Shown: one piece after another, positions 1 to 64,000 of the stretch | How the letters are laid out: every line of letters starts with the position of its first letter | Numbering within the stretch: the first letter of the stretch is position 1 | Virus record (IMG/VR): IMGVR_UViG_3300037279_000046 | Reading direction: 5' to 3' (one strand) | DNA: 64,000 bases | Source: a virus | Lineage: Duplodnaviria > Heunggongvirae > Uroviricota > Caudoviricetes | Translations under genes and position numbers: made by a program | The notes under the pieces: generated by a model | The model's database searches: none | What the model saw: the letters and a program-made list of their open reading frames with translations, nothing else | What the model was told of the DNA's origin: nothing

Positions 1-740
1 CTACTACTGCTGGAGCTGGCGGTGGATCTTCTGGTGGACCAGGCGGAAGTATGGTAACTCTTCCATTTGAACTTATCGTCGTTCCAGGGACCTCTTATAC
101 TATAACCATAGGTACTGGTGGTGCAGGTGGTGCAGGTGGTGCAGGTGGTGTAGCAACTGCTGGTGGATCAATTGGAACTGCTGGTGGCGCAGGTTCATCT
201 GGTACTGCAACTACCTTTGACGTCCTTTTATCCTTCCAACCAGGTCGCGGTGGAACTGGCGGTGGAGGCGGAGGAAGTGGTGGACTTAGTGCTACTGCTG
301 GTGCTGGTGGTTTTGGAACTTATGGCATCTTACCGTTTCAACCGTATGGTGTTGGCGGTGGCGGTGGTGCAGGAACGGCGGGTAATGCTGGTCGCACTAT
401 ATATGGTTCTCAATCTCCATTTTTTGTTAGTGGAGCTGGAGGAGCGGGCGGGGCTTCAGGTGGTGCAGGTGGAGGCGGTGGCGGTGGTGGAAGTTCAGCT
501 GCTCCAGCAGGAGATGCGACTGGCCCAAGCAGCAGCGCTGCTGGAGGAAATGGTGGTGCCTCTGGTTCTAATGGAGGAAATGGTGGTGCAGCTTCATCTG
601 CTATATCAGGCTCTGGTGGTGGAGGTGGCGGAGGTGGCGGAGGTGGTGGTACACTTGCAACGACTGGATCCACTGGCGGCATCGGAGCAAATGGAGCAGC
701 TGGAAGTAACGGTCAAATTATTGTTCAGTGGGTTGAATGA
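1..740 (+). CDS. glycine-rich repeat protein, 5' partial (reading frame open to the window start)
   Basis: No in-frame stop upstream of Met51. Composition is almost pure Gly/Ala/Ser/Thr. Motif PFELIVVPGTSYTITIG matches VTVVPGTTYTITIG of the next gene, and the C-terminus GQIIVQWVE is shared. Confidence 0.65.
   Translation, partial: TTAGAGGGSSGGPGGSMVTLPFELIVVPGTSYTITIGTGGAGGAGGAGGVATAGGSIGTAGGAGSSGTATTFDVLLSFQPGRGGTGGGGGGSGGLSATAGAGGFGTYGILPFQPYGVGGGGGAGTAGNAGRTIYGSQSPFFVSGAGGAGGASGGAGGGGGGGGSSAAPAGDATGPSSSAAGGNGGASGSNGGNGGAASSAISGSGGGGGGGGGGGGTLATTGSTGGIGANGAAGSNGQIIVQWVE
121..151. repeat. tandem 9-bp repeat GGTGCAGGT x3 inside the Gly-rich gene
   Basis: Direct tandem repeat visible in the sequence; further imperfect GGN-rich repeats run through both Gly-rich genes. 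Confidence 0.8.
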
Positions 741-824
741 AAAAATACAATTACTTTCAAGTTTTACCTTTGACTGTAGGCCAGAATCTATCCATAATTC
801 ACACATTATATACATTAATGGCGG

Positions 825-1721
825 TTGTCAATGTCTAAATATGTAAAACGAATTTTCACGTCTTCTGGAACCTGGACTTGCCCTGCTGGCATTACGAATA
901 TAACTGTTATCGGGAGAGGTGGCACTGCCGGAGGTAGTGGTGGAGGAGGAGGCGGTGGTGGTGGTGGAAGTTCTAATGGAGGTGGTGGTGGATCTGCTGG
1001 TTCTTCTGGACCCGCTAATATATCTTTACCGTATCCCGTCACTGTCGTTCCCGGAACTACTTATACGATCACTATCGGGGCAGCAGGAACTGCAGGCAGC
1101 GGAGGCGCTGCTGGAACAATAACAGGTCAAGGTGGTACAGGAGGTCAAGGTGGACCAGGTGGCAGTAGTTCTTTTGGGTCTTTGGTTTCATTTTTAGGAT
1201 CTGCATATGATGGTTCCACTGTAGGTGGAGGAGGAACTGCTGCTGGAGTGGGAGCTATTTATTATGACAGCACCTCTCCAAAAGCATTTGGAACATTTCA
1301 ATCATCTGGTCTATCTTTACTATATGCATGTGGAGAAGGTGGTACAGGAGGAGCAGCATCTACTGCAGGTGGCAATGCGACTGATACAACAACATTAGTA
1401 GGAGCACTTTCTCCTTTCTTCTTGGCTGGAAGTGGTGCGTTGGGAGGAACTGCCGGTGGTGTTAACGGAGGCGGAGGTGGTGGAGCTGGTGCGAGTGGCG
1501 GCGCTGGAGATGCACCATCCAATATTGGAGCAGCTGGTGGCAATGGTGGTACCTCTGGAGTTGCTGGTAGTGCGGGAGCAAATGCTTTACCTTCCACCGC
1601 TGGATCTGGTGGACTAGGTGGTGGAGGAGGAGGCGGTGGCGGATCAGGTGCCGCTGGAGGGAAGGGTGGCAATGGTAGTGCGGGAAGTTCTGGACAAATT
1701 GTCGTATTGTGGGTAGAGTAA
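825..1721 (+). CDS. glycine-rich domain protein, paralog of the upstream gene; possible fibre or structural protein
   Basis: TTG start. N-terminal SGTWTCPAGITNITVIGRGG motif typical of phage/viral Gly-rich domain proteins, long GGxGG runs, C-terminal GQIVVLWVE. Confidence 0.7.
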   Translation: MSMSKYVKRIFTSSGTWTCPAGITNITVIGRGGTAGGSGGGGGGGGGGSSNGGGGGSAGSSGPANISLPYPVTVVPGTTYTITIGAAGTAGSGGAAGTITGQGGTGGQGGPGGSSSFGSLVSFLGSAYDGSTVGGGGTAAGVGAIYYDSTSPKAFGTFQSSGLSLLYACGEGGTGGAASTAGGNATDTTTLVGALSPFFLAGSGALGGTAGGVNGGGGGGAGASGGAGDAPSNIGAAGGNGGTSGVAGSAGANALPSTAGSGGLGGGGGGGGGSGAAGGKGGNGSAGSSGQIVVLWVE

Positions 1722-1772
1722 TATGGAGCACAATCCCCTATTGTGTGATGTAGTTTTACAGAGAGGTGGATC

Positions 1773-2309
1773 TTGATTTACGCGCAGATAAGAAATAATA
1801 CAATTGTAAATACATTAGAACTTGAGGATTCAAGTCTTGTATCTTTATTCCAAAATGACTCCAATGGAGTTCCTTATGACTCGGTTCAACAGATAGACGC
1901 TTTGTCTCCTCAACCTGGGATTGGATGGATTTTTGATAATATTGGTTGGAATCCTCCCAACTCAACTACTCCACCACAAAGTGCAGTTCAAATTTATACA
2001 ACACTTGTTCAAAATGCTATTATTTTTGGACAAAATCTAACAATTCAATTTGCAACTCAAAATATTATGTCAGGAATTACTCAATCGGGTAAAACACAAG
2101 CAGTATTAGATTACGCTTCAGACCTTTATACTTACCTTTCTACTGGATCACTCTATGTAGCCATCACAGAAATTCAAACAATGATTGCCGATACAAGCGA
2201 TGCAAAAACTGCTCTTGCCCCTTTTATCACAAATAGCATACTATATTCTTATATGAATCAGATTCAGGGATATCTCAACCTTCCCTTAACCATAAACCCA
2301 GGATCGTAA
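1773..2309 (+). CDS. hypothetical protein
   Basis: 178-aa ORF directly after the Gly-rich genes; Asn/Thr/Gln-rich with no recognisable motif. Confidence 0.5.
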   Translation: MIYAQIRNNTIVNTLELEDSSLVSLFQNDSNGVPYDSVQQIDALSPQPGIGWIFDNIGWNPPNSTTPPQSAVQIYTTLVQNAIIFGQNLTIQFATQNIMSGITQSGKTQAVLDYASDLYTYLSTGSLYVAITEIQTMIADTSDAKTALAPFITNSILYSYMNQIQGYLNLPLTINPGS

Positions 2310-2833
2310 TGAAACAAATTACTATAGGTTTTTCTCGGGCTTGTACAACTTTTCCTATTTTCAGTTGGCTGATCCAATTAGTTCAAAAGACTAACTATTC
2401 GCATGTCTATTTGAAATATCACGATGAATATTTAGGGCAAGATATGATTTTTCAAGCATCGCATAGTGTTGTAAATTCTATGAGTTTGCCAGTGTTTTTA
2501 GCACAAGAAACTGTGGTTAAAGAATTCACATTCAATGTTTCAGATGTCACTTTTCTAAAAACTATGCAGTTTGCGGCAAATCAGGCTGGAAAGCCGTATG
2601 GAGTGCTTGAGATATGTGGACTTGCACTAGTTGAACTATGTGCCCTGATCGGAATAAAGATCCAGAATCCAGTGAAGGATTCTGGCCAGACCTACATCTG
2701 CGATCAATTAGTTGCGGCCATATTGAATGAATGTGAAAATGTTGTGTTGCCAACAAACATTAATAATATGATACCAAAGGATGTATTTGCTTTGGTATCA
2801 ACTCTACCCGCTACATTATCAATCGACAAGTAA
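2309..2833 (+). CDS. hypothetical protein
   Basis: 174-aa ORF whose ATG overlaps the upstream stop (TAATG coupling); a Cys (ICDQL) and a His are present, but a peptidase fold cannot be asserted. Confidence 0.5.
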   Translation: MKQITIGFSRACTTFPIFSWLIQLVQKTNYSHVYLKYHDEYLGQDMIFQASHSVVNSMSLPVFLAQETVVKEFTFNVSDVTFLKTMQFAANQAGKPYGVLEICGLALVELCALIGIKIQNPVKDSGQTYICDQLVAAILNECENVVLPTNINNMIPKDVFALVSTLPATLSIDK

Positions 2834-3202
2834 ATCGCCCAAAGCCATAACATCACTCACTGTGATGCCTTCGACTTTGGTGCCAAGTTCTGCAACGCTA
2901 ATGGCTGGAACTGGAGCATCAATCTGAAGAAGCTCAGAAAGCTCAGCAGCATAAGCTTCTAAATTTACCGGATCAACGTTGATTTTCTTATTTGCATCTT
3001 CAACGAAATTACCCTCTGCATCTTTCGCGGCGTATTTCCTCACCAATTCATTGCGCATCTGCTCATACATGATAGCATGCTCATTAAACTTCAATACGAG
3101 CTTTTTAAGCTTCCATACAGTCGCGATGGGAATGTGCGGCGACTGGACAATCTTTTCTAAAACTTCTTTCGCAGCAGTCGTAGATACAGTCAATAATTTC
3201 AT
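2819..3202 (-). CDS. hypothetical acidic protein (paralog pair with 3351..3725)
   Basis: C-terminal ...PAISVAELGTKVEGITVSDVMALGDLLVD aligns with the C-terminus of the 3351..3725 product. Confidence 0.5.
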   Translation of the reverse strand: MKLLTVSTTAAKEVLEKIVQSPHIPIATVWKLKKLVLKFNEHAIMYEQMRNELVRKYAAKDAEGNFVEDANKKINVDPVNLEAYAAELSELLQIDAPVPAISVAELGTKVEGITVSDVMALGDLLVD

Positions 3203-3350
3203 GGACTCTCCTTGAGAATGTAGGTTTCAAATATCGTACCATACGTCTTATAATAAGTCAAGATTATTTTATTACGTACCCATTCTTTAGTGAAATCATA
3301 TAGTTAAAGGTAAATCTTAATCTTTGGAGTATGTATGGAACTTAATGCAA

Positions 3351-3725
3351 TCACTCAACAAGAAAGTCTAAGAGCATAAGCTCCTCAGACGAGATCGAGA
3401 TATCGTTACCAAGCTCGCTGACAGAAAGCGTAGGGATAGCGATGTCTAGATCTAAGAGTTCGTTCAACTCGTTAACAAACAACTGACCGTTATCGCCTTC
3501 CAAAGGGACATTGCCTTGATCGTCGGTATCTAGGCTACCGTCATCTTTCTTCTTGCCGTAACGGTTCAAAGACGCAAGACGAACTTCATCATACTTGCTG
3601 TACTCTTCGTCGATCTTTTTGATGATGGTCTTGAGTTTAAATGCAGCTTTAAGCGGCAGTTTCTGCGAATTAAGCTGAGTTAGAGTCGCTTTAAATTTAG
3701 GGTCGATCAACCTAGATAACTTCAT
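3351..3725 (-). CDS. hypothetical acidic protein (paralog of 2819..3202)
   Basis: C-terminal ...PTLSVSELGNDISISSEELMLLDFLVE; lengths are similar (124 vs 127 aa). Confidence 0.5.
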   Translation of the reverse strand: MKLSRLIDPKFKATLTQLNSQKLPLKAAFKLKTIIKKIDEEYSKYDEVRLASLNRYGKKKDDGSLDTDDQGNVPLEGDNGQLFVNELNELLDLDIAIPTLSVSELGNDISISSEELMLLDFLVE

Positions 3726-3755
3726 TTAGGCTCCTTTTTCTGATAGGATTATACT

Positions 3756-4076
3756 ATGGGCAATTTCTTCCGCCAACTTTTTAGTGAAAACTCAGGTGTG
3801 AGCATGATGCGAGTCATGTCTCTCCTAGCACTATTTGCGGCAATCGGAATTGGATTCTACGGAATGACAAAACTCCCAGTCGATTATAGTGGAATCACTA
3901 TGTTGACAGGTGTATTCTTGAGTGCTGCCTTCGGTGGTAAGGTTATGCAGAAACGCATCGAAGCTAACGGTGCTAAGTCTGATACCGAGATGACCACACG
4001 CCCTAATGAGGCTATGGCCCCGGTCTCTGAGAAGACTGTCACAAAGATCGACGTTAAGGTCGATAATCCAGACTAA
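3756..4076 (+). CDS. small membrane protein (two predicted TM helices)
   Basis: Hydrophobic stretches LLALFAAIGIGFYGM and ITMLTGVFLSAAFGG followed by a charged tail. Confidence 0.5.
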   Translation: MGNFFRQLFSENSGVSMMRVMSLLALFAAIGIGFYGMTKLPVDYSGITMLTGVFLSAAFGGKVMQKRIEANGAKSDTEMTTRPNEAMAPVSEKTVTKIDVKVDNPD

Positions 4077-4345
4077 AAACGACCGGACCTACCCTAATCG
4101 GATAGGCCCGATCTACTCCTCGGGAGAGTAACCGATGATTGCCATCGATACATATCCCTTGATTCAGATTTCAATCCTATCGCGTTTAAATCGTTCAAAT
4201 GATAAAGATATCATTCGTTCTTGTCGTGTGTTCTTGGACGTCCTAGGGCCATTAGATTGAATTGTTACCAGCCCCCTCCAATAGACTACTGACTAACTAC
4301 TGTTCATGTTAAGATAAGGCTAGGTATCTATAGGGTGGAGTCGAG

Positions 4346-4750
4346 ATGGAAAAGAAAACCGGCAAGTCGCTTGAAGACAAAGTAGACGCTATTAGCGAAC
4401 AGCTCCACAAGATGGACAAGGATTTAGCACTTCAACAGGCTGCATTCGTAGAACTGTCGCGCCACCATGAGCTGCTATATCAAGAACTTAAACGCTCAAA
4501 CGATATCCTAAAAGCTAATACAGACTCTCTCAGAGAGCACATGCACAGAACCGAACTACTCGAGGATCTGGCTAACAAGATGGACGGACGTCTATCACCT
4601 ATCGAAAAAAGACAAATTGAAGAAGACGCTGTTCGCAAGCACAAGCATGAGACCTTAGTCCGTTGGGGCAAGATACTTGCTGCACTTGTTGCATTTAGCG
4701 GTCTTCTAATGTGGGCTAAGCCTTTACTGCTTAAGTTGCTTCTCCCATAA
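4346..4750 (+). CDS. coiled-coil protein with C-terminal TM anchor
   Basis: Charged heptad-like N-terminus and C-terminal ILAALVAFSGLLMWAKPLLLKLLLP. Confidence 0.5.
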   Translation: MEKKTGKSLEDKVDAISEQLHKMDKDLALQQAAFVELSRHHELLYQELKRSNDILKANTDSLREHMHRTELLEDLANKMDGRLSPIEKRQIEEDAVRKHKHETLVRWGKILAALVAFSGLLMWAKPLLLKLLLP

Positions 4751-4772
4751 CTCTGGTATAATGTTATAAATA
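4751..4772 (+). promoter_or_regulatory. T4-type late promoter-like motif TATAAATA, preceded by GGTATAATGT
   Basis: Exact TATAAATA at 4765-4772, about 47 nt upstream of the 4820 ATG; AAGGAG ribosome-binding site 8 nt before the ATG. Confidence 0.45.
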
Positions 4773-4819
4773 GGCCGTGAGACTTACCTCACGCCCAATT
4801 ATCTTCAAAGGAGATAAAT

Positions 4820-5203
4820 ATGGCCCTACTTCCTCCAATTCCGGACAATCAGTCTGGCAACATGGGTGGCAGCTCTTCAGCTCCTAACCGTGCACCTGCT
4901 GCTAAAGTTATTCAAAAAGCTTTGGCAAACACTCGCGTTGCTAACCAAGTTGTCGCCGCTCTTAGCGGTCTTTCAACTCCAGCAGCTATCATCGCTACCC
5001 ATGCTGATGCTACTACTGACTTCGCAGCTCTTATGGTCGGCGACATCGTCCTCCATATTCCTGCGACAGCTGGTAACACGTCTTTCGGCGTTGTTGCTAC
5101 TGCTGGAACTGCTCCTGCAGCTGCAGTTGTTGGTGACTTGTACCTTGTGCACCGTCCAGTAAACTTGGACAGCAACATCGGTACAGCTCCCGCGCTCGTT
5201 TAA
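4820..5203 (+). CDS. small Ala/Gly/Thr-rich protein (late gene; possible virion or decoration protein)
   Basis: Flanked by the late-promoter motif, a strong RBS and a strong terminator; isolated plus-strand gene among minus-strand genes. Confidence 0.55.
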   Translation: MALLPPIPDNQSGNMGGSSSAPNRAPAAKVIQKALANTRVANQVVAALSGLSTPAAIIATHADATTDFAALMVGDIVLHIPATAGNTSFGVVATAGTAPAAAVVGDLYLVHRPVNLDSNIGTAPALV

Positions 5204-5218
5204 TTTCAACTCGTTAAA

Positions 5219-5635
5219 CTAGCTCTTATTGGGTCTGGTGTGTTCCACCAGACCCTTTATTTTTTCAGCCACGTATTCCGGATCGTTAAGTAATCGATTC
5301 AATCCGGAGGGGTGGGGCAATTCATAAAAGTTCACACCTAGCATCTTCAATGCGGTAGCGGCAGTTTTTCCTACAGCTATAATTGGTACATCTTTGTGGT
5401 GTGCAATGATCATTGCAAGATGGTTAAGTCTACCCTTGATCTCTTTCATCGTCAGTTGTCTATTGCCTGGTGTTGGTGTATTGACCAGATTGTGCATAAT
5501 AGATATGTTTATCCCTGCCTTTTCAATCCATTCGTGCAACGTTTTACCACTACCGGTGGACATATCGAATGCTCCATTGCCCTTAGACGCTTGCGATGGA
5601 TTAGATCCAATGAATAAAGCTGTGCGCGGTTTCAC
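5219..5635 (-). CDS. uracil-DNA glycosylase superfamily protein with atypical motif 1
   Basis: HPSGLN matches the UDG family-4 motif B (HPSPLN). Motif A is GSNPS instead of GEGPG, which is more like MUG GINPG. Overall spacing matches the UDG fold. Confidence 0.55.
   Translation of the reverse strand: MKPRTALFIGSNPSQASKGNGAFDMSTGSGKTLHEWIEKAGINISIMHNLVNTPTPGNRQLTMKEIKGRLNHLAMIIAHHKDVPIIAVGKTAATALKMLGVNFYELPHPSGLNRLLNDPEYVAEKIKGLVEHTRPNKS
5231..5266 (+). terminator. Rho-independent terminator
   Basis: Hairpin GGGTCTGGTG-TGTTC-CACCAGACCC followed by TTTATTTTTT. Confidence 0.65.
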
Positions 5636-6732
5636 GATGTCCTCGGTTTAATCTGTAAATGATAAAAATCACCAACCGTAGAGCAATTGATTTCTAAGTC
5701 TAGCATGGCTGAACTATCTTCAAAGTCACTATATTTTTCTTTAAAATAAAACTCACTTATGCCTGCCTGCCACAACATTCTGATACACTTAGTGCAAGGA
5801 GATAGGGTGCAATAAAGTATACAATCACCAGTCTTAACTCCTGATCGCACTGCGTTACATAATAAGTTTGTTTCTGCGTGTATTATATAATTATATTTTT
5901 CTGGACGAGATGTGGGTAGAGAACTGTCTGGTCCACCCCTAACGAACCCATTAAAACCTTCTGCCGTAACCGCTAATGTTTTAGGGTCTATTAATAGGGC
6001 TGCAACTTTAGTATGTATGTCGTGTGACTGTGACGCTATAACTACAGCTCTATCGTGATAGATTTTAAGTTTTTTCTCTGAGATCGGGTTATTGGTTTGG
6101 TTAAACTTGTTATTTTTAACTATTCTCTGTATTTGTTCTAAAAAATGTGTTGCAGAGTAATCTAATTTCATAGTGTTGCAAGTAGCACAACTTGTGACAC
6201 AGTTTGATGTTTGGTACCCAATAGAGTTATCCAATCTATCGATTCCATTGTATTTAACTATTGTGTGTTTATTTTTTTGAATGTTGGCAGGGGAAGCGTC
6301 ACAGTAGAAACAATTTTGAAAAATAAGCCCCTTAAACTCATCTAAGGTTAGATTAAAATCATAATTTCTAGCCTTAGCATTGCCCTTATAATCTAGAAAA
6401 ATATTATTGATAGATGTCGTTTTTAGCTGTTCGTCTGTTCGAGCATATCTATTGCCACAGTGGCCACATCCACTTGAGGTGCCATTAATTAAACTTGCAA
6501 CTTTTATTGACTTAAGAACACCACATTTACACTTTACATCTACATATCGTGTTTTTTTTGATTTTAAGTTTATCTTAATGTAAGGAAGAGACATTATTGT
6601 CCATTTATTTATGACAGAATTTAAGGCAATATTCTCTGTCTTAGATGGACGTTTCATACTCTTATTTAACCTCTGCCTACAAAGGCATTTCTCTATCTTT
6701 GATTCACACGTAGGATAGATACACCGACGCAT
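5632..6732 (-). CDS. HNH endonuclease fused in frame to dCMP deaminase
   Basis: N-terminus has a Cys-rich zinc ribbon plus YNGIDRLDNSIGYQTSNCVTSCATCN (HNH). C-terminus has HAETNLL...LSPCTKC (cytidine/dCMP deaminase Zn motifs H-A-E and PCxxC). No Met separates the two halves. Confidence 0.75.
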   Translation of the reverse strand: MRRCIYPTCESKIEKCLCRQRLNKSMKRPSKTENIALNSVINKWTIMSLPYIKINLKSKKTRYVDVKCKCGVLKSIKVASLINGTSSGCGHCGNRYARTDEQLKTTSINNIFLDYKGNAKARNYDFNLTLDEFKGLIFQNCFYCDASPANIQKNKHTIVKYNGIDRLDNSIGYQTSNCVTSCATCNTMKLDYSATHFLEQIQRIVKNNKFNQTNNPISEKKLKIYHDRAVVIASQSHDIHTKVAALLIDPKTLAVTAEGFNGFVRGGPDSSLPTSRPEKYNYIIHAETNLLCNAVRSGVKTGDCILYCTLSPCTKCIRMLWQAGISEFYFKEKYSDFEDSSAMLDLEINCSTVGDFYHLQIKPRTS

Positions 6733-7538
6733 TACTTTTTCTTCTCTTCGATTGCGGGTTCTTGCGTATATAATATGTAATCTCTGTATTCAAAGACATA
6801 TCTATTATCCCGATGACGACTTGACGTTGAAACCTTATAGGTATATGAAGAGTTAAAGAACGGAGTGAAAGCTTCGCCTTTGCGAGTCATCTCGCGTTCG
6901 CATTCCATGATACATCTAACCATGTAGTCAGACTGAATGTCTTGGGCACTCATAGGAACCTTAACGATCTCGTTAATAACAACTTCTGTTTTATATCTAC
7001 CTGTGAAATCCTGAGTGGTCCAGTATTTATCTCCAACTTTAAGCTTATCGAAGAAGTCATTAAACCCCTGAAGTGTTTTAAACTTCTGACCCTTCTTGCG
7101 GTTGACCTTAGTGATGATCTTGCGTTGCTCTAACGCCTGCGAGTGGATCTTCTTGATGTCAAAGTCGCCACCCAAGAACGTTGCTTCTGCAAACTCAGGA
7201 TCAACTTCAAATCTTGTGGATTTGTAGTCAAAATCAGTCATCGACCAGATCTCTTGACCAAGAGTGCCGTTAGCAACGCGAAGCTGCTTAATATAGCCGA
7301 TACCAAACTCGTCTTCATGGATGTAGACGTAACGCTGAGCCATCTTATTGTCGGAATTTATATTTTCCGTAATCCACTCAGTCTCATCACGAGGCTTATA
7401 TCGAGCCTGTTTACGAATGAGAACGTCGCCGATCTCGAACTTCATGAATTCTTTAATCACCATCCACTTGCGGATAGGATTACTATTCATCTCGCCTTCG
7501 AGTTGCTGTTTCTGTTTATCGTCAAGCTCAACTTTCAT
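6732..7538 (-). CDS. hypothetical protein
   Basis: 268-aa ORF with ATGA-type overlap to the downstream gene; no motif recognised. Confidence 0.5.
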   Translation of the reverse strand: MKVELDDKQKQQLEGEMNSNPIRKWMVIKEFMKFEIGDVLIRKQARYKPRDETEWITENINSDNKMAQRYVYIHEDEFGIGYIKQLRVANGTLGQEIWSMTDFDYKSTRFEVDPEFAEATFLGGDFDIKKIHSQALEQRKIITKVNRKKGQKFKTLQGFNDFFDKLKVGDKYWTTQDFTGRYKTEVVINEIVKVPMSAQDIQSDYMVRCIMECEREMTRKGEAFTPFFNSSYTYKVSTSSRHRDNRYVFEYRDYILYTQEPAIEEKKK

Positions 7539-7622
7539 ACTATCTTCCTGTGTCCGATTTCATAGGTCCGCAAACTTTGCAGACAATACGAGTGCCCTGA
7601 GAATTGCCGTGCTGGTCAACTA

Positions 7623-7772
7623 CTTCTTGCCAGAATCACTGGTGAGGAGGACATTCTTTCTTCTCCACGATAATCTGGTTACCATGAGCAGATCCATCTG
7701 TAGGCTTAGCGGCAGATGCTGCTAGACGTGGAACAATGACTACTAGTGCAAAAATGACGATTAAGACAAATA
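7623..7772 (-). CDS. small membrane protein (49 aa), absent from the ORF track
   Basis: Minus strand reads GGAGGAATAATG then MDFVFVLIVIFALVVIVPRLAASAAKPTDGSAHGNQIIVEKKECPPHQ*; strong RBS and one TM helix. Confidence 0.35.
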
Positions 7773-7781
7773 CAAAGTCCA

Positions 7782-8045
7782 TTATTCCTCCGGATCGAGT
7801 TCAGTTGACGAGATACTATCTTCTTTAGCTTCTAAGTCATCGATGATGCTCTGTGCACCAACAAATACACGATGTGGATCGTGAGTCACCTTCTTAAGGC
7901 GTTTCATTTTAACTTTTTGCTTGATCTTTCCACGGATAGGACAATTAAACTCTACTTCAACTTCCACGATCTCTTCAATTGTCGGGTCTTCGAATACATG
8001 CTTCTTTTTGTTTTTAGCACCCTTGGGTCTAGCCATTATTTCCAC
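7782..8045 (-). CDS. hypothetical basic protein
   Basis: 87-aa ORF, Lys-rich. Confidence 0.45.
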   Translation of the reverse strand: MEIMARPKGAKNKKKHVFEDPTIEEIVEVEVEFNCPIRGKIKQKVKMKRLKKVTHDPHRVFVGAQSIIDDLEAKEDSISSTELDPEE

Positions 8046-8572
8046 TCCGTATCAATAATCTGTTGCAATGCCATTGTGTATGCCTTGATGGGCCCTGGTA
8101 CTTTGCGCGTATACGCGTACGAACACCATTCTTTGTACGATCCTTGAATAATCAAGGTTGTATATATGTTAATGGGGGTAAGGACCTGTGATACAAACGC
8201 ATCTGCGCCATCTGCTTGATAGGCTCTGGGATTGATAAGAAGGGCAGCAGTTGTGCGAGAAATATCATTAGAGATCGCTTGTGCTGTAACGACGTCGCTT
8301 CCTCCAAGCTGAGCTGCCGAAGGGATATATGCTTCTGACTCGACATCTGCATTCTCCGTGTTGATGATCTTAAATGCAAACTTAGATAGGTCTAGCTGAA
8401 CAAACAGTGGACACTTCATAACTACAGTGAGTGACCCCAAGTCTTCAAGAACAGTAGGGTATTTACCAAAGAAGAACTCTTGATCTATATCTCTTAGTTT
8501 CTGAGTGGTATTGCAGCTATCGATAAGGGCAACGAAGCCCTTATCGAGAACTGGTATCTTATTGAGTAGCAT
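8036..8572 (-). CDS. hypothetical protein
   Basis: 178-aa ORF, overlapping start/stop with neighbours. Confidence 0.5.
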   Translation of the reverse strand: MLLNKIPVLDKGFVALIDSCNTTQKLRDIDQEFFFGKYPTVLEDLGSLTVVMKCPLFVQLDLSKFAFKIINTENADVESEAYIPSAAQLGGSDVVTAQAISNDISRTTAALLINPRAYQADGADAFVSQVLTPINIYTTLIIQGSYKEWCSYAYTRKVPGPIKAYTMALQQIIDTEWK

Positions 8573-9051
8573 TACAGGTCCTCGTCTTCCTCTTCGACCT
8601 TAGCTTCTTCTTCTTCTTCTTCTTTTTTCTGAGCAAAAGGATTATTCTCGTTGTCGTCTTCAGCAATACCTGCACGACAAGTGTAATCCTTAACGTCGTC
8701 AAACACGCCATCGAGCATCGACTCAGTAATGATGTCTTGGAAGTGAGCTTCGATATAATCAACCGTGTTCTCGTCCAAGATCTTCATAGCAGCAGCCAGA
8801 TCTTTTTGCAAGATAACAACTTTAGCATGATGCTGGTGATCTTTCCACATGATGCCGACAGTCTCACACATCTCTTCAAATGTGAAGACGCCGCGGATCG
8901 TAGAGGGTAAGAACTTAGCTTTAGAGCGATCGCCTGAGCTAACAGCCACGAGGAATGATTCTGATTTAAGGGAAGAGAGATCCATCGTCTCTAATTCACC
9001 AATGAAATCATCTCCGGTCTTAACTGGCAAGTTCATATTTGGATCAGACAT
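8572..9051 (-). CDS. hypothetical protein with poly-Glu C-terminal tail
   Basis: 159 aa; the (GAA)n run at about 8596-8640 encodes KKEEEEEEAKVEEEDEDL. Confidence 0.5.
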   Translation of the reverse strand: MSDPNMNLPVKTGDDFIGELETMDLSSLKSESFLVAVSSGDRSKAKFLPSTIRGVFTFEEMCETVGIMWKDHQHHAKVVILQKDLAAAMKILDENTVDYIEAHFQDIITESMLDGVFDDVKDYTCRAGIAEDDNENNPFAQKKEEEEEEAKVEEEDEDL

Positions 9052-9245
9052 TTATCACCTCTGGATTATATATTATTTCGGATCTTTTAACTCACCGTAT
9101 GTACGTGGACGCACAGTATACAGGGCAGTATAGCGAAAGCTATCTACCGATAAAGTCTTGATCTTGCCCTTAGAGTCTTGAATCTTAATGAAAGGATCTG
9201 TAGCTTGAAGTCGATTAGCTCTATCTCTAGGTGCAGGCTTAATCT

Positions 9246-9506
9246 CTAAAACAGTGAAGTGGCTCTTAGCTGAACCAGTTCAGCTTGTTCTGCTGGAGTC
9301 AACGGCTGCATGAGCTGGCCAAGCAGTGTCGTAATTTGTGACACAGTTAGAGTACTCGTACCAGTTGTAAGCTGCGGCATACCAAGGCCACCGATATTAT
9401 TGTTGTTGCCGCCAGGAATCGGCTGATTCTGGTTCAACATATCGTTTAGATCTTTTGTAAGCTGATCTATTGGATCGTCTTTTTTATCGAATGGCCACAT
9501 ACTCAC
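9246..9506 (-). CDS. hypothetical protein
   Basis: 86-aa ORF, Asn/Gln/Thr-rich, overlaps the upstream gene end. Confidence 0.35.
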   Translation of the reverse strand: MSMWPFDKKDDPIDQLTKDLNDMLNQNQPIPGGNNNNIGGLGMPQLTTGTSTLTVSQITTLLGQLMQPLTPAEQAELVQLRATSLF

Positions 9507-10300
9507 ACCTCACCGAGCATCTTTTTTACCATCTCTTCGTTCTTCTCATAGATGTGTAAGCTGTGCACAGTGTGAGTGTAATGTCCTTTAGTGAGGTTAG
9601 GATACACATCTTTAAGTTCTGCAACCATCTTATCCATGAGACCGCAGAACCACGGAAGGTCGTATACAAGACCCAGAGTGAGATCGTTCGAGCGCATGAC
9701 GACAGATAGATGTAACTGGTCGTTGCGGATCAAGAAGTTGCCATGCATCGTGCAAGTCTGATCCTTATTGCCGACCCACTGATGTTCTGGAAGAGAGAAA
9801 CGTAGGATAGCCTGACGAGTATCTTTATCAGCAAGAAGAGACTGCTTCGCCCACTCCCAAGGAGTGCGCATAACGTTTTCTTCTACTAGGAAGTGCGCAG
9901 TTTCTCCGTTTTCGTAGACACCTTCGTGGACAACTGTTTGGCGCTCAAAATGAGATCCGCTTGACTTTTTAGACCAGATAAGATGGCCGTACGCGCTGTT
10001 AACAGTGCCGTCAGGGTTAGCGAGACTGAGCCAAAATTTTGAGGCTCGTCCGAAATCCTCTGCAGAATTCGTGCAGGAATCATATAGCTCCACTTCTTTC
10101 CGGGTGTATGAAGCAATAGTTTCGTTGCGCTTTGGATCTCGAGTAACGATAGGATCATCAGTAGGTCCCAAAACCCGGAATGAGTAGTCGAGTACTTCTC
10201 TGCAAGGTTGCCCGCGTGGCGCGCTCTTGACGTCAGGGTTGTAGTAGACATCCGCGAGGGTACCGAGATAGGCTTCCGAGACATTTTTATATACTTTCAT
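9503..10300 (-). CDS. thymidylate-synthase-fold pyrimidine hydroxymethylase/methylase homolog; predicted dCMP hydroxymethylase-like (Asn to Asp specificity switch)
   Basis: Aligns to the ThyA core: QTCTMHGNF vs PCHAFFQF (catalytic Cys), MRSNDLTLGLVYDLPWF vs QRSCDVFLGLPFNIASY. The PFN Asn is replaced by Asp, as at Asp179 of T4 gp42. Confidence 0.75.
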   Translation of the reverse strand: MKVYKNVSEAYLGTLADVYYNPDVKSAPRGQPCREVLDYSFRVLGPTDDPIVTRDPKRNETIASYTRKEVELYDSCTNSAEDFGRASKFWLSLANPDGTVNSAYGHLIWSKKSSGSHFERQTVVHEGVYENGETAHFLVEENVMRTPWEWAKQSLLADKDTRQAILRFSLPEHQWVGNKDQTCTMHGNFLIRNDQLHLSVVMRSNDLTLGLVYDLPWFCGLMDKMVAELKDVYPNLTKGHYTHTVHSLHIYEKNEEMVKKMLGEV

Positions 10301-10326
10301 GCGATCTCCTTACGGAGGCGATTGTA

Positions 10327-11013
10327 CTAATACTCTTTGGTCATTAGTTCTAATTCAGCCGAGTAAATGTTTGAGCGAAGAAGCTCGACGAAGAATACAC
10401 TCTGGTGTGACTCAATCTCAAAACCCTTCTTGATGTATTTAGTGAGGCGACGAATGCTAACCCCACGTGGAACGGGATTGAAGCAGATCTTCTTCTGAGT
10501 GCAGTCTTCCATAGAGCCTGCAACTACATAAAGAACACCTAGATTGGGATCGATCGCCATGGAGCAAGCGCGAATGTCAAAACGAGAGATAAGGTGGGCA
10601 GGCGAAGTGTGCTCTACTCCGTAGATCAAGTTTACTTTCTGTGAACCTAGATGACCGTATGCGCACATAGGATTAGTAAAGTCAAAGTGTGCGGCATTAA
10701 GTTTAGCAAACTCCTGAGCAAGTTCTTTGGTCTGGAAGTATAGATCGATATCGTCGTACGTGAGTATGAGTCCAGCTAGCTGTTTAGCAACGATGCTCAT
10801 TACGTATGAACCAGAGATAAGTGTGCCAAACGGAAACTTAACTCCGGTGTTTATGTTTATAGAACCTTTGCGCACTTCTACGTTAGCATCGTAGTCATCC
10901 ATCAGAAGAGCGCTGCCGAGATGTGACAGTTGCTCTTTATATAGAGCTTCACCCTTTTTGATATCTTGAACAAGAGGAATAAAGAACTTAGGGTTGATTA
11001 AGAAATCGCTCAT
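10327..11013 (-). CDS. hypothetical protein
   Basis: 228-aa ORF with a GS...DxD-like segment (LGSALLMDDYDAN, DIDLYF); a nucleotidyltransferase fold is possible but not established. Confidence 0.5.
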   Translation of the reverse strand: MSDFLINPKFFIPLVQDIKKGEALYKEQLSHLGSALLMDDYDANVEVRKGSININTGVKFPFGTLISGSYVMSIVAKQLAGLILTYDDIDLYFQTKELAQEFAKLNAAHFDFTNPMCAYGHLGSQKVNLIYGVEHTSPAHLISRFDIRACSMAIDPNLGVLYVVAGSMEDCTQKKICFNPVPRGVSIRRLTKYIKKGFEIESHQSVFFVELLRSNIYSAELELMTKEY

Positions 11014-11544
11014 GCTTTCTCCAGATATTGAATAGCTCTGATAAGAGTGTTTATATTCTCTTTAGAGTTGCCAATCATCACGTTGCAATTGAAACATAAA
11101 AGCCCTCTCACTTTACCTGTCGTATGACAATGATCAACATGGAACCTAGAACTAAACTCTGATGCATATCTTTCACAGACTCCGCATTTGTTGTCTTGAG
11201 AATGAAGCAATAGTTCATAGGCCATGATAGCTTCTTTAGGAGATAATTCTGGCCAATACTTAGTTAAGTGGTGACCTTTATTGTTTCTTTTTTTCTTGTA
11301 CGGTATTTAAAGATTTCCAATTTGCTTTTAACTTAGAAATAAACTCTGGATTATTTTCACGATAGTTTTTCGAAGTTTGACAAGTGCATTCGCGACATGA
11401 AGGCTCTAAACCATCTTTTGCTTTTTTCTTTTTATTAAAAAGCTTTAAAGGTTTAGGTGTTTTGCACTTTGTACAAACTTTATTTTTCACTATCATGCTC
11501 CCACAAAGTCTCCTCAATGTTCGCGTGCCACACACCGTATCCAT
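11010..11544 (-). pseudogene. Endonuclease VII-like gene split across two frames (frameshifted copy of the 29241/45050/49887 family)
   Basis: ORF 11278..11544 encodes the Cys-rich N-terminal zinc-ribbon half; ORF 11010..11225 encodes VDHCHTTGKVRGLLCFNCN (the Endo VII core). The two halves are in different frames with a 52-nt gap. Confidence 0.5.
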
Positions 11545-11968
11545 AACGCTTCTTGGTGAGACGCTTCATCATCTGACCAGTGCGATTAAACAAGTGTTGG
11601 AACACAAACGTGGATTCCTTGACAGAGCGACCTTCTTTAGTACGGTAGTTAGGATTGTAATTGTAGAGTGCAATACAAACTTCCGTGCGAAGATGCTGGC
11701 GAATATCATTCAAGGACATACCAGTGTTTCCAAGGGAATTATCCCCTTGACCTTTCTTGGTGTTCGCCTCGTTCCAGTTCTTAGCAACGTTATCGCGGAT
11801 ATACTTTTCGACCATAGGCTCGTACTTAAGAATGTCTTCGTTTGTCAAGGTGCGGTCATACTTGTTAAAGTTCTTAACCGGCTTCTCGTCATTTTCTTCT
11901 TCAGACTCTTCGACTTCTACCCCGAGGTCAATGAGCGTCTCTTCGGTATCAGAATTATCGTTGTTCAC
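11480..11968 (-). CDS. hypothetical protein
   Basis: 162-aa ORF with an acidic N-terminus; its 3' end overlaps the Endo VII N-terminal fragment ORF. Confidence 0.45.
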   Translation of the reverse strand: MNNDNSDTEETLIDLGVEVEESEEENDEKPVKNFNKYDRTLTNEDILKYEPMVEKYIRDNVAKNWNEANTKKGQGDNSLGNTGMSLNDIRQHLRTEVCIALYNYNPNYRTKEGRSVKESTFVFQHLFNRTGQMMKRLTKKRYGYGVWHANIEETLWEHDSEK

Positions 11969-12458
11969 TATATTTCTCCTCCATAGCTGTTAGTAGCGCG
12001 ATTGCATTGTCCACGTGTGCTTTGCTACCGATATCGGCACGCATGTCGTCGTCTGAGAACGAACGCAAGTATTTATACACAAGTACCAGAGTATCGTTGA
12101 ACTCTGTTGTGTTTGGCATACCTCTGTAGGTCCAGCGGTATAGTTTAGATTGACGCGGGTTCTTCATTCCAATGTTCTTCTCAATGAACCGACCGATAGA
12201 AGATCGGACGACTTCCATGGCCTCTTGAGCGATTTTGTCGGCATCTACGAGAAATTCTTTCGTGCCCAGATCGAATACCTCTGCGAAACGGTCCGTGACT
12301 ATCTCATTGATTACATTGCCTTCTTCGGCAACCGGACGCCACGGATGAACAGGTTCATGGACGTTAAGATCAATACTATCTCCATCCGATGAGAATGTCA
12401 ATCTAAATACTGGACGAGAACGATCAAATGTTTCTGCAACTTCTAATAACTCTTTCAC
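11955..12458 (-). CDS. hypothetical protein
   Basis: 167-aa ORF. Confidence 0.5.
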   Translation of the reverse strand: MKELLEVAETFDRSRPVFRLTFSSDGDSIDLNVHEPVHPWRPVAEEGNVINEIVTDRFAEVFDLGTKEFLVDADKIAQEAMEVVRSSIGRFIEKNIGMKNPRQSKLYRWTYRGMPNTTEFNDTLVLVYKYLRSFSDDDMRADIGSKAHVDNAIALLTAMEEKYSEQR

Positions 12459-13192
12459 TTAATCTCCTCCATAGAATAGATTGGGTCACCTTTGTGAGTC
12501 ATAACTTTAAGGCGGCAGAAGTTTGCATAGGCACGTGCGTCTCCGTCTTGGATGTAACCGCGGATCCAGCTACCCACTTTATTTGCTAACTCTGTATCCT
12601 TGATCTTCCACTCATTGTCTTTGAAGAGTTGTTTCAGACGGCGAGATAAATATGTGCGCTTCTTATATGTAGAGCGAGTCTTCATTCCGTCTTTACAGTT
12701 GCCGAGCAACTCCATGATGTCGTTGCAGCGGTTAATGCTGTCAGTATATAGGCTCATGTTGGAGACCATGTCGCATCCCTCTTTCCCCAGCAGACCCTCG
12801 AGCACCTTCTCGTCCATAGTTGTTGCCAACTTAACGAGTGTGATCTTACCGCCACGGATCTCTTTTTTCTCGAAATCCAACTCAATTCCTTCGCCGTAAG
12901 TTTCTATTTCGAAATTGAATAGGTTGGTTATCGCAGAACGATTGCTATAGCTCATGTAGATCTTAGCTTCGTGTGCGAGAATGTTAACTACACGGTCAAC
13001 AGTAAGATTGAGGCTGCATGAGCTTTCCAGGAACTTACAAAAGAGATCGAATGTAATCTCTACTTGATCTGGTAAAGCAGCTAGAACATCGTTAAGCTGC
13101 GAATCCATTGGCTCGGTCGCTTGCGAGATCCAATCTAACTCTTCGAACTTCTTATCGTCAAATACACCCATATAAGTTCTCCCTACAATCAA
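12455..13192 (-). CDS. hypothetical protein
   Basis: 245-aa ORF. Confidence 0.5.
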   Translation of the reverse strand: MIVGRTYMGVFDDKKFEELDWISQATEPMDSQLNDVLAALPDQVEITFDLFCKFLESSCSLNLTVDRVVNILAHEAKIYMSYSNRSAITNLFNFEIETYGEGIELDFEKKEIRGGKITLVKLATTMDEKVLEGLLGKEGCDMVSNMSLYTDSINRCNDIMELLGNCKDGMKTRSTYKKRTYLSRRLKQLFKDNEWKIKDTELANKVGSWIRGYIQDGDARAYANFCRLKVMTHKGDPIYSMEEIK

Positions 13193-13206
13193 TTATTGGA
13201 TCGGAT

Positions 13207-13389
13207 TTACTTACAGTAGTTGGGATCGTCCGTGTATTCTGCTGCACCCCAAGTTTTAGAGGAGATGCAACCTAGATCAAATAGAAACTCGACGAGTAGC
13301 ATAAACGCTGCCTCGTCGAGTGCTTCTTCATACTGAACGCCGTCATCTTCGGCGTACCCGGGAGGGTATCTATCACTTAGTTGGGACAT
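13207..13389 (-). CDS. hypothetical small acidic protein (internal Met of the 13207..13575 ORF)
   Basis: The 5' part of the long ORF overlaps 13373..13660 out of frame; plausible start at MSQLSDRYPPGY. Confidence 0.3.
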   Translation of the reverse strand: MSQLSDRYPPGYAEDDGVQYEEALDEAAFMLLVEFLFDLGCISSKTWGAAEYTDDPNYCK

Positions 13390-13660
13390 TGAAGCCAGCC
13401 GCTTCAGCGGCTTTAATGGATAGATCGCCGCGCGCCTCGTCTGTGCGACGAGTGCGAACGTAAGAGATATGGTCGAAGGTAACAAACTTGCCGTCAGGAA
13501 CGACGATCTTGTAAACTGTTCCTTCTTCGTCTTGGAAGAATCCGTCAATGCCAACTTCAGCTTTGACTTCTTCAATAGCCAACTTTAAGTTCTCATAGAA
13601 CTTCTTAACTTCAGCCTTTTGTTTCTCAAGAGCAACGAACTTCTTTTGTGCTTCGGTCAT
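13373..13660 (-). CDS. hypothetical protein
   Basis: 95-aa ORF with lysine-rich coiled-coil character. Confidence 0.45.
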   Translation of the reverse strand: MTEAQKKFVALEKQKAEVKKFYENLKLAIEEVKAEVGIDGFFQDEEGTVYKIVVPDGKFVTFDHISYVRTRRTDEARGDLSIKAAEAAGFNVPTK

Positions 13661-13677
13661 AGTGCCTCCACTAAATG

Positions 13678-14160
13678 TTACTTACGCAAACGTTTTACTT
13701 TCTTAATCGGCAGGCGCTTCTTCTTGGCCTTGCCGACCGAAGTAGCTTTCAACTGAACTGCCTTAATGTCTTCTTCCCAGCAGTCTTCGTCTTTTTCTTG
13801 CTTCTCAACAAGTTCTTCCATGTTAACGCCAGCGAGCATACGCTCGAGTGCTGTATCCAGATACAACTGATCGGGCATTTGTTCACGAATCTGTTGAATC
13901 AGATTTGCAAAGACTTTGTGTGCGCTAGCCGCGCCACGGATAATAACTGAGCATTCTTTTTGTTCAGGCTCACGTCCATTTGACGAGTTAGCCTGAGTCT
14001 GCTCAGGGATATAGATAACAGTGATCTGGAAGTACTTATCAACGACGGTGCGATAGCGACCGCTAGTCGAACGTACTTCATGGTGTTGAACTTGTTCATC
14101 CATAGTGATATGGCTGATCTTGTGGGCCAGGATATATTGGTTCTGAGTAACGATTACCAT
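13678..14160 (-). CDS. hypothetical protein with basic C-terminal tail
   Basis: 160-aa ORF ending KAKKKRLPIKKVKRLRK. Confidence 0.5.
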   Translation of the reverse strand: MVIVTQNQYILAHKISHITMDEQVQHHEVRSTSGRYRTVVDKYFQITVIYIPEQTQANSSNGREPEQKECSVIIRGAASAHKVFANLIQQIREQMPDQLYLDTALERMLAGVNMEELVEKQEKDEDCWEEDIKAVQLKATSVGKAKKKRLPIKKVKRLRK

Positions 14161-14490
14161 TTACTTACCTTTCAAGACTACATCTTCGAATGCAGTATCG
14201 ATATATTTATCGTCATACTTTTGTACCTGAGCGATCACAGACTTTGCAAGCTTGGCGAGTGTAGCGTGATCACTGTGGCTACATTTCCATAGCCGAGCCC
14301 CGCGATCCTCAGTAGTCCTATACTTAATTTGTAATTCGTAGTAAGGCTTTTCTATAGTCTTGTACTGAGGAAATAAGCCAAGAAAGTCAGAAGTCTTTAG
14401 GACCTTTTCTTTCTCTGTAGCTGTAATGATCATGCAAGATTGCATCTTGTCCATCTGGAGCATGGTGGTCTCGTTGATGACAATTGTCAT
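14161..14490 (-). CDS. hypothetical protein
   Basis: 109-aa ORF. Confidence 0.5.
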   Translation of the reverse strand: MTIVINETTMLQMDKMQSCMIITATEKEKVLKTSDFLGLFPQYKTIEKPYYELQIKYRTTEDRGARLWKCSHSDHATLAKLAKSVIAQVQKYDDKYIDTAFEDVVLKGK

Positions 14491-14499
14491 GCTTACTCC

Positions 14500-15021
14500 T
14501 TAGTGAGTGGTTCCGCTACCGTCGTCTTTGCCACCCTTATGAACAGTAAACTTACCCACGACGCTAGATTTAGAAGGCGGAGTAGGTACTGAAGGCTTAG
14601 GTGCAACAAGTACCATTTCAGCCATGAAGTCAGACAGGAACATCTCAGTGACTACGCCAGCTGGATCCATAGTGGTAATCTTAGGATCATGTCCGTCTGC
14701 AAGAATGCTTTTGAGAAGATCGCTCTTCTCTTGTTCGATCTCTTTTATCGCAGAATTAAGAGAGTTCTTGTATTTACCGTCAAGACCGTTCTTCTGCGGT
14801 TGATCCAGTTGACCGATAAGGTCTAACTGCTCATTGGTCAAATCTTTGACACGCTTCATTCGTTTCTCGATCTCAGAGCGAGTAACTTTCTTTGGCTCAG
14901 CTGGCTTACCGCTCTTATTTTTAACTGGGCGACTGCCGATATACATGATGGCCGCAACTACGCCAGCTGCACCAGTTAATAATCCAAGGAAATAGAAAGT
15001 TAATGCAGTCACCATAGTCAT
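14500..15021 (-). CDS. membrane-anchored coiled-coil protein
   Basis: N-terminal TM helix (ALTFYFLGLLTGAAGVVAAIMYIG) followed by a charged helical region. Confidence 0.5.
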   Translation of the reverse strand: MTMVTALTFYFLGLLTGAAGVVAAIMYIGSRPVKNKSGKPAEPKKVTRSEIEKRMKRVKDLTNEQLDLIGQLDQPQKNGLDGKYKNSLNSAIKEIEQEKSDLLKSILADGHDPKITTMDPAGVVTEMFLSDFMAEMVLVAPKPSVPTPPSKSSVVGKFTVHKGGKDDGSGTTH

Positions 15022-15521
15022 TTGCTTCTCCCGCGCAATTTTAGATACTTCTTATGCTTGCTGACAACTAGGTTCTTCTTCACCGGTCCCAGTTGGTCGA
15101 TGTATAGTTTACCGTTGAGGTGATCGACCTCGTGTTGAACCGCTGCAGCCGTAAACCCTTTATACTCCTGCGTTTGCTCTTCAAAGTTCTCATCAAGATA
15201 CTTGAGTGTGAGGACTTGAGCTCGCTCTGTATCAGAGAAGGTTCCAGGAATAGATAGGCAACCTTCTTGGAATGGAAGCATCTCACCTATCGCAGTTATC
15301 TCAGGGTTGATATAGAGTTTAGATTCATCAGTCTCTAAGTTCTTCAAGATAAAGAATCGCTTAGAGATGCCTACTTGATTTGCTGCAAGACCTGCGCCTT
15401 CAGCCTCATTCATTGTGGTGATCATTTCTGGGACTAGGGACTTAACGTAATCTAACTCTTCACGAGTAACAGGCTCTGTGACCTTGCGTAGAACAGGGTC
15501 AGTCATCATTGCTATCTTCAT
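15018..15521 (-). CDS. def: peptide deformylase
   Basis: Motifs GLAANQVG, EGCLSIPG and QHEVDHLNG (the three PDF motifs). Start set at the internal Met (MKIAMMTDPVLRKV), which has a GGAGG RBS 7 nt upstream. Confidence 0.85.
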   Translation of the reverse strand: MKIAMMTDPVLRKVTEPVTREELDYVKSLVPEMITTMNEAEGAGLAANQVGISKRFFILKNLETDESKLYINPEITAIGEMLPFQEGCLSIPGTFSDTERAQVLTLKYLDENFEEQTQEYKGFTAAAVQHEVDHLNGKLYIDQLGPVKKNLVVSKHKKYLKLRGRSK

Positions 15522-15756
15522 CGCAAGCCTCCTGTTTATGTTTATCATCAGGCAGGGCAGGACCATAGTAGAAGATCGGGCTTCCACCAGCAATATACTT
15601 CTCCTGAGCTCCAGGAAGATGGATCTCCATGTATCCGCGGACAATGTTAAGAACTTCACCCCACTGTAAATCGTGGTCGCAGCACATCTCCATGATGATG
15701 TCTTCAAGGTCTAGGGTGATGTCACCCATTGGACGAAGCTTCTTTTTCTTGGGCAT
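15499..15756 (-). CDS. hypothetical acidic protein
   Basis: 85-aa ORF whose 3' end overlaps the def start by about 23 nt. Confidence 0.4.
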   Translation of the reverse strand: MPKKKKLRPMGDITLDLEDIIMEMCCDHDLQWGEVLNIVRGYMEIHLPGAQEKYIAGGSPIFYYGPALPDDKHKQEACDEDSNDD

Positions 15757-15974
15757 TAGACCCTCACGTAGCTGCTATCTTCAGAGATAACTTCGCCATC
15801 TTGCAACAGCTTAACAGTTACACGAAGACGATCTGAGCCGTGCTCTTTAACCTTCTCTAGGTTAACAGAGACTGAGAGTCCAGATTTTGGGGATGTAGGG
15901 ATATTTTCTTGCTCTGCAGCTTGTGCGGGAGCAACGGATTCTTTCTTGCTTTTCTTTGCCATGCTTTTCTCCAA
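15756..15974 (-). CDS. hypothetical protein
   Basis: 72-aa ORF. Confidence 0.4.
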   Translation of the reverse strand: MEKSMAKKSKKESVAPAQAAEQENIPTSPKSGLSVSVNLEKVKEHGSDRLRVTVKLLQDGEVISEDSSYVRV

Positions 15975-15989
15975 TATAGAAACTTATAC

Positions 15990-16364
15990 TTATTTCTTTA
16001 ACAAAGCGTCCTCGAAAGCCTCATTGACTCTATTAGGAAAAGCCTTCATGATGGCCTCATTCTGTTTTCGTTCTATTGTGATCGCTTCAGCGTTGTCTAT
16101 TAAGTAGCGAATAGCATTTCTTAATCTTTTGATTTTTCGGTGTTTCCACGGGAAGATGGAGGTGTGAAAGTTGTCGCCACTAAGGTTAGCTATTTCCATA
16201 GCAATGGAGTTACGCTCAAAGTCTATCTTCACGTCATAGTAAGAACCTTTGCGGACCTTATATTCGCGATATCCTCCGTAGAAACCTAAGTTATCTGCTC
16301 CTTTAGCTAAGTCAGATAACACTTCACCTAGAACAATAATGATTTTATCTTCTGCCCACACCAT
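15990..16364 (-). CDS. hypothetical protein
   Basis: 124-aa ORF. Confidence 0.5.
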   Translation of the reverse strand: MVWAEDKIIIVLGEVLSDLAKGADNLGFYGGYREYKVRKGSYYDVKIDFERNSIAMEIANLSGDNFHTSIFPWKHRKIKRLRNAIRYLIDNAEAITIERKQNEAIMKAFPNRVNEAFEDALLKK

Positions 16365-16396
16365 GGAACCTCTCTTAAAATGAGATTATACTTGTG

Positions 16397-16470
16397 TGGC
16401 AAACCGCCCAGGAATCGAACCCGGTCTAAGAGGTTTGGAATCTCTTGTGCTACCGTTACACCAGCGGAAT
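16397..16470 (-). tRNA. tRNA-Trp (anticodon CCA) candidate
   Basis: Minus-strand read has D-arm GTGT/GCAC, anticodon arm AGAGA-TTCCAAA-CCTCT, T-arm CCGGG-TTCGATT-CCTGG and an encoded CCA. The acceptor stem has two U-U mismatches. Confidence 0.5.
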
Positions 16471-16674
16471 GTGGTTATCTTTCTCTTCAACAATGTTAAA
16501 TACTTCATCGACCATAATCATCTTAGTTCCTCAAGAGCTATGCGCATGTCGGTTTCACGAGTGCGCACGTTGAGTTTATATAGTAAGCGCAATAGTTGAA
16601 TTTTGATGCGATTCTGCTTCTCGTAAGCTCGCTTCTCTTTCCAGTAGTCAGACATTGCATCGCTCATGGGGTGT

Positions 16675-17238
16675 TTATACTTTCTTGTATCCCGGAAGTT
16701 TCTTGCCTTTTACACGGCAGAGTTTGAGTGCCTTTTCGATGCTGGCACTAGAGAATGGATTAGCGACGGATTTCATGTTCTTCCTGAGCATCTGTGCCCA
16801 GTAGAACTCTGCGAAAGGAATAGTAGACTTGTCGAAGCCACCCAACTCACGTACCATCCAAGCGAGTGAACGGTAAGGGTTATCAGACATACAGCGGATG
16901 TCAGCAGGCAGATCATACGGACTATGGGGACCTTTACCGAAGGCGTCATATAAGAAGACATACTTCATCTTCTTCATCTTTGCCCAGAATTTCTTCTTGC
17001 CCATCTTAGAGTAGTCGGCTTTTACTTCAACCACTACATGACGGTGGCCACATTCCCACATAGCTCTAACATAGTGATGGTGGTCGATTAGATACATCAA
17101 TCCACCAGGTCCTACGATGACTGGAACTTTCTTCTCAGAGTTATGTTCTCCGCGTTTTACCTTGGCGATCTTGTCATCAACATCTTTGAATCCTAGAGAG
17201 AACTGGGTAGGTTTTAGATCTAGAAGTAGTTTCTTCAT
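16675..17238 (-). CDS. ParB/sulfiredoxin-fold nuclease-like protein
   Basis: KIAKVKRGE...PVIVGPGG...YLIDHHH resembles the ParB N-terminal nuclease/NTP-binding motif (DGHHR-like). Confidence 0.6.
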   Translation of the reverse strand: MKKLLLDLKPTQFSLGFKDVDDKIAKVKRGEHNSEKKVPVIVGPGGLMYLIDHHHYVRAMWECGHRHVVVEVKADYSKMGKKKFWAKMKKMKYVFLYDAFGKGPHSPYDLPADIRCMSDNPYRSLAWMVRELGGFDKSTIPFAEFYWAQMLRKNMKSVANPFSSASIEKALKLCRVKGKKLPGYKKV

Positions 17239-17498
17239 TACCAGCCTCTTTCGTATGCAAGACCACTTGCTGTTCTGATGTTAAGCTTGCGAAGCAGTGT
17301 CAACACTTTCATTTGATGGTATTCGTCCATAGAACCGACATAGCCTGGGCGCTCACCGTAGTAAGACCACCAACTATGATCTTCGTCATCCCAGTAATAG
17401 GGATACCAACAATCAGTCTCCTGCTCTACAATCTGTAGCCAGTACTCATTGTGCTCTGATCTATTGTATTTATCTGTTCGATCACTGCGCCAGCTCAT
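17238..17498 (-). CDS. hypothetical Trp/Tyr-rich small protein
   Basis: 86-aa ORF, WYPYYWDDEDHSWWSYYGERPGY. Confidence 0.4.
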   Translation of the reverse strand: MSWRSDRTDKYNRSEHNEYWLQIVEQETDCWYPYYWDDEDHSWWSYYGERPGYVGSMDEYHQMKVLTLLRKLNIRTASGLAYERGW

Positions 17499-17510
17499 CT
17501 AAGCATTATA

Positions 17511-17541
17511 CAGTGAGAAAGGCCCCGGCTTGGAACCGGGG
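17511..17541 (-). terminator. putative Rho-independent terminator (weak U tract)
   Basis: Minus-strand hairpin CCCCGG-TTCCAAG-CCGGGG followed by CCTTTCTC, immediately 3' of the 17550..17783 gene. Confidence 0.35.
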
Positions 17542-17549
17542 TCGGGAAC

Positions 17550-17783
17550 TTAGTACTTGAATACGTAGAACTCGTTATCGCTTGCTGCTGTCTTTTTAAC
17601 GGCATACTGTGTGATCATGGGGGCTTCAGCTGTAATGTGAATGCTGTACCCTTCCTTTGCAACGATCTCAATATCAACAAGATCTGCTTTAGCTAGGTTC
17701 TCAACCAAGGGCACCGGCAAACAGACAGTGCGGGTTGCCAGATAACGAGAGCTTGAACGGGTCTTATATACGATGGTCGCCAT
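17550..17783 (-). CDS. hypothetical protein
   Basis: 77-aa ORF. Confidence 0.45.
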   Translation of the reverse strand: MATIVYKTRSSSRYLATRTVCLPVPLVENLAKADLVDIEIVAKEGYSIHITAEAPMITQYAVKKTAASDNEFYVFKY

Positions 17784-17784
17784 A

Positions 17785-19212
17785 TTACACCTTTACAGGA
17801 TAAGCACGAGCACGCACTTGATCCAGAGTTGATTGGTTAGTCAACACACCGTTCAAGAAGACCTGCTCAAGCAGTCCACCTTTTTCGTCAGCAGCAGATA
17901 CTTGATCTGTTGTGACGTAACGACCGTTGATGAAATCAAGACGCATTCTACCCTTGTGCGATTTCTTGCCCGAGTCAGTAATAGGGTCCTTAACGATGTC
18001 GCGCTCTTCTCCATTAACTTCTACGTAAGTGGTCTTAACAGCGAAGCCTTGGTCGTCACGGCTGTGCGATTGCAACAGCAATCCACCAACACCGATAACG
18101 AGATTAGAAGACGCAAATCCCATGCCCTTTAGACGCGCGAGGATGCACTCGTAACGGTCAAAATACATTCCGTCGCCGTAGATCAGGCCTACTTTAGGAT
18201 TCAATTCTTGGAAGCCTAATGCGTTCGTTGTCGTACCGAACTGGCGAGCCAACAGACGCATAGCACCGAGGTTCTCAGCAGAACCAGCAGGAGCAGACGG
18301 GTTTCCACAGATGATGAGCTCTGGGTCACCAGAGTCCGGGCGGAATACCACTTTGCCGTCACGAGCCATGATGCGCTTGTAAAGTACCTGAGTGAAGTTC
18401 TCAAGAACATTCCACAGGTTATAGGTATCAGACACGATAGAGACGATGCCGGTAGGGTAAGTGTTGAGCATGTGCTCAAACGCCTTCAACTCATGTTCCT
18501 GACCGTACGAACACATAACTGAGTGCTCAGATGCAGGGACAGAAGCACCGATAAGGCCAGTCGCAGCGTAGTTCTCCATCAAGAACTTAACAGCCGGAAC
18601 GGTATCTGTTCCACGGAAGTTGATCAAGTGAGCAGCACCAGAGATAGCCGCAGTCTCCTCAGACGAGCAACCACGGTATCCGAAGTCATGGACAGCCCAA
18701 TCGCAGTGGAGACGGTTGCCTACAGTTTCATCCGCGTATGTGTCTACAAGGTTACGCAACTTCATAGAGTACGAACCAACAGTTGTCGGGTTCCATACTT
18801 TAAGAACGAGCGACTCAAAGAAGCCAACTGTCCAAGCGAAGTCAGGATGAGTATTGGTCATCGTGAGAAGAACGTTCTTAACGGGCAGAACAGTTCCTTC
18901 TGGAACAGCTTTGATCTCCAAGGGGATATAACCAAGGTCTGCCAATGCGTGCATCTTTTCAAAGATGTGGCGCGGGGTAGGTCCGAGAATCGATTCACGT
19001 ACCTGCAAGAACTCGTTCACCATTGGGTGAGTGATCTTCTGTGCCAAGTAGTTCTTCAAGATAGGCTGAAGCCCATTGAAGAGCGTGAACGGAATCTTCT
19101 TGTCGGAGCGAGCAACGAGATAGGCGTAGGCCTTAGTGATCCCCTCTGGGAACTGCTCCATGTGCCCCATCTTATATACGTCAGTGCAAAGTAATACGTT
19201 ATCGTTAATCAT
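17785..19212 (-). CDS. nadV: nicotinamide phosphoribosyltransferase (NAMPT/NadV family)
   Basis: 475 aa with DFGYRG, GTDTV and FRPDSGDP, the hallmark NAMPT/NAPRT type II PRT motifs. Confidence 0.85.
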   Translation of the reverse strand: MINDNVLLCTDVYKMGHMEQFPEGITKAYAYLVARSDKKIPFTLFNGLQPILKNYLAQKITHPMVNEFLQVRESILGPTPRHIFEKMHALADLGYIPLEIKAVPEGTVLPVKNVLLTMTNTHPDFAWTVGFFESLVLKVWNPTTVGSYSMKLRNLVDTYADETVGNRLHCDWAVHDFGYRGCSSEETAAISGAAHLINFRGTDTVPAVKFLMENYAATGLIGASVPASEHSVMCSYGQEHELKAFEHMLNTYPTGIVSIVSDTYNLWNVLENFTQVLYKRIMARDGKVVFRPDSGDPELIICGNPSAPAGSAENLGAMRLLARQFGTTTNALGFQELNPKVGLIYGDGMYFDRYECILARLKGMGFASSNLVIGVGGLLLQSHSRDDQGFAVKTTYVEVNGEERDIVKDPITDSGKKSHKGRMRLDFINGRYVTTDQVSAADEKGGLLEQVFLNGVLTNQSTLDQVRARAYPVKV

Positions 19213-19220
19213 GTTTCTCC

Positions 19221-19463
19221 TTAAAAGTTAAATGTAGCTGTTACGTAGAAGCGGACTTCGCCCTCGTCTTCTTCTACTGAGTAGTCGAACGTTGTACCAT
19301 CATCAAAATGTTCTGCGAGAGCATCAACCTTAGCCTGCGCAAGAGTGTGCTCCACAGACATATCAACCCCTGGGATCTTCTTCACAACGTGAATTGGTTT
19401 CTTCTTCTTAGGGTCGATGGTATCGCTCACGCTTCCACCATATCTGGATCGCAGACGATCCAA
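19221..19463 (-). CDS. hypothetical protein
   Basis: 80-aa ORF between nadV and the macro gene; overlaps the macro gene 3' end. Confidence 0.4.
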   Translation of the reverse strand: MDRLRSRYGGSVSDTIDPKKKKPIHVVKKIPGVDMSVEHTLAQAKVDALAEHFDDGTTFDYSVEEDEGEVRFYVTATFNF

Positions 19464-19936
19464 TTGATTCTTGGATAATCTTTTAAGAGGATTTCAAGGA
19501 TAAGTTCTGAGTCTTTCCAAGGTACAGCGAACAGACCAGAGTTAAACTTATTAGAGTAGACGTCGATCTGTGGGTACGTGTCGCTTGGGTGGGCGAGATA
19601 GATCTTACGTAAGAGATCACGGAGAGCTAGAGTTGTATTGATCTTGATCTCTTCTACGCCGTCTTTCTTAGGTCCGTAGTCATGAGATGTAACGATCCAG
19701 CCGACCCAGTGAGCTTCGGATTCAGGGAACGATGATAGACCAGCAAGACCTACAGCCGTTCCACGCTGCATGTTAGCAGACTCGCAGAACATCTTGTAGT
19801 CGAGAAAGCTCTGAAGATACTTCTCTTTGAAAGGCTTGGCAATGCCAGAACCCCAGACACCCTGCGAGTTGCAGGCATGAATGATTACACTCTCACGAGG
19901 AGCGTCAAAGAGACTCATCTTCTTGTGGGTTACCAT
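19427..19936 (-). CDS. macro domain protein (ADP-ribose-binding or -processing)
   Basis: VIIHACNSQGVWGSGIAKPF matches the macro-domain N-x6-GGGVxxAI-type motif. Confidence 0.7.
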   Translation of the reverse strand: MVTHKKMSLFDAPRESVIIHACNSQGVWGSGIAKPFKEKYLQSFLDYKMFCESANMQRGTAVGLAGLSSFPESEAHWVGWIVTSHDYGPKKDGVEEIKINTTLALRDLLRKIYLAHPSDTYPQIDVYSNKFNSGLFAVPWKDSELILEILLKDYPRINWIVCDPDMVEA

Positions 19937-20754
19937 ACTTTATATCCTTCCGGGTTCCTGAGCAGAGAGTTCGTGGTGTGAATATCACGGATCCCTGCAT
20001 CAAATAATACCTGCTTCCCTTTTGAGAATAGTCCGTGTGAGACTGCTAGGTCGATTGGTCCTGTCTTATATTCTTTAAGTGCTTCAGCTACTTTGATGAA
20101 GGTCATCCCGCCGTCGCAGATGTCGTCGATGATTAGGACACTCTTGCCGTAGAGATCCTGGTGAGATGTATTAACTTTAAGTCCAGTGATCTCGCCCGTC
20201 TGCTGGTTGCGAACCTTCTCGCACCAGATGAACTGCTTACCAGTGGTCTTAGCGTAGCGCTCAGCTGCGCCTTTGTCTGGGTAACATACAAAGTCATAAC
20301 CGATGGTGTTAAACAGAGTCTGATGAAACTCTTTGGGAGTTGTAGACTCCATTGGAAAGACGAGATCAGACTTGGAGTGTGGGTCAAAAGCCTCGATGCG
20401 CGTGATACCTGCGTTATATAGGATCTCTGTGAATGTCTTGAGCGCGAAGCTCAACTTATTGTTTACTTCCTTATCTTGACGAGCGTAAGGAAGATAAGGA
20501 CATACAAGATCAACACTGGTATCGAAAACGTCATAGCATAACTGCGCCACTTGGCATACTTGGATTAACTCAGCTTCATTCTCAAACAGCCATAGTATAT
20601 ATGTGACGCTGTTCGGATCCATCTTTGACTCATCAATCTTCCAGACCTGGGAAGTTCCATCTGGAAAGATGGTTATCGTAAAACTTACTTCTTCGCCGTC
20701 GCTGATGAGCTTAATCATGTGTTCTCTCCCAGTAAGAAATCTAAGTGGCGCCAC
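19930..20754 (-). CDS. prs: ribose-phosphate pyrophosphokinase family (PRPP synthetase or ADPR-pyrophosphokinase-like)
   Basis: PRPP-binding loop VLIIDDICDGGMTF plus LPYARQDK. Confidence 0.85.
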   Translation of the reverse strand: MAPLRFLTGREHMIKLISDGEEVSFTITIFPDGTSQVWKIDESKMDPNSVTYILWLFENEAELIQVCQVAQLCYDVFDTSVDLVCPYLPYARQDKEVNNKLSFALKTFTEILYNAGITRIEAFDPHSKSDLVFPMESTTPKEFHQTLFNTIGYDFVCYPDKGAAERYAKTTGKQFIWCEKVRNQQTGEITGLKVNTSHQDLYGKSVLIIDDICDGGMTFIKVAEALKEYKTGPIDLAVSHGLFSKGKQVLFDAGIRDIHTTNSLLRNPEGYKVW

Positions 20755-21215
20755 ATAGCATCGTGCTCGCCGTCTTTCTTGAGCATCAGCTTGAAGTGCG
20801 GATACTCTTTCTTGTACATGTCAAGCTGTTTCGCTTGATCTAGTACAGACCGTTCTACGTTTGCTATACGGTCAGCCAGCTTCAGGGTCGTAGCCTCTCT
20901 AGAGGCTTGAATCTTAGGGTAGGTCTTTTCGTGACGCTCTTTGCGGTTCTTACCAGGCTCGTTTGTTACTCGGTGAACTAGATCTGCTACATGCCTACCG
21001 AATGTAATCTCGATCTGGAACACTGTTGCATCTGTGTCTTCGACTACATCATGCAACCAGGCTGCGACCTGAAGGTCCTCGCTATCAAACTTGAAGCGGC
21101 GCAAGACTTCAGCTACGGCAGCGAGATGCTCTGTGTAGGGAGAATTCTCCCCGTATTTCTGGTCTTTGTGCTTTGCTGCTGCAAATGCCGCTGCTGCTTG
21201 AATAGCGAGGCTCAT
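20715..21215 (-). CDS. HD-domain phosphohydrolase, SpoT/Mesh1-like (p)ppGpp-hydrolase-type
   Basis: KDQKYGENSPYTEHLAAVA...AAWLHDVVEDT matches the RelA/SpoT HD hydrolase pattern. Confidence 0.6.
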   Translation of the reverse strand: MSLAIQAAAAFAAAKHKDQKYGENSPYTEHLAAVAEVLRRFKFDSEDLQVAAWLHDVVEDTDATVFQIEITFGRHVADLVHRVTNEPGKNRKERHEKTYPKIQASREATTLKLADRIANVERSVLDQAKQLDMYKKEYPHFKLMLKKDGEHDAMWRHLDFLLGENT

Positions 21216-21339
21216 ATTAGTCTTTCTTCTGTGTTGCCGCTTCTTTAATCAACTTGATACCAACGTATAGTACGAGAGAAGCTACGCCAAGGATCAATAC
21301 TCCGATACCGATATCAACTAATGCGATCATATTTTCTCC

Positions 21340-21386
21340 TTAAATAAGTCTATCTAGAAAAGGCACCACCCGGAGGTGATGCCTTC
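21340..21386 (-). terminator. Rho-independent terminator
   Basis: Minus-strand hairpin AAGGCATCACCTCC/GGGTGGTGCCTT followed by TTTTCTAGA, just 3' of the SPFH gene. Confidence 0.5.
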
Positions 21387-21396
21387 AAAGATATAC

Positions 21397-22650
21397 TTAG
21401 TTGTCTTCAGACTTGTTTGCTGCAGCAGGCACTTTAGTGCGTGGAGCTTTAGCAGGTTGATCTTTGTTCATGCGATCGTTCAAATCCATGAAGGACTTAA
21501 GACCGATTGCGTCGAAGGGGTTCATTGCCGATTGACCGTTAGATCCACCGCCGATTACCATCATGCCTGGGAACTGAACACCAGCAAGCTCATGTGCTAC
21601 ACCGATGCGAGTCTCTTTGTCGATCGTCGCACGCTCAAGGGGAGTAAGACCTGCTTGAACTTTGAGGCGGTTAACTTCAGCAAGAGCTTTACCGTTCGTT
21701 ACTTCAGCCGCAGCATCTTGTTCAGCTTGTTTGCGTTTCAGCTGAGATACTTCGAACTCTTTCTGAGCGATAGTGACTTCTTTGATCTTCTCAACTTCTT
21801 GCTTAGCTTTCTCAATCGCGATCTGAGCATTACCTTGTTCGCGTGCAGTGATCGCATCTTGCTTAGCTTTTTCAGCGTTAGCTTTAGCGACAACTTTCAT
21901 CTGCTCAGCTTCTTTTTTCTTCTGGATCAGAGCATCGATAGTCTGGTCGAAGTCGATGTCTTTGATAACGAACTGGATGATGGTTACGTTATAAGCTTTG
22001 AGCGGAGAGATCTTGCGAACAACTGGCTGTCCAGCTTTGTCAAGCTTGATGTTGACTTCACGAGTCACGAACTCATTGCCGTCTGCATCTTTCTCTTTGA
22101 ATTCCTTAGCTTCAGTCTCGTAGATCCCGTTCTTTACTTGATCTTCCACAAGTGAAGTGAACTCAGAGCGACGAGTAGAGTACGACTCTTCAGCGCGCAT
22201 CAGAGTAGCCGTCTGCATCAAGGCTTCAGCAACAGTCTGACGAATCAGATCGTGCTTGACGCGCTCGTAAGACTTGAAGTCTTTATGCAGGAGCTTCTGA
22301 GTCTCAGGGTCAGAAGGTAGACGGAATTTGATGCCGCCAGACACCTTCGCAGTACCGCCGTCGTTGAAGCGAATGTCGATCGTGTCTGACTCAGCACCTT
22401 TGCCGCCGTCAAGATCTGACTTCGAGAAGTAGTACATGTCCGACACGTGGTAAGTTGTTACGTTACCGAAGAGCTTCAGATACGTACCTGACTCATTGTG
22501 AACAGTTACATCACCAGTAACAGCTGCCTGTTTAATCTGATAATAGCCTTGGTCATTCGTCGTGAACACTTCACGTCCGACCGTTGCCAGGATAAGAACT
22601 GCGACCAATCCGCCTACGGCGAGACCAATCAATTTAACTCGTGCGTCCAT
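21397..22650 (-). CDS. SPFH/band-7 (prohibitin/HflK-like) membrane protein
   Basis: N-terminal TM helix, SPFH core, and a long EAEQ..AKA..AKQ coiled coil typical of HflK/stomatin/prohibitin. Confidence 0.8.
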   Translation of the reverse strand: MDARVKLIGLAVGGLVAVLILATVGREVFTTNDQGYYQIKQAAVTGDVTVHNESGTYLKLFGNVTTYHVSDMYYFSKSDLDGGKGAESDTIDIRFNDGGTAKVSGGIKFRLPSDPETQKLLHKDFKSYERVKHDLIRQTVAEALMQTATLMRAEESYSTRRSEFTSLVEDQVKNGIYETEAKEFKEKDADGNEFVTREVNIKLDKAGQPVVRKISPLKAYNVTIIQFVIKDIDFDQTIDALIQKKKEAEQMKVVAKANAEKAKQDAITAREQGNAQIAIEKAKQEVEKIKEVTIAQKEFEVSQLKRKQAEQDAAAEVTNGKALAEVNRLKVQAGLTPLERATIDKETRIGVAHELAGVQFPGMMVIGGGSNGQSAMNPFDAIGLKSFMDLNDRMNKDQPAKAPRTKVPAAANKSEDN

Positions 22651-22716
22651 CTATAAAACTCCTTTGTATGAAAAGGCGTTAGCGTTCAAATTTAATTACA
22701 ATCAGGACAGGTTCTA

Positions 22717-22974
22717 CTATCTCCAAACAGTCCATGTCACTCGCTTCTGTTCAGCAGGTGGAAGATGTTCAGTATAGAAGGCGACCATAGATTCGTATGT
22801 TCTAGATAATAGACCTTGAGCGGCAATATAGTCACAGCAATCAGACGCCTCTTGAATAGTCATGTTGCAAGAAGATGCAATCTTGTTCATTCCTGGTTTA
22901 GCTTTCCCGTGCTTACTAATGATGCCTTTAAGGTAGGCCTGAACGATATTAACTTTTACTTGACAGATAGCCAT
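22717..22974 (-). CDS. hypothetical protein
   Basis: 85-aa ORF. Confidence 0.4.
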   Translation of the reverse strand: MAICQVKVNIVQAYLKGIISKHGKAKPGMNKIASSCNMTIQEASDCCDYIAAQGLLSRTYESMVAFYTEHLPPAEQKRVTWTVWR

Positions 22975-23104
22975 ATAAAATCCTTTGTGATGAGTTGTGT
23001 GATTGGATTTTACAGATTAAAAGAATGGAGTCCCACCGCGGTAATTCTCCGCGTTATCTGGGTTTGCAAGCCAGAACATTAATTTTATGTTAGAGGGACA
23101 AGAG

Positions 23105-23192
23105 TGGAGGAGAGCAACGGACTTGCACCGTAAACCTCGAAAGGTCCGTGTTGCTTAGCAGGCAAACCCAGCGCTTCGCCGGTTTACTCTCC
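23105..23192 (-). tRNA. type II (long variable arm) tRNA candidate, anticodon GCU (Ser)
   Basis: Acceptor GGAGAGT/GCTCTCC, anticodon arm TTTGC-CTGCTAA-GCAAC, long variable region, T-arm ACGG-TGCAAGT-CCGT and encoded CCA. Its 5' end abuts the next tRNA. Confidence 0.45.
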
Positions 23193-23193
23193 A

Positions 23194-23263
23194 TGGTAGA
23201 CCTATGAGGAGTCGAACCTCGTTAGCTAGATTAGAAGTCCAGCGACCTTCCTTTGGTAGGTCC
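23194..23263 (-). tRNA. compact tRNA-like gene, anticodon UCU (Arg) candidate, reduced D-arm
   Basis: Acceptor GGACCTA/TAGGTCT (7 bp), anticodon arm CTGGA-CTTCTAA-TCTAG, T-arm GAGG-TTCGACT-CCTC, encoded CCA. Only 14 nt lie between the acceptor and anticodon stems. Confidence 0.4.
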
Positions 23264-23270
23264 ATAAAAC

Positions 23271-23347
23271 TGGTACTCGAGGTGAGACTTGAACTCACAC
23301 TGTGCAGGGTTTAAGTCTGCTGCCTCTGCCAGTTGGGGTAGTCAAGC
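23271..23347 (-). tRNA. tRNA-like gene, anticodon loop CUUAAAC (anticodon UAA if canonical)
   Basis: Acceptor GCTTGAC/CTCGAGT (6 of 7 bp), perfect T-arm GTGAG-TTCAAGT-CTCAC, A73 and encoded CCA. The D-arm is poorly paired and the variable loop is 5 nt. Confidence 0.4.
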
Positions 23348-23348
23348 A

Positions 23349-23437
23349 TGGTGAGTGATGAAGGAATCGCACCATTCGTCGCCTTCCCACATGTTTTATG
23401 ACAACTGTTTTACAGACAGCTTGCGGGGACATCACTC
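23349..23437 (-). tRNA. tRNA-like element with unresolved fold (89 nt)
   Basis: Perfect 7-bp acceptor GAGTGAT/ATCACTC plus A-CCA; packed exactly between flanking tRNAs. A GCTGT-CTGTAAA-ACAGT hairpin is present, but no canonical D/T arms. Confidence 0.3.
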
Positions 23438-23438
23438 T

Positions 23439-23534
23439 TGGAGGAAGGTATCCGATTCGCACGGATGAAACCCAGTGTTAGTGGGTTTACCAGGGTTCAA
23501 GCCTGGCGCAATAATCTATCTCTGCCAACCTTCC
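23439..23534 (-). tRNA. tRNA-Ser (anticodon UGA), type II
   Basis: Acceptor GGAAGGT/ACCTTCC, 3-bp D-stem, anticodon arm CCAGG-CTTGAAC-CCTGG, variable arm AAACCCA-loop-TGGGTTT, T-arm ATCCG-TGCGAAT-CGGAT and encoded CCA. Confidence 0.6.
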
Positions 23535-23535
23535 G

Positions 23536-24063
23536 TTAAAATTTATTCGACTTCTTTAAGTTCTCTTCCCTAGGTAAATGTTGTAAATTCCAGGGCACAT
23601 GTAGTCCACTTACGTTATCACCCTGTAATGGGACTATATGGTCCACATGGTGCCCTTCAGGACGATCTTTATAAATCTGCTTAATGTCGTCCATATTGAC
23701 CCATTTTGGAGTTTGCAACTTAATCAACTTTCTTCTCTGTGTAGCATCGATGGACTCTTTCTGTCTAAATTCTTCGTTGGTTCTGTATTTCTCTCTTCTG
23801 AAGAGTTTAGTTCTTTCTTGCTCTGCTGCTCTATATTCTTCGTTATTGTTATAACGCTTTTTCATGTTTTTTAGATTTTGAGCATTATGTCTAGCTTTAA
23901 CATTCGGATCTTTTAAAGATTCAGTTTTGCGTTTGGCTGAACTCAAAATTCTCTTTTGTCTATAAACAGGATCTGAGTCATACTTCCACTTAATATAATG
24001 GTTTTGACAAAACCCTTTACCCTTATGTTTTCTCTCACAGCCTTCAATACTACACTTCTTCAT
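23536..24063 (-). CDS. HNH homing-endonuclease-like protein embedded in the tRNA array
   Basis: N-terminal Cys/His zinc-finger ([19 protein letters not shown]). C-terminal [31 protein letters not shown] is an HNH core. Confidence 0.75.
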
Positions 24064-24202
24064 AAATTCCCATAAAGCGATCTAAAGAGGAGCGACTATA
24101 CGCGGAGTTCTATCTTTGTGTTATCATCTGTCTTGATGTTATGTTGCCATAACATTCTTTGCCCATAACCCGACTGCTAAGCGAGTAGCCTCATCGCAGT
24201 CC

Positions 24203-24210
24203 TATTTATA
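24203..24210 (-). promoter_or_regulatory. T4-type late promoter-like TATAAATA on the minus strand
   Basis: Plus strand TATTTATA, about 140 nt upstream of the HNH start. Confidence 0.3.
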
Positions 24211-24427
24211 GTTGCTACACATACCCTGTCGCCCGTTTCACCCGTTAGATTTACCCAACGACTCGTCTCTGATGCCGTGACTTACCTTACGGTAGGTGGC
24301 CGTTAACCACTATGTTACTCTATGTAGCTCCGACGTTCTTCTCTCCAACATTGCATTGGTCGAGCGATAACCTGTCGCTCCTCTTTAGATCATAAAATTT
24401 TAGTTTCAGAATCCCCTAAGTAAAGTT

Positions 24428-24503
24428 TGGTCCCACCTGTCCGTTCCGCCCGGACCTCTTCGCTTCTTCAGAGCGACACTTTCACTAGATTGGCTTAAAT
24501 GGG
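24428..24503 (-). tRNA. tRNA-like gene, anticodon GAA (Phe) candidate with non-canonical T-loop
   Basis: Acceptor CCCATTT/AGGTGGG (7 bp, 2 GU), perfect anticodon arm TCGCT-CTGAAGA-AGCGA, T-stem GTCCG/CGGAC with loop GGCGGAA, A73 and encoded CCA. Abuts tRNA-Asn. Confidence 0.4.
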
Positions 24504-24504
24504 A

Positions 24505-24580
24505 TGGCTGACGAGACAGGGTTCGAACCTGTGACCTAACCGTTAACAGCGGTTTGCTCTACCAACTGAGCTACACGTCA
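24505..24580 (-). tRNA. tRNA-Asn (anticodon GUU)
   Basis: Canonical cloverleaf: TA-GCTC-AGTTGGTA-GAGC, anticodon arm AACCG-CTGTTAA-CGGTT, T-arm ACAGG-TTCGAAC-CCTGT, encoded CCA. Confidence 0.8.
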
Positions 24581-24925
24581 ATGAATTATAATGAATGTTT
24601 GGATTTAACGTCTCGCGGACTTACGTATTAGTTTAGCTATTAAAGCAACTAAAATACGAAAAATCATTAATCGCAGAACGCGATAAATTTGATCTCAAAT
24701 ATGATGTATGAGCGAATGCTTTCATAAGGTCTAGCATACCACAAGATTTAGATTAAGAAGTGAATTTATCAACAAATAATTTGTTTGCGCTTATTAGTGG
24801 ATTTATATGGACGGTAATGTCGCAATAGGTCACAAAGTCATCCCAGGATATAACCTTGAGTTTGAACAGTGTGTACATGAGGGCTTTATAGGCAATAATT
24901 TTTTGAGAGTTAACTATTCCACCCC

Positions 24926-25393
24926 TCATGCCCAGCTCGGTTTCTGCCGGTTAGTCCACTTGGGAGGACGCTTGTCGTGGTTCCACTTGTCTCGAAGAGT
25001 TAGCTTATAAGCATCGAATATACCTGTGTTTTTGTAGGTACTGCAGTTTGCAAACGGGGTAATTTGACCTGGAGGCATGAGCTTTGTACCACCACAGAGA
25101 GTGTTGAAGATGTCGTATGATTTATGTCCTTTGCCAGTACGATTATGACGTTCCTCTACGAGATCAGACATGTAGAGAAGTGTCCATCGATAATTCTCAC
25201 TAGACTCGCGAACCCACACAGCGCAAGGATGATTTACATGCGTAGACTTATAGATATCATTTCCAGTGTATCCTTGAACACGCATCGCTGTGCTAAGCAA
25301 CTGTGCGGTCTCGATAATCATCTTGTTGAGACGTAGATCGTCAAGTGCTTTTGCACATTCCATTGTGTCTTCACTTACAACAAAGATGTTCAT
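24926..25393 (-). CDS. hypothetical protein
   Basis: 155-aa ORF; conserved-looking IIETAQLLSTA...HPCAVWVRES but no family assignable by eye. Confidence 0.5.
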   Translation of the reverse strand: MNIFVVSEDTMECAKALDDLRLNKMIIETAQLLSTAMRVQGYTGNDIYKSTHVNHPCAVWVRESSENYRWTLLYMSDLVEERHNRTGKGHKSYDIFNTLCGGTKLMPPGQITPFANCSTYKNTGIFDAYKLTLRDKWNHDKRPPKWTNRQKPSWA

Positions 25394-25565
25394 AAAACTC
25401 CCTAGTATTTCTGTCTTGCTCTCAATTCAGGATTAGCGCGATTGATTGCTTTGAGTGTCCGCCAAGCAGTGTCACCCTTTAAGAATCCAGACCGCATTAA
25501 GAAATGTAACAGTTGTTTCTTCATAAAGAAATCACGAAACGCGTCGTCATTACGAGGACCGAAGC

Positions 25566-25997
25566 TCATAACAACTTTAAGTGTTTTGTAAGAGGATCGA
25601 TGACTTCGGGATAGTCAGGTCCAATAGCTACAGCAGTATATGTTGGAACACCATCGAACTCTGTAAGTCCTGCATCTTGAATTAGAGAGCAGAGAATCCC
25701 AGCAGCTTGCGCCTTATTAAAGATGTCGCGAAGCTCTTCTTCAGAATCTACTGATACGCAGATCTTTGTGAACTTGCCGTCAAGCCACTCTTGAATGCGC
25801 TTGAAACCAAGAGTATCTGCACTTAGGAATAAGCCACCCTCATCTGCGAAATCTGTATCTGGATCACTAGGAATAGAACGCGACTCCAAAAGATTAACAA
25901 TAACTGCCATTGATGCATGAGCACCTTGAGCAACCATCTTGCCCTTGCGCATGTTTAGATCTTTACGTAAGATGATGACCTGCTTTGGTGCCGACAT
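25566..25997 (-). CDS. peptidyl-tRNA hydrolase, PTH2 family
   Basis: KQVIILRKDLNMRKGKMVAQGAHAS ... TEFDGVPTYTAVAIGP matches the Pth2 pattern. Start set at the internal Met MSAPK. Confidence 0.75.
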   Translation of the reverse strand: MSAPKQVIILRKDLNMRKGKMVAQGAHASMAVIVNLLESRSIPSDPDTDFADEGGLFLSADTLGFKRIQEWLDGKFTKICVSVDSEEELRDIFNKAQAAGILCSLIQDAGLTEFDGVPTYTAVAIGPDYPEVIDPLTKHLKLL

Positions 25998-25998
25998 A

Positions 25999-26289
25999 TT
26001 ATTCCTTATAGTAAGCGTTCGTCTTATCTGTGTGATCCGTGATATCAACCACATGATTGATAGATGGATCAAAGTTCATGATGTGGTTCTTCACCAGCAT
26101 GTTGAGCGTGTACTTAGCGCCAGCACAACCTCGACATCCGCCGATCATCTTTACATAAGCGATAACGAAGTAATGTTCAGCATTGTCGCCACGATTTATC
26201 TCTGTGATCTCAACACGACCACGATGTTGACCAAGTAGAGTATTTACACTCTCGTCAAGCATCGCTTGTACTTCTTGAACTGTTTTCAT
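25999..26289 (-). CDS. Nfu/NifU-C-type Fe-S cluster scaffold-like protein
   Basis: MIGGCRGCAGAKYTL matches the Nfu GGCxxC...TL motif. Confidence 0.6.
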   Translation of the reverse strand: MKTVQEVQAMLDESVNTLLGQHRGRVEITEINRGDNAEHYFVIAYVKMIGGCRGCAGAKYTLNMLVKNHIMNFDPSINHVVDITDHTDKTNAYYKE

Positions 26290-26496
26290 TTAATCCTTCT
26301 TACTTACAGAACCAGTGCCCCTAAATGCAGAAGCTAACAATGCAAACCCAAATGCTTCCAACCAGCTAAGGTCTGCAAGGTGAAACACTGGAACCATAAA
26401 TAGTGCCCAGCCAATCTTAATCATGATGAGGCTGATAAGGGTGAATACCACCATGATACCAAGAATCGCGAACATTGCAGCTATTAACTTATCCAT
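26290..26496 (-). CDS. small membrane protein
   Basis: 68 aa with two hydrophobic helices. Confidence 0.4.
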   Translation of the reverse strand: MDKLIAAMFAILGIMVVFTLISLIMIKIGWALFMVPVFHLADLSWLEAFGFALLASAFRGTGSVSKKD

Positions 26497-26770
26497 TGTT
26501 ATCTCCTTTTAATACGGTTTCTTCAAACACGTCGTTTACTGTCATCTTCGTAATGTTTATATCAACACCAGAAGTAATCATGATCTCGACATTTTGTAAA
26601 CCCTTAGTCTTAAGCCATATTTCTAATTTACGGCGCATGTTCTCTATATAGCTTTGACTTACTGCTCCGCCTTCTGGTGCAGTAAGCGTCATCACTAAGA
26701 AATCTCCGTCACTTACCTTCAGGTTTGATATCACTTGGAATACCCCATCTGCTATCTTTAGCAGGATCAT
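26489..26770 (-). CDS. hypothetical protein
   Basis: 93-aa ORF. Confidence 0.4.
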   Translation of the reverse strand: MILLKIADGVFQVISNLKVSDGDFLVMTLTAPEGGAVSQSYIENMRRKLEIWLKTKGLQNVEIMITSGVDINITKMTVNDVFEETVLKGDNNG

Positions 26771-27128
26771 TGATGTCTAGAAAGATAGGAGCTTTCATCC
26801 AGGCCGTTGCATGTAAGTCGTCAACATACCAATTAGGCTTATCCATAACTAGATCAACCAGATTCTCAATGCCGAGCGTCTTAACTACAGACTCAGCCCA
26901 CTCGTGTCCACCCTGACTCCAGACTACAACCGTATGTCCGCGGGCTTTAAACCGTCTCATCAACTCTATGTGTCTAAGGTGAGGAAGAACGAGCTCAGAG
27001 CAGGCGCCATCAGGGTTGACTATTGATATAAGACCGACACCGCTTGGGTTTACTGCTTTCCAGTCCCAGATCACTAGTGTGTCGTCAACGTCAAAGAATA
27101 CTGATCGTGTAGCTCTGATTACTTTCAT
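26709..27128 (-). CDS. HAD-superfamily phosphatase-like protein
   Basis: FFDVDDTLV (HAD motif I DxDxT) near the N-terminus. Confidence 0.6.
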   Translation of the reverse strand: MKVIRATRSVFFDVDDTLVIWDWKAVNPSGVGLISIVNPDGACSELVLPHLRHIELMRRFKARGHTVVVWSQGGHEWAESVVKTLGIENLVDLVMDKPNWYVDDLHATAWMKAPIFLDINDPAKDSRWGIPSDIKPEGK

Positions 27129-27463
27129 CTGTTCTTCTTCATACTCTCGACCTGCTTGATCAGATCTTCAAGGGACATATCGACTGCATCATTAGCGTCG
27201 ATTTTAAAGGTTGCTTTTGAATTAGCTTTCTTTGTTGTAGTTTTAGTGGTCGTTTTCGACTGTTCGAATAACTCAGCAAGAGACTGAGCCTTCTGACGAG
27301 CCGTTTGCGGAGGAGCTGGTACAGACTTAGGCGGACGTGAGTTTCTCAATGCCGCACGCTGATCAGCCTGTTTCTGTTTTGCTACCTTCAAGGCGTCGTG
27401 AAACATCGTTACTGCGACACCTACGATAAACAGTACGAATCCGAGGATGATTAGGGTTAACAT
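27125..27463 (-). CDS. membrane protein with basic cytoplasmic domain
   Basis: N-terminal TM helix LTLIILGFVLFIVGVAV. Confidence 0.45.
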   Translation of the reverse strand: MLTLIILGFVLFIVGVAVTMFHDALKVAKQKQADQRAALRNSRPPKSVPAPPQTARQKAQSLAELFEQSKTTTKTTTKKANSKATFKIDANDAVDMSLEDLIKQVESMKKNR

Positions 27464-28005
27464 TACCAGTCACTCCCACCAGAAGAGTCAGACGATCCAC
27501 TGTCATAGCTCGAACTATCGTCTGATGAAGATGAATCATCGCTAGAAGAGCTGTCGTCAGAGCTATCATCCGATGAATCGTCGCTGTCGTTTGAATCAGT
27601 TGTATCTGGAGTAGGGTCGATGTTGTGTTCTGTGTGGCTTGACTCAGCAAGCTCAGAACCTACAAGAGCGCCTAAAAAGTCTCCACCGATAAGTCCGCCT
27701 GCTACAGGAGAACCGGTAAGAGCACCGATAACAGCTGATGTAGCGAAGCTTCCACCACTATCGTGGTCGTGAAGTTCTTGTTGGTTGTTTGCGTTATTGA
27801 CTGATGCGTCTTTACGGATCTGATATACGTCTGCGCCGACTGGAAGTACAGGAGTCGTTAAAGGCTGCTGAGCTTGCTGCTGAGCTTGCTGCTGAGCTTG
27901 AAATTCTGCTTCGCGAGCATTCTGAATCTTAACTGCACGTTCTTTGAAGTAAGCGACGATCGAAATAAAGCCGAATGCACCGGCCAAAATAAGTACTAAT
28001 TCCAT
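27463..28005 (-). CDS. membrane protein with Gln/Ala repeat and Ser/Asp-rich low-complexity tail
   Basis: N-terminal TM helix, QAQQQAQQQAQQ, C-terminal DSSDDSSDDSSSSDDSSSSDDSSSYDSGSSDSSGGSDW. Confidence 0.45.
   Translation of the reverse strand: MELVLILAGAFGFISIVAYFKERAVKIQNAREAEFQAQQQAQQQAQQPLTTPVLPVGADVYQIRKDASVNNANNQQELHDHDSGGSFATSAVIGALTGSPVAGGLIGGDFLGALVGSELAESSHTEHNIDPTPDTTDSNDSDDSSDDSSDDSSSSDDSSSSDDSSSYDSGSSDSSGGSDW
27866..27900. repeat. tandem repeat (GCTGAGCTTGCTGCT-like, about 3 copies) encoding the QAQQQ repeats
   Basis: Direct repeats visible at 27866-27900. Confidence 0.6.
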
Positions 28006-28045
28006 TGAATGCCTCCTGTTGAAGGCATTCTACAATCAGATTATT

Positions 28046-29236
28046 CTATGTCTCTTCTGGTTCTATTTTAGGTGCTTCTTGAGGCTTAACTGGGTTTGCG
28101 TAATCATACATTCCAGGCTTAACAGTAAAATGCATGTGATCAGGTGCTGCGTGGTGCGAAGCCAGTTCGCGCATTTGTTTATTTGAGCCTGAATTATTAC
28201 TCTGACCTGGGAGTCTAGATCCTATAGTCTGAATGTGAGATACTGGAACCCATGCAGAGTGAAGATCGCCGTACGTCTTAGCTGCATCCTCGTTAGTCCA
28301 CCAGCCTTCGCCTTTGTGACCTACTTTTCCATCTTTAACTTCAAAGAGAGAATCTTTCCAGTCAGGACCGTAGTTTTCTTCAGAGGCCGCTTCATCATAG
28401 TTCATGCCGCGATGAAGCTTCAAATGAAGCTCTGGCTTACCAGTAGCAGAGTTGGTGCGTGTCTGAAAATGGCTCTTAGCGTCTGGTTGGCCATTAAAAT
28501 ATTTAACTGCCGCTAACTGTGTTCGCTTTTCCTCTGATGGATCATTAGTACGAGGATTATGCTCTAATGTACTAGCACTTCTAGGAAAAAAGTCATCTTC
28601 ATTCTTGATTGGGTTTACAGGCTTGGGGGCAAGGCGACGCATAGCACCTTTTTCCAAGCCATCAGACTTTGGGTCTTCACTCTCCTGGTCGCGATCAAAC
28701 AGCTCAATAAAGTCAGAGAGACCTTGAGGAGATAGGGACTTGATGAGGTCAGAGAGCTGAGCGTCATCTTGGAACTTCGCCTTCATCAGAGTGTAGAGTT
28801 CATCTACAGTGATGTCGTTCTTCTTGAGGCGTTTCTTCCAGGCGCGAAGCTTCTTAGGGTCAACATGATGACGACCACGGTTAAGCTTCTCAGGGACTGC
28901 ACGGGTGTTAGATGCTGCGTAGCCCTTGCTGTTATCTTTACGATCTGGAGAGAGTTTCTCGCCGGTCTTCTTCTCAGCAGTTTGAATCTGCTTCACGATG
29001 CTCTTACGTGAACCAAGTCCTGATGACTTCTTAGAAGCCGTACCGTTCTTGCCCTTTTGGCGGCGAAGAGCGTCATCAGCTTTAGTCTGAGCACGTTGTG
29101 AAGAACCTGGCTTCTTCTTAGCAGCGGCAAGTTTCTTTAAGCAAGCTGAGCAGCGGCCACTAGGGTTTCCCTTAGAGGCAGAGGCGCCACCACAGCGAGG
29201 ACATTTCTTTTCGAGAACTTCAGTGAATTCACTCAT
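28046..29236 (-). CDS. zinc-ribbon protein with long basic disordered region
   Basis: N-terminal CPRCGG...CSAC, about 150 aa of Lys/Arg/Ser-rich low complexity, and an unassigned C-terminal domain. Confidence 0.5.
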   Translation of the reverse strand: MSEFTEVLEKKCPRCGGASASKGNPSGRCSACLKKLAAAKKKPGSSQRAQTKADDALRRQKGKNGTASKKSSGLGSRKSIVKQIQTAEKKTGEKLSPDRKDNSKGYAASNTRAVPEKLNRGRHHVDPKKLRAWKKRLKKNDITVDELYTLMKAKFQDDAQLSDLIKSLSPQGLSDFIELFDRDQESEDPKSDGLEKGAMRRLAPKPVNPIKNEDDFFPRSASTLEHNPRTNDPSEEKRTQLAAVKYFNGQPDAKSHFQTRTNSATGKPELHLKLHRGMNYDEAASEENYGPDWKDSLFEVKDGKVGHKGEGWWTNEDAAKTYGDLHSAWVPVSHIQTIGSRLPGQSNNSGSNKQMRELASHHAAPDHMHFTVKPGMYDYANPVKPQEAPKIEPEET

Positions 29237-29240
29237 GATA

Positions 29241-29714
29241 CTATTCTACCGCACTATGCTTCTCAACATATTCGGCTAGGCGTCTAATAACTTCAGGATC
29301 ACTTCTAAGATAACCTTCTGCCCTATTACACGCATCACACAGTAAGCCTCTAATTTTATTAGTCTTATGGCAATGGTCAACGGCTAATTGTTTAACGGTT
29401 CCATTTTTATGAGTAGAAGTCTCTGGTCTTAAACACACAGCGCATACATAATTTTGCTTTATTAGCATTTCATTATATTGAGATAAAGAGATCCCATACA
29501 ATCTCTTGAATCGAGCGTTATCTCCTTTTCTCGGATTCTGCTTATATAACTCTTTTGCTCTTACAGAATAATAGTCTTTATAGTTTTTTCTCACTCTAGC
29601 TGCAACACAGATTTTACATGAAGATTGCAGCAAATTTGAATTCTTACCTCTTTTAGAGAATTCGTTGTTTGGTTTGCTTAACTTGCATTTATTACAAATT
29701 TTATGGCCAAGCAT
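29241..29714 (-). CDS. Endonuclease VII-like (T4 gp49 family) protein with N-terminal Cys-rich extension
   Basis: YVCAVC...VDHCHKTNKIRGLLCDACN; compare T4 endo VII HLDHDHEL..KVRGLLCNLCN. Confidence 0.7.
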   Translation of the reverse strand: MLGHKICNKCKLSKPNNEFSKRGKNSNLLQSSCKICVAARVRKNYKDYYSVRAKELYKQNPRKGDNARFKRLYGISLSQYNEMLIKQNYVCAVCLRPETSTHKNGTVKQLAVDHCHKTNKIRGLLCDACNRAEGYLRSDPEVIRRLAEYVEKHSAVE

Positions 29715-30408
29715 AAATAACTTCTTTTGTATCTAAATTGACAGCACAAAGTGGCGCCTTAGGTGAGCATCCGCATCCTGAGTCCAAATAGTAATGATGA
29801 TCGTAGAATCTAGGTGCCATAATGCCTTTACGTAGTTGGTGTATGTGTCCTGATACACCTATGATTCCGTTGCCATGGTTGCGTGCAACACCTTTTTCAT
29901 CTGAGTGATAGGTCCACATAAGTTCATCTGGGCTAAATTCTGGCTGACCTCTATCTAAGATGTTGCGAGCCCACTCAGCTGGTGCTGGTGCATGACTTAT
30001 AAAGTAGTTTCGCTCTTCATGTTTTAGTGGGAGCTTAGAGAGCCACACTACATGGTCGTTGATCATGTCGCTGTAGCCCATGTACTGATAAGACTCGATA
30101 GTCTGAATCCCACCATTCCTAAACCACAGGTCAGTATCGCTAGCATTCTTACCTCTAGCATAGTACATGATGGCGATCCACTCGTGGTTGCCCGCCAAGC
30201 AGATAACGTTGTTTGGATGTGTCTCTTGTAAGTCTTTAAGGAAAGCTACAACTCCATAAGACTCAGGTCCTCGGTCAACATAGTCACCAGTGAAGATGAC
30301 CTTATCCGATGTGAGGTCTAATGCGTGGTTAGTAAGAAGATCGTTCCAGAGTTTCTTCAGGAGATCTAGGCGTCCATGGATGTCTGCAATAGCGAATAGT
30401 CTATTCAT
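29701..30408 (-). CDS. calcineurin-like metallophosphoesterase (lambda PPase/ApaH-like)
   Basis: ADIHG, GDYVDRG, GNHE and GH motifs in canonical order. Confidence 0.8.
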   Translation of the reverse strand: MNRLFAIADIHGRLDLLKKLWNDLLTNHALDLTSDKVIFTGDYVDRGPESYGVVAFLKDLQETHPNNVICLAGNHEWIAIMYYARGKNASDTDLWFRNGGIQTIESYQYMGYSDMINDHVVWLSKLPLKHEERNYFISHAPAPAEWARNILDRGQPEFSPDELMWTYHSDEKGVARNHGNGIIGVSGHIHQLRKGIMAPRFYDHHYYLDSGCGCSPKAPLCAVNLDTKEVIYAWP

Positions 30409-30883
30409 CTTTCTTTGGACCTTTCAAAACTTGTTTGATGAGGTCTTTATACATCTTAGGTGTGCGAGTTGGTGGAGCTTCAAAGTCAGGCAAAGTGGAT
30501 CCACCGAGAAGCTGCTTCTCAACGATCATCTCTACGATCTTGTCTGTGTCCATGAACGAGGAGTTCTCAGGGAATGTGGCTTCAGCGATACCTGAGATAG
30601 AGGGCGCAGTAACATACTGACGTGTCTGTGGATTCCAGGTGTGCTGAGTCTTCTGACCCTTCACTAGGATCTTAACGGGAATAGCTGTACCTGGGTAAAG
30701 AAACTTAATCTCTTTCCGCATGCTCTGCCCAATCATATTCTTAGCACCAACTAAGAATACTTCCTTACAGAAGTCATAGAAGAAACCGATGATCTCGTCA
30801 GTCGGCTGCTTTGTTACCTGTTGTATCAAGTACATCAGGCCGGTGTCCGGTCGGAATGACAGTTGTTTCTCGTTGAAATTCAT
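30401..30883 (-). CDS. hypothetical protein (paralog of 31373..31843)
   Basis: Shared N-terminal LxYLIQQVTK..EI(I/L)G(F/Y)FY signature. Confidence 0.5.
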   Translation of the reverse strand: MNFNEKQLSFRPDTGLMYLIQQVTKQPTDEIIGFFYDFCKEVFLVGAKNMIGQSMRKEIKFLYPGTAIPVKILVKGQKTQHTWNPQTRQYVTAPSISGIAEATFPENSSFMDTDKIVEMIVEKQLLGGSTLPDFEAPPTRTPKMYKDLIKQVLKGPKKDE

Positions 30884-31118
30884 CTACGCGCTCGCTTGTC
30901 AAATAGGCTTCGGCTAAAGCTTCTTCTAGTTCTTTAATGCGATCTTCATAGACCTTAACTTGGTCAATGAGTCCATCGCATTCGTCAGTAAGCTCTTTGT
31001 TTTCAGCTTCAAGCTTAGTGACTTGGTCTTCTAGATTTTCTATCTCTGAGGTAAACTCATCGGCAGCATCTCTAAGACCTTCTACAAGTTTGCGTAAATC
31101 TCGGTCACCGATAGCCAT
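30798..31118 (-). CDS. coiled-coil acidic protein
   Basis: Heptad-like LEDQVTKLEAENKELTDECDGLIDQVKVYEDRIKELEEALAEA; its 3' end overlaps the next gene out of frame by about 86 nt. Confidence 0.4.
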   Translation of the reverse strand: MAIGDRDLRKLVEGLRDAADEFTSEIENLEDQVTKLEAENKELTDECDGLIDQVKVYEDRIKELEEALAEAYLTSERVDEFQRETTVIPTGHRPDVLDTTGNKAAD

Positions 31119-31119
31119 C

Positions 31120-31404
31120 TTAGTTCTCTTTTGTACCAGTTAGAGCTAGTTCAGCGACCTTCTCTTGAATCAGTGTATCATGAGCTTTCAGTGCAGCGAT
31201 CAGGACATCTTGCATCTCAACGATGCGGGCGAATATAGTACTCATCTCTCCAGTAGGCTTGTATGGAGACATAGTAGAGCTACGAGCATAGTGATCTTCT
31301 TTAGGCTTCTGCATATAGACATGCATCAGCGCGTGCATGCGCTCCAGCTCGTTGTCAAGGATTCCATATAGATTAAGTGCTGGACTTTTTGTCTCGCTGC
31401 TCAT
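31120..31404 (-). CDS. hypothetical protein
   Basis: 94-aa ORF. Confidence 0.4.
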   Translation of the reverse strand: MSSETKSPALNLYGILDNELERMHALMHVYMQKPKEDHYARSSTMSPYKPTGEMSTIFARIVEMQDVLIAALKAHDTLIQEKVAELALTGTKEN

Positions 31405-31843
31405 TTTGTGCGATCCTTATCTTACGTAAACATGCCGGGGTTTTTAATTCTGGTTTTTGAAAGAGAGGCATTTCTTCTTCAATTAACCCAAGACCACTCT
31501 CTACTACCTTAGTCATAAGGTCTGTGATGTTTTGGTTCTCTTCAGAGTTAGGGAAGCTAACAGCTATTGTCTGCCGCTTTCTCTCGTGTGAGGCACCAGC
31601 CGGAATACCACCACAGTAGATTCTCAACCTAAATGAGATTGCAGTATCTTTATAGAACAGAACTATATCTTTGTTGACGTAGTTAGCTTTAGATTTCTTG
31701 TAGACATCATCGATAACAAAAGATGATATGCCGTAGAAGTACCCAAGAATCTCTTGAGTTGAATCTTTTGTAACCTGTTGAATAAGATATGCTAGACTCT
31801 TATTAACTTTGAATTCCTGTATTTTCAGCATATTCACTCCCAA
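31373..31843 (-). CDS. hypothetical protein (paralog of 30401..30883)
   Basis: See the paralog; 156 aa. Confidence 0.5.
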   Translation of the reverse strand: MGVNMLKIQEFKVNKSLAYLIQQVTKDSTQEILGYFYGISSFVIDDVYKKSKANYVNKDIVLFYKDTAISFRLRIYCGGIPAGASHERKRQTIAVSFPNSEENQNITDLMTKVVESGLGLIEEEMPLFQKPELKTPACLRKIRIAQNEQRDKKSST

Positions 31844-31853
31844 GATTAGAAAA

Positions 31854-32615
31854 TTATCGAATCGGTATATTGCGACCCTTTAGTTCTTCTAAACTCCAAA
31901 CTTCTACATTGATAGAAGGATAGTCTTGCTTAAGTAATTCATACTTAACTTTGGCGTCATCTTGCCACCAACCTTTTATCTCAACGTAGTGGTCTCTACT
32001 TCTATCATAGAAGTCAATTATATAAGTTCGACCATCAGAAAGATTAAAAGGAACTTGCCAGTCAAAATCTACCTTATTAGTATTTAAGTAGTTAACTACA
32101 TTGCGCTCCCATTTTCCTTTACATTTAAGAATATCTAGTGTCTTCCAATGTTCAACTTCATAGATATTAGAACAGTTAGTGACCCTTTTTAAGATAAGTT
32201 CTGGGTCATGGTTACGAGCTATGATTTTTTCTAAGTTGAGACAACCACAGGATTTAGCATTACCTGAAGTAAGTGAACCTGCTCTGATTGTGGTTTCTTT
32301 GCCACAGTCACACAAACATCTATAAACAACTCCCCTTTTAGGGAGTTGAATTCGTTCTAATGCTAAAAGCCTATTAAGCTTTTGACCAGTGAGATTTTTA
32401 TTGCGTGTTATACGTATCTTCTCTAAGTTTAGACAACCACAAGATTTGGTATTACCGGTTACTAGTCCATAACTTCTTACAATAAGAGAATTACCACAAT
32501 CGCATTTACATTCATAAGCAGTTTTGTCCAAACCACTTTCTTTTCCTGTAAGACGCTTAATTGTAAGTAAACGCCCAAATCTTTTACCTGTATGATCTTT
32601 AGCTCCATTTTTCAT
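31854..32615 (-). CDS. putative homing-type endonuclease: duplicated zinc-ribbon modules plus C-terminal PD-(D/E)XK-like nuclease motif
   Basis: Two copies of YECKCDCGN...GNxKSCGCLNLEKI; C-terminal IIDFYDRSRDHYVEIKGWW (D...E-x-K). Confidence 0.5.
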   Translation of the reverse strand: MKNGAKDHTGKRFGRLLTIKRLTGKESGLDKTAYECKCDCGNSLIVRSYGLVTGNTKSCGCLNLEKIRITRNKNLTGQKLNRLLALERIQLPKRGVVYRCLCDCGKETTIRAGSLTSGNAKSCGCLNLEKIIARNHDPELILKRVTNCSNIYEVEHWKTLDILKCKGKWERNVVNYLNTNKVDFDWQVPFNLSDGRTYIIDFYDRSRDHYVEIKGWWQDDAKVKYELLKQDYPSINVEVWSLEELKGRNIPIR

Positions 32616-32653
32616 ATAACTATTATACTAGATATGGCGATTAAATTAACAGT

Positions 32654-34045
32654 TTATTTTCTATGGCTTGTACTACCATCAGGACATTTTACTGTGTCAC
32701 CCAAATTTTTCATTGGGTGGTCTTCTGTTCCGCCCTTAGAGATAATCCATAGTATTTGAGGAGGATTTTGACCTGGTCTAAGCCATGACTCCCAGTCAAC
32801 CTTACTGTAACATCCATCGGTAATAAAAATATTAAGATCACCTTTGCGCTTAAATACATCCTCAAGCGACTTAGTGAGATCTGTACCACCAGACTGAATC
32901 ATAGATTTGTCAATCTTCGTGCCCATCTTGTACTGCTGACGTCCGTAGAGATCAGTGTGGAAGAACGAGAGGTTACACTTTCGTGCGCCAACCTTCAAGA
33001 ACTGATCCACGATCTCAAGGAATTCATTCAACTCCTCAGTGCTGATAGAACCAGACGTATCGAGGTGAAGCTCAAGCTTAGGCAGATCGCCTACTTTAGT
33101 GCCTGGAGCTTTGAAGCCCAGACGCTTGTTCTTGCGCATCCACGTGCCTTTGCGGTTGTGACCGTTGGCGTGTTTCTTCATCGCCATCAAGATCAACGCT
33201 TTGTAGTTCAACTCAGCACGGCGAGTCTTGATGTCCTCAAGAAGATCTTTGACGTGACCAGGGAGATCGTCGTATGACAGACGAGCTTTAACCATTGCAC
33301 GTTTTACGAGCTCTTCAGTAGCATCGAGCATCTCTTTTTCGTCGCCAGCGCCATCCCACATGTGTTCGTCGATCGTCTGTGGAAGGTCACCAGTCTCAGC
33401 TCCGCCACCAGCATTGCCCTGACCTTCGCCATCGCCATCGCCATCTTCTGGATCTTCAAAGCGCTTGATCAATTTCTCGTAGTAATGTTCCATGGTCTGA
33501 ACAGTCTGCCAAGGAGTCTTGGTGCCAGTCTTTTCATCTACGTCATGGTAATGAGCTACATCGATACACTGGCCTGGGCAAAGCTCATTGGGGCAAGGCT
33601 GACCGTCTTTAGTACACTGTGGGCAACCAGCAGGAAGATCCTTAATGAATTGATTGATCGCCATATCAGCTGCGATGTTCATGAGCATGCGCTTACGAGC
33701 GCTGATCTTCATGAACGGAACGCGCAATGGATGCTTATGTGTGATGTGAGAAAGTTCATGAATAAACACGGCTTTACGCTGAGCTGCGTTCAATTTCTTA
33801 CAGAAGAAGTACGGATTTACCAACATATCCCAGCGCTTAGCATCTGTATTGAACATGATACCGGCTGTAGGAAGTTGGTGGGAATAGGAGATTGTCAAGC
33901 ACTGCAGAACCGATCCTAAGAACGGGTGCGTTTTTGAAGTCTCATAGATGGTAGTGGCCAAGCATTGGGATTTCTCCTCAACTGGCACGAACTCTTTGTC
34001 CATCTGCTTTTTAATCTCTTTAGGATCTCTAATTCTTGATGACAT
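32654..34045 (-). CDS. VWA-domain protein with N-terminal HExxH metallopeptidase-like domain (MoxR partner; CobT/DUF2201-VWA-like)
   Basis: FIHELSHITHKH (HExxH) in the N-terminal half; MIDAS motif DTSGSIS in the C-terminal half; acidic Gly/Asp linker. Confidence 0.7.
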   Translation of the reverse strand: MSSRIRDPKEIKKQMDKEFVPVEEKSQCLATTIYETSKTHPFLGSVLQCLTISYSHQLPTAGIMFNTDAKRWDMLVNPYFFCKKLNAAQRKAVFIHELSHITHKHPLRVPFMKISARKRMLMNIAADMAINQFIKDLPAGCPQCTKDGQPCPNELCPGQCIDVAHYHDVDEKTGTKTPWQTVQTMEHYYEKLIKRFEDPEDGDGDGEGQGNAGGGAETGDLPQTIDEHMWDGAGDEKEMLDATEELVKRAMVKARLSYDDLPGHVKDLLEDIKTRRAELNYKALILMAMKKHANGHNRKGTWMRKNKRLGFKAPGTKVGDLPKLELHLDTSGSISTEELNEFLEIVDQFLKVGARKCNLSFFHTDLYGRQQYKMGTKIDKSMIQSGGTDLTKSLEDVFKRKGDLNIFITDGCYSKVDWESWLRPGQNPPQILWIISKGGTEDHPMKNLGDTVKCPDGSTSHRK

Positions 34046-34094
34046 ATAATTGTCTCCCTCGTTACACTACTATTGTATCAGCACGAGTCGCCCC

Positions 34095-34149
34095 CGGTTA
34101 AAGAAAAGGAACCAACCTGGGTGCTAGGGAGGAGTCACACCCAGGTTGG
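34095..34149 (-). terminator. Rho-independent terminator/attenuator between the AAA+ and VWA genes
   Basis: Minus-strand 12-bp hairpin CCAACCTGGGTG...CACCCAGGTTGG followed by TTCCTTTTCTTTAA. Confidence 0.5.
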
Positions 34150-34160
34150 TATAGTCGCTA

Positions 34161-35300
34161 TTACTTAGTCTTTTTATCGACGCCAGTAGCACGACTGATT
34201 TTGATATTGTCTTTAAGGACTTTAACCAGTTCAGGATGGCGGCCAGTGAACTCTTTGAAGAAGTTCGTGATCTGACCTTTCGACTGCTTGTAACCACATT
34301 GTTTGATGAGGTTTACAGCGTGATCGGCAGGGATGATCTTGGCAACTTCTGCCATTATATCCTCGTCGATCTGGTCAGCCTTACAATCTTTCTTCAAACC
34401 ACCGTAGTATTTCTCGATGGACTCAACAGTTGCAGCGATCATATCGCCTTGGTATGTCTGTGGATCCGACATAGAGACGAGACGCTTCATTGCTGCAGAA
34501 CGATCTTTCAACAAATCCTGAGCAGTAACCGGAGCCGAGTCGTAGCAGAACTTGTGGTATTCGTTACCGATGTCTTTACCGAGGATCGAGCAGACAGTCA
34601 AACGGTGAAGAGCGCGGTTCTGATTGACACCAGCAAGCTCAGCAGCGTTAACTTTCGACCAAGTACGTGAAGAGATGTACTTGCCGTCTTTACCGATCTC
34701 TTTCGTGGACTTGTAAGTCCAGATACCAGAAGACACGAACATTTGGACAGAATCATGCCAGTTGGCAGCGTCCATGAAATCGATGAACGCAACGTGGTCG
34801 AATTCAACTTCGAACTCAACGAAACGATCTTTAAGAGCAGCATCCATTGTGTTGACATCGTACTCAGACGAGTCAGGGTTGATACATGAAGCAATCATCC
34901 AACCTGCGGGAACTGTGTAGTTGTGGACTTTGAAATCGGTCAACAGCTGCATTAAACAATTCATGACGCCAGTTGTTCCACGATTCGGTTCTTCAAGAAG
35001 GATCAAGCCTTCACCTTCAGTTGGCCAGAATTCAGGGAGCAAATGCTTCGTACGAGCAAGACCGTTCACGTCAACGCCTTCTGAAGGGAACCCGATCAAA
35101 TCCGGTGCCTCCATGTATGCGATACGAAGATCGATGAATCCGAAGTTCGGATTACGCTTCTGCTCTTTTTTCACCCATGCTTGGGTGATCTCAGATTTAC
35201 CGAGACCAGCTTCGCCGGTGAAGATAGGGTTGATTGTTTTGCCCATAAGGCGTGACTTATATGCCAGATCCAATACTGCGAAAATGTTACTAGGTTTCAT
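34161..35300 (-). CDS. cobS: MoxR-family AAA+ ATPase (CobS-like, AAA_5)
   Basis: Walker A GEAGLGKS, Walker B ILLEEPNR, sensor/arginine region ALKDRF; the size and architecture match phage cobS genes. Confidence 0.8.
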   Translation of the reverse strand: MKPSNIFAVLDLAYKSRLMGKTINPIFTGEAGLGKSEITQAWVKKEQKRNPNFGFIDLRIAYMEAPDLIGFPSEGVDVNGLARTKHLLPEFWPTEGEGLILLEEPNRGTTGVMNCLMQLLTDFKVHNYTVPAGWMIASCINPDSSEYDVNTMDAALKDRFVEFEVEFDHVAFIDFMDAANWHDSVQMFVSSGIWTYKSTKEIGKDGKYISSRTWSKVNAAELAGVNQNRALHRLTVCSILGKDIGNEYHKFCYDSAPVTAQDLLKDRSAAMKRLVSMSDPQTYQGDMIAATVESIEKYYGGLKKDCKADQIDEDIMAEVAKIIPADHAVNLIKQCGYKQSKGQITNFFKEFTGRHPELVKVLKDNIKISRATGVDKKTK

Positions 35301-35348
35301 CTAATCTCCTCCAAAGAGATGTTTCGTTATTTTAATATAATTTCAGAA

Positions 35349-35756
35349 TTAGTGCACGTCTCTCGACAGCGGTTCAGGCATTTTTACACAATCCGCTAGC
35401 TTAGTCGCAAAAGCATTACTAAGTTGCCAGCGTGCTTGCAAGATCTTGAATGTCGGTGCATCATCTTTAGTTGCAGCTTCCATAGCAAGACTCTCAAATG
35501 TCTTAGTCACGATCGACATAAGGTTAGCAAACGTAAGCAGGTCAGACTCGCTAATAGCGATACTCACCATGCCAGGATCAAGTTGTTGCCGCGGCTTGGG
35601 AAGGACTTCCTCAACCTTTGCGGGTGGAACCTCCGCCGCTGGTGGATTCGTCTTCGGTTTCTTCAAGTTCTTCTTCGTAATCTTCGCCATCAGTTTCCTC
35701 TCTAATTTTCGCCAGTATCTTCTCCCGTAAAGCAGGAGGAAGCGCATTGAGATCAA
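35349..35756 (-). CDS. hypothetical protein (start uncertain; overlaps the upstream ORF out of frame)
   Basis: 135-aa ORF; internal Met candidates would shorten it to about 73 aa. Confidence 0.3.
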   Translation of the reverse strand: MISMRFLLLYGRRYWRKLERKLMAKITKKNLKKPKTNPPAAEVPPAKVEEVLPKPRQQLDPGMVSIAISESDLLTFANLMSIVTKTFESLAMEAATKDDAPTFKILQARWQLSNAFATKLADCVKMPEPLSRDVH

Positions 35757-35991
35757 TGCTGAACGACGACTTGGCTTTCTTCGTTTTCAGCTTCTTCGTT
35801 TCACCGAAGAACAGATCTGCTTCCTCAAGAGTCAGAAATACAGCAGGACCACCATTGGTTGTCTTACGTGTAACATCTGGTTGCTTCTCTTTAGAGGACG
35901 CCGGAACAAACTGGATAGATCCGCCGCGAGCAAGATATTCTGCTACGGTTTCTACCTTCTTACGAGATTTCACTTTGGTGTTATCCGACAT
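35611..35991 (-). CDS. hypothetical acidic protein
   Basis: 126-aa ORF with a Glu-rich C-terminus. Confidence 0.45.
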   Translation of the reverse strand: MSDNTKVKSRKKVETVAEYLARGGSIQFVPASSKEKQPDVTRKTTNGGPAVFLTLEEADLFFGETKKLKTKKAKSSFSIDLNALPPALREKILAKIREETDGEDYEEELEETEDESTSGGGSTRKG

Positions 35992-36050
35992 CTAAATCCT
36001 CCGTTTACAGGACCATCTAATATCGGATTATACGTACCAAAACTGTAGCT

Positions 36051-36518
36051 CTATTTGAACAGTTCGTCGGTACCAGTCGTGGGGAAGATAGCGTTTAGCT
36101 TCTTCATGTAGTCGAGGTATTCTTTTTCGTTCTTGCGAGCGATTAAATCTCTTCGCAAGCGCATGAACATGCGATAGGATCTATTGAAAGACAGGGGAAG
36201 ATGCTGGTGATATTGTACGACGGCAGACGTATCAGCGTGGCCGGAGTAGCTCATAGTGTTGATTTCTTTATTATAAATCTGACAGGTTAGCTGTCGCGCA
36301 ATAGAGTTATAGCTCACTATGATAGTCTTAGTTGAATTAAGCGGATCAGATATGAACTTATTCGCTTCGACTTCGACCTTGAATTGCCAGATCACAGTTG
36401 GTCCGGGAAATCCGTTACTGCCAGTGCTAGGATCCTCAAGACGAAAGTTCTCTGGAGTAGTCTTGAGTGACTCGCAGAGTGACTTCAGTGTGATATGGAC
36501 CAATTCCTCTTTTGTCAT
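36051..36518 (-). CDS. hypothetical protein
   Basis: 155-aa ORF. Confidence 0.5.
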   Translation of the reverse strand: MTKEELVHITLKSLCESLKTTPENFRLEDPSTGSNGFPGPTVIWQFKVEVEANKFISDPLNSTKTIIVSYNSIARQLTCQIYNKEINTMSYSGHADTSAVVQYHQHLPLSFNRSYRMFMRLRRDLIARKNEKEYLDYMKKLNAIFPTTGTDELFK

Positions 36519-36581
36519 GCAATCCCTTGTCAGGTATAATGTAAATACCTAAGTCTATCTTATCAGAGGAACTAGTTATTT

Positions 36582-37412
36582 ATGGCTGCAATCACTGAGC
36601 TAACAGATAATCTGGCATACGGAGTCGATGTAAAAAATCGCCGAATCTACTTTGGTGTTAACTTAGATACAGCAGAGTCCACTGAAGCCACCGACTTTAC
36701 TTTAGCCTCGGTAGAGATGGCTGTTAGAGCCATGCATAGAATGGCTTCGGATGCACCTAATAAACCTATTGAACTACACATGTCTTCGTATGGTGGAGAC
36801 ACGTACGCGATGCTCCGGTTGCACGACGAGATCTTGGCATGCCCTTGTCAGGTTCGCTTCTTCGGAAGCGGTCCTATCATGTCCTCGGCCACTTTTATAA
36901 TGTCTGTCTGTGACGAGCGTAATCTGCATGCTAACACCGTTGTAATGGTTCATGAACTTACTTCTGGTGGCGGTGGAAAACACACTGACATTAAGATCGA
37001 CGCTGCTGAGAACATGCGACTCATGGACCAACTCTGTGGTATCTATGAAGCCAACTCTCGTATGCCCAAGGAGTTCTGGTTAGACATCTGTCAACGGGAC
37101 GTGTACCTGACGGCCGGCGAAGCAGTGTCATTAGGTCTCGCCGATCGCATCTTAGAACCTAAGAAACGTGGTAACTTACGTAAGGCTCGCCAAGTAGCTA
37201 TGCGTAAAGAAGTAGATGTTAAAGAGATGAAGGACTTAGTGAAGAGCTTGTATGAGCGTACGAGCCGCACTCGTATTCCTAAGCTAGAATTCAACGAGAT
37301 CAAGAAAGAAGTAGCTGATCCACATCTGTTCGTAGATGAAAGCAAAACGCCTGAGAAATCCGTCTTGGATGCTCAGGCGCCCATCGTTCAGCTAGATGTA
37401 AAGAAAGATTAG
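36582..37412 (+). CDS. ClpP-fold serine protease paralog 1 (S14/S49-like)
   Basis: IELHMSSYGGDTYAMLRLHDEI ... GSGPIMSSATFIM ... VVMVHE aligns to ClpP INSPGG / GxAASMG / MIHQP. GGTATAATGT motif about 45 nt upstream. Confidence 0.75.
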   Translation: MAAITELTDNLAYGVDVKNRRIYFGVNLDTAESTEATDFTLASVEMAVRAMHRMASDAPNKPIELHMSSYGGDTYAMLRLHDEILACPCQVRFFGSGPIMSSATFIMSVCDERNLHANTVVMVHELTSGGGGKHTDIKIDAAENMRLMDQLCGIYEANSRMPKEFWLDICQRDVYLTAGEAVSLGLADRILEPKKRGNLRKARQVAMRKEVDVKEMKDLVKSLYERTSRTRIPKLEFNEIKKEVADPHLFVDESKTPEKSVLDAQAPIVQLDVKKD

Positions 37413-37469
37413 ACAGTGCGGTCCTCCAAAGCTTTTGCCGCCATTATTAAGCTTCTGTCTAAAAATTGA

Positions 37470-37718
37470 TTAAGCGTTACGAACCAGAGAGATGAGGATG
37501 CTTTTTGCATCCGAACCTTCAGCGTATTTGAATACGTCACGAAGATTGCTAACACCAACCACGGACTTCAATGCAGCAACTTTAGCACTGCGCAATCCTA
37601 CGCGCGGGCTAAGTGCAGTTGCCAGTGTGTTAAAGCTAGAGAAGTTGTTCGCACCCAATTTGCGAAGTTCTTTAGCAAGCACCGGACGAGTGTACTTTTT
37701 AGTCGAGAAATTAGCCAT
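37470..37718 (-). CDS. hypothetical protein
   Basis: 82-aa ORF. Confidence 0.45.
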   Translation of the reverse strand: MANFSTKKYTRPVLAKELRKLGANNFSSFNTLATALSPRVGLRSAKVAALKSVVGVSNLRDVFKYAEGSDAKSILISLVRNA

Positions 37719-38009
37719 TCATTACTCCTGTTTTAATTTAGCGGACATTTGAAATATCATTATACGAATCATCTTTAGAGGGTTAAGGAATAGCGGGTTT
37801 GATGTCATCGCCCCCGCACCAGTCAACCCATTCATCTTTTAACAAGTACGCCATAATTCCCCAGCCGTTCAGACTGCTCCAGCTAGTTTACCGGTGGTTT
37901 CCCGACATGCCTATATGGTTTGGTCCTACTCTACAGCATGCTACTCGTGTAGGCCATTCCACCGTAAATTTAGTACAGGAAGCGGGTGGACGCGCTTCAT
38001 CCCTGTATT

Positions 38010-38261
38010 TTAGGCTAATAAAAGTCTTTCAACTTTTGCCATAATTGTCTTGAATTTATACTTTGCTTGTTTCTTAGCGTATTTATAGTCTCTGTATGTG
38101 CCGACTACTCTTCCATCTGGATCATGTAGCTCAAACTTCCACCAAGCATAGTCATCACTGAATATATCATCATTCCACTCTTCTTGTGGAATATCTATCT
38201 GAACTATCTTGTAGTAGTCTGACCACTTCATAGTCTCGCCTTGAGAATGATCTCGTAACAA
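38010..38261 (-). CDS. hypothetical protein
   Basis: 83-aa ORF; first gene after a 290-nt noncoding stretch. Confidence 0.4.
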   Translation of the reverse strand: MLRDHSQGETMKWSDYYKIVQIDIPQEEWNDDIFSDDYAWWKFELHDPDGRVVGTYRDYKYAKKQAKYKFKTIMAKVERLLLA

Positions 38262-38431
38262 CCGTCGTAGTCTTTAACATAGGTCAGGACTTTAAGGTAA
38301 TCAAGCATCTCTAAAAGAAGATGTCGCTTAAATACATCCTCTAAGACTTTATCTGACGGATCGAGGTCGCCTAAATGATGGAAGTAACGATAATAAAGGT
38401 TACCGTCAAAGCCTTCTATCGGTTGCCACAT
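38228..38431 (-). CDS. hypothetical protein
   Basis: 67-aa ORF. Confidence 0.35.
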   Translation of the reverse strand: MWQPIEGFDGNLYYRYFHHLGDLDPSDKVLEDVFKRHLLLEMLDYLKVLTYVKDYDGCYEIILKARL

Positions 38432-38682
38432 ATCCTTATTCCATCCAGACCTTCATATACATAGTCGCACTCAACAACCTTTAAAAGGTGTAGCAGATAT
38501 AGAAGGTTTCGAGTCTCTCTAATAATTTCATGGTCATCAAACGTATACATCCAAGTACTTCCCTGCGGAGGGTTATGCTCCGCCCAGAAGTCATTGTTAG
38601 GACCGTAGTGCCAGAAATTTCTAGTCATCGTCTCCGCCGAAGCCAAGACCCAAGCGGCCTTTTGCTTTCTCTTCGAAGTCAC
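38416..38682 (-). CDS. hypothetical protein
   Basis: 88-aa ORF. Confidence 0.4.
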   Translation of the reverse strand: MTSKRKQKAAWVLASAETMTRNFWHYGPNNDFWAEHNPPQGSTWMYTFDDHEIIRETRNLLYLLHLLKVVECDYVYEGLDGIRICGNR

Positions 38683-39628
38683 GCTTGAAGAGCTTAGAGT
38701 GTTCGACGATCTCTTTCACAACCTGCATATAGGTCTTGTCATCGAGCTCTGCACGGACAGCGATCTCTTCCAAGTGGGCAACCGAGAACTCTTCAGTTCC
38801 CTTTGTGCCAAGGCATTCCTTCTCGTCTTCAGTGAGATCACGCTTGCTGATGAATGTCATCAGGCTGATCTTCTCGTCATGACTCGGAGGAGCGAGCTTC
38901 AACATGAGGTCAAAGCGACCTGGGCGATCTGCGAGAGATGCCAACAGGCTCTGTGGATGGTTAGTAGTAGCTACAATGAACGTAGGGAGGCTGAATACAA
39001 CCCCAACGCCATCAAGGAGGTTCAACATTCCCGAGTCAACACCCGAGTTAGAGCGATGACGCTCGCTGTCGCCTCCACCGATGTCCTCGATGACGAGGAT
39101 CATGCGGGTGCAATCCGCAGTGTACTTGCTGTTAGTAGACAGGAGCTTGGCGATATCATCAGCCTCGATCTCTGAGGTCGGCCACATGATAACTACTGTA
39201 CCTGGATCTTCAGCGATGAGGTCAGAACAGAACTTCTCGATAGCAGAGCTCTTACCCATACCTGGGGCAGAGTAGAGCAATACGCCACGCTTCTTAAGGC
39301 GACCAAGCTTCTCGTACACGTGGAGACGCGAGAAGAACTTGTTGGCTTCAGCCATGATCTTAGTGGTGTTCGTAACCGTCTCAAGGAGGTTACGCTTCTT
39401 AAACTCGATTGGACGAAGTCCAAGACCAGCCATCGTCTTAGTGAAGACGAAAGTGCCAGGCTTGATCTCGTACTGGCGCTCGTCTTCAGGCTTCTCAAAC
39501 TTATACTGATAGATGAACTGACCATCCTGGAAGCAGAGATCCGACTCAGGGAGCTCGTTCTCTAGACCAGCGTTCATGTCGTTAAAGGATGTTTTCTTCT
39601 TCAGTACGAACTTGCCTTCGTCAATCAT
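38621..39628 (-). CDS. classic AAA-family ATPase with unassigned N-terminal domain
   Basis: Walker A GVLLYSAPGMGKSS, Walker B ILVIEDIGGG, and the second region of homology ATTNHPQSLLASLADRPGRFD. Confidence 0.8.
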   Translation of the reverse strand: MIDEGKFVLKKKTSFNDMNAGLENELPESDLCFQDGQFIYQYKFEKPEDERQYEIKPGTFVFTKTMAGLGLRPIEFKKRNLLETVTNTTKIMAEANKFFSRLHVYEKLGRLKKRGVLLYSAPGMGKSSAIEKFCSDLIAEDPGTVVIMWPTSEIEADDIAKLLSTNSKYTADCTRMILVIEDIGGGDSERHRSNSGVDSGMLNLLDGVGVVFSLPTFIVATTNHPQSLLASLADRPGRFDLMLKLAPPSHDEKISLMTFISKRDLTEDEKECLGTKGTEEFSVAHLEEIAVRAELDDKTYMQVVKEIVEHSKLFKRDFEEKAKGRLGLGFGGDDD

Positions 39629-39924
39629 TATGAGCTCCCTCTGCCATTCACTTTTTCTTGTTTGTAGTGAACATAACCACTCTTGCCGTGGGCTCTGTTC
39701 TTCTTTTTCATTACATCTTTACGAAGAAACTCATCGTTAGGACCGGAACCAACAACTCGAGGGTTTCTCGCGATGTCTGCATTCCATAATCTTCTCGATA
39801 CCTTATGTGTTTCCTTTAATGTGTTATACTCTAATCCATATCCTGGGTCACCCCAGCGGAACACTCTCTTGCCCTCAGCTAGAGCCTTCTTAAACTTATT
39901 GAGTAGCCCAAGTAAACTGCTCAT
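39628..39924 (-). CDS. hypothetical basic protein
   Basis: 98-aa ORF. Confidence 0.45.
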   Translation of the reverse strand: MSSLLGLLNKFKKALAEGKRVFRWGDPGYGLEYNTLKETHKVSRRLWNADIARNPRVVGSGPNDEFLRKDVMKKKNRAHGKSGYVHYKQEKVNGRGSS

Positions 39925-40181
39925 GCTTCTTCATTCTTACCTACATGGTTACCATCAAAGTTAATCCCTTGCGAAGATATTAACCATGTTTTCTTATTGA
40001 TGCCATAGCTACCAGAAGTTCCATCAACATATCCTACATAAGCATGATCAGAATGAAACATTAACGAGTTAGGTGACACACTATAGTCATTAGACATCCA
40101 ATTAGCTTTATTAGGACGATGTCCTTCCCACTTGTCGCCATATCTACGCTTGTAATCAACTACCCGATTTGCCATTTTCAT
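39921..40181 (-). CDS. hypothetical protein
   Basis: 86-aa ORF. Confidence 0.45.
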   Translation of the reverse strand: MKMANRVVDYKRRYGDKWEGHRPNKANWMSNDYSVSPNSLMFHSDHAYVGYVDGTSGSYGINKKTWLISSQGINFDGNHVGKNEEA

Positions 40182-40971
40182 CTTGATCCTTATTCTTTAG
40201 AACTGTATCTTCGAAGATCTTTTGTTGCAGAGCTTGTAGATCAATCCCCATCTCTTTCATGACCTTGCGGTAAGTCGTTTTCTTTAGAGTTACTGTTCTC
40301 TTACCGTTATACTCACCATACGTAACTGAAACAGAGTCGGGATTGTATTCATTCTCAATGTTATAAGAGACACCTGCATCCCAGAATGACTCAAGGGGTG
40401 TGTAAGCACCTTTCATAGCAATCTTGATCTCACAGATGCGAACCTGCTTCTCTACATATTCCTCGTATGCATCAGGAGTATGAAAGTAGCAGTGAAGCGT
40501 TCCGTACTTCTCTTTCAGCTGACCAAGAGTGATCTTGGGCTTATCAATCTTATTGAGTATAGGGTTAACATACTTAATCTTAAGAGCTTTTGCGCCATAG
40601 AAATAGCTATGGAAGAAGCTACTGATAACTTTGCCAATCGCCTTAATGGGGTTTTTCTCTCGGTACTTGCCGTGCTTACCAAAACCCAATTGAGTCTTAA
40701 TAGCGTGGAACATGTTCTTCCAGGGTTCAACGATAAACCAAGCTCCGGCTCCGCTTCGGATATAGTAACCGCGCATAGTAGATTCATTGCGCTTGAAGCC
40801 TAATTCCTTCTGGAGCAGATCCATCATCTCAAGTACTTCTGGTGCCCAAGCTAGTGGACAATCAGGTGAGCACTCAGATTTACTGAAGTACTTACGCTCT
40901 AGCTCTGCAAGAGCCTTCTCGTTCTCAGGTGTCTTCCACTTATCGTGGTAAGTAACTTCATTATTAAACAT
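40156..40971 (-). CDS. hypothetical protein
   Basis: 271-aa ORF. Confidence 0.5.
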   Translation of the reverse strand: MFNNEVTYHDKWKTPENEKALAELERKYFSKSECSPDCPLAWAPEVLEMMDLLQKELGFKRNESTMRGYYIRSGAGAWFIVEPWKNMFHAIKTQLGFGKHGKYREKNPIKAIGKVISSFFHSYFYGAKALKIKYVNPILNKIDKPKITLGQLKEKYGTLHCYFHTPDAYEEYVEKQVRICEIKIAMKGAYTPLESFWDAGVSYNIENEYNPDSVSVTYGEYNGKRTVTLKKTTYRKVMKEMGIDLQALQQKIFEDTVLKNKDQDENGKSGS

Positions 40972-41387
40972 TAGTCGATCTCTCTTTCGTACTCAGTGAT
41001 CCACATCAGGATGAATCCAACTACTGCCATGCCGACAGCAGTGCCTAGAGCCATAGTTGTTCCGCTCACACCGAGAGTGTGATACAAGATGGAGCAGATT
41101 ACGCCAACCTCTGCATCAGCTTTCGATCTCATCGCTCCTTTATAGGCTGAATCTATGCAATTTTTCTCAATGTTGTACTGAGGTTCACCTTTGTCAGGAT
41201 AGTAGCGACATTCCCAGTCAGAGTATTTTGCGAACTGTTCAATCATATCTTTACCAAAGTCGCCAGTAACGTAATGCGTATCATCTATAGTAACAGCTTT
41301 GTATCCATCTGTTAAAAACAGGAATAGGCCACCAATAAAGAACATAATTAAAAGTAATGAATTAAGTCTTACTAAAAACTGCTTCAT
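40971..41387 (-). CDS. membrane protein
   Basis: N-terminal TM helix LLLIMFFIGGLFLFL and C-terminal TM helix VGMAVVGFILMWI. Confidence 0.5.
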   Translation of the reverse strand: MKQFLVRLNSLLLIMFFIGGLFLFLTDGYKAVTIDDTHYVTGDFGKDMIEQFAKYSDWECRYYPDKGEPQYNIEKNCIDSAYKGAMRSKADAEVGVICSILYHTLGVSGTTMALGTAVGMAVVGFILMWITEYEREID

Positions 41388-41399
41388 GTCTAGTCTCCT

Positions 41400-41642
41400 C
41401 TATTCGCATGTTTCGCTGGAGTAAACTACAGTCTTGTCATTAAGAGTGTACTTGCATCCATCCCACTCAGTTAGATCGCAGGTAACATTAGAACACTTAG
41501 TGTATTTAATATCTTTCTTAGATACGATCTGCTCGGTACGAAGATTAGATGTACCGTGATCAGTGCATGAAAGAACTTGTTTGTTTCCATGCTGGGTCAT
41601 AGTACAGACCAGAACAGCAACAGTTAAAAATCCCATTAGCAC
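41400..41642 (-). CDS. small secreted Cys-rich protein
   Basis: Signal-peptide-like MLMGFLTVAVLVCTMTQ and 6 Cys in 80 aa. Confidence 0.45.
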   Translation of the reverse strand: MLMGFLTVAVLVCTMTQHGNKQVLSCTDHGTSNLRTEQIVSKKDIKYTKCSNVTCDLTEWDGCKYTLNDKTVVYSSETCE

Positions 41643-41830
41643 CTCTGAATGTTTATATATTCAGATTACTTATACTTTTGTCTGTAAATGAAAAGTCTGA
41701 CATTATCCATTGTTAGGTAGCGATCGCCTTTAATAACTTTGAGTTGGCGGAGTAGAGGCATCATAGCGCTAGTGGCATTTTCTTTCTTAAGATATTCTGC
41801 AGGATGAATAGGTTTCATAGAAAGATGGTT

Positions 41831-41902
41831 GCGGGGGTGAGACTTGCACTCACATCATTTTGGCTTATGAGGCCAAGCTGGCACTTCTTCCAGTCACCCC
41901 GC
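41831..41902 (-). tRNA. tRNA-Met/fMet/Ile2-type (anticodon CAU) candidate
   Basis: Acceptor GCGGGGT, D-arm CTGG-AAGAAGTG-CCAG, anticodon arm TTGGC-CTCATAA-GCCAA, T-arm GTGAG-TGCAAGT-CTCAC. CCA is not encoded. Confidence 0.6.
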
Positions 41903-41911
41903 GAAGACATA

Positions 41912-42109
41912 TTATACACGTGTTGGTGGTTTCCCCAAAGGGGAATGTTTCATTATGAAACTGTGCGAACTAAAAACTGAGTCACCTAAGTTGACAGCAT
42001 TTAGCTTGTGAAGGAATAGACGCAGGTTCATTATATGTGCCTTTATCTCTTCTAGCTTCTCATCCACGGCTTGCATTCGAATAGACTTAAGATACTCTGA
42101 TCCTGTCAC
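41912..42109 (-). CDS. hypothetical protein
   Basis: 65-aa ORF. Confidence 0.35.
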   Translation of the reverse strand: MTGSEYLKSIRMQAVDEKLEEIKAHIMNLRLFLHKLNAVNLGDSVFSSHSFIMKHSPLGKPPTRV

Positions 42110-42501
42110 ACTAGAGTCCTAGCGTAGTCAGCTAACTCTTGTGGCAATAGGTCAGGGTTCACACCTTTGGGCACGATTTTCGCTTTGACTCGGATCGTGC
42201 GAGGAACTGGATCGCTGATGCTAACAGGAGTACTAGTAAAGCTGTTTCCACCGTTTAATTCCTTGGCTTTCTTAATGTGGTTCATCACCATGCTTCGTGC
42301 ATAGCTACGGACTTCGCCGTGGTTGTTTCTATCTTTAGAGTAGTCGATGAGACCATTGATGATACCATTCATCACGTTAGCTTTCACCGTCTCAAGTTGA
42401 GCAGAACTAAGAGCAATAAGAGCGTTATCAACATACTTATTAAACTGCGGCACCTGAAGTAAAATCTCAGCAATAACCGCTTCTTTTTGACCTAAGCTCA
42501 T
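42106..42501 (-). CDS. hypothetical protein
   Basis: 131-aa ORF. Confidence 0.45.
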   Translation of the reverse strand: MSLGQKEAVIAEILLQVPQFNKYVDNALIALSSAQLETVKANVMNGIINGLIDYSKDRNNHGEVRSYARSMVMNHIKKAKELNGGNSFTSTPVSISDPVPRTIRVKAKIVPKGVNPDLLPQELADYARTLV

Positions 42502-42612
42502 TTTAAACTCCCAATGAACCCGTTCAAGTGTACGTGGATTCCGAGCGTATTAAATGAAAAGCCCACTAGGCAAATGTAAATAACAAAAGCAAGAAATAAA
42601 AGTCTCAGCATA

Positions 42613-42939
42613 TCAGCCTCCAAACGTAAATTCTTTTTGATTCCTATCAGTAATAATAAAGACTCTAATGTTCTCTACAGGAAGCACTGTCCACTCGTAT
42701 TGACAGAGCTGAAGTTTACCTGCAGCTTTGAGACCAGAGAGTAGCTTCTGCACCTCTTTAGCATGGTCTGGCTGCTGCTTTACTGTACGAATAACACCAT
42801 CATCGATGAGAAGTTCTTGTTTCAGAAAGTAAATGATTTCATCTAGCTGCTGAGTCGTTTCCTGCAACCTCTGTAAGCACTGAATCTCTCTAGATACTTT
42901 CCCGTGTACGCTCACATCATCTCCATCAGCTTCATCCAC
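42613..42939 (-). CDS. hypothetical protein
   Basis: 108-aa ORF. Confidence 0.45.
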   Translation of the reverse strand: MDEADGDDVSVHGKVSREIQCLQRLQETTQQLDEIIYFLKQELLIDDGVIRTVKQQPDHAKEVQKLLSGLKAAGKLQLCQYEWTVLPVENIRVFIITDRNQKEFTFGG

Positions 42940-43478
42940 ACAGCCATAGTGGCTTGCGTGTCGTACTTCGCCTCGTGTACTTCACCAGGTATTACGATCT
43001 TGAAGTATTCTACCAATGAGCCTAAAGACAGACCAAGGTCTGGCGGAAGCTTACCCTTAATCAGAAGACTGAATGCAATGCCAGTGATATCAACTGTGCG
43101 ATAAGACACGAACTTATCCATCGTTTTCTTGCCCAGCAAATGCTCCTGCAACCAGGCTACATCGCGATGGACCTGCTTACCGACAGGAATTAACTGGATC
43201 TTGCCGTCATTAGAGTTCTTCTGTAAGAACCGGAACAACTTCTGTCCTGCCTCAGAGTAAGTGATAGAGACTTTGTCGTGGTTCACAAGATTGATCTTGT
43301 TGATCTCAAGACCACCAGCTTCAACGTGGTAGACTCCATCGTTAGGCTTGACGAACATAGACAGACAGTCTACTACTTCCAGCTTAGTGTTCACTACTTC
43401 AAGATAGGTAGAGAGCAGGGAAACACCCTTGCTCAATCCACCTGTCTCATTGTCCATCGGTAAGAATAAGAACTCCAT
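42912..43478 (-). CDS. DEDDh 3'-5' exonuclease (DnaQ/DexA-like)
   Basis: N-terminal FLFLPMDNETGGL (Exo I, D-x-E) and C-terminal EVHEAKYDTQAT (Exo III, H-x4-D). Confidence 0.7.
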   Translation of the reverse strand: MEFLFLPMDNETGGLSKGVSLLSTYLEVVNTKLEVVDCLSMFVKPNDGVYHVEAGGLEINKINLVNHDKVSITYSEAGQKLFRFLQKNSNDGKIQLIPVGKQVHRDVAWLQEHLLGKKTMDKFVSYRTVDITGIAFSLLIKGKLPPDLGLSLGSLVEYFKIVIPGEVHEAKYDTQATMAVWMKLMEMM

Positions 43479-43792
43479 TAGATCTCCCCAGGCTCTTTGC
43501 CGTCAATAACCATATTCTCGATACCTAGCTGCAGCTCTAGCTCGTCTCTCTGCTTGCGTAGGTCCTCAATGCACTCGATAAGCTTTACCATGTTGTTCAT
43601 TGCAGCTGCAGCAAACTGAGCGTCATCGCCGCACCATGCAACATGTTGCTTATACTGTTCTGGCACATCTGTAACATTGAACCATCTATTGAATGGTCCA
43701 CGTACTGTACCGCCATTGGCATACCACTCATTAACTTTAGTGGACGCAGCAGCGATTGCTTTAAGCTTCTCTAACTCTGCGATTGAGATCAT
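43478..43792 (-). CDS. hypothetical protein
   Basis: 104-aa ORF. Confidence 0.45.
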   Translation of the reverse strand: MISIAELEKLKAIAAASTKVNEWYANGGTVRGPFNRWFNVTDVPEQYKQHVAWCGDDAQFAAAAMNNMVKLIECIEDLRKQRDELELQLGIENMVIDGKEPGEI

Positions 43793-43862
43793 TAGTTCAC
43801 CAATACAAAGAGTACCAATAGAGTTGGTTCAAGGTAAAGATACAGGAAGTAGGTTGCAAACA

Positions 43863-45011
43863 TCATAACTCATCCTTAAACCGCTCGCCGACGGGGAAGA
43901 TTGGGATACCGTACTTAGAGATATACTGGTACTTAACAACAAGGGTTTTACCCTGCCACAATGAATGGTCGTTGAAGAAGTCCATTAGGCGTTCTTTAGG
44001 ACCGCGCATCTTAACATCAAACGTGTCCTCACCTTTGGGTGCAGTAGGCGAATGACATACGAAGATGGCGCAGCCAGCATAGCCGCCACGACCCTCTTTA
44101 ATACCGACGATTTGGAAGTCTGCGTCTTGAAACTCTTTAATCTTCTGTAGTCCATAGCTACGCTTACCTTGGTACTCGCCCTCGATATTGCGAGCCATTC
44201 CGCCTTCATATCCACGCTTCAAGAAAGACTCAAACGCATTCATCATGTCGTCTTCAGTCTTAACAGATACAGTCTCAGTAACGAATATGTAGTTGCACAT
44301 ACCGTTGACCATCTCGTAGCAATGAACGCTAGTGCGAAGGTTTTCAAATCTAGTAGCAAAACCATCCTTAGATGGCTTGTCGTACACGTGGTATTGAACC
44401 TCAGTACAGTTCTTCGCAGGCACTTCTTGACGAATCAATGAAGCAAGCTCTTCGAAGTTATCTTTGTAGGCGTGATTGTAAAGCTCTCCGTCGATCTCGT
44501 GGTATCCAGTAGTGAAGATCTTTTGAAGCTCCTCTACGATATGAGGACAGCTTGTGATGGGCTTGCGAGTACGAGACCAGAGCTTAGCAACACCGTCTTT
44601 AATGGTAGCAAGACAACGGTGACCGTTCAACTTAGGTTGAGTGTACGCTGGATACTTGATCTTATGGCCGTGGTCTGCGAACTTGTGAGCAAGCATGCAG
44701 TCATATCCACCGTCGATGTCTTTTTCGCCAGCTTCAGCACGGGAAACGTCTTCAACGTATCCCTTCTTGATCTTGCCTTCCCACTTTGCAGTGGCTTCGG
44801 CTAATGCTTGTTGTTCAGGAGTAGTAGCGTTCGCACGACCGGCATTCTTGCCCTCTTTGATTACTTCTTCAGTGCGTTGAATCTTACCGTCTTGTTGCCC
44901 AAAGTTAACAATAATGTTATTGCCATCAACACCAATTGACCACATTTGAGTCTTACCAGAACTAGCTTTTTTATACAAAACCGGCAAAGTTTTCATGTAT
45001 TTCACCACCAT
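43863..45011 (-). CDS. ATP-dependent DNA ligase
   Basis: Adenylation motif I PKLNGHRC (KxNGxR variant), motif III EIDGELY, motif IV EGGMARN and motif V FDVKMRG. Confidence 0.85.
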   Translation of the reverse strand: MVVKYMKTLPVLYKKASSGKTQMWSIGVDGNNIIVNFGQQDGKIQRTEEVIKEGKNAGRANATTPEQQALAEATAKWEGKIKKGYVEDVSRAEAGEKDIDGGYDCMLAHKFADHGHKIKYPAYTQPKLNGHRCLATIKDGVAKLWSRTRKPITSCPHIVEELQKIFTTGYHEIDGELYNHAYKDNFEELASLIRQEVPAKNCTEVQYHVYDKPSKDGFATRFENLRTSVHCYEMVNGMCNYIFVTETVSVKTEDDMMNAFESFLKRGYEGGMARNIEGEYQGKRSYGLQKIKEFQDADFQIVGIKEGRGGYAGCAIFVCHSPTAPKGEDTFDVKMRGPKERLMDFFNDHSLWQGKTLVVKYQYISKYGIPIFPVGERFKDEL

Positions 45012-45049
45012 AAGATCAAATTTATCCAGTTATATGATATAATCAGAAT

Positions 45050-45571
45050 ATGAAAAATTGTTCCAATTCTAGTTGTACACAAGTAAATCCTCAACCATTA
45101 ATTAACTTTGCTAAAAATCAAAAGAGCAAAGATAAACTACAACCATGGTGCAAATTATGTTGTAAAAGGCGACAAGCTGAATATCAAGTACAAAATAGAG
45201 AAAGTGTCAACAAAACTGCAAGAGAGTGGTGTAGACGCAATAAAGAAAAAACCAACAAGAAATGCAAAGAATATTATGACAATAATCCAGATAAAGTTAA
45301 AGACTATAAGTTGCGAACTAGTTTTGGCATAACATTAGAACAATATAGGAAAATGTCTGCAAGTCAGAATCACACTTGTGCTATATGTAAACAGCCAGAA
45401 ACTTCTAAAGATCATAGAGGGAAGTTGAGATATTTAGCAGTCGATCACTGTCATAAAACAGGTAAAATTAGAGGCCTATTGTGTCAAAAACATAATAGAA
45501 TGCTTGGTCTTGCAAACGATGAACAACATATACTGTTGGCAGCTGCAGATTACGTTAGTAAAAATAAATAA
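45050..45571 (+). CDS. Endonuclease VII-like protein with Cys-rich N-terminal extension
   Basis: HTCAICKQPE...VDHCHKTGKIRGLLCQKHN; TATAAT-like box 8 nt upstream. Confidence 0.7.
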   Translation: MKNCSNSSCTQVNPQPLINFAKNQKSKDKLQPWCKLCCKRRQAEYQVQNRESVNKTAREWCRRNKEKTNKKCKEYYDNNPDKVKDYKLRTSFGITLEQYRKMSASQNHTCAICKQPETSKDHRGKLRYLAVDHCHKTGKIRGLLCQKHNRMLGLANDEQHILLAAADYVSKNK

Positions 45572-45994
45572 TCATTTAAACTTCTCCACTGCTCTGATTG
45601 CAGAGCTAGAAATATGAACCAAAGTGCGATCACAGATGAAATATACGATCGGAATCGTAAGTCCAAGGTCCTCACACCAGTACTGCTGAGTCTTCTCTGC
45701 ATCTAGATCTTTGCCGTCACGTAGGCCACGAATGATTGCTACTGCGTCAACATGTTTTGCAAAGTCAGGAAGTAGTCCGTCATAAGTTTGCACATCAACA
45801 TACTGATCGTTATATCTAACGTGTTCTGGAATCCTAAAGATTGGATTGTTATTGTGAGGGTTATTGAAGTTCTTTTCTGGGTTATTACCAATGCCAATAA
45901 TAACCTTATCGAACAAGAGCAATGACTTATTTAGTATTTCTTCGTGACCTTTATGCCACGGGTTAAAGCTTCCTGGATATATTGCTACTCTCAT
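45572..45994 (-). CDS. cytidylyltransferase-fold adenylyltransferase (PPAT/CoaD-like; candidate NMN adenylyltransferase)
   Basis: MRVAIYPGSFNPWHKGHEEIL (HxGH motif) and ISSSAIR; closely resembles the E. coli CoaD layout. Confidence 0.75.
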   Translation of the reverse strand: MRVAIYPGSFNPWHKGHEEILNKSLLLFDKVIIGIGNNPEKNFNNPHNNNPIFRIPEHVRYNDQYVDVQTYDGLLPDFAKHVDAVAIIRGLRDGKDLDAEKTQQYWCEDLGLTIPIVYFICDRTLVHISSSAIRAVEKFK

Positions 45995-46422
45995 AAGAAC
46001 AGCCCAGCCATAGCAAGAATGGTTAGACCATGCAAGAGCTGATCAAACCCGATTGTGGTGTAAAACAGGTGATCATTCCAGTACTGCCAGTTCTTACCAC
46101 TCTCAGCCATCCACTTATTTTTCTCTTCTTGAGAAATTGTGAAGGCATCAGCTTCTTTCTTGATTCGATAGTAGGCGCTTGCCTTATATAAGCGCCAGAT
46201 GTTCCAATCAATCACGCCATGAATAAGGGAATTTAGTAGGGCAATCTTAAGTGCTATCAACGGATTGACAACGATCATAAGTCCAAATAAGAAGAATGCG
46301 GTTTGAATAGCCAGGTGCTTTGCGAGCCAGATAAACTCTGAACTCTTCTTTTGACCCATCTCACGCGATTGAAATATAAAATCTGCCACAAAATGCAGAA
46401 TAAACATGTATGCGATGATCAT
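45991..46422 (-). CDS. polytopic membrane protein
   Basis: 3-4 predicted TM helices. Confidence 0.5.
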   Translation of the reverse strand: MIIAYMFILHFVADFIFQSREMGQKKSSEFIWLAKHLAIQTAFFLFGLMIVVNPLIALKIALLNSLIHGVIDWNIWRLYKASAYYRIKKEADAFTISQEEKNKWMAESGKNWQYWNDHLFYTTIGFDQLLHGLTILAMAGLFL

Positions 46423-46454
46423 AGACCCTCCTTATAGAGGATTATACGATCAGA

Positions 46455-47147
46455 TTATTCGTCAGTGCCCGAGCATGTATGAGGAGCAAGGTAAGAGATA
46501 TACACGTCGCAATCGAGCTTAACGATCTTCTGAGCGAGGTGTAACTTCACCATCTCTTCAGAGTCAACAGACCATTCGGTATCGGTGATCTTTTTTTCGT
46601 AATCAGCCTTAGACATACCAATCACAGAGTAGATGGCTTCGTCGAACTCATCAGATGATCTCTGTAAGCCCTCGATGGCACGAGTATTGTGAACTAGTTT
46701 AGCAGTTGCGTGTTGCCAGAACATCTCGTGCATAATCATTCTAGAGTTTGCTACGACAAGGCGATGTAGACTGGTTGCTTGGATGTATCCTGCAGCAGAG
46801 CCACAGTACTTACAGATAACTACGACATTGGGGAGTTGAGCTATTAGCTTTCTGAGTACGACTGCTTGGTCGTATTGTCCGCCACCAGAGTTAATAATAA
46901 GGTAGATATTCTGGTCTTGTGGAACCATCACGCGCTTACCAATGATGGCATTGAACCAAGTGTTGACGGATACCGCGGTGAACTCACCCTCGAGCACCAT
47001 CGTATTTTGAGCTGTCATGGTGACTGTTTCAATTGGCTTATTAGGAGTTACGGCTGCGACAACCACTAGGGTGAAGAACAATGACAAGAAAAGAATTGAC
47101 ATTCTTTTAAGGATCTGTCTGACGATCATAATTAACTCCAGGTTCAT
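46455..47147 (-). CDS. ClpP-fold serine protease paralog 2 with N-terminal signal/TM segment (NfeD/SppA-like?)
   Basis: MSILFLSLFFTLVVVAAV leader; YLIINSGGGQYDQAVVL ... CGSAAGYI ... MIMHEM. Confidence 0.7.
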   Translation of the reverse strand: MNLELIMIVRQILKRMSILFLSLFFTLVVVAAVTPNKPIETVTMTAQNTMVLEGEFTAVSVNTWFNAIIGKRVMVPQDQNIYLIINSGGGQYDQAVVLRKLIAQLPNVVVICKYCGSAAGYIQATSLHRLVVANSRMIMHEMFWQHATAKLVHNTRAIEGLQRSSDEFDEAIYSVIGMSKADYEKKITDTEWSVDSEEMVKLHLAQKIVKLDCDVYISYLAPHTCSGTDE

Positions 47148-47179
47148 CTTCTAATGATACCCTGGATAAGGATTAGACA

Positions 47180-48004
47180 CTATTGGTTACCGAGTAGTTC
47201 TCGCACCATTTTGCCAGTCTTAATCGCTGTTGCTTGCGATGTTCCAGTCATGAATGCTTGACCTTCAGCAGATGAATACGAGCGTGCGTTTGTACCAAAC
47301 TCCCACACTTTTACAGTCGAACCATAGTTAGAAGTTGGTGCTCTCTTGCCACTCTCTTCCTTATTGCCGACAACAACGATGCGCTTGTCGTAGTAAGCAG
47401 GATAGTAATGCTTGCCAGCCTGATCGATGTCAGACTTCTCATTGCCTGCAGCAAATACCAGAGTGATACCCTTGTTCAAGGCTTCCTCAACAAGAGCTTT
47501 CTCTTCTGAACTTGAGTCAGTACCGCCACCAGAGATGTTGATAAAGTCTACCTTCTCGTCTATAGCAGCCCTAATAGCCTTTTTCATTGATTCGAGGTTA
47601 TTATTGTAAGGTTTAGTGGGGTCATAATACTTCAGAACCACGATGCAGAAATTAGCTTTCATGTTTGCAATTGTCTTAGGATAGACGCCATAACCTAGGA
47701 ATTTGTTCTTGGCATATTGATCGATGAGACCAGCGATATGAGTGCCATGGCCATGATGATCTGTCAGACCAGTATCAGTGAAGTCCTTGCTTCCGGTCTC
47801 GCAGATCATTGGGGAATAGCGTAAAGAATCGGCGATACCTGTGTCGATAACTGCGATCTTAATAAGATGATGTAGCTTGCTAGCCTGAGTAACCACTTCT
47901 TTAGCCGGAGGCGTGGTATTTGCCTCACTGGCCGAACAGCCAGCGATTATAGCTATACTAGGTATTAGAACCTTTAGGCTTTTCATTCGAAACACCTTCC
48001 GCAA
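47180..48004 (-). CDS. subtilisin-like (S8) serine protease, probable lipoprotein
   Basis: Lipobox-like IIAGCSAS; catalytic triad motifs AVIDTGI, HGHGTHIAG and GTSQATA. Confidence 0.8.
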   Translation of the reverse strand: MRKVFRMKSLKVLIPSIAIIAGCSASEANTTPPAKEVVTQASKLHHLIKIAVIDTGIADSLRYSPMICETGSKDFTDTGLTDHHGHGTHIAGLIDQYAKNKFLGYGVYPKTIANMKANFCIVVLKYYDPTKPYNNNLESMKKAIRAAIDEKVDFINISGGGTDSSSEEKALVEEALNKGITLVFAAGNEKSDIDQAGKHYYPAYYDKRIVVVGNKEESGKRAPTSNYGSTVKVWEFGTNARSYSSAEGQAFMTGTSQATAIKTGKMVRELLGNQ

Positions 48005-48109
48005 GTCTTATTACTCGTGTAAGTATCTCATTTCGGAAACTACATTTAGTCTCGTGCCTAGCAAATTCGGCATATCGTTTGATATATGCCGAATCATAGT
48101 TCATCGACT

Positions 48110-48706
48110 TTAATCCTTCGAAGAGTTCGTAGGCTTCGTTCGATGTCCGGTTTTTGGCCCTAATCCTGTCGTCTTCTGAGAATCCCATTTGTCACGCTCT
48201 TCTTTCCGTTTCTTCTCTTCGATCTCATACGCGTAATGCTCACGCATTAATTCTTCTACCTGTTCGCGTGAATAGGTCGGATAGTTCTTAGGCATCGTCA
48301 TCATTGGAGGCTGTTCATACGGAGCATTAGAAGCAGCAAGAAGCTCTGCAACCTGCTCACGAGTATAAGTTCCATAAGCGCTTGGGCCGTTCTTAGGCTT
48401 GTCGGCGGCTTTCTTATTGATCTTAAACTCTAACTCAGGATCAAACTCAGGTTCTTCATACTTCTCAGGATGAGACTCGCGGAGTTCAAACTCTTCTTCT
48501 TGCTCAGGGGTAAGCTGTCTTTCTTTGAGAGCATCGAGCATAGCCTTTTCGATATCTTTGAACTTAGTTCCAAGTATCTCATGGCAAATAGCCTGTTTAA
48601 GTTCAACAGAGTTGAGAATCTCGTTAGCGCGGAGTACTTTTTCCTCGCGACTTAGTTTATCAAGGCCACAGAGCTGCTGAATTCGACGCTTCAATTTTTT
48701 ACTCAA
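48110..48706 (-). CDS. hypothetical charged protein
   Basis: 198-aa ORF, Glu/Lys-rich. Confidence 0.45.
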   Translation of the reverse strand: MSKKLKRRIQQLCGLDKLSREEKVLRANEILNSVELKQAICHEILGTKFKDIEKAMLDALKERQLTPEQEEEFELRESHPEKYEEPEFDPELEFKINKKAADKPKNGPSAYGTYTREQVAELLAASNAPYEQPPMMTMPKNYPTYSREQVEELMREHYAYEIEEKKRKEERDKWDSQKTTGLGPKTGHRTKPTNSSKD

Positions 48707-48782
48707 GAAGACTCCTCGTTAAGAACATTATATCACCCGGGCCACTAGGACCCAGATGACGGTGTCTAACTAACGGGCACTC

Positions 48783-49130
48783 TTACTTGTTATTAACGTC
48801 GAGCGTCTTCTCCAAGTCTTGGTCGAATTGTAAGTCGAATGATACAGCTGCAGTCTCTTCAACAATCTTATTGAACATCTCATCCTTGAAGGCCTGATGA
48901 TCAGTCTCAGAGATAGCTTTGCAGATCTCCAACTTCACTACTTCTTGGTTCTGCCAAGTTGGATCCTTAGCGAATACATCCATGGCAGCCTGTAAGTTAG
49001 CAGGAATTGGGATATTAAAGTGTCTCCAAAAATCAAGAGCGGCATTGCAATCTTCAGGGGAGATTGCGACCTTTTGATCTACTTCGTTTGTTGCTTTTTG
49101 CTCGTTTTGATCCGACATAGGACCTCCCAT
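48783..49130 (-). CDS. hypothetical acidic protein
   Basis: 115-aa ORF. Confidence 0.45.
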   Translation of the reverse strand: MGGPMSDQNEQKATNEVDQKVAISPEDCNAALDFWRHFNIPIPANLQAAMDVFAKDPTWQNQEVVKLEICKAISETDHQAFKDEMFNKIVEETAAVSFDLQFDQDLEKTLDVNNK

Positions 49131-49846
49131 TAACGTTTCTTAGTATCGGTTTTCTTTTTAGGAGACGATTTGCGTTTTCCAGCAGTCTTTTTACCTGTCG
49201 TAATTGACTGCTTCTGACGTGAAGCAAACGGAGCCTTAATGGGTTGTTTAGTAACTTCGTATTGAACTTTACCAAAGACCTTAGGTGTACCGATAGTGTC
49301 TACGATGCCGAACTTAACAGCTTCTTGGCCGACTAAGTAACGATCAGTTCCGTCTTGTTGCTTGATAACTGAGCGGAATTCATCATAGTTCTTGAAGCCG
49401 CAGTTGCGTGCCAACAGACCCATGAAATACTCGTTTAAGCGAGTAGTCTCATTAACGTCTGCCTTCATGTCGTGTACGTTCCCGCCGGTCCCAGATGAGA
49501 CTTCGTGGACCATGACACGTGAGTGTCGGCCCAAGAAACGGACGTCCCCGTGTGACAATAGGACAGCTCCGCAGCTCATTGCCTTACCCATACAGACAGT
49601 AACAATGGGGTTCGGGACTTCATCAATGGTCTCAATCATCTTGGCCAAGGCGTCTACATAGCCACCATAAGAGTCGATGTGAATAGTAATAGGTCGGCTG
49701 GGGTCAGTTGCAGCGATAGCTATAACTGATGCTCTGAACTTTTGCGCGTGTTCCTCGTCGAATTTGGTAACCCAGATTTCTGGGAGCTTAAGAGTATCGT
49801 CTTCCATTAGAACCACCTTTCCAGTAAAAGAATTGTACTTGGCCAT
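49130..49846 (-). CDS. ClpP-fold serine protease paralog 3 with basic C-terminal tail
   Basis: ITIHIDSYGGYVDALAKMIETI ... GKAMSCGAVLL ... RVMVHEV; C-terminal KKTAGKRKSSPKKKTDTKKR. Confidence 0.75.
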   Translation of the reverse strand: MAKYNSFTGKVVLMEDDTLKLPEIWVTKFDEEHAQKFRASVIAIAATDPSRPITIHIDSYGGYVDALAKMIETIDEVPNPIVTVCMGKAMSCGAVLLSHGDVRFLGRHSRVMVHEVSSGTGGNVHDMKADVNETTRLNEYFMGLLARNCGFKNYDEFRSVIKQQDGTDRYLVGQEAVKFGIVDTIGTPKVFGKVQYEVTKQPIKAPFASRQKQSITTGKKTAGKRKSSPKKKTDTKKR

Positions 49847-49886
49847 AATTCATAACTAATAGAGTTGACATAGTAAAATAGCTAAT

Positions 49887-50360
49887 ATGGTAAAACAATG
49901 TCGTAGATGTAATGAGTCAAAATCTGTCGGTGATTTTCCAAAATGCAAAACCAATAAAGATGGTCTATACTCTTATTGTAAAGAATGCAATTCTCGTAAA
50001 GTTAAAGGCCACTACGTGGTTAAATCAGAAGAAAGAAAAGCATATCAAAGGTCTGTATCTAAGGCAATACAAAAGGATAGGGATCTTAAGTCAGTTTATG
50101 GAATTACTCTCGAGCAATATAAGTTAATGCTGAAAAATCAAGACGGTAAGTGTGCAATTTGCAAACAATATGAGACAAAAGTTAATTCAAAAAGCAAAGA
50201 AACTTTAATGCTCTCTGTGGATCATAGTCATAGAACGGGCAAAGTAAGGGCCTTATTGTGTAATAGATGCAATAGAGGACTTGGTTACTTTAAAGATAAT
50301 CCAGAGTTTTGCATTTCTGCGGCAAATTATCTAACCGAACATAAAGATATAATAGAGTGA
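49887..50360 (+). CDS. Endonuclease VII-like protein with Cys-rich N-terminal extension
   Basis: GKCAICKQYE...VDHSHRTGKVRALLCNRCN; possible TTGACA box upstream. Confidence 0.7.
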   Translation: MVKQCRRCNESKSVGDFPKCKTNKDGLYSYCKECNSRKVKGHYVVKSEERKAYQRSVSKAIQKDRDLKSVYGITLEQYKLMLKNQDGKCAICKQYETKVNSKSKETLMLSVDHSHRTGKVRALLCNRCNRGLGYFKDNPEFCISAANYLTEHKDIIE

Positions 50361-50373
50361 GAACGAGGTCATA

Positions 50374-51174
50374 ATGGATAAAATCGACGCACTCATAAAG
50401 AAACTCCAAGAAGCTAAAGAAGAGCTGTCTAAAGCTGATGTCGTGAAGCCAGACACCGGATACGGAAAGATTACAATCAAGGATAATACTCCGAAGTCGC
50501 AGAAACCTGCTGACCCACAGAAACCCTACGGTAAGGTAATCATCAAGGCTGAATCTGCTCCTGCAGCACCTAAGCCACAAGCCGTTAGCATCGGTAAGCA
50601 CTCCAATGGCAAGTTTAAAGCTTATAACTGGAAGGCAGGCCAAGTAGCTATGCACCCAGAAGAGTTCGACACTCATGATGCAGCTAAGGCTCACTATGAA
50701 GCCAAAGGTCATATGATCAAGTCTGAAGAAGAATTAGAGAAAGATGCAGCTAACCCTAAGCTTGCACCCAAAGAAGTAAAGATCAAAGAACTTCAAGGCA
50801 AGATCGACTCAGGTACCTACAAAATTCCTGCTGCCAAAATTGCTGACAAGATGCTTGGTAAGAGCGACAAAGAGACTGAAAAAGAAGCTATGGACGCTGA
50901 GTTCGGCAAAATGGCTAAAGATGAAGCAATGATGATGGGCGAAGGATGCGGAATGGAAGCTATGGCTATGTCTAAAGACGGCCAATGGTCTTTCAAGAAA
51001 TCTGCATTCAAAGAGCTCGAAAGCAAACTCGAGCATGAAGGCAAGTCGAAAGAATCAGCCGGCGCTATTGCTTACTCTGTAGGCGAGAAGAAATACGGTA
51101 AAGCTGGTATGGAAGCGAAAGCTAAAGCCGGCGAAGCCAAGAAAGGCGACATGGGCGACGGAGAGATGTGCTGA
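50374..51174 (+). CDS. lysine-rich protein with internal FlgM-like (anti-sigma-28) motif
   Basis: KIKELQGKIDSGTYKIPAAKIADKMLG resembles the FlgM consensus I..G.Y.VD..KIAD.LL; the rest is low-complexity KE/AG-rich with a C-terminal Cys. Confidence 0.45.
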   Translation: MDKIDALIKKLQEAKEELSKADVVKPDTGYGKITIKDNTPKSQKPADPQKPYGKVIIKAESAPAAPKPQAVSIGKHSNGKFKAYNWKAGQVAMHPEEFDTHDAAKAHYEAKGHMIKSEEELEKDAANPKLAPKEVKIKELQGKIDSGTYKIPAAKIADKMLGKSDKETEKEAMDAEFGKMAKDEAMMMGEGCGMEAMAMSKDGQWSFKKSAFKELESKLEHEGKSKESAGAIAYSVGEKKYGKAGMEAKAKAGEAKKGDMGDGEMC

Positions 51175-51771
51175 TTACCAAATCAAAGGTCCTCTTAGTA
51201 ACTTGAGGACTTTGATGATTTCTAAGAATTCTGAGTAAGAAACTAAATCAGACTTAAGTCTGTTGCAGCTTTCACAACATGTAACTACGTTTTGTTTAAT
51301 GTATCCAAGCGAAGAGTCTTTTCTATCAAGACCATTATAGACATAAGCACCATTCAGTCTAGAATCGTTCATTAAAGTCGACGGCTTCATGTCGCAATAA
51401 TGACAATCCATTTTAGTTAGAAGACTAAAATCCTCTTTAGAAATCTCAAAGACTAAATCTCTTAACTTTGCTGAACCTTTATAGTTCTTATAGACATAAT
51501 TCATGGCAGCTTCACCAACGGGCTTTGTATGAGCTGGTTGTTTACCTCTTGCTAGGTTGCCAATAAAGCTTTTTAGATGTTCTTTCTTCAGACAGCCACA
51601 GCTCTTCTTGCTTCCGCGTTTTAAATTGCTGGCATTCACCTTAACCTTATTTCCACAAGAGCAAATGCAGTTAGTATAAAGTCGACCTCTCTCGCCTACA
51701 AAAGTAGATTCAACATATAGTCGGCCAAATTGCTTATTTAATACTTCTTCTTTTAGATGCGGATTGTTCAT
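51175..51771 (-). CDS. HNH homing-endonuclease-like protein (same family as the N-terminus of 5632..6732)
   Basis: CICSCGN...SCGCL zinc ribbon plus YNGLDRKDSSLGYIKQNVVTCCESCN. Confidence 0.7.
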   Translation of the reverse strand: MNNPHLKEEVLNKQFGRLYVESTFVGERGRLYTNCICSCGNKVKVNASNLKRGSKKSCGCLKKEHLKSFIGNLARGKQPAHTKPVGEAAMNYVYKNYKGSAKLRDLVFEISKEDFSLLTKMDCHYCDMKPSTLMNDSRLNGAYVYNGLDRKDSSLGYIKQNVVTCCESCNRLKSDLVSYSEFLEIIKVLKLLRGPLIW

Positions 51772-51796
51772 GGTTTAATGATACCACATACGAACC

Positions 51797-52534
51797 TTAA
51801 CTAAAAAGTTCAGTGTAGTTTTCTCTTAAAGATTGAGCTATATCAGGCAACTCTTTTTCAAAAACTTCAAACGCTGCTGCTGCAATTTCTCTATGTTCTA
51901 GTTGAGTTGACTTATCAAGTCTTGTCATAAAATAAGTCATCCACGATCTAATAGATCCACTCATATAGAGTGTAGTTGAGCAACCGAGAGGCAATACAAA
52001 TCTAGCACATTCCTTAGCAATCCCATTGTCAAGCGCCCAAGTATAATGTTCAAATGAACTCTTCCAATTCTGGTCTTGGCGATCGAGCCACTCTTGCTTT
52101 ACTAATTCTGACAGATCGTCTATTGAATTCTGGCGGTTCTTTACGTCTTGTCTTCTTGCAGCATATAGCTGAAGTCCGCCTGCGTCTACCGCCGCATATC
52201 GCTGGCTAAACTCTTGAAATGTAAAAGAACGATGTCTCAATAGTTGAGGACTAATTCCTCTTGAGGTTTTCACTTGAATGGTGAGAGTTCCCATCTCAAA
52301 TGGACTCCAATGTTTATGCTTTAACAGATAATTTATCAACCTAATTGAAGTGTCGAACTTAAGTTGATTTTGTGGCGCAGAAACTCTCGCACAATACACA
52401 ATTAACTCCTGAGCTCCAGGCGTACAAGATAATAATTCGACTAGCTTTTCTGAAGAAGAAACATTCGATAATTCTTCGATAATTTTGTCATCACTCTGCA
52501 TTATTTGGCTCCTCATTTCTGGTAAGATTATCAT
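51797..52534 (-). CDS. thyX: flavin-dependent thymidylate synthase ThyX
   Basis: ThyX signature LLRHRSFTFQEFSQRY (RHRx7-8S). Confidence 0.85.
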   Translation of the reverse strand: MIILPEMRSQIMQSDDKIIEELSNVSSSEKLVELLSCTPGAQELIVYCARVSAPQNQLKFDTSIRLINYLLKHKHWSPFEMGTLTIQVKTSRGISPQLLRHRSFTFQEFSQRYAAVDAGGLQLYAARRQDVKNRQNSIDDLSELVKQEWLDRQDQNWKSSFEHYTWALDNGIAKECARFVLPLGCSTTLYMSGSIRSWMTYFMTRLDKSTQLEHREIAAAAFEVFEKELPDIAQSLRENYTELFS

Positions 52535-52581
52535 ACCGCGAACGACCGCAATTCAAATAAAAAGTTAAAAGGAAATACAAC

Positions 52582-54471
52582 ATGAATGTGAAGACTCCAT
52601 GGGGCGAGATTGGCTATGTTACGTACAAGAGAACTTACTCTCGCAAGATGAACGACACTACGGAAGAATTCACAGACACGGTTGAACGAGTCCTTAACGC
52701 AGCAGACACACAACTCAATGTTGGATTCACTGCAGCTGAGCGTGCGCGAGCTCGAGACTATATGCTCGGACTAAAAGGAATTGTCGCGGGACGTTTCCTC
52801 TGGCAACTTGGAACAAAGACAGTAGAGAAGTTTGGACTCGCATCGCTTCAGAACTGCGCAGTCACTCTCGTAGATCATCCAATTCGTCCTTTCACTTGGG
52901 CATTTGATATGCTCATGCTTGGATCTGGCGTAGGATACAACATCCAACGCGAGTACGTATATAAGATCCCACCTGTAATGGATCGCGAGATCAAGGTCAC
53001 ACGCAAAGATACTAACGATGCTGACTTCATTATTCCTGATTCTCGTGAAGGATGGGTTAAGCTTCTTGAACACACGCTCTCCGCTTATCTCGTAGAAGGT
53101 AAGTCTTTCTCGTACTCTACTGTTCTCGTCCGTGGCAAAGGTGCTCCAATCAAGAGCTTCGGTGGTACTGCATCAGGACCAGAAGAGCTCTGCTGGGGTA
53201 TTGAGCAGATCTGCAAGGTGCTTGACTCTCGTCGTGGCAAACAGGTTCGTCCTATCGATTGCCTAGACATCATGAACATCATCGGATACATCGTTGTATC
53301 TGGTAACGTACGTCGCTCAGCTCAGATCGCTATCGGTGATATGGATGACCTTCAGTTCCTCAATGCTAAGCGTTGGGACTTAGGCAATATCCCTAACTGG
53401 CGCGCGATGTCTAATAACTCGGTTGTATGCAATGACATGGCACTTCTCCCTGAAGCATTCTGGCAAGGTTACATCGGTAACGGTGAACCTTACGGACTCA
53501 TCAATCTTAAGCTCGCCCGTGAAGTCGGTCGCTTAGCAGATGGCGACATGTACCCAGATCAAAAGATCATCGGCTTTAATCCTTGCGCAGAGCAATCGTT
53601 AGAAGACAAAGAGACCTGCTGTCTCGCTGAGATCTTCTTGCCTAACATCGCTTCTAAAGAAGAGCTTATGGACGTTGCTACAATTCTATACAGGATCAAC
53701 AAGCATTCGTTAGCTCTGTCGTGCCATCACCCAGAGACAGAAGAAGTCGTTCACCGCAACATGCGTATGGGCATAGGCATGACTGGTATCCTTCAAGCAT
53801 CTGATGAACAACGCTCGTGGCTGTCTGACTGCTATAAGCATTTACGTCAATATGACGCTCGCTACTCTGCTGAGAAGGGTTGGCCGAAATCTATTAAGCT
53901 TACTACTGTTAAGCCTAGTGGAACACTTAGCACACTCGCTGGGGTTACGTCAGGCGTTCACCCAGCTATCTACCAACACTTCATCCGTCGTATCCGCATG
54001 GCATCAGACTCTCCGCTAATCGCCGTCTGTCGCACCAATGGGTACAAAGTAGAGTACCAGAAGAACTTCGATGGAACAGACGATAAGAACACCATGGTAG
54101 TGGAGTTCCCATGCTCGTATCCTAAAGGAACAGTATTGGCGAACGATACTACAGCTATCGATCAGCTCAAATGGGTTAAGAAGCTTCAAACTGAATGGTC
54201 TGACAACTCTGTCTCTTGTACTGTCTACTACCGCAAGGAAGAGCTTGAAGACATCAAAGCTTGGTTGCTTGCTAACTACAATAACTCCCATAAGACTGTT
54301 AGCTTCTTACTACATAACGACCATGGGTTCACACAAGCTCCGTACGAAGAGATCACTGAAGATCAGTACAATACTCTACGTGCTAACACTACACCTATTC
54401 ATGGTATTGAAGAAGAGTTCGAGTTTATGGATAGTTTAGAGTGCGAAGGTGGCGTGTGCCCAATCAAGTGA
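52582..54471 (+). CDS. nrdJ: ribonucleotide reductase, class II (B12-dependent, NrdJ-like)
   Basis: 629 aa, single chain; active-site FNPCAEQ...CCLAE, C-terminal redox pair CEGGVCPIK; no separate NrdB-like gene nearby. Confidence 0.8.
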   Translation: MNVKTPWGEIGYVTYKRTYSRKMNDTTEEFTDTVERVLNAADTQLNVGFTAAERARARDYMLGLKGIVAGRFLWQLGTKTVEKFGLASLQNCAVTLVDHPIRPFTWAFDMLMLGSGVGYNIQREYVYKIPPVMDREIKVTRKDTNDADFIIPDSREGWVKLLEHTLSAYLVEGKSFSYSTVLVRGKGAPIKSFGGTASGPEELCWGIEQICKVLDSRRGKQVRPIDCLDIMNIIGYIVVSGNVRRSAQIAIGDMDDLQFLNAKRWDLGNIPNWRAMSNNSVVCNDMALLPEAFWQGYIGNGEPYGLINLKLAREVGRLADGDMYPDQKIIGFNPCAEQSLEDKETCCLAEIFLPNIASKEELMDVATILYRINKHSLALSCHHPETEEVVHRNMRMGIGMTGILQASDEQRSWLSDCYKHLRQYDARYSAEKGWPKSIKLTTVKPSGTLSTLAGVTSGVHPAIYQHFIRRIRMASDSPLIAVCRTNGYKVEYQKNFDGTDDKNTMVVEFPCSYPKGTVLANDTTAIDQLKWVKKLQTEWSDNSVSCTVYYRKEELEDIKAWLLANYNNSHKTVSFLLHNDHGFTQAPYEEITEDQYNTLRANTTPIHGIEEEFEFMDSLECEGGVCPIK

Positions 54472-54473
54472 TA

Positions 54474-54683
54474 CTAGTCAACGGCGTTCCCCACGTTTTT
54501 CTGTGGGGAATTCTTACTCCGCTCTGCAAGCCGGTTCGATGCGTTCGGGACTCTTTCCCAATACGTTGACCAGTATCTAAATTCATAATTGTGATTACTC
54601 CTTGATATTCCTAGTTTTTCTAGGAGTTGGAGTAGTTCATATAGATCTGAATTATTGGTCCACATCTTTTTGCCGTCTCTCAT
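54474..54683 (-). CDS. hypothetical protein
   Basis: 69-aa ORF convergent with nrdJ. Confidence 0.35.
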   Translation of the reverse strand: MRDGKKMWTNNSDLYELLQLLEKLGISRSNHNYEFRYWSTYWERVPNASNRLAERSKNSPQKNVGNAVD

Positions 54684-54684
54684 A

Positions 54685-55008
54685 TCAACCCAGCTTCGTT
54701 AAGATAAGACCCAATACAATGAAGACACATCCGGCTAACGTGTAACCCGTTGGCCGGACTCCGTATAGGACTAGTGGCACGAGCACGTATGCTCCCACAA
54801 TCATGGAGTCCCAAATCAAAGCACGCACGTATAGCTGATCCTTAAGCGGAGATTCCTTCGCGATATATAGCCATAAGAAATTTACAATGACCGCAAGAAT
54901 CAAACCTATTGGGAAGAACCAATGTGTTTGCTTAAGACCATTCGAATACGATACAACCACGGATAGGATGTAGATAACGAACCCGACTAGGTATGGTATC
55001 ATCATTGG
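54685..55008 (-). CDS. small polytopic membrane protein (start at internal MMIPYLVG)
   Basis: Three hydrophobic helices; the upstream part of the long ORF looks non-coding. Confidence 0.4.
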   Translation of the reverse strand, partial: PMMIPYLVGFVIYILSVVVSYSNGLKQTHWFFPIGLILAVIVNFLWLYIAKESPLKDQLYVRALIWDSMIVGAYVLVPLVLYGVRPTGYTLAGCVFIVLGLILTKLG

Positions 55009-55054
55009 GACTCCCTTATTACAGGGGTTTATAGCGTCGGGACGCGAGCGGCCC

Positions 55055-55071
55055 GGCGTAGCAGTGTCAGT
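55055..55071. repeat. 17-nt motif GGCGTAGCAGTGTCAGT (copy 1) embedded in a GC-rich hairpin
   Basis: Identical 17-mer also at 63912-63928; here it forms the loop of the hairpin CGGCCC...GGGCCG. Confidence 0.6.
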
Positions 55072-55468
55072 GGGCCGGTGCAATGCGCTCGACGAATTCT
55101 TTCGCTGCGGTAAGCGATTCGTTTGGAGACTGTAGTTTGAGCTTTCGCAACATAGACATGACCTGTCTAGTGCGCTTAACCTTATGGATGAATTGCCTGA
55201 CGTCATCTCTATCTTGGGGAGTTTCTTGTTGTTGATTGTAGTAGTCGTACTTCATCTCAACATAATCCTTAGACTCTTTGAGTCCCCAACCAAACACTTG
55301 CTGAATGAATGGTCCAGATGTTACACCAGGGTCATAATGTGATCTGTAACAAGATGGTATGCGTGTAGCTTTACCAAGGAAGCTGGTGAGCAGGCGAACA
55401 GCTTTGATATCATAAATCTTGTTCTCTACTCGACGGCGAGGTTTATTCTTGATCGGCGATGATGTCAT
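55067..55468 (-). CDS. hypothetical basic protein
   Basis: 133-aa ORF. Confidence 0.45.
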   Translation of the reverse strand: MTSSPIKNKPRRRVENKIYDIKAVRLLTSFLGKATRIPSCYRSHYDPGVTSGPFIQQVFGWGLKESKDYVEMKYDYYNQQQETPQDRDDVRQFIHKVKRTRQVMSMLRKLKLQSPNESLTAAKEFVERIAPAH

Positions 55469-55751
55469 CGATGTCCATCCCTAATAAGATGTAGTCAATT
55501 GAGCGATCCTCGTGCCACTGACGAAACTCTGCTTGAATAGAACCTTGGATATAGGTCATGCCACCGTCTTTGTTCTTCATGTATAGGTTGACAGATCCAT
55601 CCTTCTCTTTTATGGCAGCGATCTTGCCAAACGATGTAGCAGAAGAACTAGTAGCTCTGATCCAGTCAGGAGCAAACCAGTATGGAACACCACGCTTAGA
55701 TACGTGGTCACTTTCTCTTAGAGGCTTTTCGATCTTTGATTTCTTGCTCAC
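55443..55751 (-). CDS. hypothetical protein
   Basis: 102-aa ORF. Confidence 0.45.
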   Translation of the reverse strand: MSKKSKIEKPLRESDHVSKRGVPYWFAPDWIRATSSSATSFGKIAAIKEKDGSVNLYMKNKDGGMTYIQGSIQAEFRQWHEDRSIDYILLGMDIDDIIADQE

Positions 55752-55780
55752 GTTTCTTTAACTCCTCTACTGCGTCTCGC

Positions 55781-56029
55781 TTAGCCATTCTTCTTGTTAG
55801 ATAGTATATCCATGTCCCGTGCACCATGCTCGGATCCGGACTCTTTAACTTCAGCTTCACTAGCAATTTGTAAAGACCTCTTGCGTTCCTCAGCATGTCT
55901 CACTCTCGCAGCATACATCGCAAAGTTAAATTCTTTATTGTCTGGCCAATCCCACGGCAGAATATCTTGTCCTATATCTATTACCTTCAGACGAAATAGC
56001 ACATGAGATAATTTATCAAGTGATTGCAT
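55781..56029 (-). CDS. hypothetical protein (start trimmed to the internal Met to avoid an out-of-frame overlap with RNase H)
   Basis: 82 aa from MQSLDKLSHV. Confidence 0.35.
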   Translation of the reverse strand: MQSLDKLSHVLFRLKVIDIGQDILPWDWPDNKEFNFAMYAARVRHAEERKRSLQIASEAEVKESGSEHGARDMDILSNKKNG

Positions 56030-56045
56030 CTCATTGAGAGTTTTT

Positions 56046-56519
56046 CTACGGGCTGCAAGGAAGTTTTGGTTCAACGAGGCCAGTGGTTCCTTTTCCAAGG
56101 CGAGCTGCTTTAGCCAATCGATCACAGCCTTCATTATGCTCATCACCGGAATGCCCCTTCACCCAACGTGTAGTCGCTTTAGTAGTTCCGTATATGCTTC
56201 TAAGTTTGATATAGAGTGGCGCAAGGTGGAGCGCTTTGCATTGGTATGCTCCGCTTGCATATCCGAGTACAAGCTGTGAGTCAGAGACGAGCACAACTTC
56301 ATGAGGACCCTGTGCGAGTACATCTTGTGTGTTGAGTATCTTGAAGACGTGTTCAAGACCGACGATCGCAGCTGTAATTTCTGCAACATTGTTAGTAGCT
56401 TTCGTGAGGTATCCATTCCCCTCTGAATGCAAGGATCCGTCGATGACGCATCTCCATCCATAGCCACCATCAGAGTCGAATGTATTCCCGGATCCGTCAG
56501 CATATAGTTCAACCTTCAT
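56046..56519 (-). CDS. rnh: ribonuclease H (RNase HI-type)
   Basis: YADGSG, NNVAEITAAIVGLE, VLVSDSQLV and WVKGHSGDEHNEGCDRLA match the RNase H D-E-D-D active-site motifs. Confidence 0.8.
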   Translation of the reverse strand: MKVELYADGSGNTFDSDGGYGWRCVIDGSLHSEGNGYLTKATNNVAEITAAIVGLEHVFKILNTQDVLAQGPHEVVLVSDSQLVLGYASGAYQCKALHLAPLYIKLRSIYGTTKATTRWVKGHSGDEHNEGCDRLAKAARLGKGTTGLVEPKLPCSP

Positions 56520-56760
56520 TATCTTTCCTATTCTGGAGTCGTGTTAACATACGAAGTCCTACTGAGGTTTCATAGTATTGAGGCGCCACTCCAAATTTCC
56601 ATAGTAATTTGTACAGCGCCATCCAAGCATTAATGGCTCTATCGTCTAGGTTTAAATGACCTGTCTTTAGTCTTCCCATAGTATAATAAACCTTACGTAG
56701 GAGATTGTACGAAATGGCAATGCAACCAGATGCTCTCAAAGCTAAGATGAAAGATACCAT
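56509..56760 (-). CDS. hypothetical protein
   Basis: 83-aa ORF. Confidence 0.4.
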   Translation of the reverse strand: MVSFILALRASGCIAISYNLLRKVYYTMGRLKTGHLNLDDRAINAWMALYKLLWKFGVAPQYYETSVGLRMLTRLQNRKDNEG

Positions 56761-56980
56761 CTACAACGGTCTTAAAGCTCAGTTCGGTTCAGCAGCTGGC
56801 AAAGGTGCTAACTACACACCTATCGCAGATGCTCAATGGCAGGCGATGGCTGAAGCAATCTCAGGTATTGCAGCCGACATCGTGATGGAGATCACGACGA
56901 ATGCTACAGTATTACCTGGTATTCCAACTGCTGGATCACCTGCAGCTCAAGTCACTGTTGGACCTGGACAGATCCTTTAA
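56705..56980 (+). CDS. small Ala/Gly-rich protein (plus-strand, late-gene-like)
   Basis: AGGAG RBS; TATAATAAA about 35 nt upstream; likely start at the second ATG (MAMQ). Confidence 0.45.
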   Translation: MYEMAMQPDALKAKMKDTIYNGLKAQFGSAAGKGANYTPIADAQWQAMAEAISGIAADIVMEITTNATVLPGIPTAGSPAAQVTVGPGQIL

Positions 56981-57261
56981 TAGTTCTTCGTGATCTTAAA
57001 CGAATTGATCTTACTAGCACGAGGCTCTTGCTTCTCGTGCTCAGGGTAAATCTCTACTTTCATTCTAGTCTCGCCATCATCATGCTCAGTAGTAGGTTTG
57101 ATTGCCTCGATAGTGAGGCATTCAACCATTGCACCTGTGCCTGGATCCTCTTCACTGATAGTGAGATCAAGAGTAAGGTCTTTACTGTTAGATCCATAGC
57201 CAAGCATCTCGTATCCAATCTTAGACAGGACCATATCAAGCTGTGCCTTAGAGATCTTCAT
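56977..57261 (-). CDS. hypothetical protein
   Basis: 94-aa ORF. Confidence 0.4.
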   Translation of the reverse strand: MKISKAQLDMVLSKIGYEMLGYGSNSKDLTLDLTISEEDPGTGAMVECLTIEAIKPTTEHDDGETRMKVEIYPEHEKQEPRASKINSFKITKNY

Positions 57262-57270
57262 ATTGCTCCC

Positions 57271-57564
57271 TTAAAATAGTTCGTCACCATCGTACACAAT
57301 ACCCTTACCGTTATATCCACGCGGAGCAGCGTCAGATGAACCGGTAATGAATCGAGCTTCAAGTGAGTTGATAAAGTCTAATGCATGATCGACAGCAAGA
57401 TGGTGGTGTGACCGCTCATCTTCCCGCTTATTAAAGAATCGCTTCGGGTATTTCGTATCTGCCTCATCTCTGATGCCTTCGATACGAGCCTTAATCATGT
57501 CCATGCTCTCAAGCCCTTGGCTAACGAAATGAATAGCCTGCTTCATAGCATGATGATAAGCCAT
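57271..57564 (-). CDS. hypothetical protein (start at the internal Met MAYHHAMKQ)
   Basis: The longer ORF would overlap the upstream gene out of frame. Confidence 0.4.
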   Translation of the reverse strand: MAYHHAMKQAIHFVSQGLESMDMIKARIEGIRDEADTKYPKRFFNKREDERSHHHLAVDHALDFINSLEARFITGSSDAAPRGYNGKGIVYDGDELF

Positions 57565-57565
57565 C

Positions 57566-58126
57566 TTACCTTTTGGCGTCGGGATGCGCTTGTATACGAA
57601 CTTCCCCATCGATTTCATCAACACTACCGCGGTCGCCGATACACTTAGGACTGACGTTGAAGAGCTCATCGACTAGATCCTCTCTATTCTTCTTGTAGTA
57701 TGTTGATTCCAATATATGCGGGAACATAATTGAAACCGGACCATCCTTCGTGACTGCTTTGCAGTGTTCGCGAGGTATTAGACAATGACCCATCTCGTGG
57801 AATACTAATTCTTCCCTTTGATACTCATCCATCTTTTTCCAAGACTTCGAATGGATCTTAATAACCATTCTACCTGCCCTGTTTCGCGCACAGTAACCCA
57901 CAGTTCGGTCAGTCCAACTCGTACGAATATCTCCGAAGGACATATTCATCTTGTCGAGACTTACAGGATGCCCTCTCAATCGTGCTTCATATATGAACGA
58001 TTCTATGATCGGATTAAAGGTCTTATCAATGTAGTCTGTCTTGTACTCTATTGGAGTAGGAGAGGCATTTATTGTGGTGCAACTGAGTGAACAACTTAAG
58101 GTGAGGATTAAGAATAGGTAACGCAC
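57566..58126 (-). CDS. secreted zinc metalloprotease (zincin, HExxH)
   Basis: Signal peptide MRYLFLILTLSCSLSCTT; VFHEMGHCL. Confidence 0.65.
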   Translation of the reverse strand: MRYLFLILTLSCSLSCTTINASPTPIEYKTDYIDKTFNPIIESFIYEARLRGHPVSLDKMNMSFGDIRTSWTDRTVGYCARNRAGRMVIKIHSKSWKKMDEYQREELVFHEMGHCLIPREHCKAVTKDGPVSIMFPHILESTYYKKNREDLVDELFNVSPKCIGDRGSVDEIDGEVRIQAHPDAKR

Positions 58127-58292
58127 AGCCCAACTCCGCTATATAATAGACCTATGAACAACTGCAAAATCTGTATCCTAAGTCACATGCAAATGCACCC
58201 AGAACTAGTGTTCTGGATGAAGTGTCCATCTTGTGGCTACACTCAGTACGATGCAGCCTCGCACAAGAGATATCCCAAAGTCTCCCGCTTCT

Positions 58293-58559
58293 TTAGATAC
58301 GACGGAACTGATCTATCGACTCAGCCGGTAGATAAGTCAGAAGTACCAGATGCGGACTCGTCCAGCGCTTCACATAAGGAATAGATCCTTCAGGAGCGTC
58401 AACGTAAAACAACCGGCCTTCAGCTGGTTGTAACGTAAAGAACTCATTATTGGCTTCACCATACGGCATCTCAGGATGCGGCTTTGGTTGACCGTTAACC
58501 TGTATCGTTATCGGCGTCTTCTCATCATTTAGATAGTAGATCTCCATCACCAACTCCAC
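58293..58559 (-). CDS. hypothetical protein
   Basis: 88-aa ORF. Confidence 0.35.
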   Translation of the reverse strand: MELVMEIYYLNDEKTPITIQVNGQPKPHPEMPYGEANNEFFTLQPAEGRLFYVDAPEGSIPYVKRWTSPHLVLLTYLPAESIDQFRRI

Positions 58560-58831
58560 AGCAGTCCAGCTGCTTGCTTCTTAATATCAATGTTCAATAC
58601 TAAATGTCTAGCCAGAGTAATCGCTACAGGCTTACCAGTAGCAACAGCAGCGACTGGTGTTAATGCGAATACGATATACTTATTGTTGTCCGCTATCTTC
58701 TGACCATACTTTTCAATGTTCTTAACTGTTTGCTTTAACTCAACATTCTGTTCGTAATAGGCATTAGTAGCAGATCCGCATCCAGCTCTTCCAGCCAAAC
58801 ATGTACCAACAACTAAAGCCTCTAACAACAT
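58547..58831 (-). CDS. hypothetical protein
   Basis: 94-aa ORF with a signal-like N-terminus. Confidence 0.4.
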   Translation of the reverse strand: MLLEALVVGTCLAGRAGCGSATNAYYEQNVELKQTVKNIEKYGQKIADNNKYIVFALTPVAAVATGKPVAITLARHLVLNIDIKKQAAGLLWSW

Positions 58832-59055
58832 TACTTTGCCTCTGTATGGGAAAACTGCCCATTATCGAAATGCGCTGTCTTGTGGTTCAGTACATGTAGG
58901 TTAATAACTGCTGCATCAACTTCACCATCATCTACTTTAAGATTGTCAACTAAGAAATCACAGGCAGGATCAATGGATAGGAACTTACGGTGTGTTACTT
59001 TACCACTCTCCGCGAATGTTACAACCCATTGAAAGCCATCGAATTTAAGATTCAT
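58831..59055 (-). CDS. hypothetical protein
   Basis: 74-aa ORF. Confidence 0.35.
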   Translation of the reverse strand: MNLKFDGFQWVVTFAESGKVTHRKFLSIDPACDFLVDNLKVDDGEVDAAVINLHVLNHKTAHFDNGQFSHTEAK

Positions 59056-59141
59056 CGCTATCTCCTAACTGGTTTTTCAAAGACATAACTGTCAGTTCGT
59101 CTATCAATTTATCGAACCGGGAAGGAGAGATGACTTTGATT

Positions 59142-59432
59142 CTATACAGGATCCTCAGTAGTTTTGCTATCGCTTGAGCTCTCTGTACGGTCATTGAACG
59201 GGTTGTCATCATAGTCATAATCATCGTAATCCCGCTCATAGTTGTCCCACTCGCATGGACAGTTATCTTTGCGCTGCCGGCACTCTTCGTGACAATCATC
59301 TTCTAATATGTCTTGAACGTGGAACAACTCTTTCTCAGCAGATCGAACCCAACCATGCAATAGCTTTAATAAGCCTTCACATGCTTCCAACGAATCCATA
59401 TCTTCTTCAAGATCAATCTTCCGCTGCTTCAT
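59142..59432 (-). CDS. hypothetical acidic Cys-containing protein
   Basis: 96-aa ORF; the alternative overlapping ORF 59045..59299 is less protein-like. Confidence 0.4.
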   Translation of the reverse strand: MKQRKIDLEEDMDSLEACEGLLKLLHGWVRSAEKELFHVQDILEDDCHEECRQRKDNCPCEWDNYERDYDDYDYDDNPFNDRTESSSDSKTTEDPV

Positions 59433-59565
59433 TTGGGCTCACCTTGTTTTTACGCTTATAGTCTTTCTTAGTCTTATGCCGCTTATTAGAAGGTAGAGTC
59501 AAGCGAACTCCATATAGTCCACGCTTGATCTTCTCTTTAGCTTTCTTTGCCTTCTTCTTGTCCAC

Positions 59566-59763
59566 TTATTCCTCGTATTTGCAGAATGTAGTTTTAAGAT
59601 TACGTAGGCATTCAGCGTAACATATTACTTTAGAGTCCCTAGCGCAAGCTGTCGCTTTTGCATCCAACTGATCGAGTAGAACAGGACTGCAGCTATAGTT
59701 GTCTGGATTACTACGTCCGCAACCAGCAACAGCAAGAAACAATACAGCATATAAAAACCTCAT
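59566..59763 (-). CDS. small secreted Cys-rich protein
   Basis: Signal peptide MRFLYAVLFLAVAGCG; 8 Cys in 65 aa. Confidence 0.4.
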   Translation of the reverse strand: MRFLYAVLFLAVAGCGRSNPDNYSCSPVLLDQLDAKATACARDSKVICYAECLRNLKTTFCKYEE

Positions 59764-59764
59764 G

Positions 59765-60037
59765 TTAATCCTTTTTCTTCTTCTTGGGTTTCTCTACTGG
59801 TTCACAAGGCGGATCGCCCCAAACCAATACAGTCGCACCATTGTGCCCGTGTATATCCATAAGAGCATCTACACTCTTATGTAACTCAAACGATGACTTA
59901 AAAGAAACCCATAGCATGTGTGCTTCGCCATTAGGATACACGGAACCAACAGCAATGATACCAGTTCCAGACATTCCGCTAATATCAGTGATACGGTTCA
60001 GATAAAACGTCCGGATCTTTAGAGATAACATACTCAC
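59765..60037 (-). CDS. hypothetical protein
   Basis: 90-aa ORF. Confidence 0.4.
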   Translation of the reverse strand: MSMLSLKIRTFYLNRITDISGMSGTGIIAVGSVYPNGEAHMLWVSFKSSFELHKSVDALMDIHGHNGATVLVWGDPPCEPVEKPKKKKKD

Positions 60038-60570
60038 TCCTCAATCATCTTGCCAATGGCAAGAGCTAGTCTGTATTGAGCAGCGTGGTCAGCAATCTCT
60101 TTAAGAGTCAGAGGAGTACCGTTGACGCTGATGTTAACTATAGATCCATTATCGTAACGAATACTACCATTAACCCTTTTCAATATCTCTTTTACCCGGT
60201 CTGTTGTCTTGAGAGATAATTCCATGGTCTCATGCTTAGCTAGAGCGTATTCGCCTTCACCTTGTAACTTCAAGGATCTTAGCTTGTGAAGTCCCATTGT
60301 CTGCCATTTAACAGGCTTGGGATGTTTCTTAACCAACCAAGCCATGTGACTTTTAATAGAGTCAATCTTTGCTTGATGCTTATTTTGGTAGTTACGTAAC
60401 TCTAAATGTCTGAGTTCTGAACTAGATTCAGCGTGTGCTTCAACCACTGCAATCGCATGAGCATAATAGTTCTTGCGAAAGCGGGCACGGTGTCTGCGAG
60501 TGTTAATATCATTGCGAGTAACAGCTATATCGCAGAGTTCGCGTACCAGTGGAAGAAGCTCGTTGTCCAT
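60034..60570 (-). CDS. hypothetical protein
   Basis: 178-aa ORF. Confidence 0.5.
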   Translation of the reverse strand: MDNELLPLVRELCDIAVTRNDINTRRHRARFRKNYYAHAIAVVEAHAESSSELRHLELRNYQNKHQAKIDSIKSHMAWLVKKHPKPVKWQTMGLHKLRSLKLQGEGEYALAKHETMELSLKTTDRVKEILKRVNGSIRYDNGSIVNISVNGTPLTLKEIADHAAQYRLALAIGKMIEE

Positions 60571-60571
60571 C

Positions 60572-60763
60572 TTATTCTCCGAAGTGTTTTAGTTGTAAAG
60601 CCATAGGCAATACATCCACTTGTATTTCTACAAACTTCTCTTTTGGCGGAGCGCGTTTACCCTTAGGCTTTTGCGGCTCAAGCTTTGTTACTTGGTTACC
60701 CAAGCTCAAGAACACAGACATTCCAGCTTCTAACTCTTTACGGATCTGTTGACGTGTTTTCAT
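60572..60763 (-). CDS. hypothetical protein
   Basis: 63-aa ORF. Confidence 0.35.
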   Translation of the reverse strand: MKTRQQIRKELEAGMSVFLSLGNQVTKLEPQKPKGKRAPPKEKFVEIQVDVLPMALQLKHFGE

Positions 60764-60800
60764 AATACCTCCCAGTATTACACATTCTTAGGATCAGAGA

Positions 60801-61046
60801 TTAGTTCTTAGCGCAGCCTGATTTGGAGTGTTGTATGGCTTTCTGGATCAGTTGATCCATAGCTTCATCGTTCTTGGAGAACTTATTGAAGTCCTCATTC
60901 TTAATCTTGAACTTAGTCTCGCAGCCATCGATCACAACTCTAACCATCTGAAACTTAGGATCGCCTGAGTTAGGCATATCCACGTCGTAGTCCATGGCTT
61001 GAGCTGTGGTCGATAGCATCGCGATGATTACCAACAGTGCTTTCAT
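60801..61046 (-). CDS. small secreted protein
   Basis: Signal peptide MKALLVIIAMLSTTAQA. Confidence 0.45.
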   Translation of the reverse strand: MKALLVIIAMLSTTAQAMDYDVDMPNSGDPKFQMVRVVIDGCETKFKIKNEDFNKFSKNDEAMDQLIQKAIQHSKSGCAKN

Positions 61047-61381
61047 TACTTCCCCTGTGGTTTATTGTTGTTGATGATAGCCTGAGTCTCAGTCGTGAAC
61101 CGGATACGAGCTACGTCCAATTCCATTGTGGAACCAGATGCGTTGTTTCCTTTAACGAATAAGAGAAGCAGTCCAGCGATCAGTCCAGCAATACCTGTAC
61201 CAAACATAATGAGATACATGATTGGGATGAACTCAATATAGTGGTACTCGTGACCCATGATCCAAGAATCATAGATCCAAGGGATAACGAATAGCACACC
61301 GATAACGGTAAACATAATGCCACGGCTGACATTTGCTGCCCGTTTCTTCTTCTCTTGCTTTTTGAATTGGTTGGTGTCCAT
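61046..61381 (-). CDS. membrane protein
   Basis: Two TM helices. Confidence 0.45.
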   Translation of the reverse strand: MDTNQFKKQEKKKRAANVSRGIMFTVIGVLFVIPWIYDSWIMGHEYHYIEFIPIMYLIMFGTGIAGLIAGLLLLFVKGNNASGSTMELDVARIRFTTETQAIINNNKPQGK

Positions 61382-61476
61382 ATTGTTCTCCTAACAGAAT
61401 TTAGGATCAGATATGGGTAGAAAGTGGGCGGCTTATCCTACCGCCCGTGAGCCAGCATAGCTGGCAAGTTCAATCA

Positions 61477-61992
61477 TTACTTAACGAGATTGCGGAGTTC
61501 AGGAGGCAACGCATTTGTATCGATGTTGACAGTCTTAACTTTAGAAGCTTGGATCTGAGCAACACGATTGTTAATAGCTACTTCAACTTCTTTGCGGTCT
61601 GTATCAGTAGAGAGTGTAGTGAGCAATGCTCGCATAGCCTTCAACTGAGGATCGCTGGAGCCAATACGTGAACCAGGGTTTTTAGCGGAGTAATTAGCCC
61701 CACCATTCAGTCGTTTGTCTTTGCGTAACCAGTTAGACTGGAGACCAGATACGTATCCTTTAAGGTCTGAGTCGCCGCGAGTACTATCAAGTTCGATGGT
61801 GCGAGCAGTGAATCCCTCAAACAGGATAGCATTCACTTGACTGCGTAGTTCTCGGTTCATAAGAGCTCCAACATTGGTTCCTTCAGTAAAGGCAATGTTG
61901 TTCTCCTTCAGAACAGAGATGACTGCATTATAGACCGCTTCCTTCTGTGACATCTTGGACATAAAAGTCCTCCTCATAAAAATAGATAACAT
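61477..61992 (-). CDS. hypothetical protein
   Basis: 171-aa ORF. Confidence 0.5.
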   Translation of the reverse strand: MLSIFMRRTFMSKMSQKEAVYNAVISVLKENNIAFTEGTNVGALMNRELRSQVNAILFEGFTARTIELDSTRGDSDLKGYVSGLQSNWLRKDKRLNGGANYSAKNPGSRIGSSDPQLKAMRALLTTLSTDTDRKEVEVAINNRVAQIQASKVKTVNIDTNALPPELRNLVK

Positions 61993-62016
61993 AATTGTTA
62001 TCTAATAGAAACTAAA

Positions 62017-62589
62017 TTATTCGTTAAATTCACCCGGAAAATCTTCCAATTCTCCGTCTTGTAAATCGTCATCGTCGGTTGATACTAATGGAACGAATTC
62101 ATCTCCGTCCCATTCCCCTTCGATTTCTTCATCAATTTTACCCGCGGTCTCGAGAGCATAGATTTCGTCTTCATCCTCATCGTCAATTGCTGGATTGTAT
62201 TTACTCATCGGCATTTCCTCCTCATTAATTAACATGTTTTCAATATGTTGATTCATCTCAGCCTCAACGACCTGCCGCAATGCCTCAAACGTTTCAGCCT
62301 CTCGTGTTACACCAGGCGTAAGTGTTACATCACCAGCGATGATAGCATCGTAATGCGCATCCAGTACATCTTTATTGTTCATGTATAATGCTTTGGCTGC
62401 AAACCAATTAGCTGCAGCATAACGATCAGGATCTAAGATTTCTTGCTGACGAATATGATCTGGGTGATTAGTATTGAACCTCTGGCGCCACATGACCCAT
62501 GTGGACACTTCTACTGCGGTCTTAAGGCATGTACCTATCATTGACCACATCTCAGCTACGTCAGGTTGTTCATTGCTCATGGTATTCAC
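62017..62589 (-). CDS. hypothetical protein with acidic C-terminal tail
   Basis: 190 aa. Confidence 0.5.
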   Translation of the reverse strand: MNTMSNEQPDVAEMWSMIGTCLKTAVEVSTWVMWRQRFNTNHPDHIRQQEILDPDRYAAANWFAAKALYMNNKDVLDAHYDAIIAGDVTLTPGVTREAETFEALRQVVEAEMNQHIENMLINEEEMPMSKYNPAIDDEDEDEIYALETAGKIDEEIEGEWDGDEFVPLVSTDDDDLQDGELEDFPGEFNE

Positions 62590-62596
62590 CGTACCC

Positions 62597-62998
62597 CTAA
62601 TTTGTATCGGATTGATACTGGTCGCCGAACAGTGCGCGTCTAGTTAGTTCTGACTTAACAGCTTCAAGGACTTTGTCTGTACGTCTAATGAAGCCATTCT
62701 CATGTACAATAATGATGTCTTCTAGCGTCTTGGTATTTGAAATCAGCAAGTTCTCAAGATATTTAGCGCTAGATTGCGCCTTCTTGCCCATGATCTCATT
62801 GTATCGTTCTTCTGCACACAGATCTTTTGCGCCATCTTCTTCAACGTCTTGCATCATAATACATACTTCGCGGTAGTTATCGCTATCTGAACGATCTATG
62901 CCCCACACGTCACATACTGCATCGCGATAGGCGTCACGAGTCAGATCCCTTATCTTTTCTTTCATTCGCTTTGTGCATCGTCGCGTCATAATAGTCAA
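62597..62998 (-). CDS. hypothetical protein
   Basis: 133-aa ORF. Confidence 0.45.
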   Translation of the reverse strand: MTIMTRRCTKRMKEKIRDLTRDAYRDAVCDVWGIDRSDSDNYREVCIMMQDVEEDGAKDLCAEERYNEIMGKKAQSSAKYLENLLISNTKTLEDIIIVHENGFIRRTDKVLEAVKSELTRRALFGDQYQSDTN

Positions 62999-63078
62999 AT
63001 TCCTTATAGCTCATTCGGTCTTCAAAGTCTACACCTAATAGGTGCATAAGCTTGATGAGTGATAGATATGTGGACCAT

Positions 63079-63345
63079 CTATTTAGAGTGCTCACTAATC
63101 TTCTCCATCTGAACATCGATGTCGTCAAGTGTATCCTTGAATGTATCGGCTGCAATAGCACACTTAAGGACCTTGTCATCGGTGAGTGGCTTAGATCCCA
63201 ACTCGCATCCGTAGTAATAGGCATCTCGCATGTCCATCGATTTAAATGGAGCACCCGCCATTACATCCACGAGCACCAAGATTGATGCACAGAGGACAAG
63301 GATGATACTGTACATGGCAATGCGATAGAAGATGGGATGTTTCAT
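63079..63345 (-). CDS. small membrane protein
   Basis: N-terminal TM helix. Confidence 0.4.
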   Translation of the reverse strand: MKHPIFYRIAMYSIILVLCASILVLVDVMAGAPFKSMDMRDAYYYGCELGSKPLTDDKVLKCAIAADTFKDTLDDIDVQMEKISEHSK

Positions 63346-63349
63346 ATAC

Positions 63350-63679
63350 CTACTTTAATAGAGTCCGTTCAATAATACTCGCCTCAATCTCAATCACTAA
63401 CATTCTGTGATAATCGCCATACCAGGGTGGTATAGCTCCACCGCTCTTTAGATCACTCAGAAGAATTTGTAGATATTTAACATTAAGCTTGCGAAGATCA
63501 GTGAGCAAAGCATTAAAGTTTCTCATACCTTCTTCGCTTTGCCCACTATAAGGATGACTGTCAAATATACGCTTATAACGAAATCGACGCTTCTGCAACT
63601 GATGCTTCTTGCGTGCTTGTTGTCTCTGCATCTTGGATGGCATTTCGTGTCTCCGTGATGCGATTATACGTAGGAACAA
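63350..63679 (-). CDS. hypothetical basic protein
   Basis: 109-aa ORF; the start is uncertain because of an out-of-frame overlap with 63573..63890. Confidence 0.35.
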   Translation of the reverse strand: MFLRIIASRRHEMPSKMQRQQARKKHQLQKRRFRYKRIFDSHPYSGQSEEGMRNFNALLTDLRKLNVKYLQILLSDLKSGGAIPPWYGDYHRMLVIEIEASIIERTLLK

Positions 63680-63890
63680 TTGACTCCATTGCTTCGATTG
63701 GATGCGAGTGTTGAGATACTTCTAAGATCTCTCCAGTCTCTTGGTCAATCGCTTCTGCAATCCACTCTGAGTCTTGCACACGAACCTCAAACATAAAACC
63801 GCTGAAGTCGTTACATACCCAGTTCTTATGAGCCTTGTGATTCCACAACATATATGGTTCTCCCTTATCTAGGTATCTTGTATCAGGCAT
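63573..63890 (-). CDS. hypothetical protein
   Basis: 105-aa ORF. Confidence 0.4.
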   Translation of the reverse strand: MPDTRYLDKGEPYMLWNHKAHKNWVCNDFSGFMFEVRVQDSEWIAEAIDQETGEILEVSQHSHPIEAMESIVPTYNRITETRNAIQDAETTSTQEASVAEASISL

Positions 63891-63911
63891 AGCGTCCAGC
63901 GCCTAGGCCGC

Positions 63912-63928
63912 TGGCGTAGCAGTGTCAG
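63912..63928. repeat. 17-nt motif GGCGTAGCAGTGTCAGT (copy 2), preceded by the hairpin CCAGCG-CCTAGGC-CGCTGG
   Basis: Identical to 55055-55071; lies about 20-35 nt upstream of the 63890 minus-strand start. Confidence 0.6.
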
Positions 63929-63944
63929 TTGTAGCGGGTGGGCT

Positions 63945-63986
63945 ACAACAAGGGAAATAAGAAACGGACCGCAGTTGCGGTCCGTT
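63945..63986 (-). terminator. Rho-independent terminator for a transcript entering from beyond the right edge
   Basis: Minus-strand hairpin AACGGACCGC-AACT-GCGGTCCGTT followed by TCTTATTTCCC. Confidence 0.55.
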
Positions 63987-64000
63987 AAAGAAAGATCATC

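Follow-up and report, generated by a model that had tools for sequence, protein, structure and literature searches.

An array of non-canonical tRNA genes in an uncultivated phage, including a candidate tRNA-Tyr type with a rearranged core

We identified a cluster of RNA genes on the minus strand of the window, the whole 64,000-nucleotide stretch of DNA that was analyzed. Phage hallmark genes flank the region, and the contig of the window also appears as ENA ERZ27249170 (174,948 bp). The features are listed in their 5' to 3' order, with the support for each in parentheses.

24505..24580, minus strand: tRNA-Asn(GUU), canonical, first gene of the RNA cluster (ARAGORN; Rfam, 67.9 bits)
24428..24503, minus strand: tRNA-Phe(GAA)-like gene, ending in ACCA (ARAGORN -mt mode call)
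24083..24383, minus strand: RNase P RNA, bacterial type-A, 301 nt (Rfam RF00010, 149.5 bits)
23536..24063, minus strand: HNH endonuclease ORF, 175 aa (PHROG HNH and endonuclease VII matches)
23439..23534, minus strand: tRNA-Ser(UGA), class II, 7/5 type, 96 nt including CCA (ARAGORN default, MFE cloverleaf, homologs)
23349..23437, minus strand: element X, 89 nt, tRNA-Tyr(GUA)-type with a rearranged core (covarying homologs, covariance model R1)
23271..23347, minus strand: tRNA-Leu(UAA), class-I-like body (ARAGORN; Rfam, 29.7 bits)
23264..23270, minus strand: 7-nt spacer GUUUUAU between Leu and Arg (no covariation with the 3' acceptor strand)
23194..23263, minus strand: tRNA-Arg(UCU), 70 nt, mini D-arm (six distinct homologs, covariation)
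23105..23192, minus strand: tRNA-Ser(GCU), (8/4) type (ARAGORN only at -ps80; ten homologs)
23026..23099, minus strand: tRNA-Cys(GCA) (ARAGORN -mt mode only; ten homologs)

The original prediction described an array of five abutting tRNA or tRNA-like genes, and five units do lie at exactly the coordinates it gave, all read on the minus strand and separated by the spacers A, T, GTTTTAT and T. However, the run has six members, with tRNA-Cys(GCA) beginning 5 nt past Ser(GCU) and beyond the interval then described, and it belongs to a more extensive cluster of RNA genes.

In each of the five units N-CCA follows an acceptor pairing of 7 nt, which is perfect in four and has one mismatch in Leu. This motif alone was discarded as evidence because its frequency is that of chance: a 7-bp inverted pair plus NCCA within 66–100 nt occurs 54 times in the window, compared with approximately 34 ± 6 expected from Markov-shuffled 64 kb on both strands. 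A chance cluster of inverted repeats with CCA would account for such single acceptor-like pairs, but not for six abutting head-to-tail units on one strand, all of them conserved with covariation in other genomes and two or three of them called by independent tRNA models, and we give this explanation a negligible probability. The signal above chance comes from the units forming a head-to-tail chain, and from this chain being conserved, with compensatory changes, among relatives, rather than from single motifs.

ARAGORN at default settings calls Ser(UGA) and Leu(UAA), while Rfam RF00005 passes Leu (29.7 bits) and Arg (32.1 bits, in the wrong register), and together the default programs pick up two or three of the five units. 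X, Ser(GCU) and Cys are missed by both at default settings. Runs of ARAGORN at low threshold (-ps80, -ps70, -mt) give many false calls in unrelated DNA and served as leads only. The original prediction had named such programs as a check; ARAGORN calls Ser(UGA) and Leu by default, Ser(GCU) only at -ps80 and Cys only in -mt mode, and does not call X. Its view that only Ser(UGA) folds cleanly has to be revised, as Leu is also called by ARAGORN and Ser(GCU) folds as an 8/4 tRNA.

The array and the RNase P RNA recur in further contigs of a ~175-kb phage clade (L028, L029, L031, L033, L034, L038, L040, L041, L042, L053 and L066). The array is modular, with a membership that differs between genomes and chains of abutting units up to eight long. 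A blastn comparison with cultured phages returned generic tRNA-level matches only and no close relative, and tblastn with the neighboring Band_7 protein gave only matches of ~32% identity. In the IMG/VR relatives found through Band_7 peptides (L001–L004, 51–69% identity) the array is missing at the corresponding position. Exact scans of viral contigs gave no relevant match for a 21-mer of X or a 22-mer of the RNase P P4 region, and the 22 matches to a 15-mer of the Ser T-arm were all due to chance.

All six units share an acceptor stem, discriminator base, CCA and a 12-bp acceptor/T branch, and the stems covary. The branch is of the 7/5 type in Ser(UGA), Leu, Arg and Cys and of the 8/4 type in Ser(GCU) and X. 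Every unit also has a 5-bp anticodon stem, which covaries among homologs, and a 7-nt loop with U33 and a purine at position 37 (Ser(UGA) CUUGAAC, X CUGUAAA, Leu CUUAAAC, Arg CUUCUAA, Ser(GCU) CUGCUAA, Cys UUGCAAA). A suppressor or recoding role was dropped, as none of the anticodons reads a stop codon. The canonical D-arm (3–4 bp with an 8–11-nt loop containing G18G19) is not found in the array, Leu alone being near-canonical, and the T-loop sequence T54-U55-C56-R57-A58 is canonical only in Leu and Arg. The predicted T-loops with G at position 55 are present as TGCGAAT, TGCGATT and TGCAAGT in Ser(UGA), X and Ser(GCU), respectively, and the feature recurs across tRNA types.

Comparison with the arrays of related phages, which had been named as a check, shows that every unit keeps its helices by compensatory changes. 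Five units have 10–24 base pairs each with a compensatory change in relatives, 94–99% of predicted pairs are retained across the 6–19 homologs of each unit, and most variable pairs change on both sides. Neither the anticodon nor the discriminator base varies within each type, and both are as expected for its amino acid. These patterns, together with the constant length of X in nine clade sequences, require purifying selection on structure. We therefore consider it very unlikely that the array is shrinking, with only one or two functional members and with non-canonical units that are pseudogenes in decay, even though low or absent scores with standard detectors, the differing array membership among relatives and the extra mismatches in the window's Leu copy would be in keeping with decay. 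Because related contigs carry the array and its helices are kept by compensatory substitutions, the units are neither chance repeats nor decaying genes; with anticodons and identity features also kept and the array conserved, the odd shapes are, on the evidence of sequence comparison, selected features. Degenerating genes had been one option in the original prediction and can be rejected for the full set; two extra stem mismatches occur in the window's Leu copy only. Its other option of bona fide odd tRNAs is supported by the conservation in relatives, the compensatory pairs and the retained anticodons and discriminators, and the comparative evidence agrees with a T4-type head-to-tail array of tRNA and tRNA-like genes with encoded CCA, several of them non-canonical.

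Ser(UGA) has the T-loop UGCGAAU with G55, a D-loop that lacks GG, and the discriminator U73. Its MFE fold is a cloverleaf (z = -2.6), and the 11 homologs show pairing in 97% of cells and compensatory change in 10 pairs, with covariation extending to the variable-arm stem. Leu(UAA) has A73 and a near-canonical D-arm with GG, the stem of which contains a bulged A23. The short variable region (5 nt) and the A31·C39 mismatch were correctly described before, and the window copy has additional mismatches at 7·66 and 10·26. Eight homologs show 16 compensatory pairs. The window copy scores 29.7 bits with Rfam, compared with 48–54 bits in relatives, and is nearest to the Leu(CAA) paralog of L041 (83% identity). 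Since two of its stem mismatches are not found in relatives, this copy may be impaired.

In Ser(GCU) the acceptor has 8 bp, the D-stem 6 bp with a loop of 3 nt, and the T-stem 4 bp; the variable arm is long, the T-loop is UGCAAGU (G55) and the discriminator is U73. The single-sequence MFE fold gives the same 8/4 structure. All ten sequences have the 6-bp D-stem with a 3–4-nt loop, a variable-arm stem of 4–7 bp and U73; across them 96% of cells are paired and 24 of 32 pairs are compensatory. Nine sequences have A-U at pair 8–65 and one has U-A; the alternative 49·65 would be U·U in nine. Passages of Mukai et al. 2017 (PMC5389517) describe (8/4) tRNA-Ser with a long D-stem and U73 from phage tRNA clusters. 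Ser(GCU) matches the (8/4) tRNA-Ser and allo-tRNAs of those passages in its stems, variable arm, U73, anticodon and phage-cluster setting, but the copies in the window and in L028 differ from the examples given there in also having G55.

Cys(GCA) has U73, a D-loop (AAAAUUA) that lacks GG and the T-loop AGAAUUA (family pattern NNNNNUA). Its ten homologs have 99% of cells paired with 5 compensatory pairs, and homologs score 31.6–45 bits with Rfam. The Phe-like tRNA is missing the D-stem and has the T-loop GGCGGAA. Its homologs score 41–42 bits and are called Phe by ARAGORN, and relative to L028 the acceptor, anticodon and T stems have changed compensatorily with GAA kept. Both tRNAs have lost the canonical D-loop/T-loop signature (G18G19 and T54-Psi55-C56), as have many mitochondrial tRNAs.

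The 7-bp acceptor of Arg(UCU) directly abuts a mini D-arm with a 3-bp stem (8–10/16–18) and a 5-nt loop, NNGGA. The T-loop is canonical (UUCGACU), and the T-stem contains a C49·A65 mismatch in every case. The acceptor pairs completely (100%) in six distinct homologs, with six of its seven pairs compensatory, and pair 10–16 covaries; in total 10 of 20 pairs are compensatory, and none of 500 shuffles matches the observed score. The truncated D-arm that had been predicted is thus correct, in a gene of 70 nt. Rfam instead reads a canonical 75-nt cloverleaf at 23197–23271, with the acceptor AGUUUUA/UAGGUCU and a 4-bp D-stem GACC/GGUC. This reading scores over the gathering threshold at 32.1 bits, and the GGACC/GGUC complementarity present in the window is used by the single-sequence MFE fold. 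However, it takes the Leu/Arg spacer for the acceptor strand, and the spacer is unpairable and differs in length and sequence in L034, L040, L041, L038 and L042 (it is CTTC in L034 and 12 nt in L041; L028 has GTTTTTAC). The segment aligned with GGACCUA co-varies with the 3' strand (AGUUCCA/UGGAACU, AGCUUCA/UGAAGCU, GCAUCUA/UAGAUGC), and in the same five contigs the 5' strand of the D-stem is not complementary to GGUC. The Rfam register was rejected on this covariation evidence, and a canonical cloverleaf at this position is highly improbable.

Mitochondrial tRNAs with reduced D-arms include mt-tRNA-Ser(AGY) and nematode mt-tRNAs (reviewed in PMC7609411). Arg(UCU) is similarly short, with 66 nt ahead of the discriminator and CCA. 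However, it retains a D-stem of 3 bp with a GGA loop, and its T-loop is canonical, so that it is miniaturized rather than armless, and it is encoded by a bacterial phage, where such tRNAs are unexpected.

The RNase P RNA gene lies just upstream of the array in the same orientation. It matches RF00010 at 149.5 bits (threshold 100, E = 4e-46) across model positions 1–367, including the catalytic-domain helices P1–P5 and P15–P18 and the P4 core. The specificity domain is reduced: 43 consensus positions following GGUGAAA (the P13/P14 region) are absent and P12 is minimal. The RNA is found in 12 of 12 clade relatives (301–422 nt, 139–214 bits), with length variation limited to the P12–P14 region; all 12 phage copies share GGGUGAAACGGGCGAC, which leaves no room at the usual place of P13/P14. 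It differs from the usual type-A RNase P RNA in being phage-encoded and adjoining its tRNA genes, and literature searches for phage-encoded RNase P RNA turned up no report.

Element X had been described as having a perfect acceptor stem but no recognizable arms. Arms can in fact be recognized: one of the anticodon type and a T-arm, with a third covarying helix besides. The acceptor is 8 bp long (1–8/78–85) and is followed by A73 and CCA. The anticodon-type arm (18–22/30–34) carries the loop CUGUAAA, and the 4-bp T-stem (63–66/74–77), which has a U·U mismatch in most clade members, carries the loop UGCGAUU with G55. The third helix, H2 (11–16/47–52), is of the D type, but a standard 5' D-arm is absent: a single nucleotide separates strand 11–16 from the anticodon stem, the 3' strand is located inside the variable loop, and the helix encloses the anticodon arm. 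A variable-arm stem, GUC/GAC (36–38/58–60), crosses H2. The MFE fold recovers the acceptor, H2 and the hairpin. Nine clade homologs, all 89 nt, contain 11 compensatory pairs, and the score is not matched by any of 500 shuffles. An alternative pairing of the T region suggested by RNAalifold (53–56/74–77) was discarded, as changes in the 5' strand break its pairs and 63–66/74–77 covaries in the wider set.

A covariance model of X (R1) recovers 19 members, which lie in tRNA arrays of phages and of bacteria; pairing holds in 95% of cells, and compensatory change is seen at 19 of the 23 pairs. A degenerate pattern for X in bacterial genomes gave mostly chance matches, and those without confirmation by nhmmer or the covariance model were discarded. 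The anticodon GUA is invariant in 17 members (nine from the clade and eight more distant), and two members with the anticodon UCU have the same architecture. GUA, A73, G1-C72 and the GUC/GAC stem do not vary among the nine clade sequences, and the eight distant GUA-type ones retain them. In the two UCU-type members a U-A pair of the variable stem is replaced by A-U, and this one pair constitutes the covariation support for the stem. The X-like genes sit within large tRNA arrays, and seven of eight arrays are without a canonical tRNA-Tyr in the DNA examined; the array in L069 holds both an X-like gene and a canonical tRNA-Tyr.

X resembles bacterial class II tRNA-Tyr (compared with that of L106) in G1-C72, A73, the CUGUAAA loop and the GUC...GAC variable-arm stem. 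However, no D-loop or D 3' strand precedes its anticodon arm; instead, a 19-nt variable loop contains the complementary strand along with a segment that includes GG, in a pseudoknot-type topology. It has the 8/4 branch in common with (8/4) tRNA-Ser, as well as a 6-bp helix in the D position; this helix, however, surrounds the anticodon arm and not a tetraloop, an arrangement absent from the passages of PMC5389517 retrieved by keyword. The (8/4) Ser type is already known from phage clusters, whereas the fold of X, if real, would be previously undescribed.

From these features X is probably a tRNA-Tyr variant. It would be decoding-competent, or at least chargeable, with a sequestered variable loop. 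Because L069 carries a canonical tRNA-Tyr as well, it need not be the only tRNA for tyrosine. Septu and retron-Eco7 cut tRNA-Tyr in its variable loop, and the T5 tRNA-Tyr, which has a distinctive variable loop, escapes this cleavage (PMC13096335). The sequestered loop of X would fit a similar escape from Septu/PtuAB and retron-Eco7, and X was perhaps shaped by nucleases of this kind. For T5 the altered, nuclease-escaping loop is documented; resistance of X would be an analogy from E. coli phages.

Among the units, X is the only one for which a decoy or scaffold role is thinkable. It may be a stable, tRNA-like RNA that does not decode, serving as a processing scaffold or as a decoy or sponge for a tRNA-Tyr nuclease, an enzyme modifying U33-G34-U35, or TyrRS, although we regard this as somewhat unlikely. 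The T4 tRNA cluster likewise encodes stable RNAs without known function. The connectivity of the core is unlike that of any tRNA known to work on the ribosome, with H2 and the anticodon arm forming approximately 12 stacked layers from a three-way junction, and the T-stem is weak in most clade members. The presence of a canonical tRNA-Tyr beside the X-like gene in L069 would also fit a decoy, and passages of Mukai et al. (PMC5389517) describe irregular polycistronic tRNAs that are charged yet unused in translation. However, X has kept every feature of a TyrRS substrate (G1-C72, A73, GUA in a 7-nt loop with U33, the GUC/GAC stem) along with a 12-bp acceptor/T branch of the kind read by EF-Tu. 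The UCU members with the same architecture fit a family of adaptors and not a Tyr-specific decoy, and most arrays bearing X show no second Tyr gene.

A bolder extension of the tRNA-Tyr reading, which we put forward only tentatively and doubt on balance, is that X represents a new permuted-core tRNA fold, in which one strand of the D-stem, together with the GG segment, has been relocated to the variable loop to form a pseudoknot with the variable stem, with at least two anticodon identities, GUA and UCU, in phage and bacterial arrays. Such tRNAs would be active in translation and selected to hide the variable loop from nucleases like Septu/PtuAB. The phage RNase P RNA, its T-loop-reading domain reduced, would have evolved in step with these tRNAs so as to mature them with their degenerate D-loop/T-loop contacts.

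Taking the locus as a whole, we consider it likely that an uncultivated phage of ~175 kb has its tRNA operon at 23026–24580 on the minus strand, with products that are matured by RNase P and used in translation and with X as a tRNA-Tyr type. To judge by sequence, a polycistronic tRNA operon matured by RNase P is the most likely arrangement. Transcription would yield a single precursor for the cluster, or a few. RNase P, to which the phage's own RNA may contribute, would cut the 5' end of each unit, and exonucleases would trim the 3' ends to the encoded CCA. Features used by synthetases include U73 and GCA for Cys, A73 for Leu and Tyr, a GGA (A20-like) D-loop and C35 for Arg, and a long variable arm and U73 for Ser, and the discriminator bases and other features of the units agree with these. 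Products charged by host synthetases would be used in translating phage genes, which make free use of AGA, UCA and UUA codons (RSCU 1.37, 1.18 and 1.01, respectively, in phage genes). An integration-site (attP) role was dropped, with no integrase nearby and a single tRNA, not a run of six genes, to be expected.

The X family comprises at least 19 conserved, covarying genes with the acceptor, T and anticodon arms of tRNA-Tyr and a rewired core, and the same operon contains a tRNA-Arg with a mini D-arm and tRNAs with G55 or an unconstrained T-loop. If charged and decoding, these RNAs would widen the range of shapes accepted by the bacterial translation machinery, and would be ready scaffolds for orthogonal tRNA design. 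Half of the array is missed by standard annotation, and phage tRNA complements are therefore under-counted. Recent work shows that phages counter cleavage of the tRNA-Tyr variable loop by defense systems with variant or amplified tRNA-Tyr genes, and by analogy the X family may be a natural structural answer to this type of defense. The phage RNase P RNA would open the control of tRNA maturation by phages to direct tests.

Maturation of the T4 tRNA cluster depends on RNase P, and by analogy the same dependence is expected here. As in the T4/T6 cluster, the genes are head-to-tail on one strand and a few nucleotides apart, an RNA of tRNA size whose role is unclear (here X) occurs among the tRNAs, and a free-standing gene for a homing-type endonuclease is found within. 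In contrast to T4/T6, CCA is encoded in all units, several members are not cloverleaves, the cluster has its own RNase P RNA gene, and the phage lacks similarity to cultured phages beyond the generic tRNA-level matches in blastn. The SegB homing endonuclease is associated with the T6 tRNA region (PMC13096335); the endonuclease here is of the HNH and not the GIY-YIG type. The HNH ORF is an insertion that separates the RNase P RNA gene from the six-unit array and is missing at the corresponding spot in L028 and L033. In L031 an HNH-type ORF, with a C-terminus resembling that of the window's HNH protein, occurs elsewhere in the cluster. The clusters in L042 and L066 contain further candidate endonuclease-like ORFs.

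We identified five RNA genes within 23105-23534, all on the minus strand and each ending in N-CCA, in agreement with the original prediction of five abutting tRNA-like genes. The predicted extent was too short, as a Cys(GCA) gene continues the array.

RNA gene cluster of the window and calls by standard programs
24580-24505, minus: tRNA-Asn, upstream of the Phe(GAA)-like gene
24503-24428, minus: Phe(GAA)-like tRNA, between tRNA-Asn and the RNase P RNA
24383-24083, minus: RNase P RNA gene, bacterial type A (Rfam, 149.5 bits)
24063-23536, minus: HNH endonuclease ORF, upstream of Ser(UGA)
23534-23439, minus: Ser(UGA), ends N-CCA; ARAGORN default call
23437-23349, minus: X, an 89-nt element, ends N-CCA; never called
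23347-23271, minus: Leu(UAA), ends N-CCA; ARAGORN default call and Rfam (29.7 bits)
23263-23194, minus: Arg(UCU), ends N-CCA; Rfam only in another register
23192-23105, minus: Ser(GCU), ends N-CCA; ARAGORN only at lowered threshold
23099-23026, minus: Cys(GCA), sixth abutting unit, 3' of Ser(GCU)

In transcription order, the spacers between the five predicted units are A, T, GUUUUAU and U. By default ARAGORN detects just two of them, Ser(UGA) and Leu(UAA), and the Rfam tRNA model passes Leu and a match to Arg in another register (32.1 bits, 23197-23271). A separate tRNA-Trp(CCA) gene, which Rfam scores modestly (39.6 bits), is found 6.5 kb away from the array (16397-16470, minus strand).

Inverted 7-bp pairs followed by NCCA occur 54 times in the window, versus about 34 +/- 6 in random sequence of equal length, and a single such module is no evidence for a tRNA gene. 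Lowering the tRNA-calling threshold likewise yields noise in unrelated DNA. The case for real tRNA genes stands on the head-to-tail arrangement of the units and on comparison with relatives, which shows them to be conserved genes under selection for tRNA-type structure, with anticodon and identity nucleotides retained.

The window is phage DNA, with genes for NAMPT, class II ribonucleotide reductase, DNA ligase and dCMP deaminase and many HNH genes; an identical sequence is contained in a 174,948-bp ENA metagenome contig. A nucleotide search and a search of cultured phages with the Band_7 protein adjoining the array found no close cultured phage. Homologs of this protein number in the hundreds and lie on contigs of about 175 kb. 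Twelve relatives with the RNA cluster were gathered from the DNA around several Band_7 homologs and from scans of viral and metagenome contigs with a conserved Cys-tRNA motif and an Arg motif. Across relatives the array is modular: it reads Ser-X-Leu-Arg-Ser-Cys in the window, Ser-Leu-Arg-Ser in L028, Ser-Cys in L029 and Ser-Arg-Ser-Cys in L033, and comprises eight units in L040. Between Ser(UGA) and Leu, where the window has X, L028 has just 'AU'.

The Arg(UCU) gene has six distinct homologs of 70 nt each. Its acceptor is always paired (100%), with six of seven pairs compensatory, and GGACCUA/UAGGUCU changes on both strands together to GGAUCUA/UAGAUCU, AGUUCCA/UGGAACU, AGCUUCA/UGAAGCU or GCAUCUA/UAGAUGC. 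The Rfam register (23197-23271) takes as its acceptor strand an upstream spacer that is of variable length and unable to pair, which refutes that register and upholds the one originally proposed. After the acceptor, C8-C9-N10 pair with N16-G17-G18 around a 5-nt loop (NNGGA), and pair 10-16 covaries. The result is a miniature D-arm in which a GG and an A20-like nucleotide are retained, and the T-loop has the canonical form.

Element X is 89 nt long in all nine clade sequences, with no indels. The acceptor (100% paired) and a helix of positions 11-16 with 47-52 (98% paired) show four compensatory pairs each. A 5-bp stem (18-22/30-34) shows three, and its loop, YUGUAAM, contains an invariant GUA. 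None of 500 shuffles reached the covariation score. A covariance model built from the nine sequences finds 19 members, including some on other viral contigs and on Verrucomicrobiota, Phycisphaerae and unclassified bacterium contigs; all lie within large tRNA arrays. Over these 19 members, 95% of cells pair, with compensatory changes at 19 of 23 pairs. The eighth acceptor pair, G8-C, never varies, and covariation now extends to the 4-bp T-stem.

X shares with canonical tRNA-Tyr both the anticodon arm and the variable-arm stem, GUC...GAC (36-38/58-60). However, it lacks the D-loop and one D strand 5' of the anticodon arm, and its variable loop holds an AAGG segment and the strand complementary to 11-16. 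Because of this location, the 11-16/47-52 helix crosses the variable stem in a pseudoknot-type topology. Two RNAs of the same architecture carry a UCU anticodon, in tRNA arrays of bacterial MAGs (L131 2756-2843 and L101 3660-3747, both minus strand). There GAC...GUC replaces GUC...GAC, the only compensatory evidence for the variable stem. Eight arrays outside the clade have an X-like gene, and in the DNA fetched seven of them show no canonical tRNA-Tyr; in L069 both are present. We favor X as a Tyr tRNA variant, at roughly even odds, over a non-decoding tRNA-like RNA, which we regard as less likely. As a published precedent, the tRNA-Tyr of T5 escapes via a distinctive variable loop (PMC13096335). 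In X the variable loop is drawn into a helix, which by analogy may be linked to escape from defence nucleases.

The ten homologs of the Ser(GCU) gene share a fold with 8 bp in the acceptor, 6 bp in the D-stem (loop of 3-4 nt), 4 bp in the T-stem and a long variable arm. Pairing holds in 96% of cells, with compensatory changes at 24 of 32 pairs; nine sequences have A-U at pair 8-65 and one has U-A. Folding the single sequence gives the same structure. Mukai et al. (PMC5389517) describe an (8/4) tRNA-Ser type with U73 (8-bp acceptor, 4-bp T-stem, U discriminator) in phage tRNA clusters. Ser(GCU) matches that description, U73 included, and is a known kind, a member of the published group.

In Ser(UGA), Leu(UAA) and Cys(GCA), pairing reaches 96-99% and 5-16 pairs are compensatory. 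The short variable region of Leu is a family trait common to a Leu(CAA) paralog, and position 31.39 is frequently mismatched (A.C, C.C). The window Leu(UAA) is nearest to the Leu(CAA) paralog of L041, which implies a C34-to-U34 anticodon change. It has two further stem mismatches (7.66 and 10.26) seen in no relative, and therefore this copy may be weakened. Cys(GCA) has U73, the GCA anticodon and a D-loop without GG; its T-loop varies freely across relatives save for the last two bases (NNNNNUA). The Phe(GAA)-like tRNA has no D-stem and a GGCGGAA T-loop, and its stems differ from those of L028 by compensatory changes, with GAA retained.

As in a T4-type tRNA operon, which this locus resembles in sequence comparison, the units would be co-transcribed, RNase P would cut their 5' ends, and the 3' ends would be trimmed to the encoded CCA. 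Host enzymes would charge the tRNAs, which may translate phage genes, substitute for host tRNAs lost to defence nucleases, or both. Codon counts show that phage genes use AGA, UCA and UUA freely. In the literature searched, which included a review of non-canonical tRNAs by keyword (PMC7609411), we found no Arg tRNA with a miniature D-arm, X fold with Tyr and Arg anticodons, recurrent G55 or companion RNase P RNA.

T-loops beginning UGC, with G at the normally uridine position 55, occur in Ser(UGA) of the window and L029, X in seven of nine clade sequences, Ser(GCU) of the window and L028, canonical-type Arg of L031 and L066, and Leu of L053, five tRNA types in all. The Ser(UGA) of L028 is the sole C55 case. 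Across the clade, the change has thus arisen repeatedly and in different tRNA types. In bacterial RNase P, P12-P14 of the specificity domain reads the T-loop/D-loop corner of the pre-tRNA. The RNase P RNA gene lies directly 5' of Ser(UGA) in 12 of 12 relatives with enough sequence. Its catalytic domain is conserved, and its length ranges from 301 to 422 nt, all variation falling within P12-P14; none is shorter than the window copy, which has no P13/P14 consensus positions. Shorter RNAs tend to accompany more non-U55 T-loops per array (Spearman -0.85 without L029, -0.42 with it, uncorrected for relatedness), a weak correlation and a lead only. The literature searched yielded no paper on a phage-encoded RNase P RNA.

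The HNH gene is missing from the corresponding spot in L028 and L033. The L031 cluster has an HNH-type ORF at another position (1839-2399) that resembles the window HNH by eye, and L042 and L066 have putative endonuclease-like ORFs within their clusters, near the arrays. Given this variable position or absence, the HNH ORFs look like mobile insertions, probably homing endonucleases, and in this they resemble SegB of the T4/T6 tRNA region. T6 has a homing endonuclease in its tRNA region that amplifies the Tyr gene (PMC13096335). Further HNH or endonuclease VII-like ORFs lie at 5632-6732, 28046-29236 and 32654-34045 (minus strand), one fused to a dCMP deaminase domain.

On the minus strand 5' of tRNA-Asn, about 170 non-coding nucleotides (24581-24750) are kept in L028, L031 and L033. 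This region contains a conserved GUAAGUCCRCGAGACG motif as well as a terminator-like hairpin (24670-24684), and may serve as a promoter region or encode another small RNA. Also upstream of the array (about 25566-26072, minus strand) is a gene for a PTH2 peptidyl-tRNA hydrolase. The genes 3' of the array (17785-22650, minus strand) encode Band_7/SPFH, HD-domain, phosphoribosyltransferase, Macro domain and NAMPT proteins, and look like an NAD-salvage/ADP-ribose cluster. The relative L034 (146,658 bp, IMG/VR) is the same as L123 (LNEN01000305.1), also deposited within a 'Cytophagales bacterium' MAG, which gives a weak hint at the host unless the phage contig was mis-binned. In the more distant relative L002, a tRNA with a UAU anticodon (8870-8946) is followed by a tRNA-like element of ~106 nt (8957-9066) that ends in GGGACCA and has the T-loop UCCGAAU.

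Follow-up and report, generated by a model that had tools for sequence, protein, structure and literature searches.

The 14 genes that make up the core of N4-like phages include gp24 and gp25 of phage N4 (PMC4193335), and the transcripts of both belong to the middle class (PMC4193335; PMC7650795). In the "group 2.2" jumbo phages, Iyer et al. (2021, Viruses 13:63, PMC7824862) described a MoxR ATPase encoded together with a vWA co-chaperone that carries an N-terminal metallopeptidase (ASV44729.1/ASV44728.2), and they proposed that the pair acts in virion assembly. The jumbo phages AR9 and PBS1, which infect Gram-positive hosts, have a two-gene module annotated as an AAA family ATPase (g028) and a "zincin-like protease fused to vWA domain" (g029). 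We found no activity, interaction or target experiments for any member of this family in the literature, and because no report of a tested function was found, this conserved and probably catalytic ATPase-protease machine represents a real gap in phage biology.

Here we describe one such pair in a 64-kb window, the whole 64,000-nt stretch of viral DNA that we analyzed. The pair is an ordinary copy of a type already known from many phages, and the zincin-VWA fusion it encodes belongs to a large, previously recognized family; specific to this clade are an intergenic hairpin, the promoter-like sequence that follows it in the window and a site of open reading frame (ORF) insertion. The window contributes an environmental clade that is well sampled and whose active-site residues are invariant, although by itself it does not reveal the target.

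Organization and genomic context of the gene pair

Both ORFs were confirmed on the minus strand, as are all features of the locus given below. The first encodes a 379-aa AAA+ ATPase of the MoxR/AAA_5 clade, similar to N4 gp24 (34161..35300), and the second a 463-aa zincin-VWA fusion protein of the DUF2201 family, which Pfam and tblastn searches identified as similar to N4 gp25 (32654..34045). The initial annotation had described a MoxR-clade AAA+ ATPase adjoining a VWA partner with an HExxH domain, and this description was supported. The pairing itself is conserved: in 29/29 distinct related viral or MAG contigs that hold both genes, the ATPase gene precedes the partner gene on a shared strand, which establishes the synteny of the module.

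In the window, the pair sits amid replication and nucleotide-metabolism genes, not virion genes. Its surroundings encode a DNA ligase, Endo VII, a ribonucleotide reductase (RNR), thymidylate synthase and NAMPT, and a NifU-like protein is also encoded in the window. The contexts in distant phages are alike. In Pseudomonas phage LUZ7, the gp24-like and gp25-like genes are followed by a helicase and a DNA polymerase gene; in Bacillus phage AR9, an early promoter is annotated upstream of the g028/g029 pair; and in Moorella phage MTATph1, a helicase gene comes after the ATPase/DUF2201 pair. Helicase, polymerase or gyrase genes flank the pair in these three phages, and the stretches read include no RNR.

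Searches with the locus DNA gave no match among phage isolates, and neither protein matched the PADLOC defense-system profiles. A scan of a genome collection matched only three MAG contigs, one of which is the same 146,658-bp contig as an IMG/VR entry. These are probably mis-binned phage contigs, so the scan is uninformative on cellular relatives or the host. The DNA ligase of the window, queried for likeness of the phage to T4, matched many lineages at about 34% identity.

The ATPase

The core motifs of AAA+ proteins are present in the ATPase. In the Walker A motif GEAGLGKS (residues 29-36; 35193..35216), G29, G32, G34, K35 and S36 are invariant among relatives (alignment A1). In the Walker B motif LILLEE (residues 99-104; 34989..35006), which is followed by PNR, E104 is invariant and E103, N106 and R107 are nearly so. 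N141, R159 (in DRF) and R212 (in SPRTW) are also invariant, and we infer from their positions that they are sensor 1, the Arg finger and sensor 2, respectively.

Assigning the protein to a clade was less direct. The window ATPase matched no Pfam or NCBIfam profile, AAA_5 and AAA_3 included, even at E <= 1; of its 22 aligned relatives, 19 matched AAA_5 at that threshold (best E value, 1.7e-5), and the homologues AR9 g028 and Moorella CDS0181 pass the AAA_5 cutoff. Single-sequence searches of the PDB returned nothing useful, and a profile search returned only weak matches to the D2 domains of ClpB and ClpC, so the MoxR-clade assignment rests on structure comparison. The nearest structures are MoxR-clade members, with BchI, CbbQ and NorQ among the matches. 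The hallmarks of this clade are a β-hairpin insert in helix 2 and a pre-sensor-1 hairpin (PMC7159879). In the AlphaFold2 (AF2) model, helix 2 is separated from strand 3 by strands at residues 73-76 and 82-85, and further short strands occur at 124-129, all in segments of low pLDDT. The gene also adjoins that of a VWA partner, as expected of the clade.

Upstream of the ATPase gene lie a Shine-Dalgarno (SD) sequence, GGAGGAG (35306..35312), and a promoter-like motif, CTGAAATTATA (35336..35346). A motif of the same class also occurs upstream of the VWA gene; its consensus, CYGAWAYDATW, has 4 matches in the window against 2.0 expected, which is not significant.

The zincin-VWA partner

Pfam identified DUF2201_N (PF13203; E = 1e-11, 45.4 bits against a gathering cutoff of 23.2) followed by DUF2201 (PF09967; E = 2.7e-8, 34.4 bits against a cutoff of 26.4) in the partner protein. 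Although the zincin module had been called unusual, this order of domains is the architecture that defines the DUF2201 family; AR9 g029 and the N4 gp25-like proteins share it, and it has been described for phages (Iyer et al. 2021). The family comprises 3373 representative clusters (50% identity, E <= 1e-3), and our database searches detected members in 159 phage isolates as well as in metagenomic clusters numbering in the thousands. A tblastn search at E <= 1e-5 gave no match, whereas a repeat at a limit of 1 gave E values of 1e-8 to 4e-8, a discrepancy without explanation; we relied on the repeat, which was backed by local BLAST and Pfam. It matched the LUZ7 gp25-like protein (4e-8) and AR9 g029 (3e-8) over 85-86% of the query, and also PBS1, and the LUZ7 and AR9 proteins carry the same Pfam domains as the window protein.

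Several lines of evidence suggest that the N-terminal domain (residues about 20-197; 33455..33988) is a putative zincin-like metallopeptidase. AF2 predicted a three-stranded sheet followed by helices at residues 87-102 and 116-131, and profile searches gave weak matches to members of M48, the zincins HtpX and BepA (E 0.011 to 0.1), and to a minigluzincin. The sequence HELSHITHKH (residues 96-105; 33731..33760) has the form HExxHxxxxH, and its HExxH part falls within the predicted helix 87-102. We assessed conservation in 44 diverse representatives that are 26-47% identical. H96, E97, H100 and H105 are invariant in this set, as is D127 (in NIAADMAINQ; 33665..33667), so both H105 and D127 are candidates for the third zinc ligand. 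All 44 representatives matched DUF2201_N, and their secondary matches were mainly to zincin families, namely PhageMetallopep (12 members), M48 (8), SprT-like (5) and M43 (2), with the remaining families matched by single members. With the HExxHxxxxH motif and an invariant Asp, the predicted peptidase domain looks active.

Within this domain, a Cys-rich insert (33566..33625) contributes C141, C144, C151 and C156, which are invariant among 80 close relatives (alignment A3); many of the distant relatives do not have this insert, the protein of the Moorella phage being one of them. A disordered linker rich in Gly, Asp and Glu follows (residues 198-227; 33365..33454; pLDDT below 50). It corresponds to the Gly/Asp acidic linker noted initially, and its length differs among relatives by up to about 45 residues.

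The VWA domain occupies residues about 320-455 (32681..33088), and its Rossmann-like fold was confirmed. VWA matches filled both result lists of the fold searches, so the case for a zincin fold in the N-terminal domain is made by Pfam, the invariant motifs, the weak M48 matches and the predicted secondary structure. The MIDAS is defined as a DxSxS...T...D metal site, with Asp residues at the ends of strands 1 and 4 (PMC7159879). In the partner it is formed by DTSGS (residues 329-333; 33047..33061), with D329, S331 and S333, and is completed by T388 and D410; all five residues are invariant in the 44 representatives.

Comparison with phage and cellular systems

The N4-like phages (Schitoviridae, e.g., LUZ7) provide one close counterpart. 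Their ATPase is homologous to that of the window (BLASTP, 4e-11), their partner also combines DUF2201_N with DUF2201, and gene order, strand and the early/middle replication-module context are the same, although sequence identity is only 22-25%. The window partner differs in having the Cys-rich insert and the acidic linker, and in the window clade the ATPase gene is followed by a conserved hairpin; in LUZ7, a 153-aa ORF separates the two genes. The AR9/PBS1 module is also homologous (BLASTP, 3e-19 for the ATPases) and shares the Pfam domains, but the AR9 genes are only 24 nt apart, with no promoter annotated between them. The group 2.2 pair has the same architecture as that of the window, a likeness based on the published description.

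Among cellular systems, RavA/ViaA, NorQ/NorD, CbbQ/CbbO and MoxR proper with BatA-like proteins likewise place a helix-2-insert AAA+ protein beside a MIDAS VWA protein, and such pairs are the best structural matches of the window proteins. The initial annotation had gone further and likened the window pair to CobS/CobT, RavA/ViaA and NorQ/NorD, but no Pfam or NCBIfam link to these families emerged (E <= 0.1 to 1). Of the profile families it had suggested, DUF2201 was matched and CobT was not. The likeness therefore extends to the AAA+ clade and the VWA fold only. A zincin domain is missing from every cellular partner found here, and Pfam identified no LARA or other accessory domain in the window proteins.

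The top Foldseek match of the partner was the VWA domain of CLCA1. CLCA proteins are eukaryotic, secreted and self-cleaving, and to our knowledge they have no AAA+ partner. They combine a zincin metalloprotease, a Cys-rich region and a VWA domain in one polypeptide, in an order analogous to that of the window partner. CLCA has been described as an HExxH protease family (PMC3650047). We regard the resemblance as an analogy of domain order.

A proposed role early in infection

Taken together, these comparisons establish homology and a shared domain architecture, and we favor, at a probability of roughly 55%, the interpretation that the locus is a copy of the N4 gp24/gp25 and AR9 g028/g029 module and encodes an ATP-driven remodeling and processing machine of the early/middle phase. 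In such a machine, the MIDAS of the VWA domain would take hold of an acidic residue or extended peptide belonging to a target protein or to the ATPase ring; the ring would spend ATP to remodel or position the target; and the zincin domain would then cut it. The machine is probably catalytic and may be made early in infection. Because replication, nucleotide-metabolism and host-takeover genes surround the pair both here and in distant phages, we propose that it most likely acts in the early/middle phase on a host protein or a non-virion phage protein, although gene neighborhood is weak evidence.

A different possibility is that the pair is a chaperone-protease of virion assembly, helping structural proteins to fold or assemble and trimming them as the particle matures. 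Iyer et al. proposed this role for the same jumbo-phage architecture (PMC7824862; also cited in PMC9964418), drawing an analogy to the MoxR/VWA pair p618/p892, which drives tail development in Acidianus two-tailed virus (PMC7824862), and MoxR-VWA pairs in general mature dedicated protein complexes (PMC3893208). However, the Acidianus pair lacks a peptidase domain (PMC7824862), and in the window, LUZ7, AR9 and the Moorella phage the pair keeps company with replication and early genes rather than structural genes. The middle, not late, timing of the N4 gp24/gp25 transcripts (PMC4193335) points the same way. Context and timing would still accommodate an assembly factor made early, and we regard a role in assembly as conceivable but rather unlikely.

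A conserved hairpin between the two genes

The initial annotation had also reported a strong hairpin and U-tract between the genes, and its interval (34095-34149) covers a real structure. A perfect 14-bp stem with a 12-nt loop, GACUCCUCCCUA (34111..34150; ΔG, -25.3 kcal/mol), is followed directly on its 3' side by the U-rich tract UCCUUUUCUUU (34100..34110), in which a C interruption is present. This is the longest perfect hairpin in the whole 64 kb, and stems of at least 13 bp occurred in 0.25% of shuffled 120-nt windows; the whole 120-nt intergenic region folds no better than usual (z = -1.1). Of 29 distinct related loci, 20 have a hairpin with a pyrimidine-rich loop at the corresponding position (21 hairpins counting that of the window), which establishes its conservation, and most copies have a U-tract on their 3' side. 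Because the best hairpin per locus was chosen, the 99% pairing found in the stems is partly by construction; a MAFFT alignment was anchored on the loop and left the stems out of register, and pairs were counted by script instead. No Rfam family matched the region. Another CCUCC hairpin in the window, at 21359..21386, is of a different type, with a 12-bp stem and a UCCG tetraloop.

A GC-rich stem followed by a U-tract is the arrangement of a rho-independent terminator, although the loop (9-17 nt in relatives) is longer than the 3-8 nt of typical examples; a consensus terminator scan skipped the hairpin because it allowed only loops of that size. Downstream, a consensus scan identified a σ70-like promoter, TTAACC-N18-TACAAT with a TG extension (TGATACAAT; 34072..34101; 9/12 matches plus TG), in a region where such consensus matches numbered 15 against 13.1 expected. 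The hairpin-then-promoter arrangement also occurs in the related locus L003; the promoter is not evident in all relatives. The SD of the VWA gene, GAGGGAG, lies at 34054..34060. Many relatives have one to three unrelated ORFs between the ATPase and partner genes, drawn from at least five unrelated families, and the gap is thus a hot spot of ORF insertion.

This anatomy recalls the PeSL terminator-promoter cassettes of T4-like phages (Arbiol et al. 2010; Comeau et al. 2014; PMC2839356, PMC4122927), with which the window shares the succession of stop codon, stem-loop, σ70-like promoter, SD and start codon as well as a site tied to ORF gain and loss among relatives. It differs in that PeSLs occur as many similar copies per genome, whereas the 64-kb window yielded no further hairpin of this type. 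We suggest that the hairpin and U-tract at the end of the ATPase gene probably terminate or attenuate transcription and shield the mRNA 3' end, that the partner gene appears to have its own σ70-like promoter, and that accessory ORFs may come and go in the gap as at PeSL cassettes. The internal terminator with attenuated expression that had been proposed thus stands as far as the hairpin and U-tract are concerned. A single attenuated operon is an incomplete description, since the σ70-like promoter 3' of the hairpin and the ORFs inserted in relatives make the genes look more like neighboring transcription units.

Alternatively, the hairpin could be mainly a regulatory RNA rather than a plain terminator, its anti-SD-like CCUCC loop lowering translation by pairing, on read-through transcripts, with the GGAG-type ribosome-binding site of the gene that follows, or in trans after 3'-end formation. 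The loop is better conserved than the stem (36% identity among stems; 80% pyrimidine in loops, 14/21 of which contain CCUCC), it is larger than usual for terminators, the window has no other hairpin of this type, and RNAduplex gave -11.2 kcal/mol for the loop sequence CUCCCU with the complementary AGGGAG of the partner SD, compared with -8.5 for a generic anti-SD. Yet complementarity to an SD is a property of every CCUCC loop, which makes covariation uninformative here, and relatives with ORF insertions retain the hairpin next to the ATPase gene, followed by a different gene. The prevalence of the U-tract is as a terminator would predict, and neither the Rfam result nor a pairing figure partly due to the choice of hairpins helps the case for a regulatory RNA, which we consider unlikely. 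With its covarying stems and conserved pyrimidine loop, the hairpin nevertheless poses a small, testable RNA puzzle.

Implications and further alternatives

Stronger versions of both ideas, namely that the CCUCC hairpin is a new anti-SD RNA or that the pair is an early, ATP-gated protease targeted through its MIDAS, are quite unlikely even when taken as an either-or. If the former were true, an RNA from the 3' end of the ATPase mRNA would set, in cis or in trans, the translation of the partner or of other genes. If the latter were true, a specific host protein, e.g., a defense or replication factor, would be cut, and a module that belongs to the core of N4-like phages and is widespread beyond them would gain its first function.

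Least probable, and very improbable in our estimation, is a machine for inserting a metal or cofactor, of the CobS/CobT, NorQ/NorD or CoxD/E kind, into a phage metalloenzyme such as a class II RNR (as had been suggested initially), with HExxH binding metal rather than serving proteolysis: NorD of the NorQ-NorD complex is among the VWA fold matches, the ATPase resembles BchI, CbbQ and NorQ, and an RNR and a NifU-like protein are encoded in the window, but the CobS, CobT, CbbQ and NorD families gave no Pfam or NCBIfam match, the secondary profile matches of the partner family are to peptidase families, and the invariant HExxH, with the catalytic Glu conserved as a hydrolytic site predicts, together with the replication-module context in phages elsewhere, makes RNR cofactor insertion unlikely.

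The RefSeq records and Pharokka-style annotations examined here name these proteins "HNH endonuclease", which is how PHROG 1314 is described. The label is wrong and masks the family.

A known phage gene pair

Both ORFs reported in the initial annotation are present on the minus strand, the ATPase ORF at 34161..35300 (379 aa) and the partner ORF at 32654..34045 (463 aa), with 115 nt between them and good ribosome-binding sites (RBSs; GGAGGAG and GAGGGAG). The same order, ATPase then partner on one strand, was found in 29/29 distinct related contigs, viral or MAG, the count being restricted to contigs (typically 150-178 kb) that hold both genes. Homologous pairs, confirmed by pairwise BLAST and Pfam, occur in three cultured phages. 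In Pseudomonas phage LUZ7, an "N4 gp24-like" gene, a small ORF and an "N4 gp25-like" gene come just before genes for a helicase and a DNA polymerase; in Bacillus phage AR9, the ATPase gene is g028 ("AAA family ATPase"), the partner gene is g029 ("zincin-like protease fused to vWA domain") and an early promoter is annotated; and in Moorella phage MTATph1 the pair precedes a helicase gene. N4 gp24 and gp25 themselves belong to the 14-gene core of N4-like phages and to the middle transcripts (PMC4193335; PMC7650795). Because of these homologues, the core status of the N4 genes and the description of this architecture in jumbo phages by Iyer et al. (PMC7824862), the locus is another member of an already known phage module. 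The observation made in the initial annotation was therefore correct, and its interpretation was supported in part. The question of interest is what the module does, which the window makes no more testable than N4, LUZ7 or AR9 do, and the interest of the locus is low to moderate.

The partner is a putative zincin-VWA fusion with two intact sites

The profile search suggested in the initial annotation placed two Pfam domains on the partner, each above its curated cut-off: DUF2201_N (1e-11), described as a "putative metallopeptidase domain", and DUF2201 (2.7e-8), a "VWA-like domain". The fusion, previously thought unusual for its zincin module, is therefore what defines a known family. That family comprises 3373 clusters (50% identity) at E <= 1e-3 and 137 at 1e-30. 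With tblastn, the partner gave no match at a limit of E <= 1e-5, yet matches at E 1e-8 appeared with a limit of 1; a negative from this tool at its default setting calls for caution.

Across 44 partner representatives (26-47% identity), H96, E97, H100, H105 and D127 are invariant, as are G315, D329, S331, S333, G387, T388, T409, D410 and G411. These residues make up HExxHxxxxH with a further Asp and a complete MIDAS site, and their invariance thus indicates selection on both sites. All 44 match DUF2201_N, and their secondary Pfam matches are mostly to zincins (PhageMetallopep, 12; M48, 8; SprT-like, 5; M43, 2), the others being limited to one member each. The N-domain profile weakly matched two M48 proteases, HtpX (E 0.011) and BepA, as well as the minigluzincin MJ1213, the matches centring on the active-site helix; the HExxHxxxxH spacing is identical in BepA. 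An AlphaFold model of the partner (pLDDT 77) has a three-stranded sheet, an HExxH helix (87-102) and a D127 helix (116-131), and as a prediction is compatible with a zincin fold. Lineage-specific features are a Cys-rich insert (C141, C144, C151 and C156) and a Gly/Asp/Glu linker (residues 198-227), predicted to be disordered and differing in length by up to ~45 residues among relatives.

RefSeq records and annotations based on PHROGs (PHROG 1314) give DUF2201 zincin-VWA proteins the name "HNH endonuclease", for example in NC_031039, NC_043027, NC_013691, OR602862 (CDS0180) and Vibrio phages (OZ195695 etc.). A Pfam search of such proteins for an HNH domain found none, only DUF2201_N plus DUF2201 and, in some, weak VWA or M48 matches; the label is a propagated misannotation.

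The ATPase belongs to the MoxR clade

The window ATPase matched nothing in Pfam or NCBIfam. It carries Walker A (GEAGLGKS) and Walker B (LILLEE, then PNR) motifs, and N141, R159 (DRF motif) and R212 (SPRTW), invariant in relatives, lie where sensor 1, the arginine finger and sensor 2 would be expected. AAA_5 is matched by 19 of the 22 aligned relatives, and the AR9 and Moorella phage homologues score above its cut-off. We accept the proposed MoxR AAA+ assignment at clade level; placement in any named MoxR subfamily was not accepted. Some phage ATPases of this type have no zincin-VWA neighbor: in Cronobacter phage GAP31 (rV5-like; 3899..5806 of locus L001), the "MoxR ATPase" of rV5-like phages, a distant relative of the window ATPase (~30% identity), is followed by a gene for a 229-aa product that has no Pfam match and is not DUF2201.

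A conserved hairpin between the two genes

The hairpin noted between the genes (34111..34150, minus strand) has a perfect 14-bp stem and a 12-nt loop, GACUCCUCCCUA (dG -25.3 kcal/mol), directly followed 3' by UCCUUUUCUUU. No other perfect hairpin in the 64-kb window is as long, and stems of >= 13 bp arose in 0.25% of shuffled 120-nt windows. A consensus terminator scan, which allows loops of 3-8 nt only, did not report it, and no Rfam family matches the region. A strong hairpin directly follows the ATPase stop codon in 20 of 29 related loci (21 counting the window), mostly with a U-run behind it. Stems are 9-16 bp (the longest being 16 pairs plus one mismatch) and only 36% identical across loci; the 99% pairing arises partly by construction, as the best hairpin was picked per locus, and the controls for conservation are the shuffles and the constant position. 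The loops (9-17 nt) are 80% pyrimidine, with CCUCC in 14 of 21 and CCCUU or CCUUU in the rest. This loop is the sole new detail of the locus. In the window it could pair with the RBS of the partner gene (-11.2 kcal/mol), but a conserved, anti-Shine-Dalgarno-like loop of this kind would be complementary to any RBS.

Downstream of the hairpin lies a sigma-70-like site (TTAACC-N18-TACAAT with a TG extension; 34101..34072), a consensus match only, in a scanned region with 15 such sites versus 13.1 expected. In relatives the ATPase-partner gap runs from ~64 to ~2560 nt (a 33-nt gap in L005 was discounted, the start having been wrongly called inside the hairpin) and holds at least five unrelated ORF families, none of them present in the window. 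The gap is thus an insertion hot spot of up to ~2.6 kb, occupied in L004 (4163-6000), L010, L014, L015, L017, L018, L019, L011 and L041; one family, of 396 aa, combines a P-loop with a GIY-YIG-like motif, and another, of ~200 aa, is common to L010, L014 and L015. In T4-like phages, PeSL terminator-promoter cassettes flag places of ORF insertion or deletion (PMC2839356; PMC4122927). The window's hairpin and promoter-like site, with ORF indels in relatives, match their anatomy, but no second copy of this hairpin type exists within the 64-kb window. We therefore read the hairpin as a putative terminator, attenuator or 3'-end stabilizer of the ATPase transcript; the partner gene probably has a promoter of its own. 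The attenuation originally proposed is reasonable but incomplete, given the promoter-like site that follows.

Three start codons are preceded, at 20-40 nt, by the motif CYGAWAYDATW (minus strand): that of the partner gene (motif at 34071..34081), that of the ATPase gene (35336..35346) and that of ORF 8572..9051 (9071..9081). Relatives have similar motifs ahead of their partner gene. It may be a phage promoter element, and is not statistically enriched (4 found versus 2.0 expected).

Possible roles of the pair

The pair is conserved and co-located, with the ATPase catalytic motifs and the partner HExxH and MIDAS sites intact. By analogy with what is established for MoxR-VWA pairs (PMC3893208), the MIDAS site would bind an acidic residue or extended peptide, the AAA+ ring would provide ATP-driven remodeling and the zincin domain would cut. 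Window neighbors are DNA ligase, Endo VII, metallophosphatase, RNR, thymidylate synthase and NAMPT genes, and replication genes surround the pair in LUZ7, AR9 and the Moorella phage; these neighborhoods tentatively suggest an early or middle, nonstructural role. A serious rival is service in virion assembly, as Iyer et al. proposed (PMC7824862). Cofactor insertion, the first idea of the initial annotation, is unlikely because the catalytic Glu of HExxH is invariant, no CobT/CobS/NorD profile (Pfam, NCBIfam) matches, and in LUZ7, AR9 and the Moorella phage it is replication modules that house the pair, the stretches read there containing no RNR gene.

The surrounding region abounds in proteolysis and remodeling genes: two ClpP-like proteases, a "protease" (PHROG 3677) and a classical AAA (PF00004) ATPase are encoded <15 kb from the pair (jointly 36582..37412, plus strand, and 49130..49846, 47180..48004 and 38621..39628, minus strand).

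Other features of the window

Directly downstream of the partner gene, ORF 31854..32615 (minus strand; 253 aa, repeated CxC...CGC motifs) matches PHROG 374 ("HNH endonuclease"; 1e-31), is without a Pfam match and may encode a homing endonuclease.

What may be the most unusual item of the window is a match to the RNase P RNA of bacterial class A (24083..24383, minus strand; E 3.7e-46, 149.5 bits versus a gathering score of 100). The match spans the full model (1-367) in just 301 nt and is therefore a reduced form. It adjoins a tRNA cluster (Asn, Ser, Leu and Trp; 24505..24580, 23439..23534, 23271..23347 and 16397..16470, minus strand) inside an apparent phage genome; a literature search on phage-encoded RNase P RNA returned nothing relevant.

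Genes for nicotinamide phosphoribosyltransferase (17785..19212) and ribose-phosphate pyrophosphokinase (19930..20754) lie close together on the minus strand and may form a phage module for NAD salvage, which might be linked to counter-defense.
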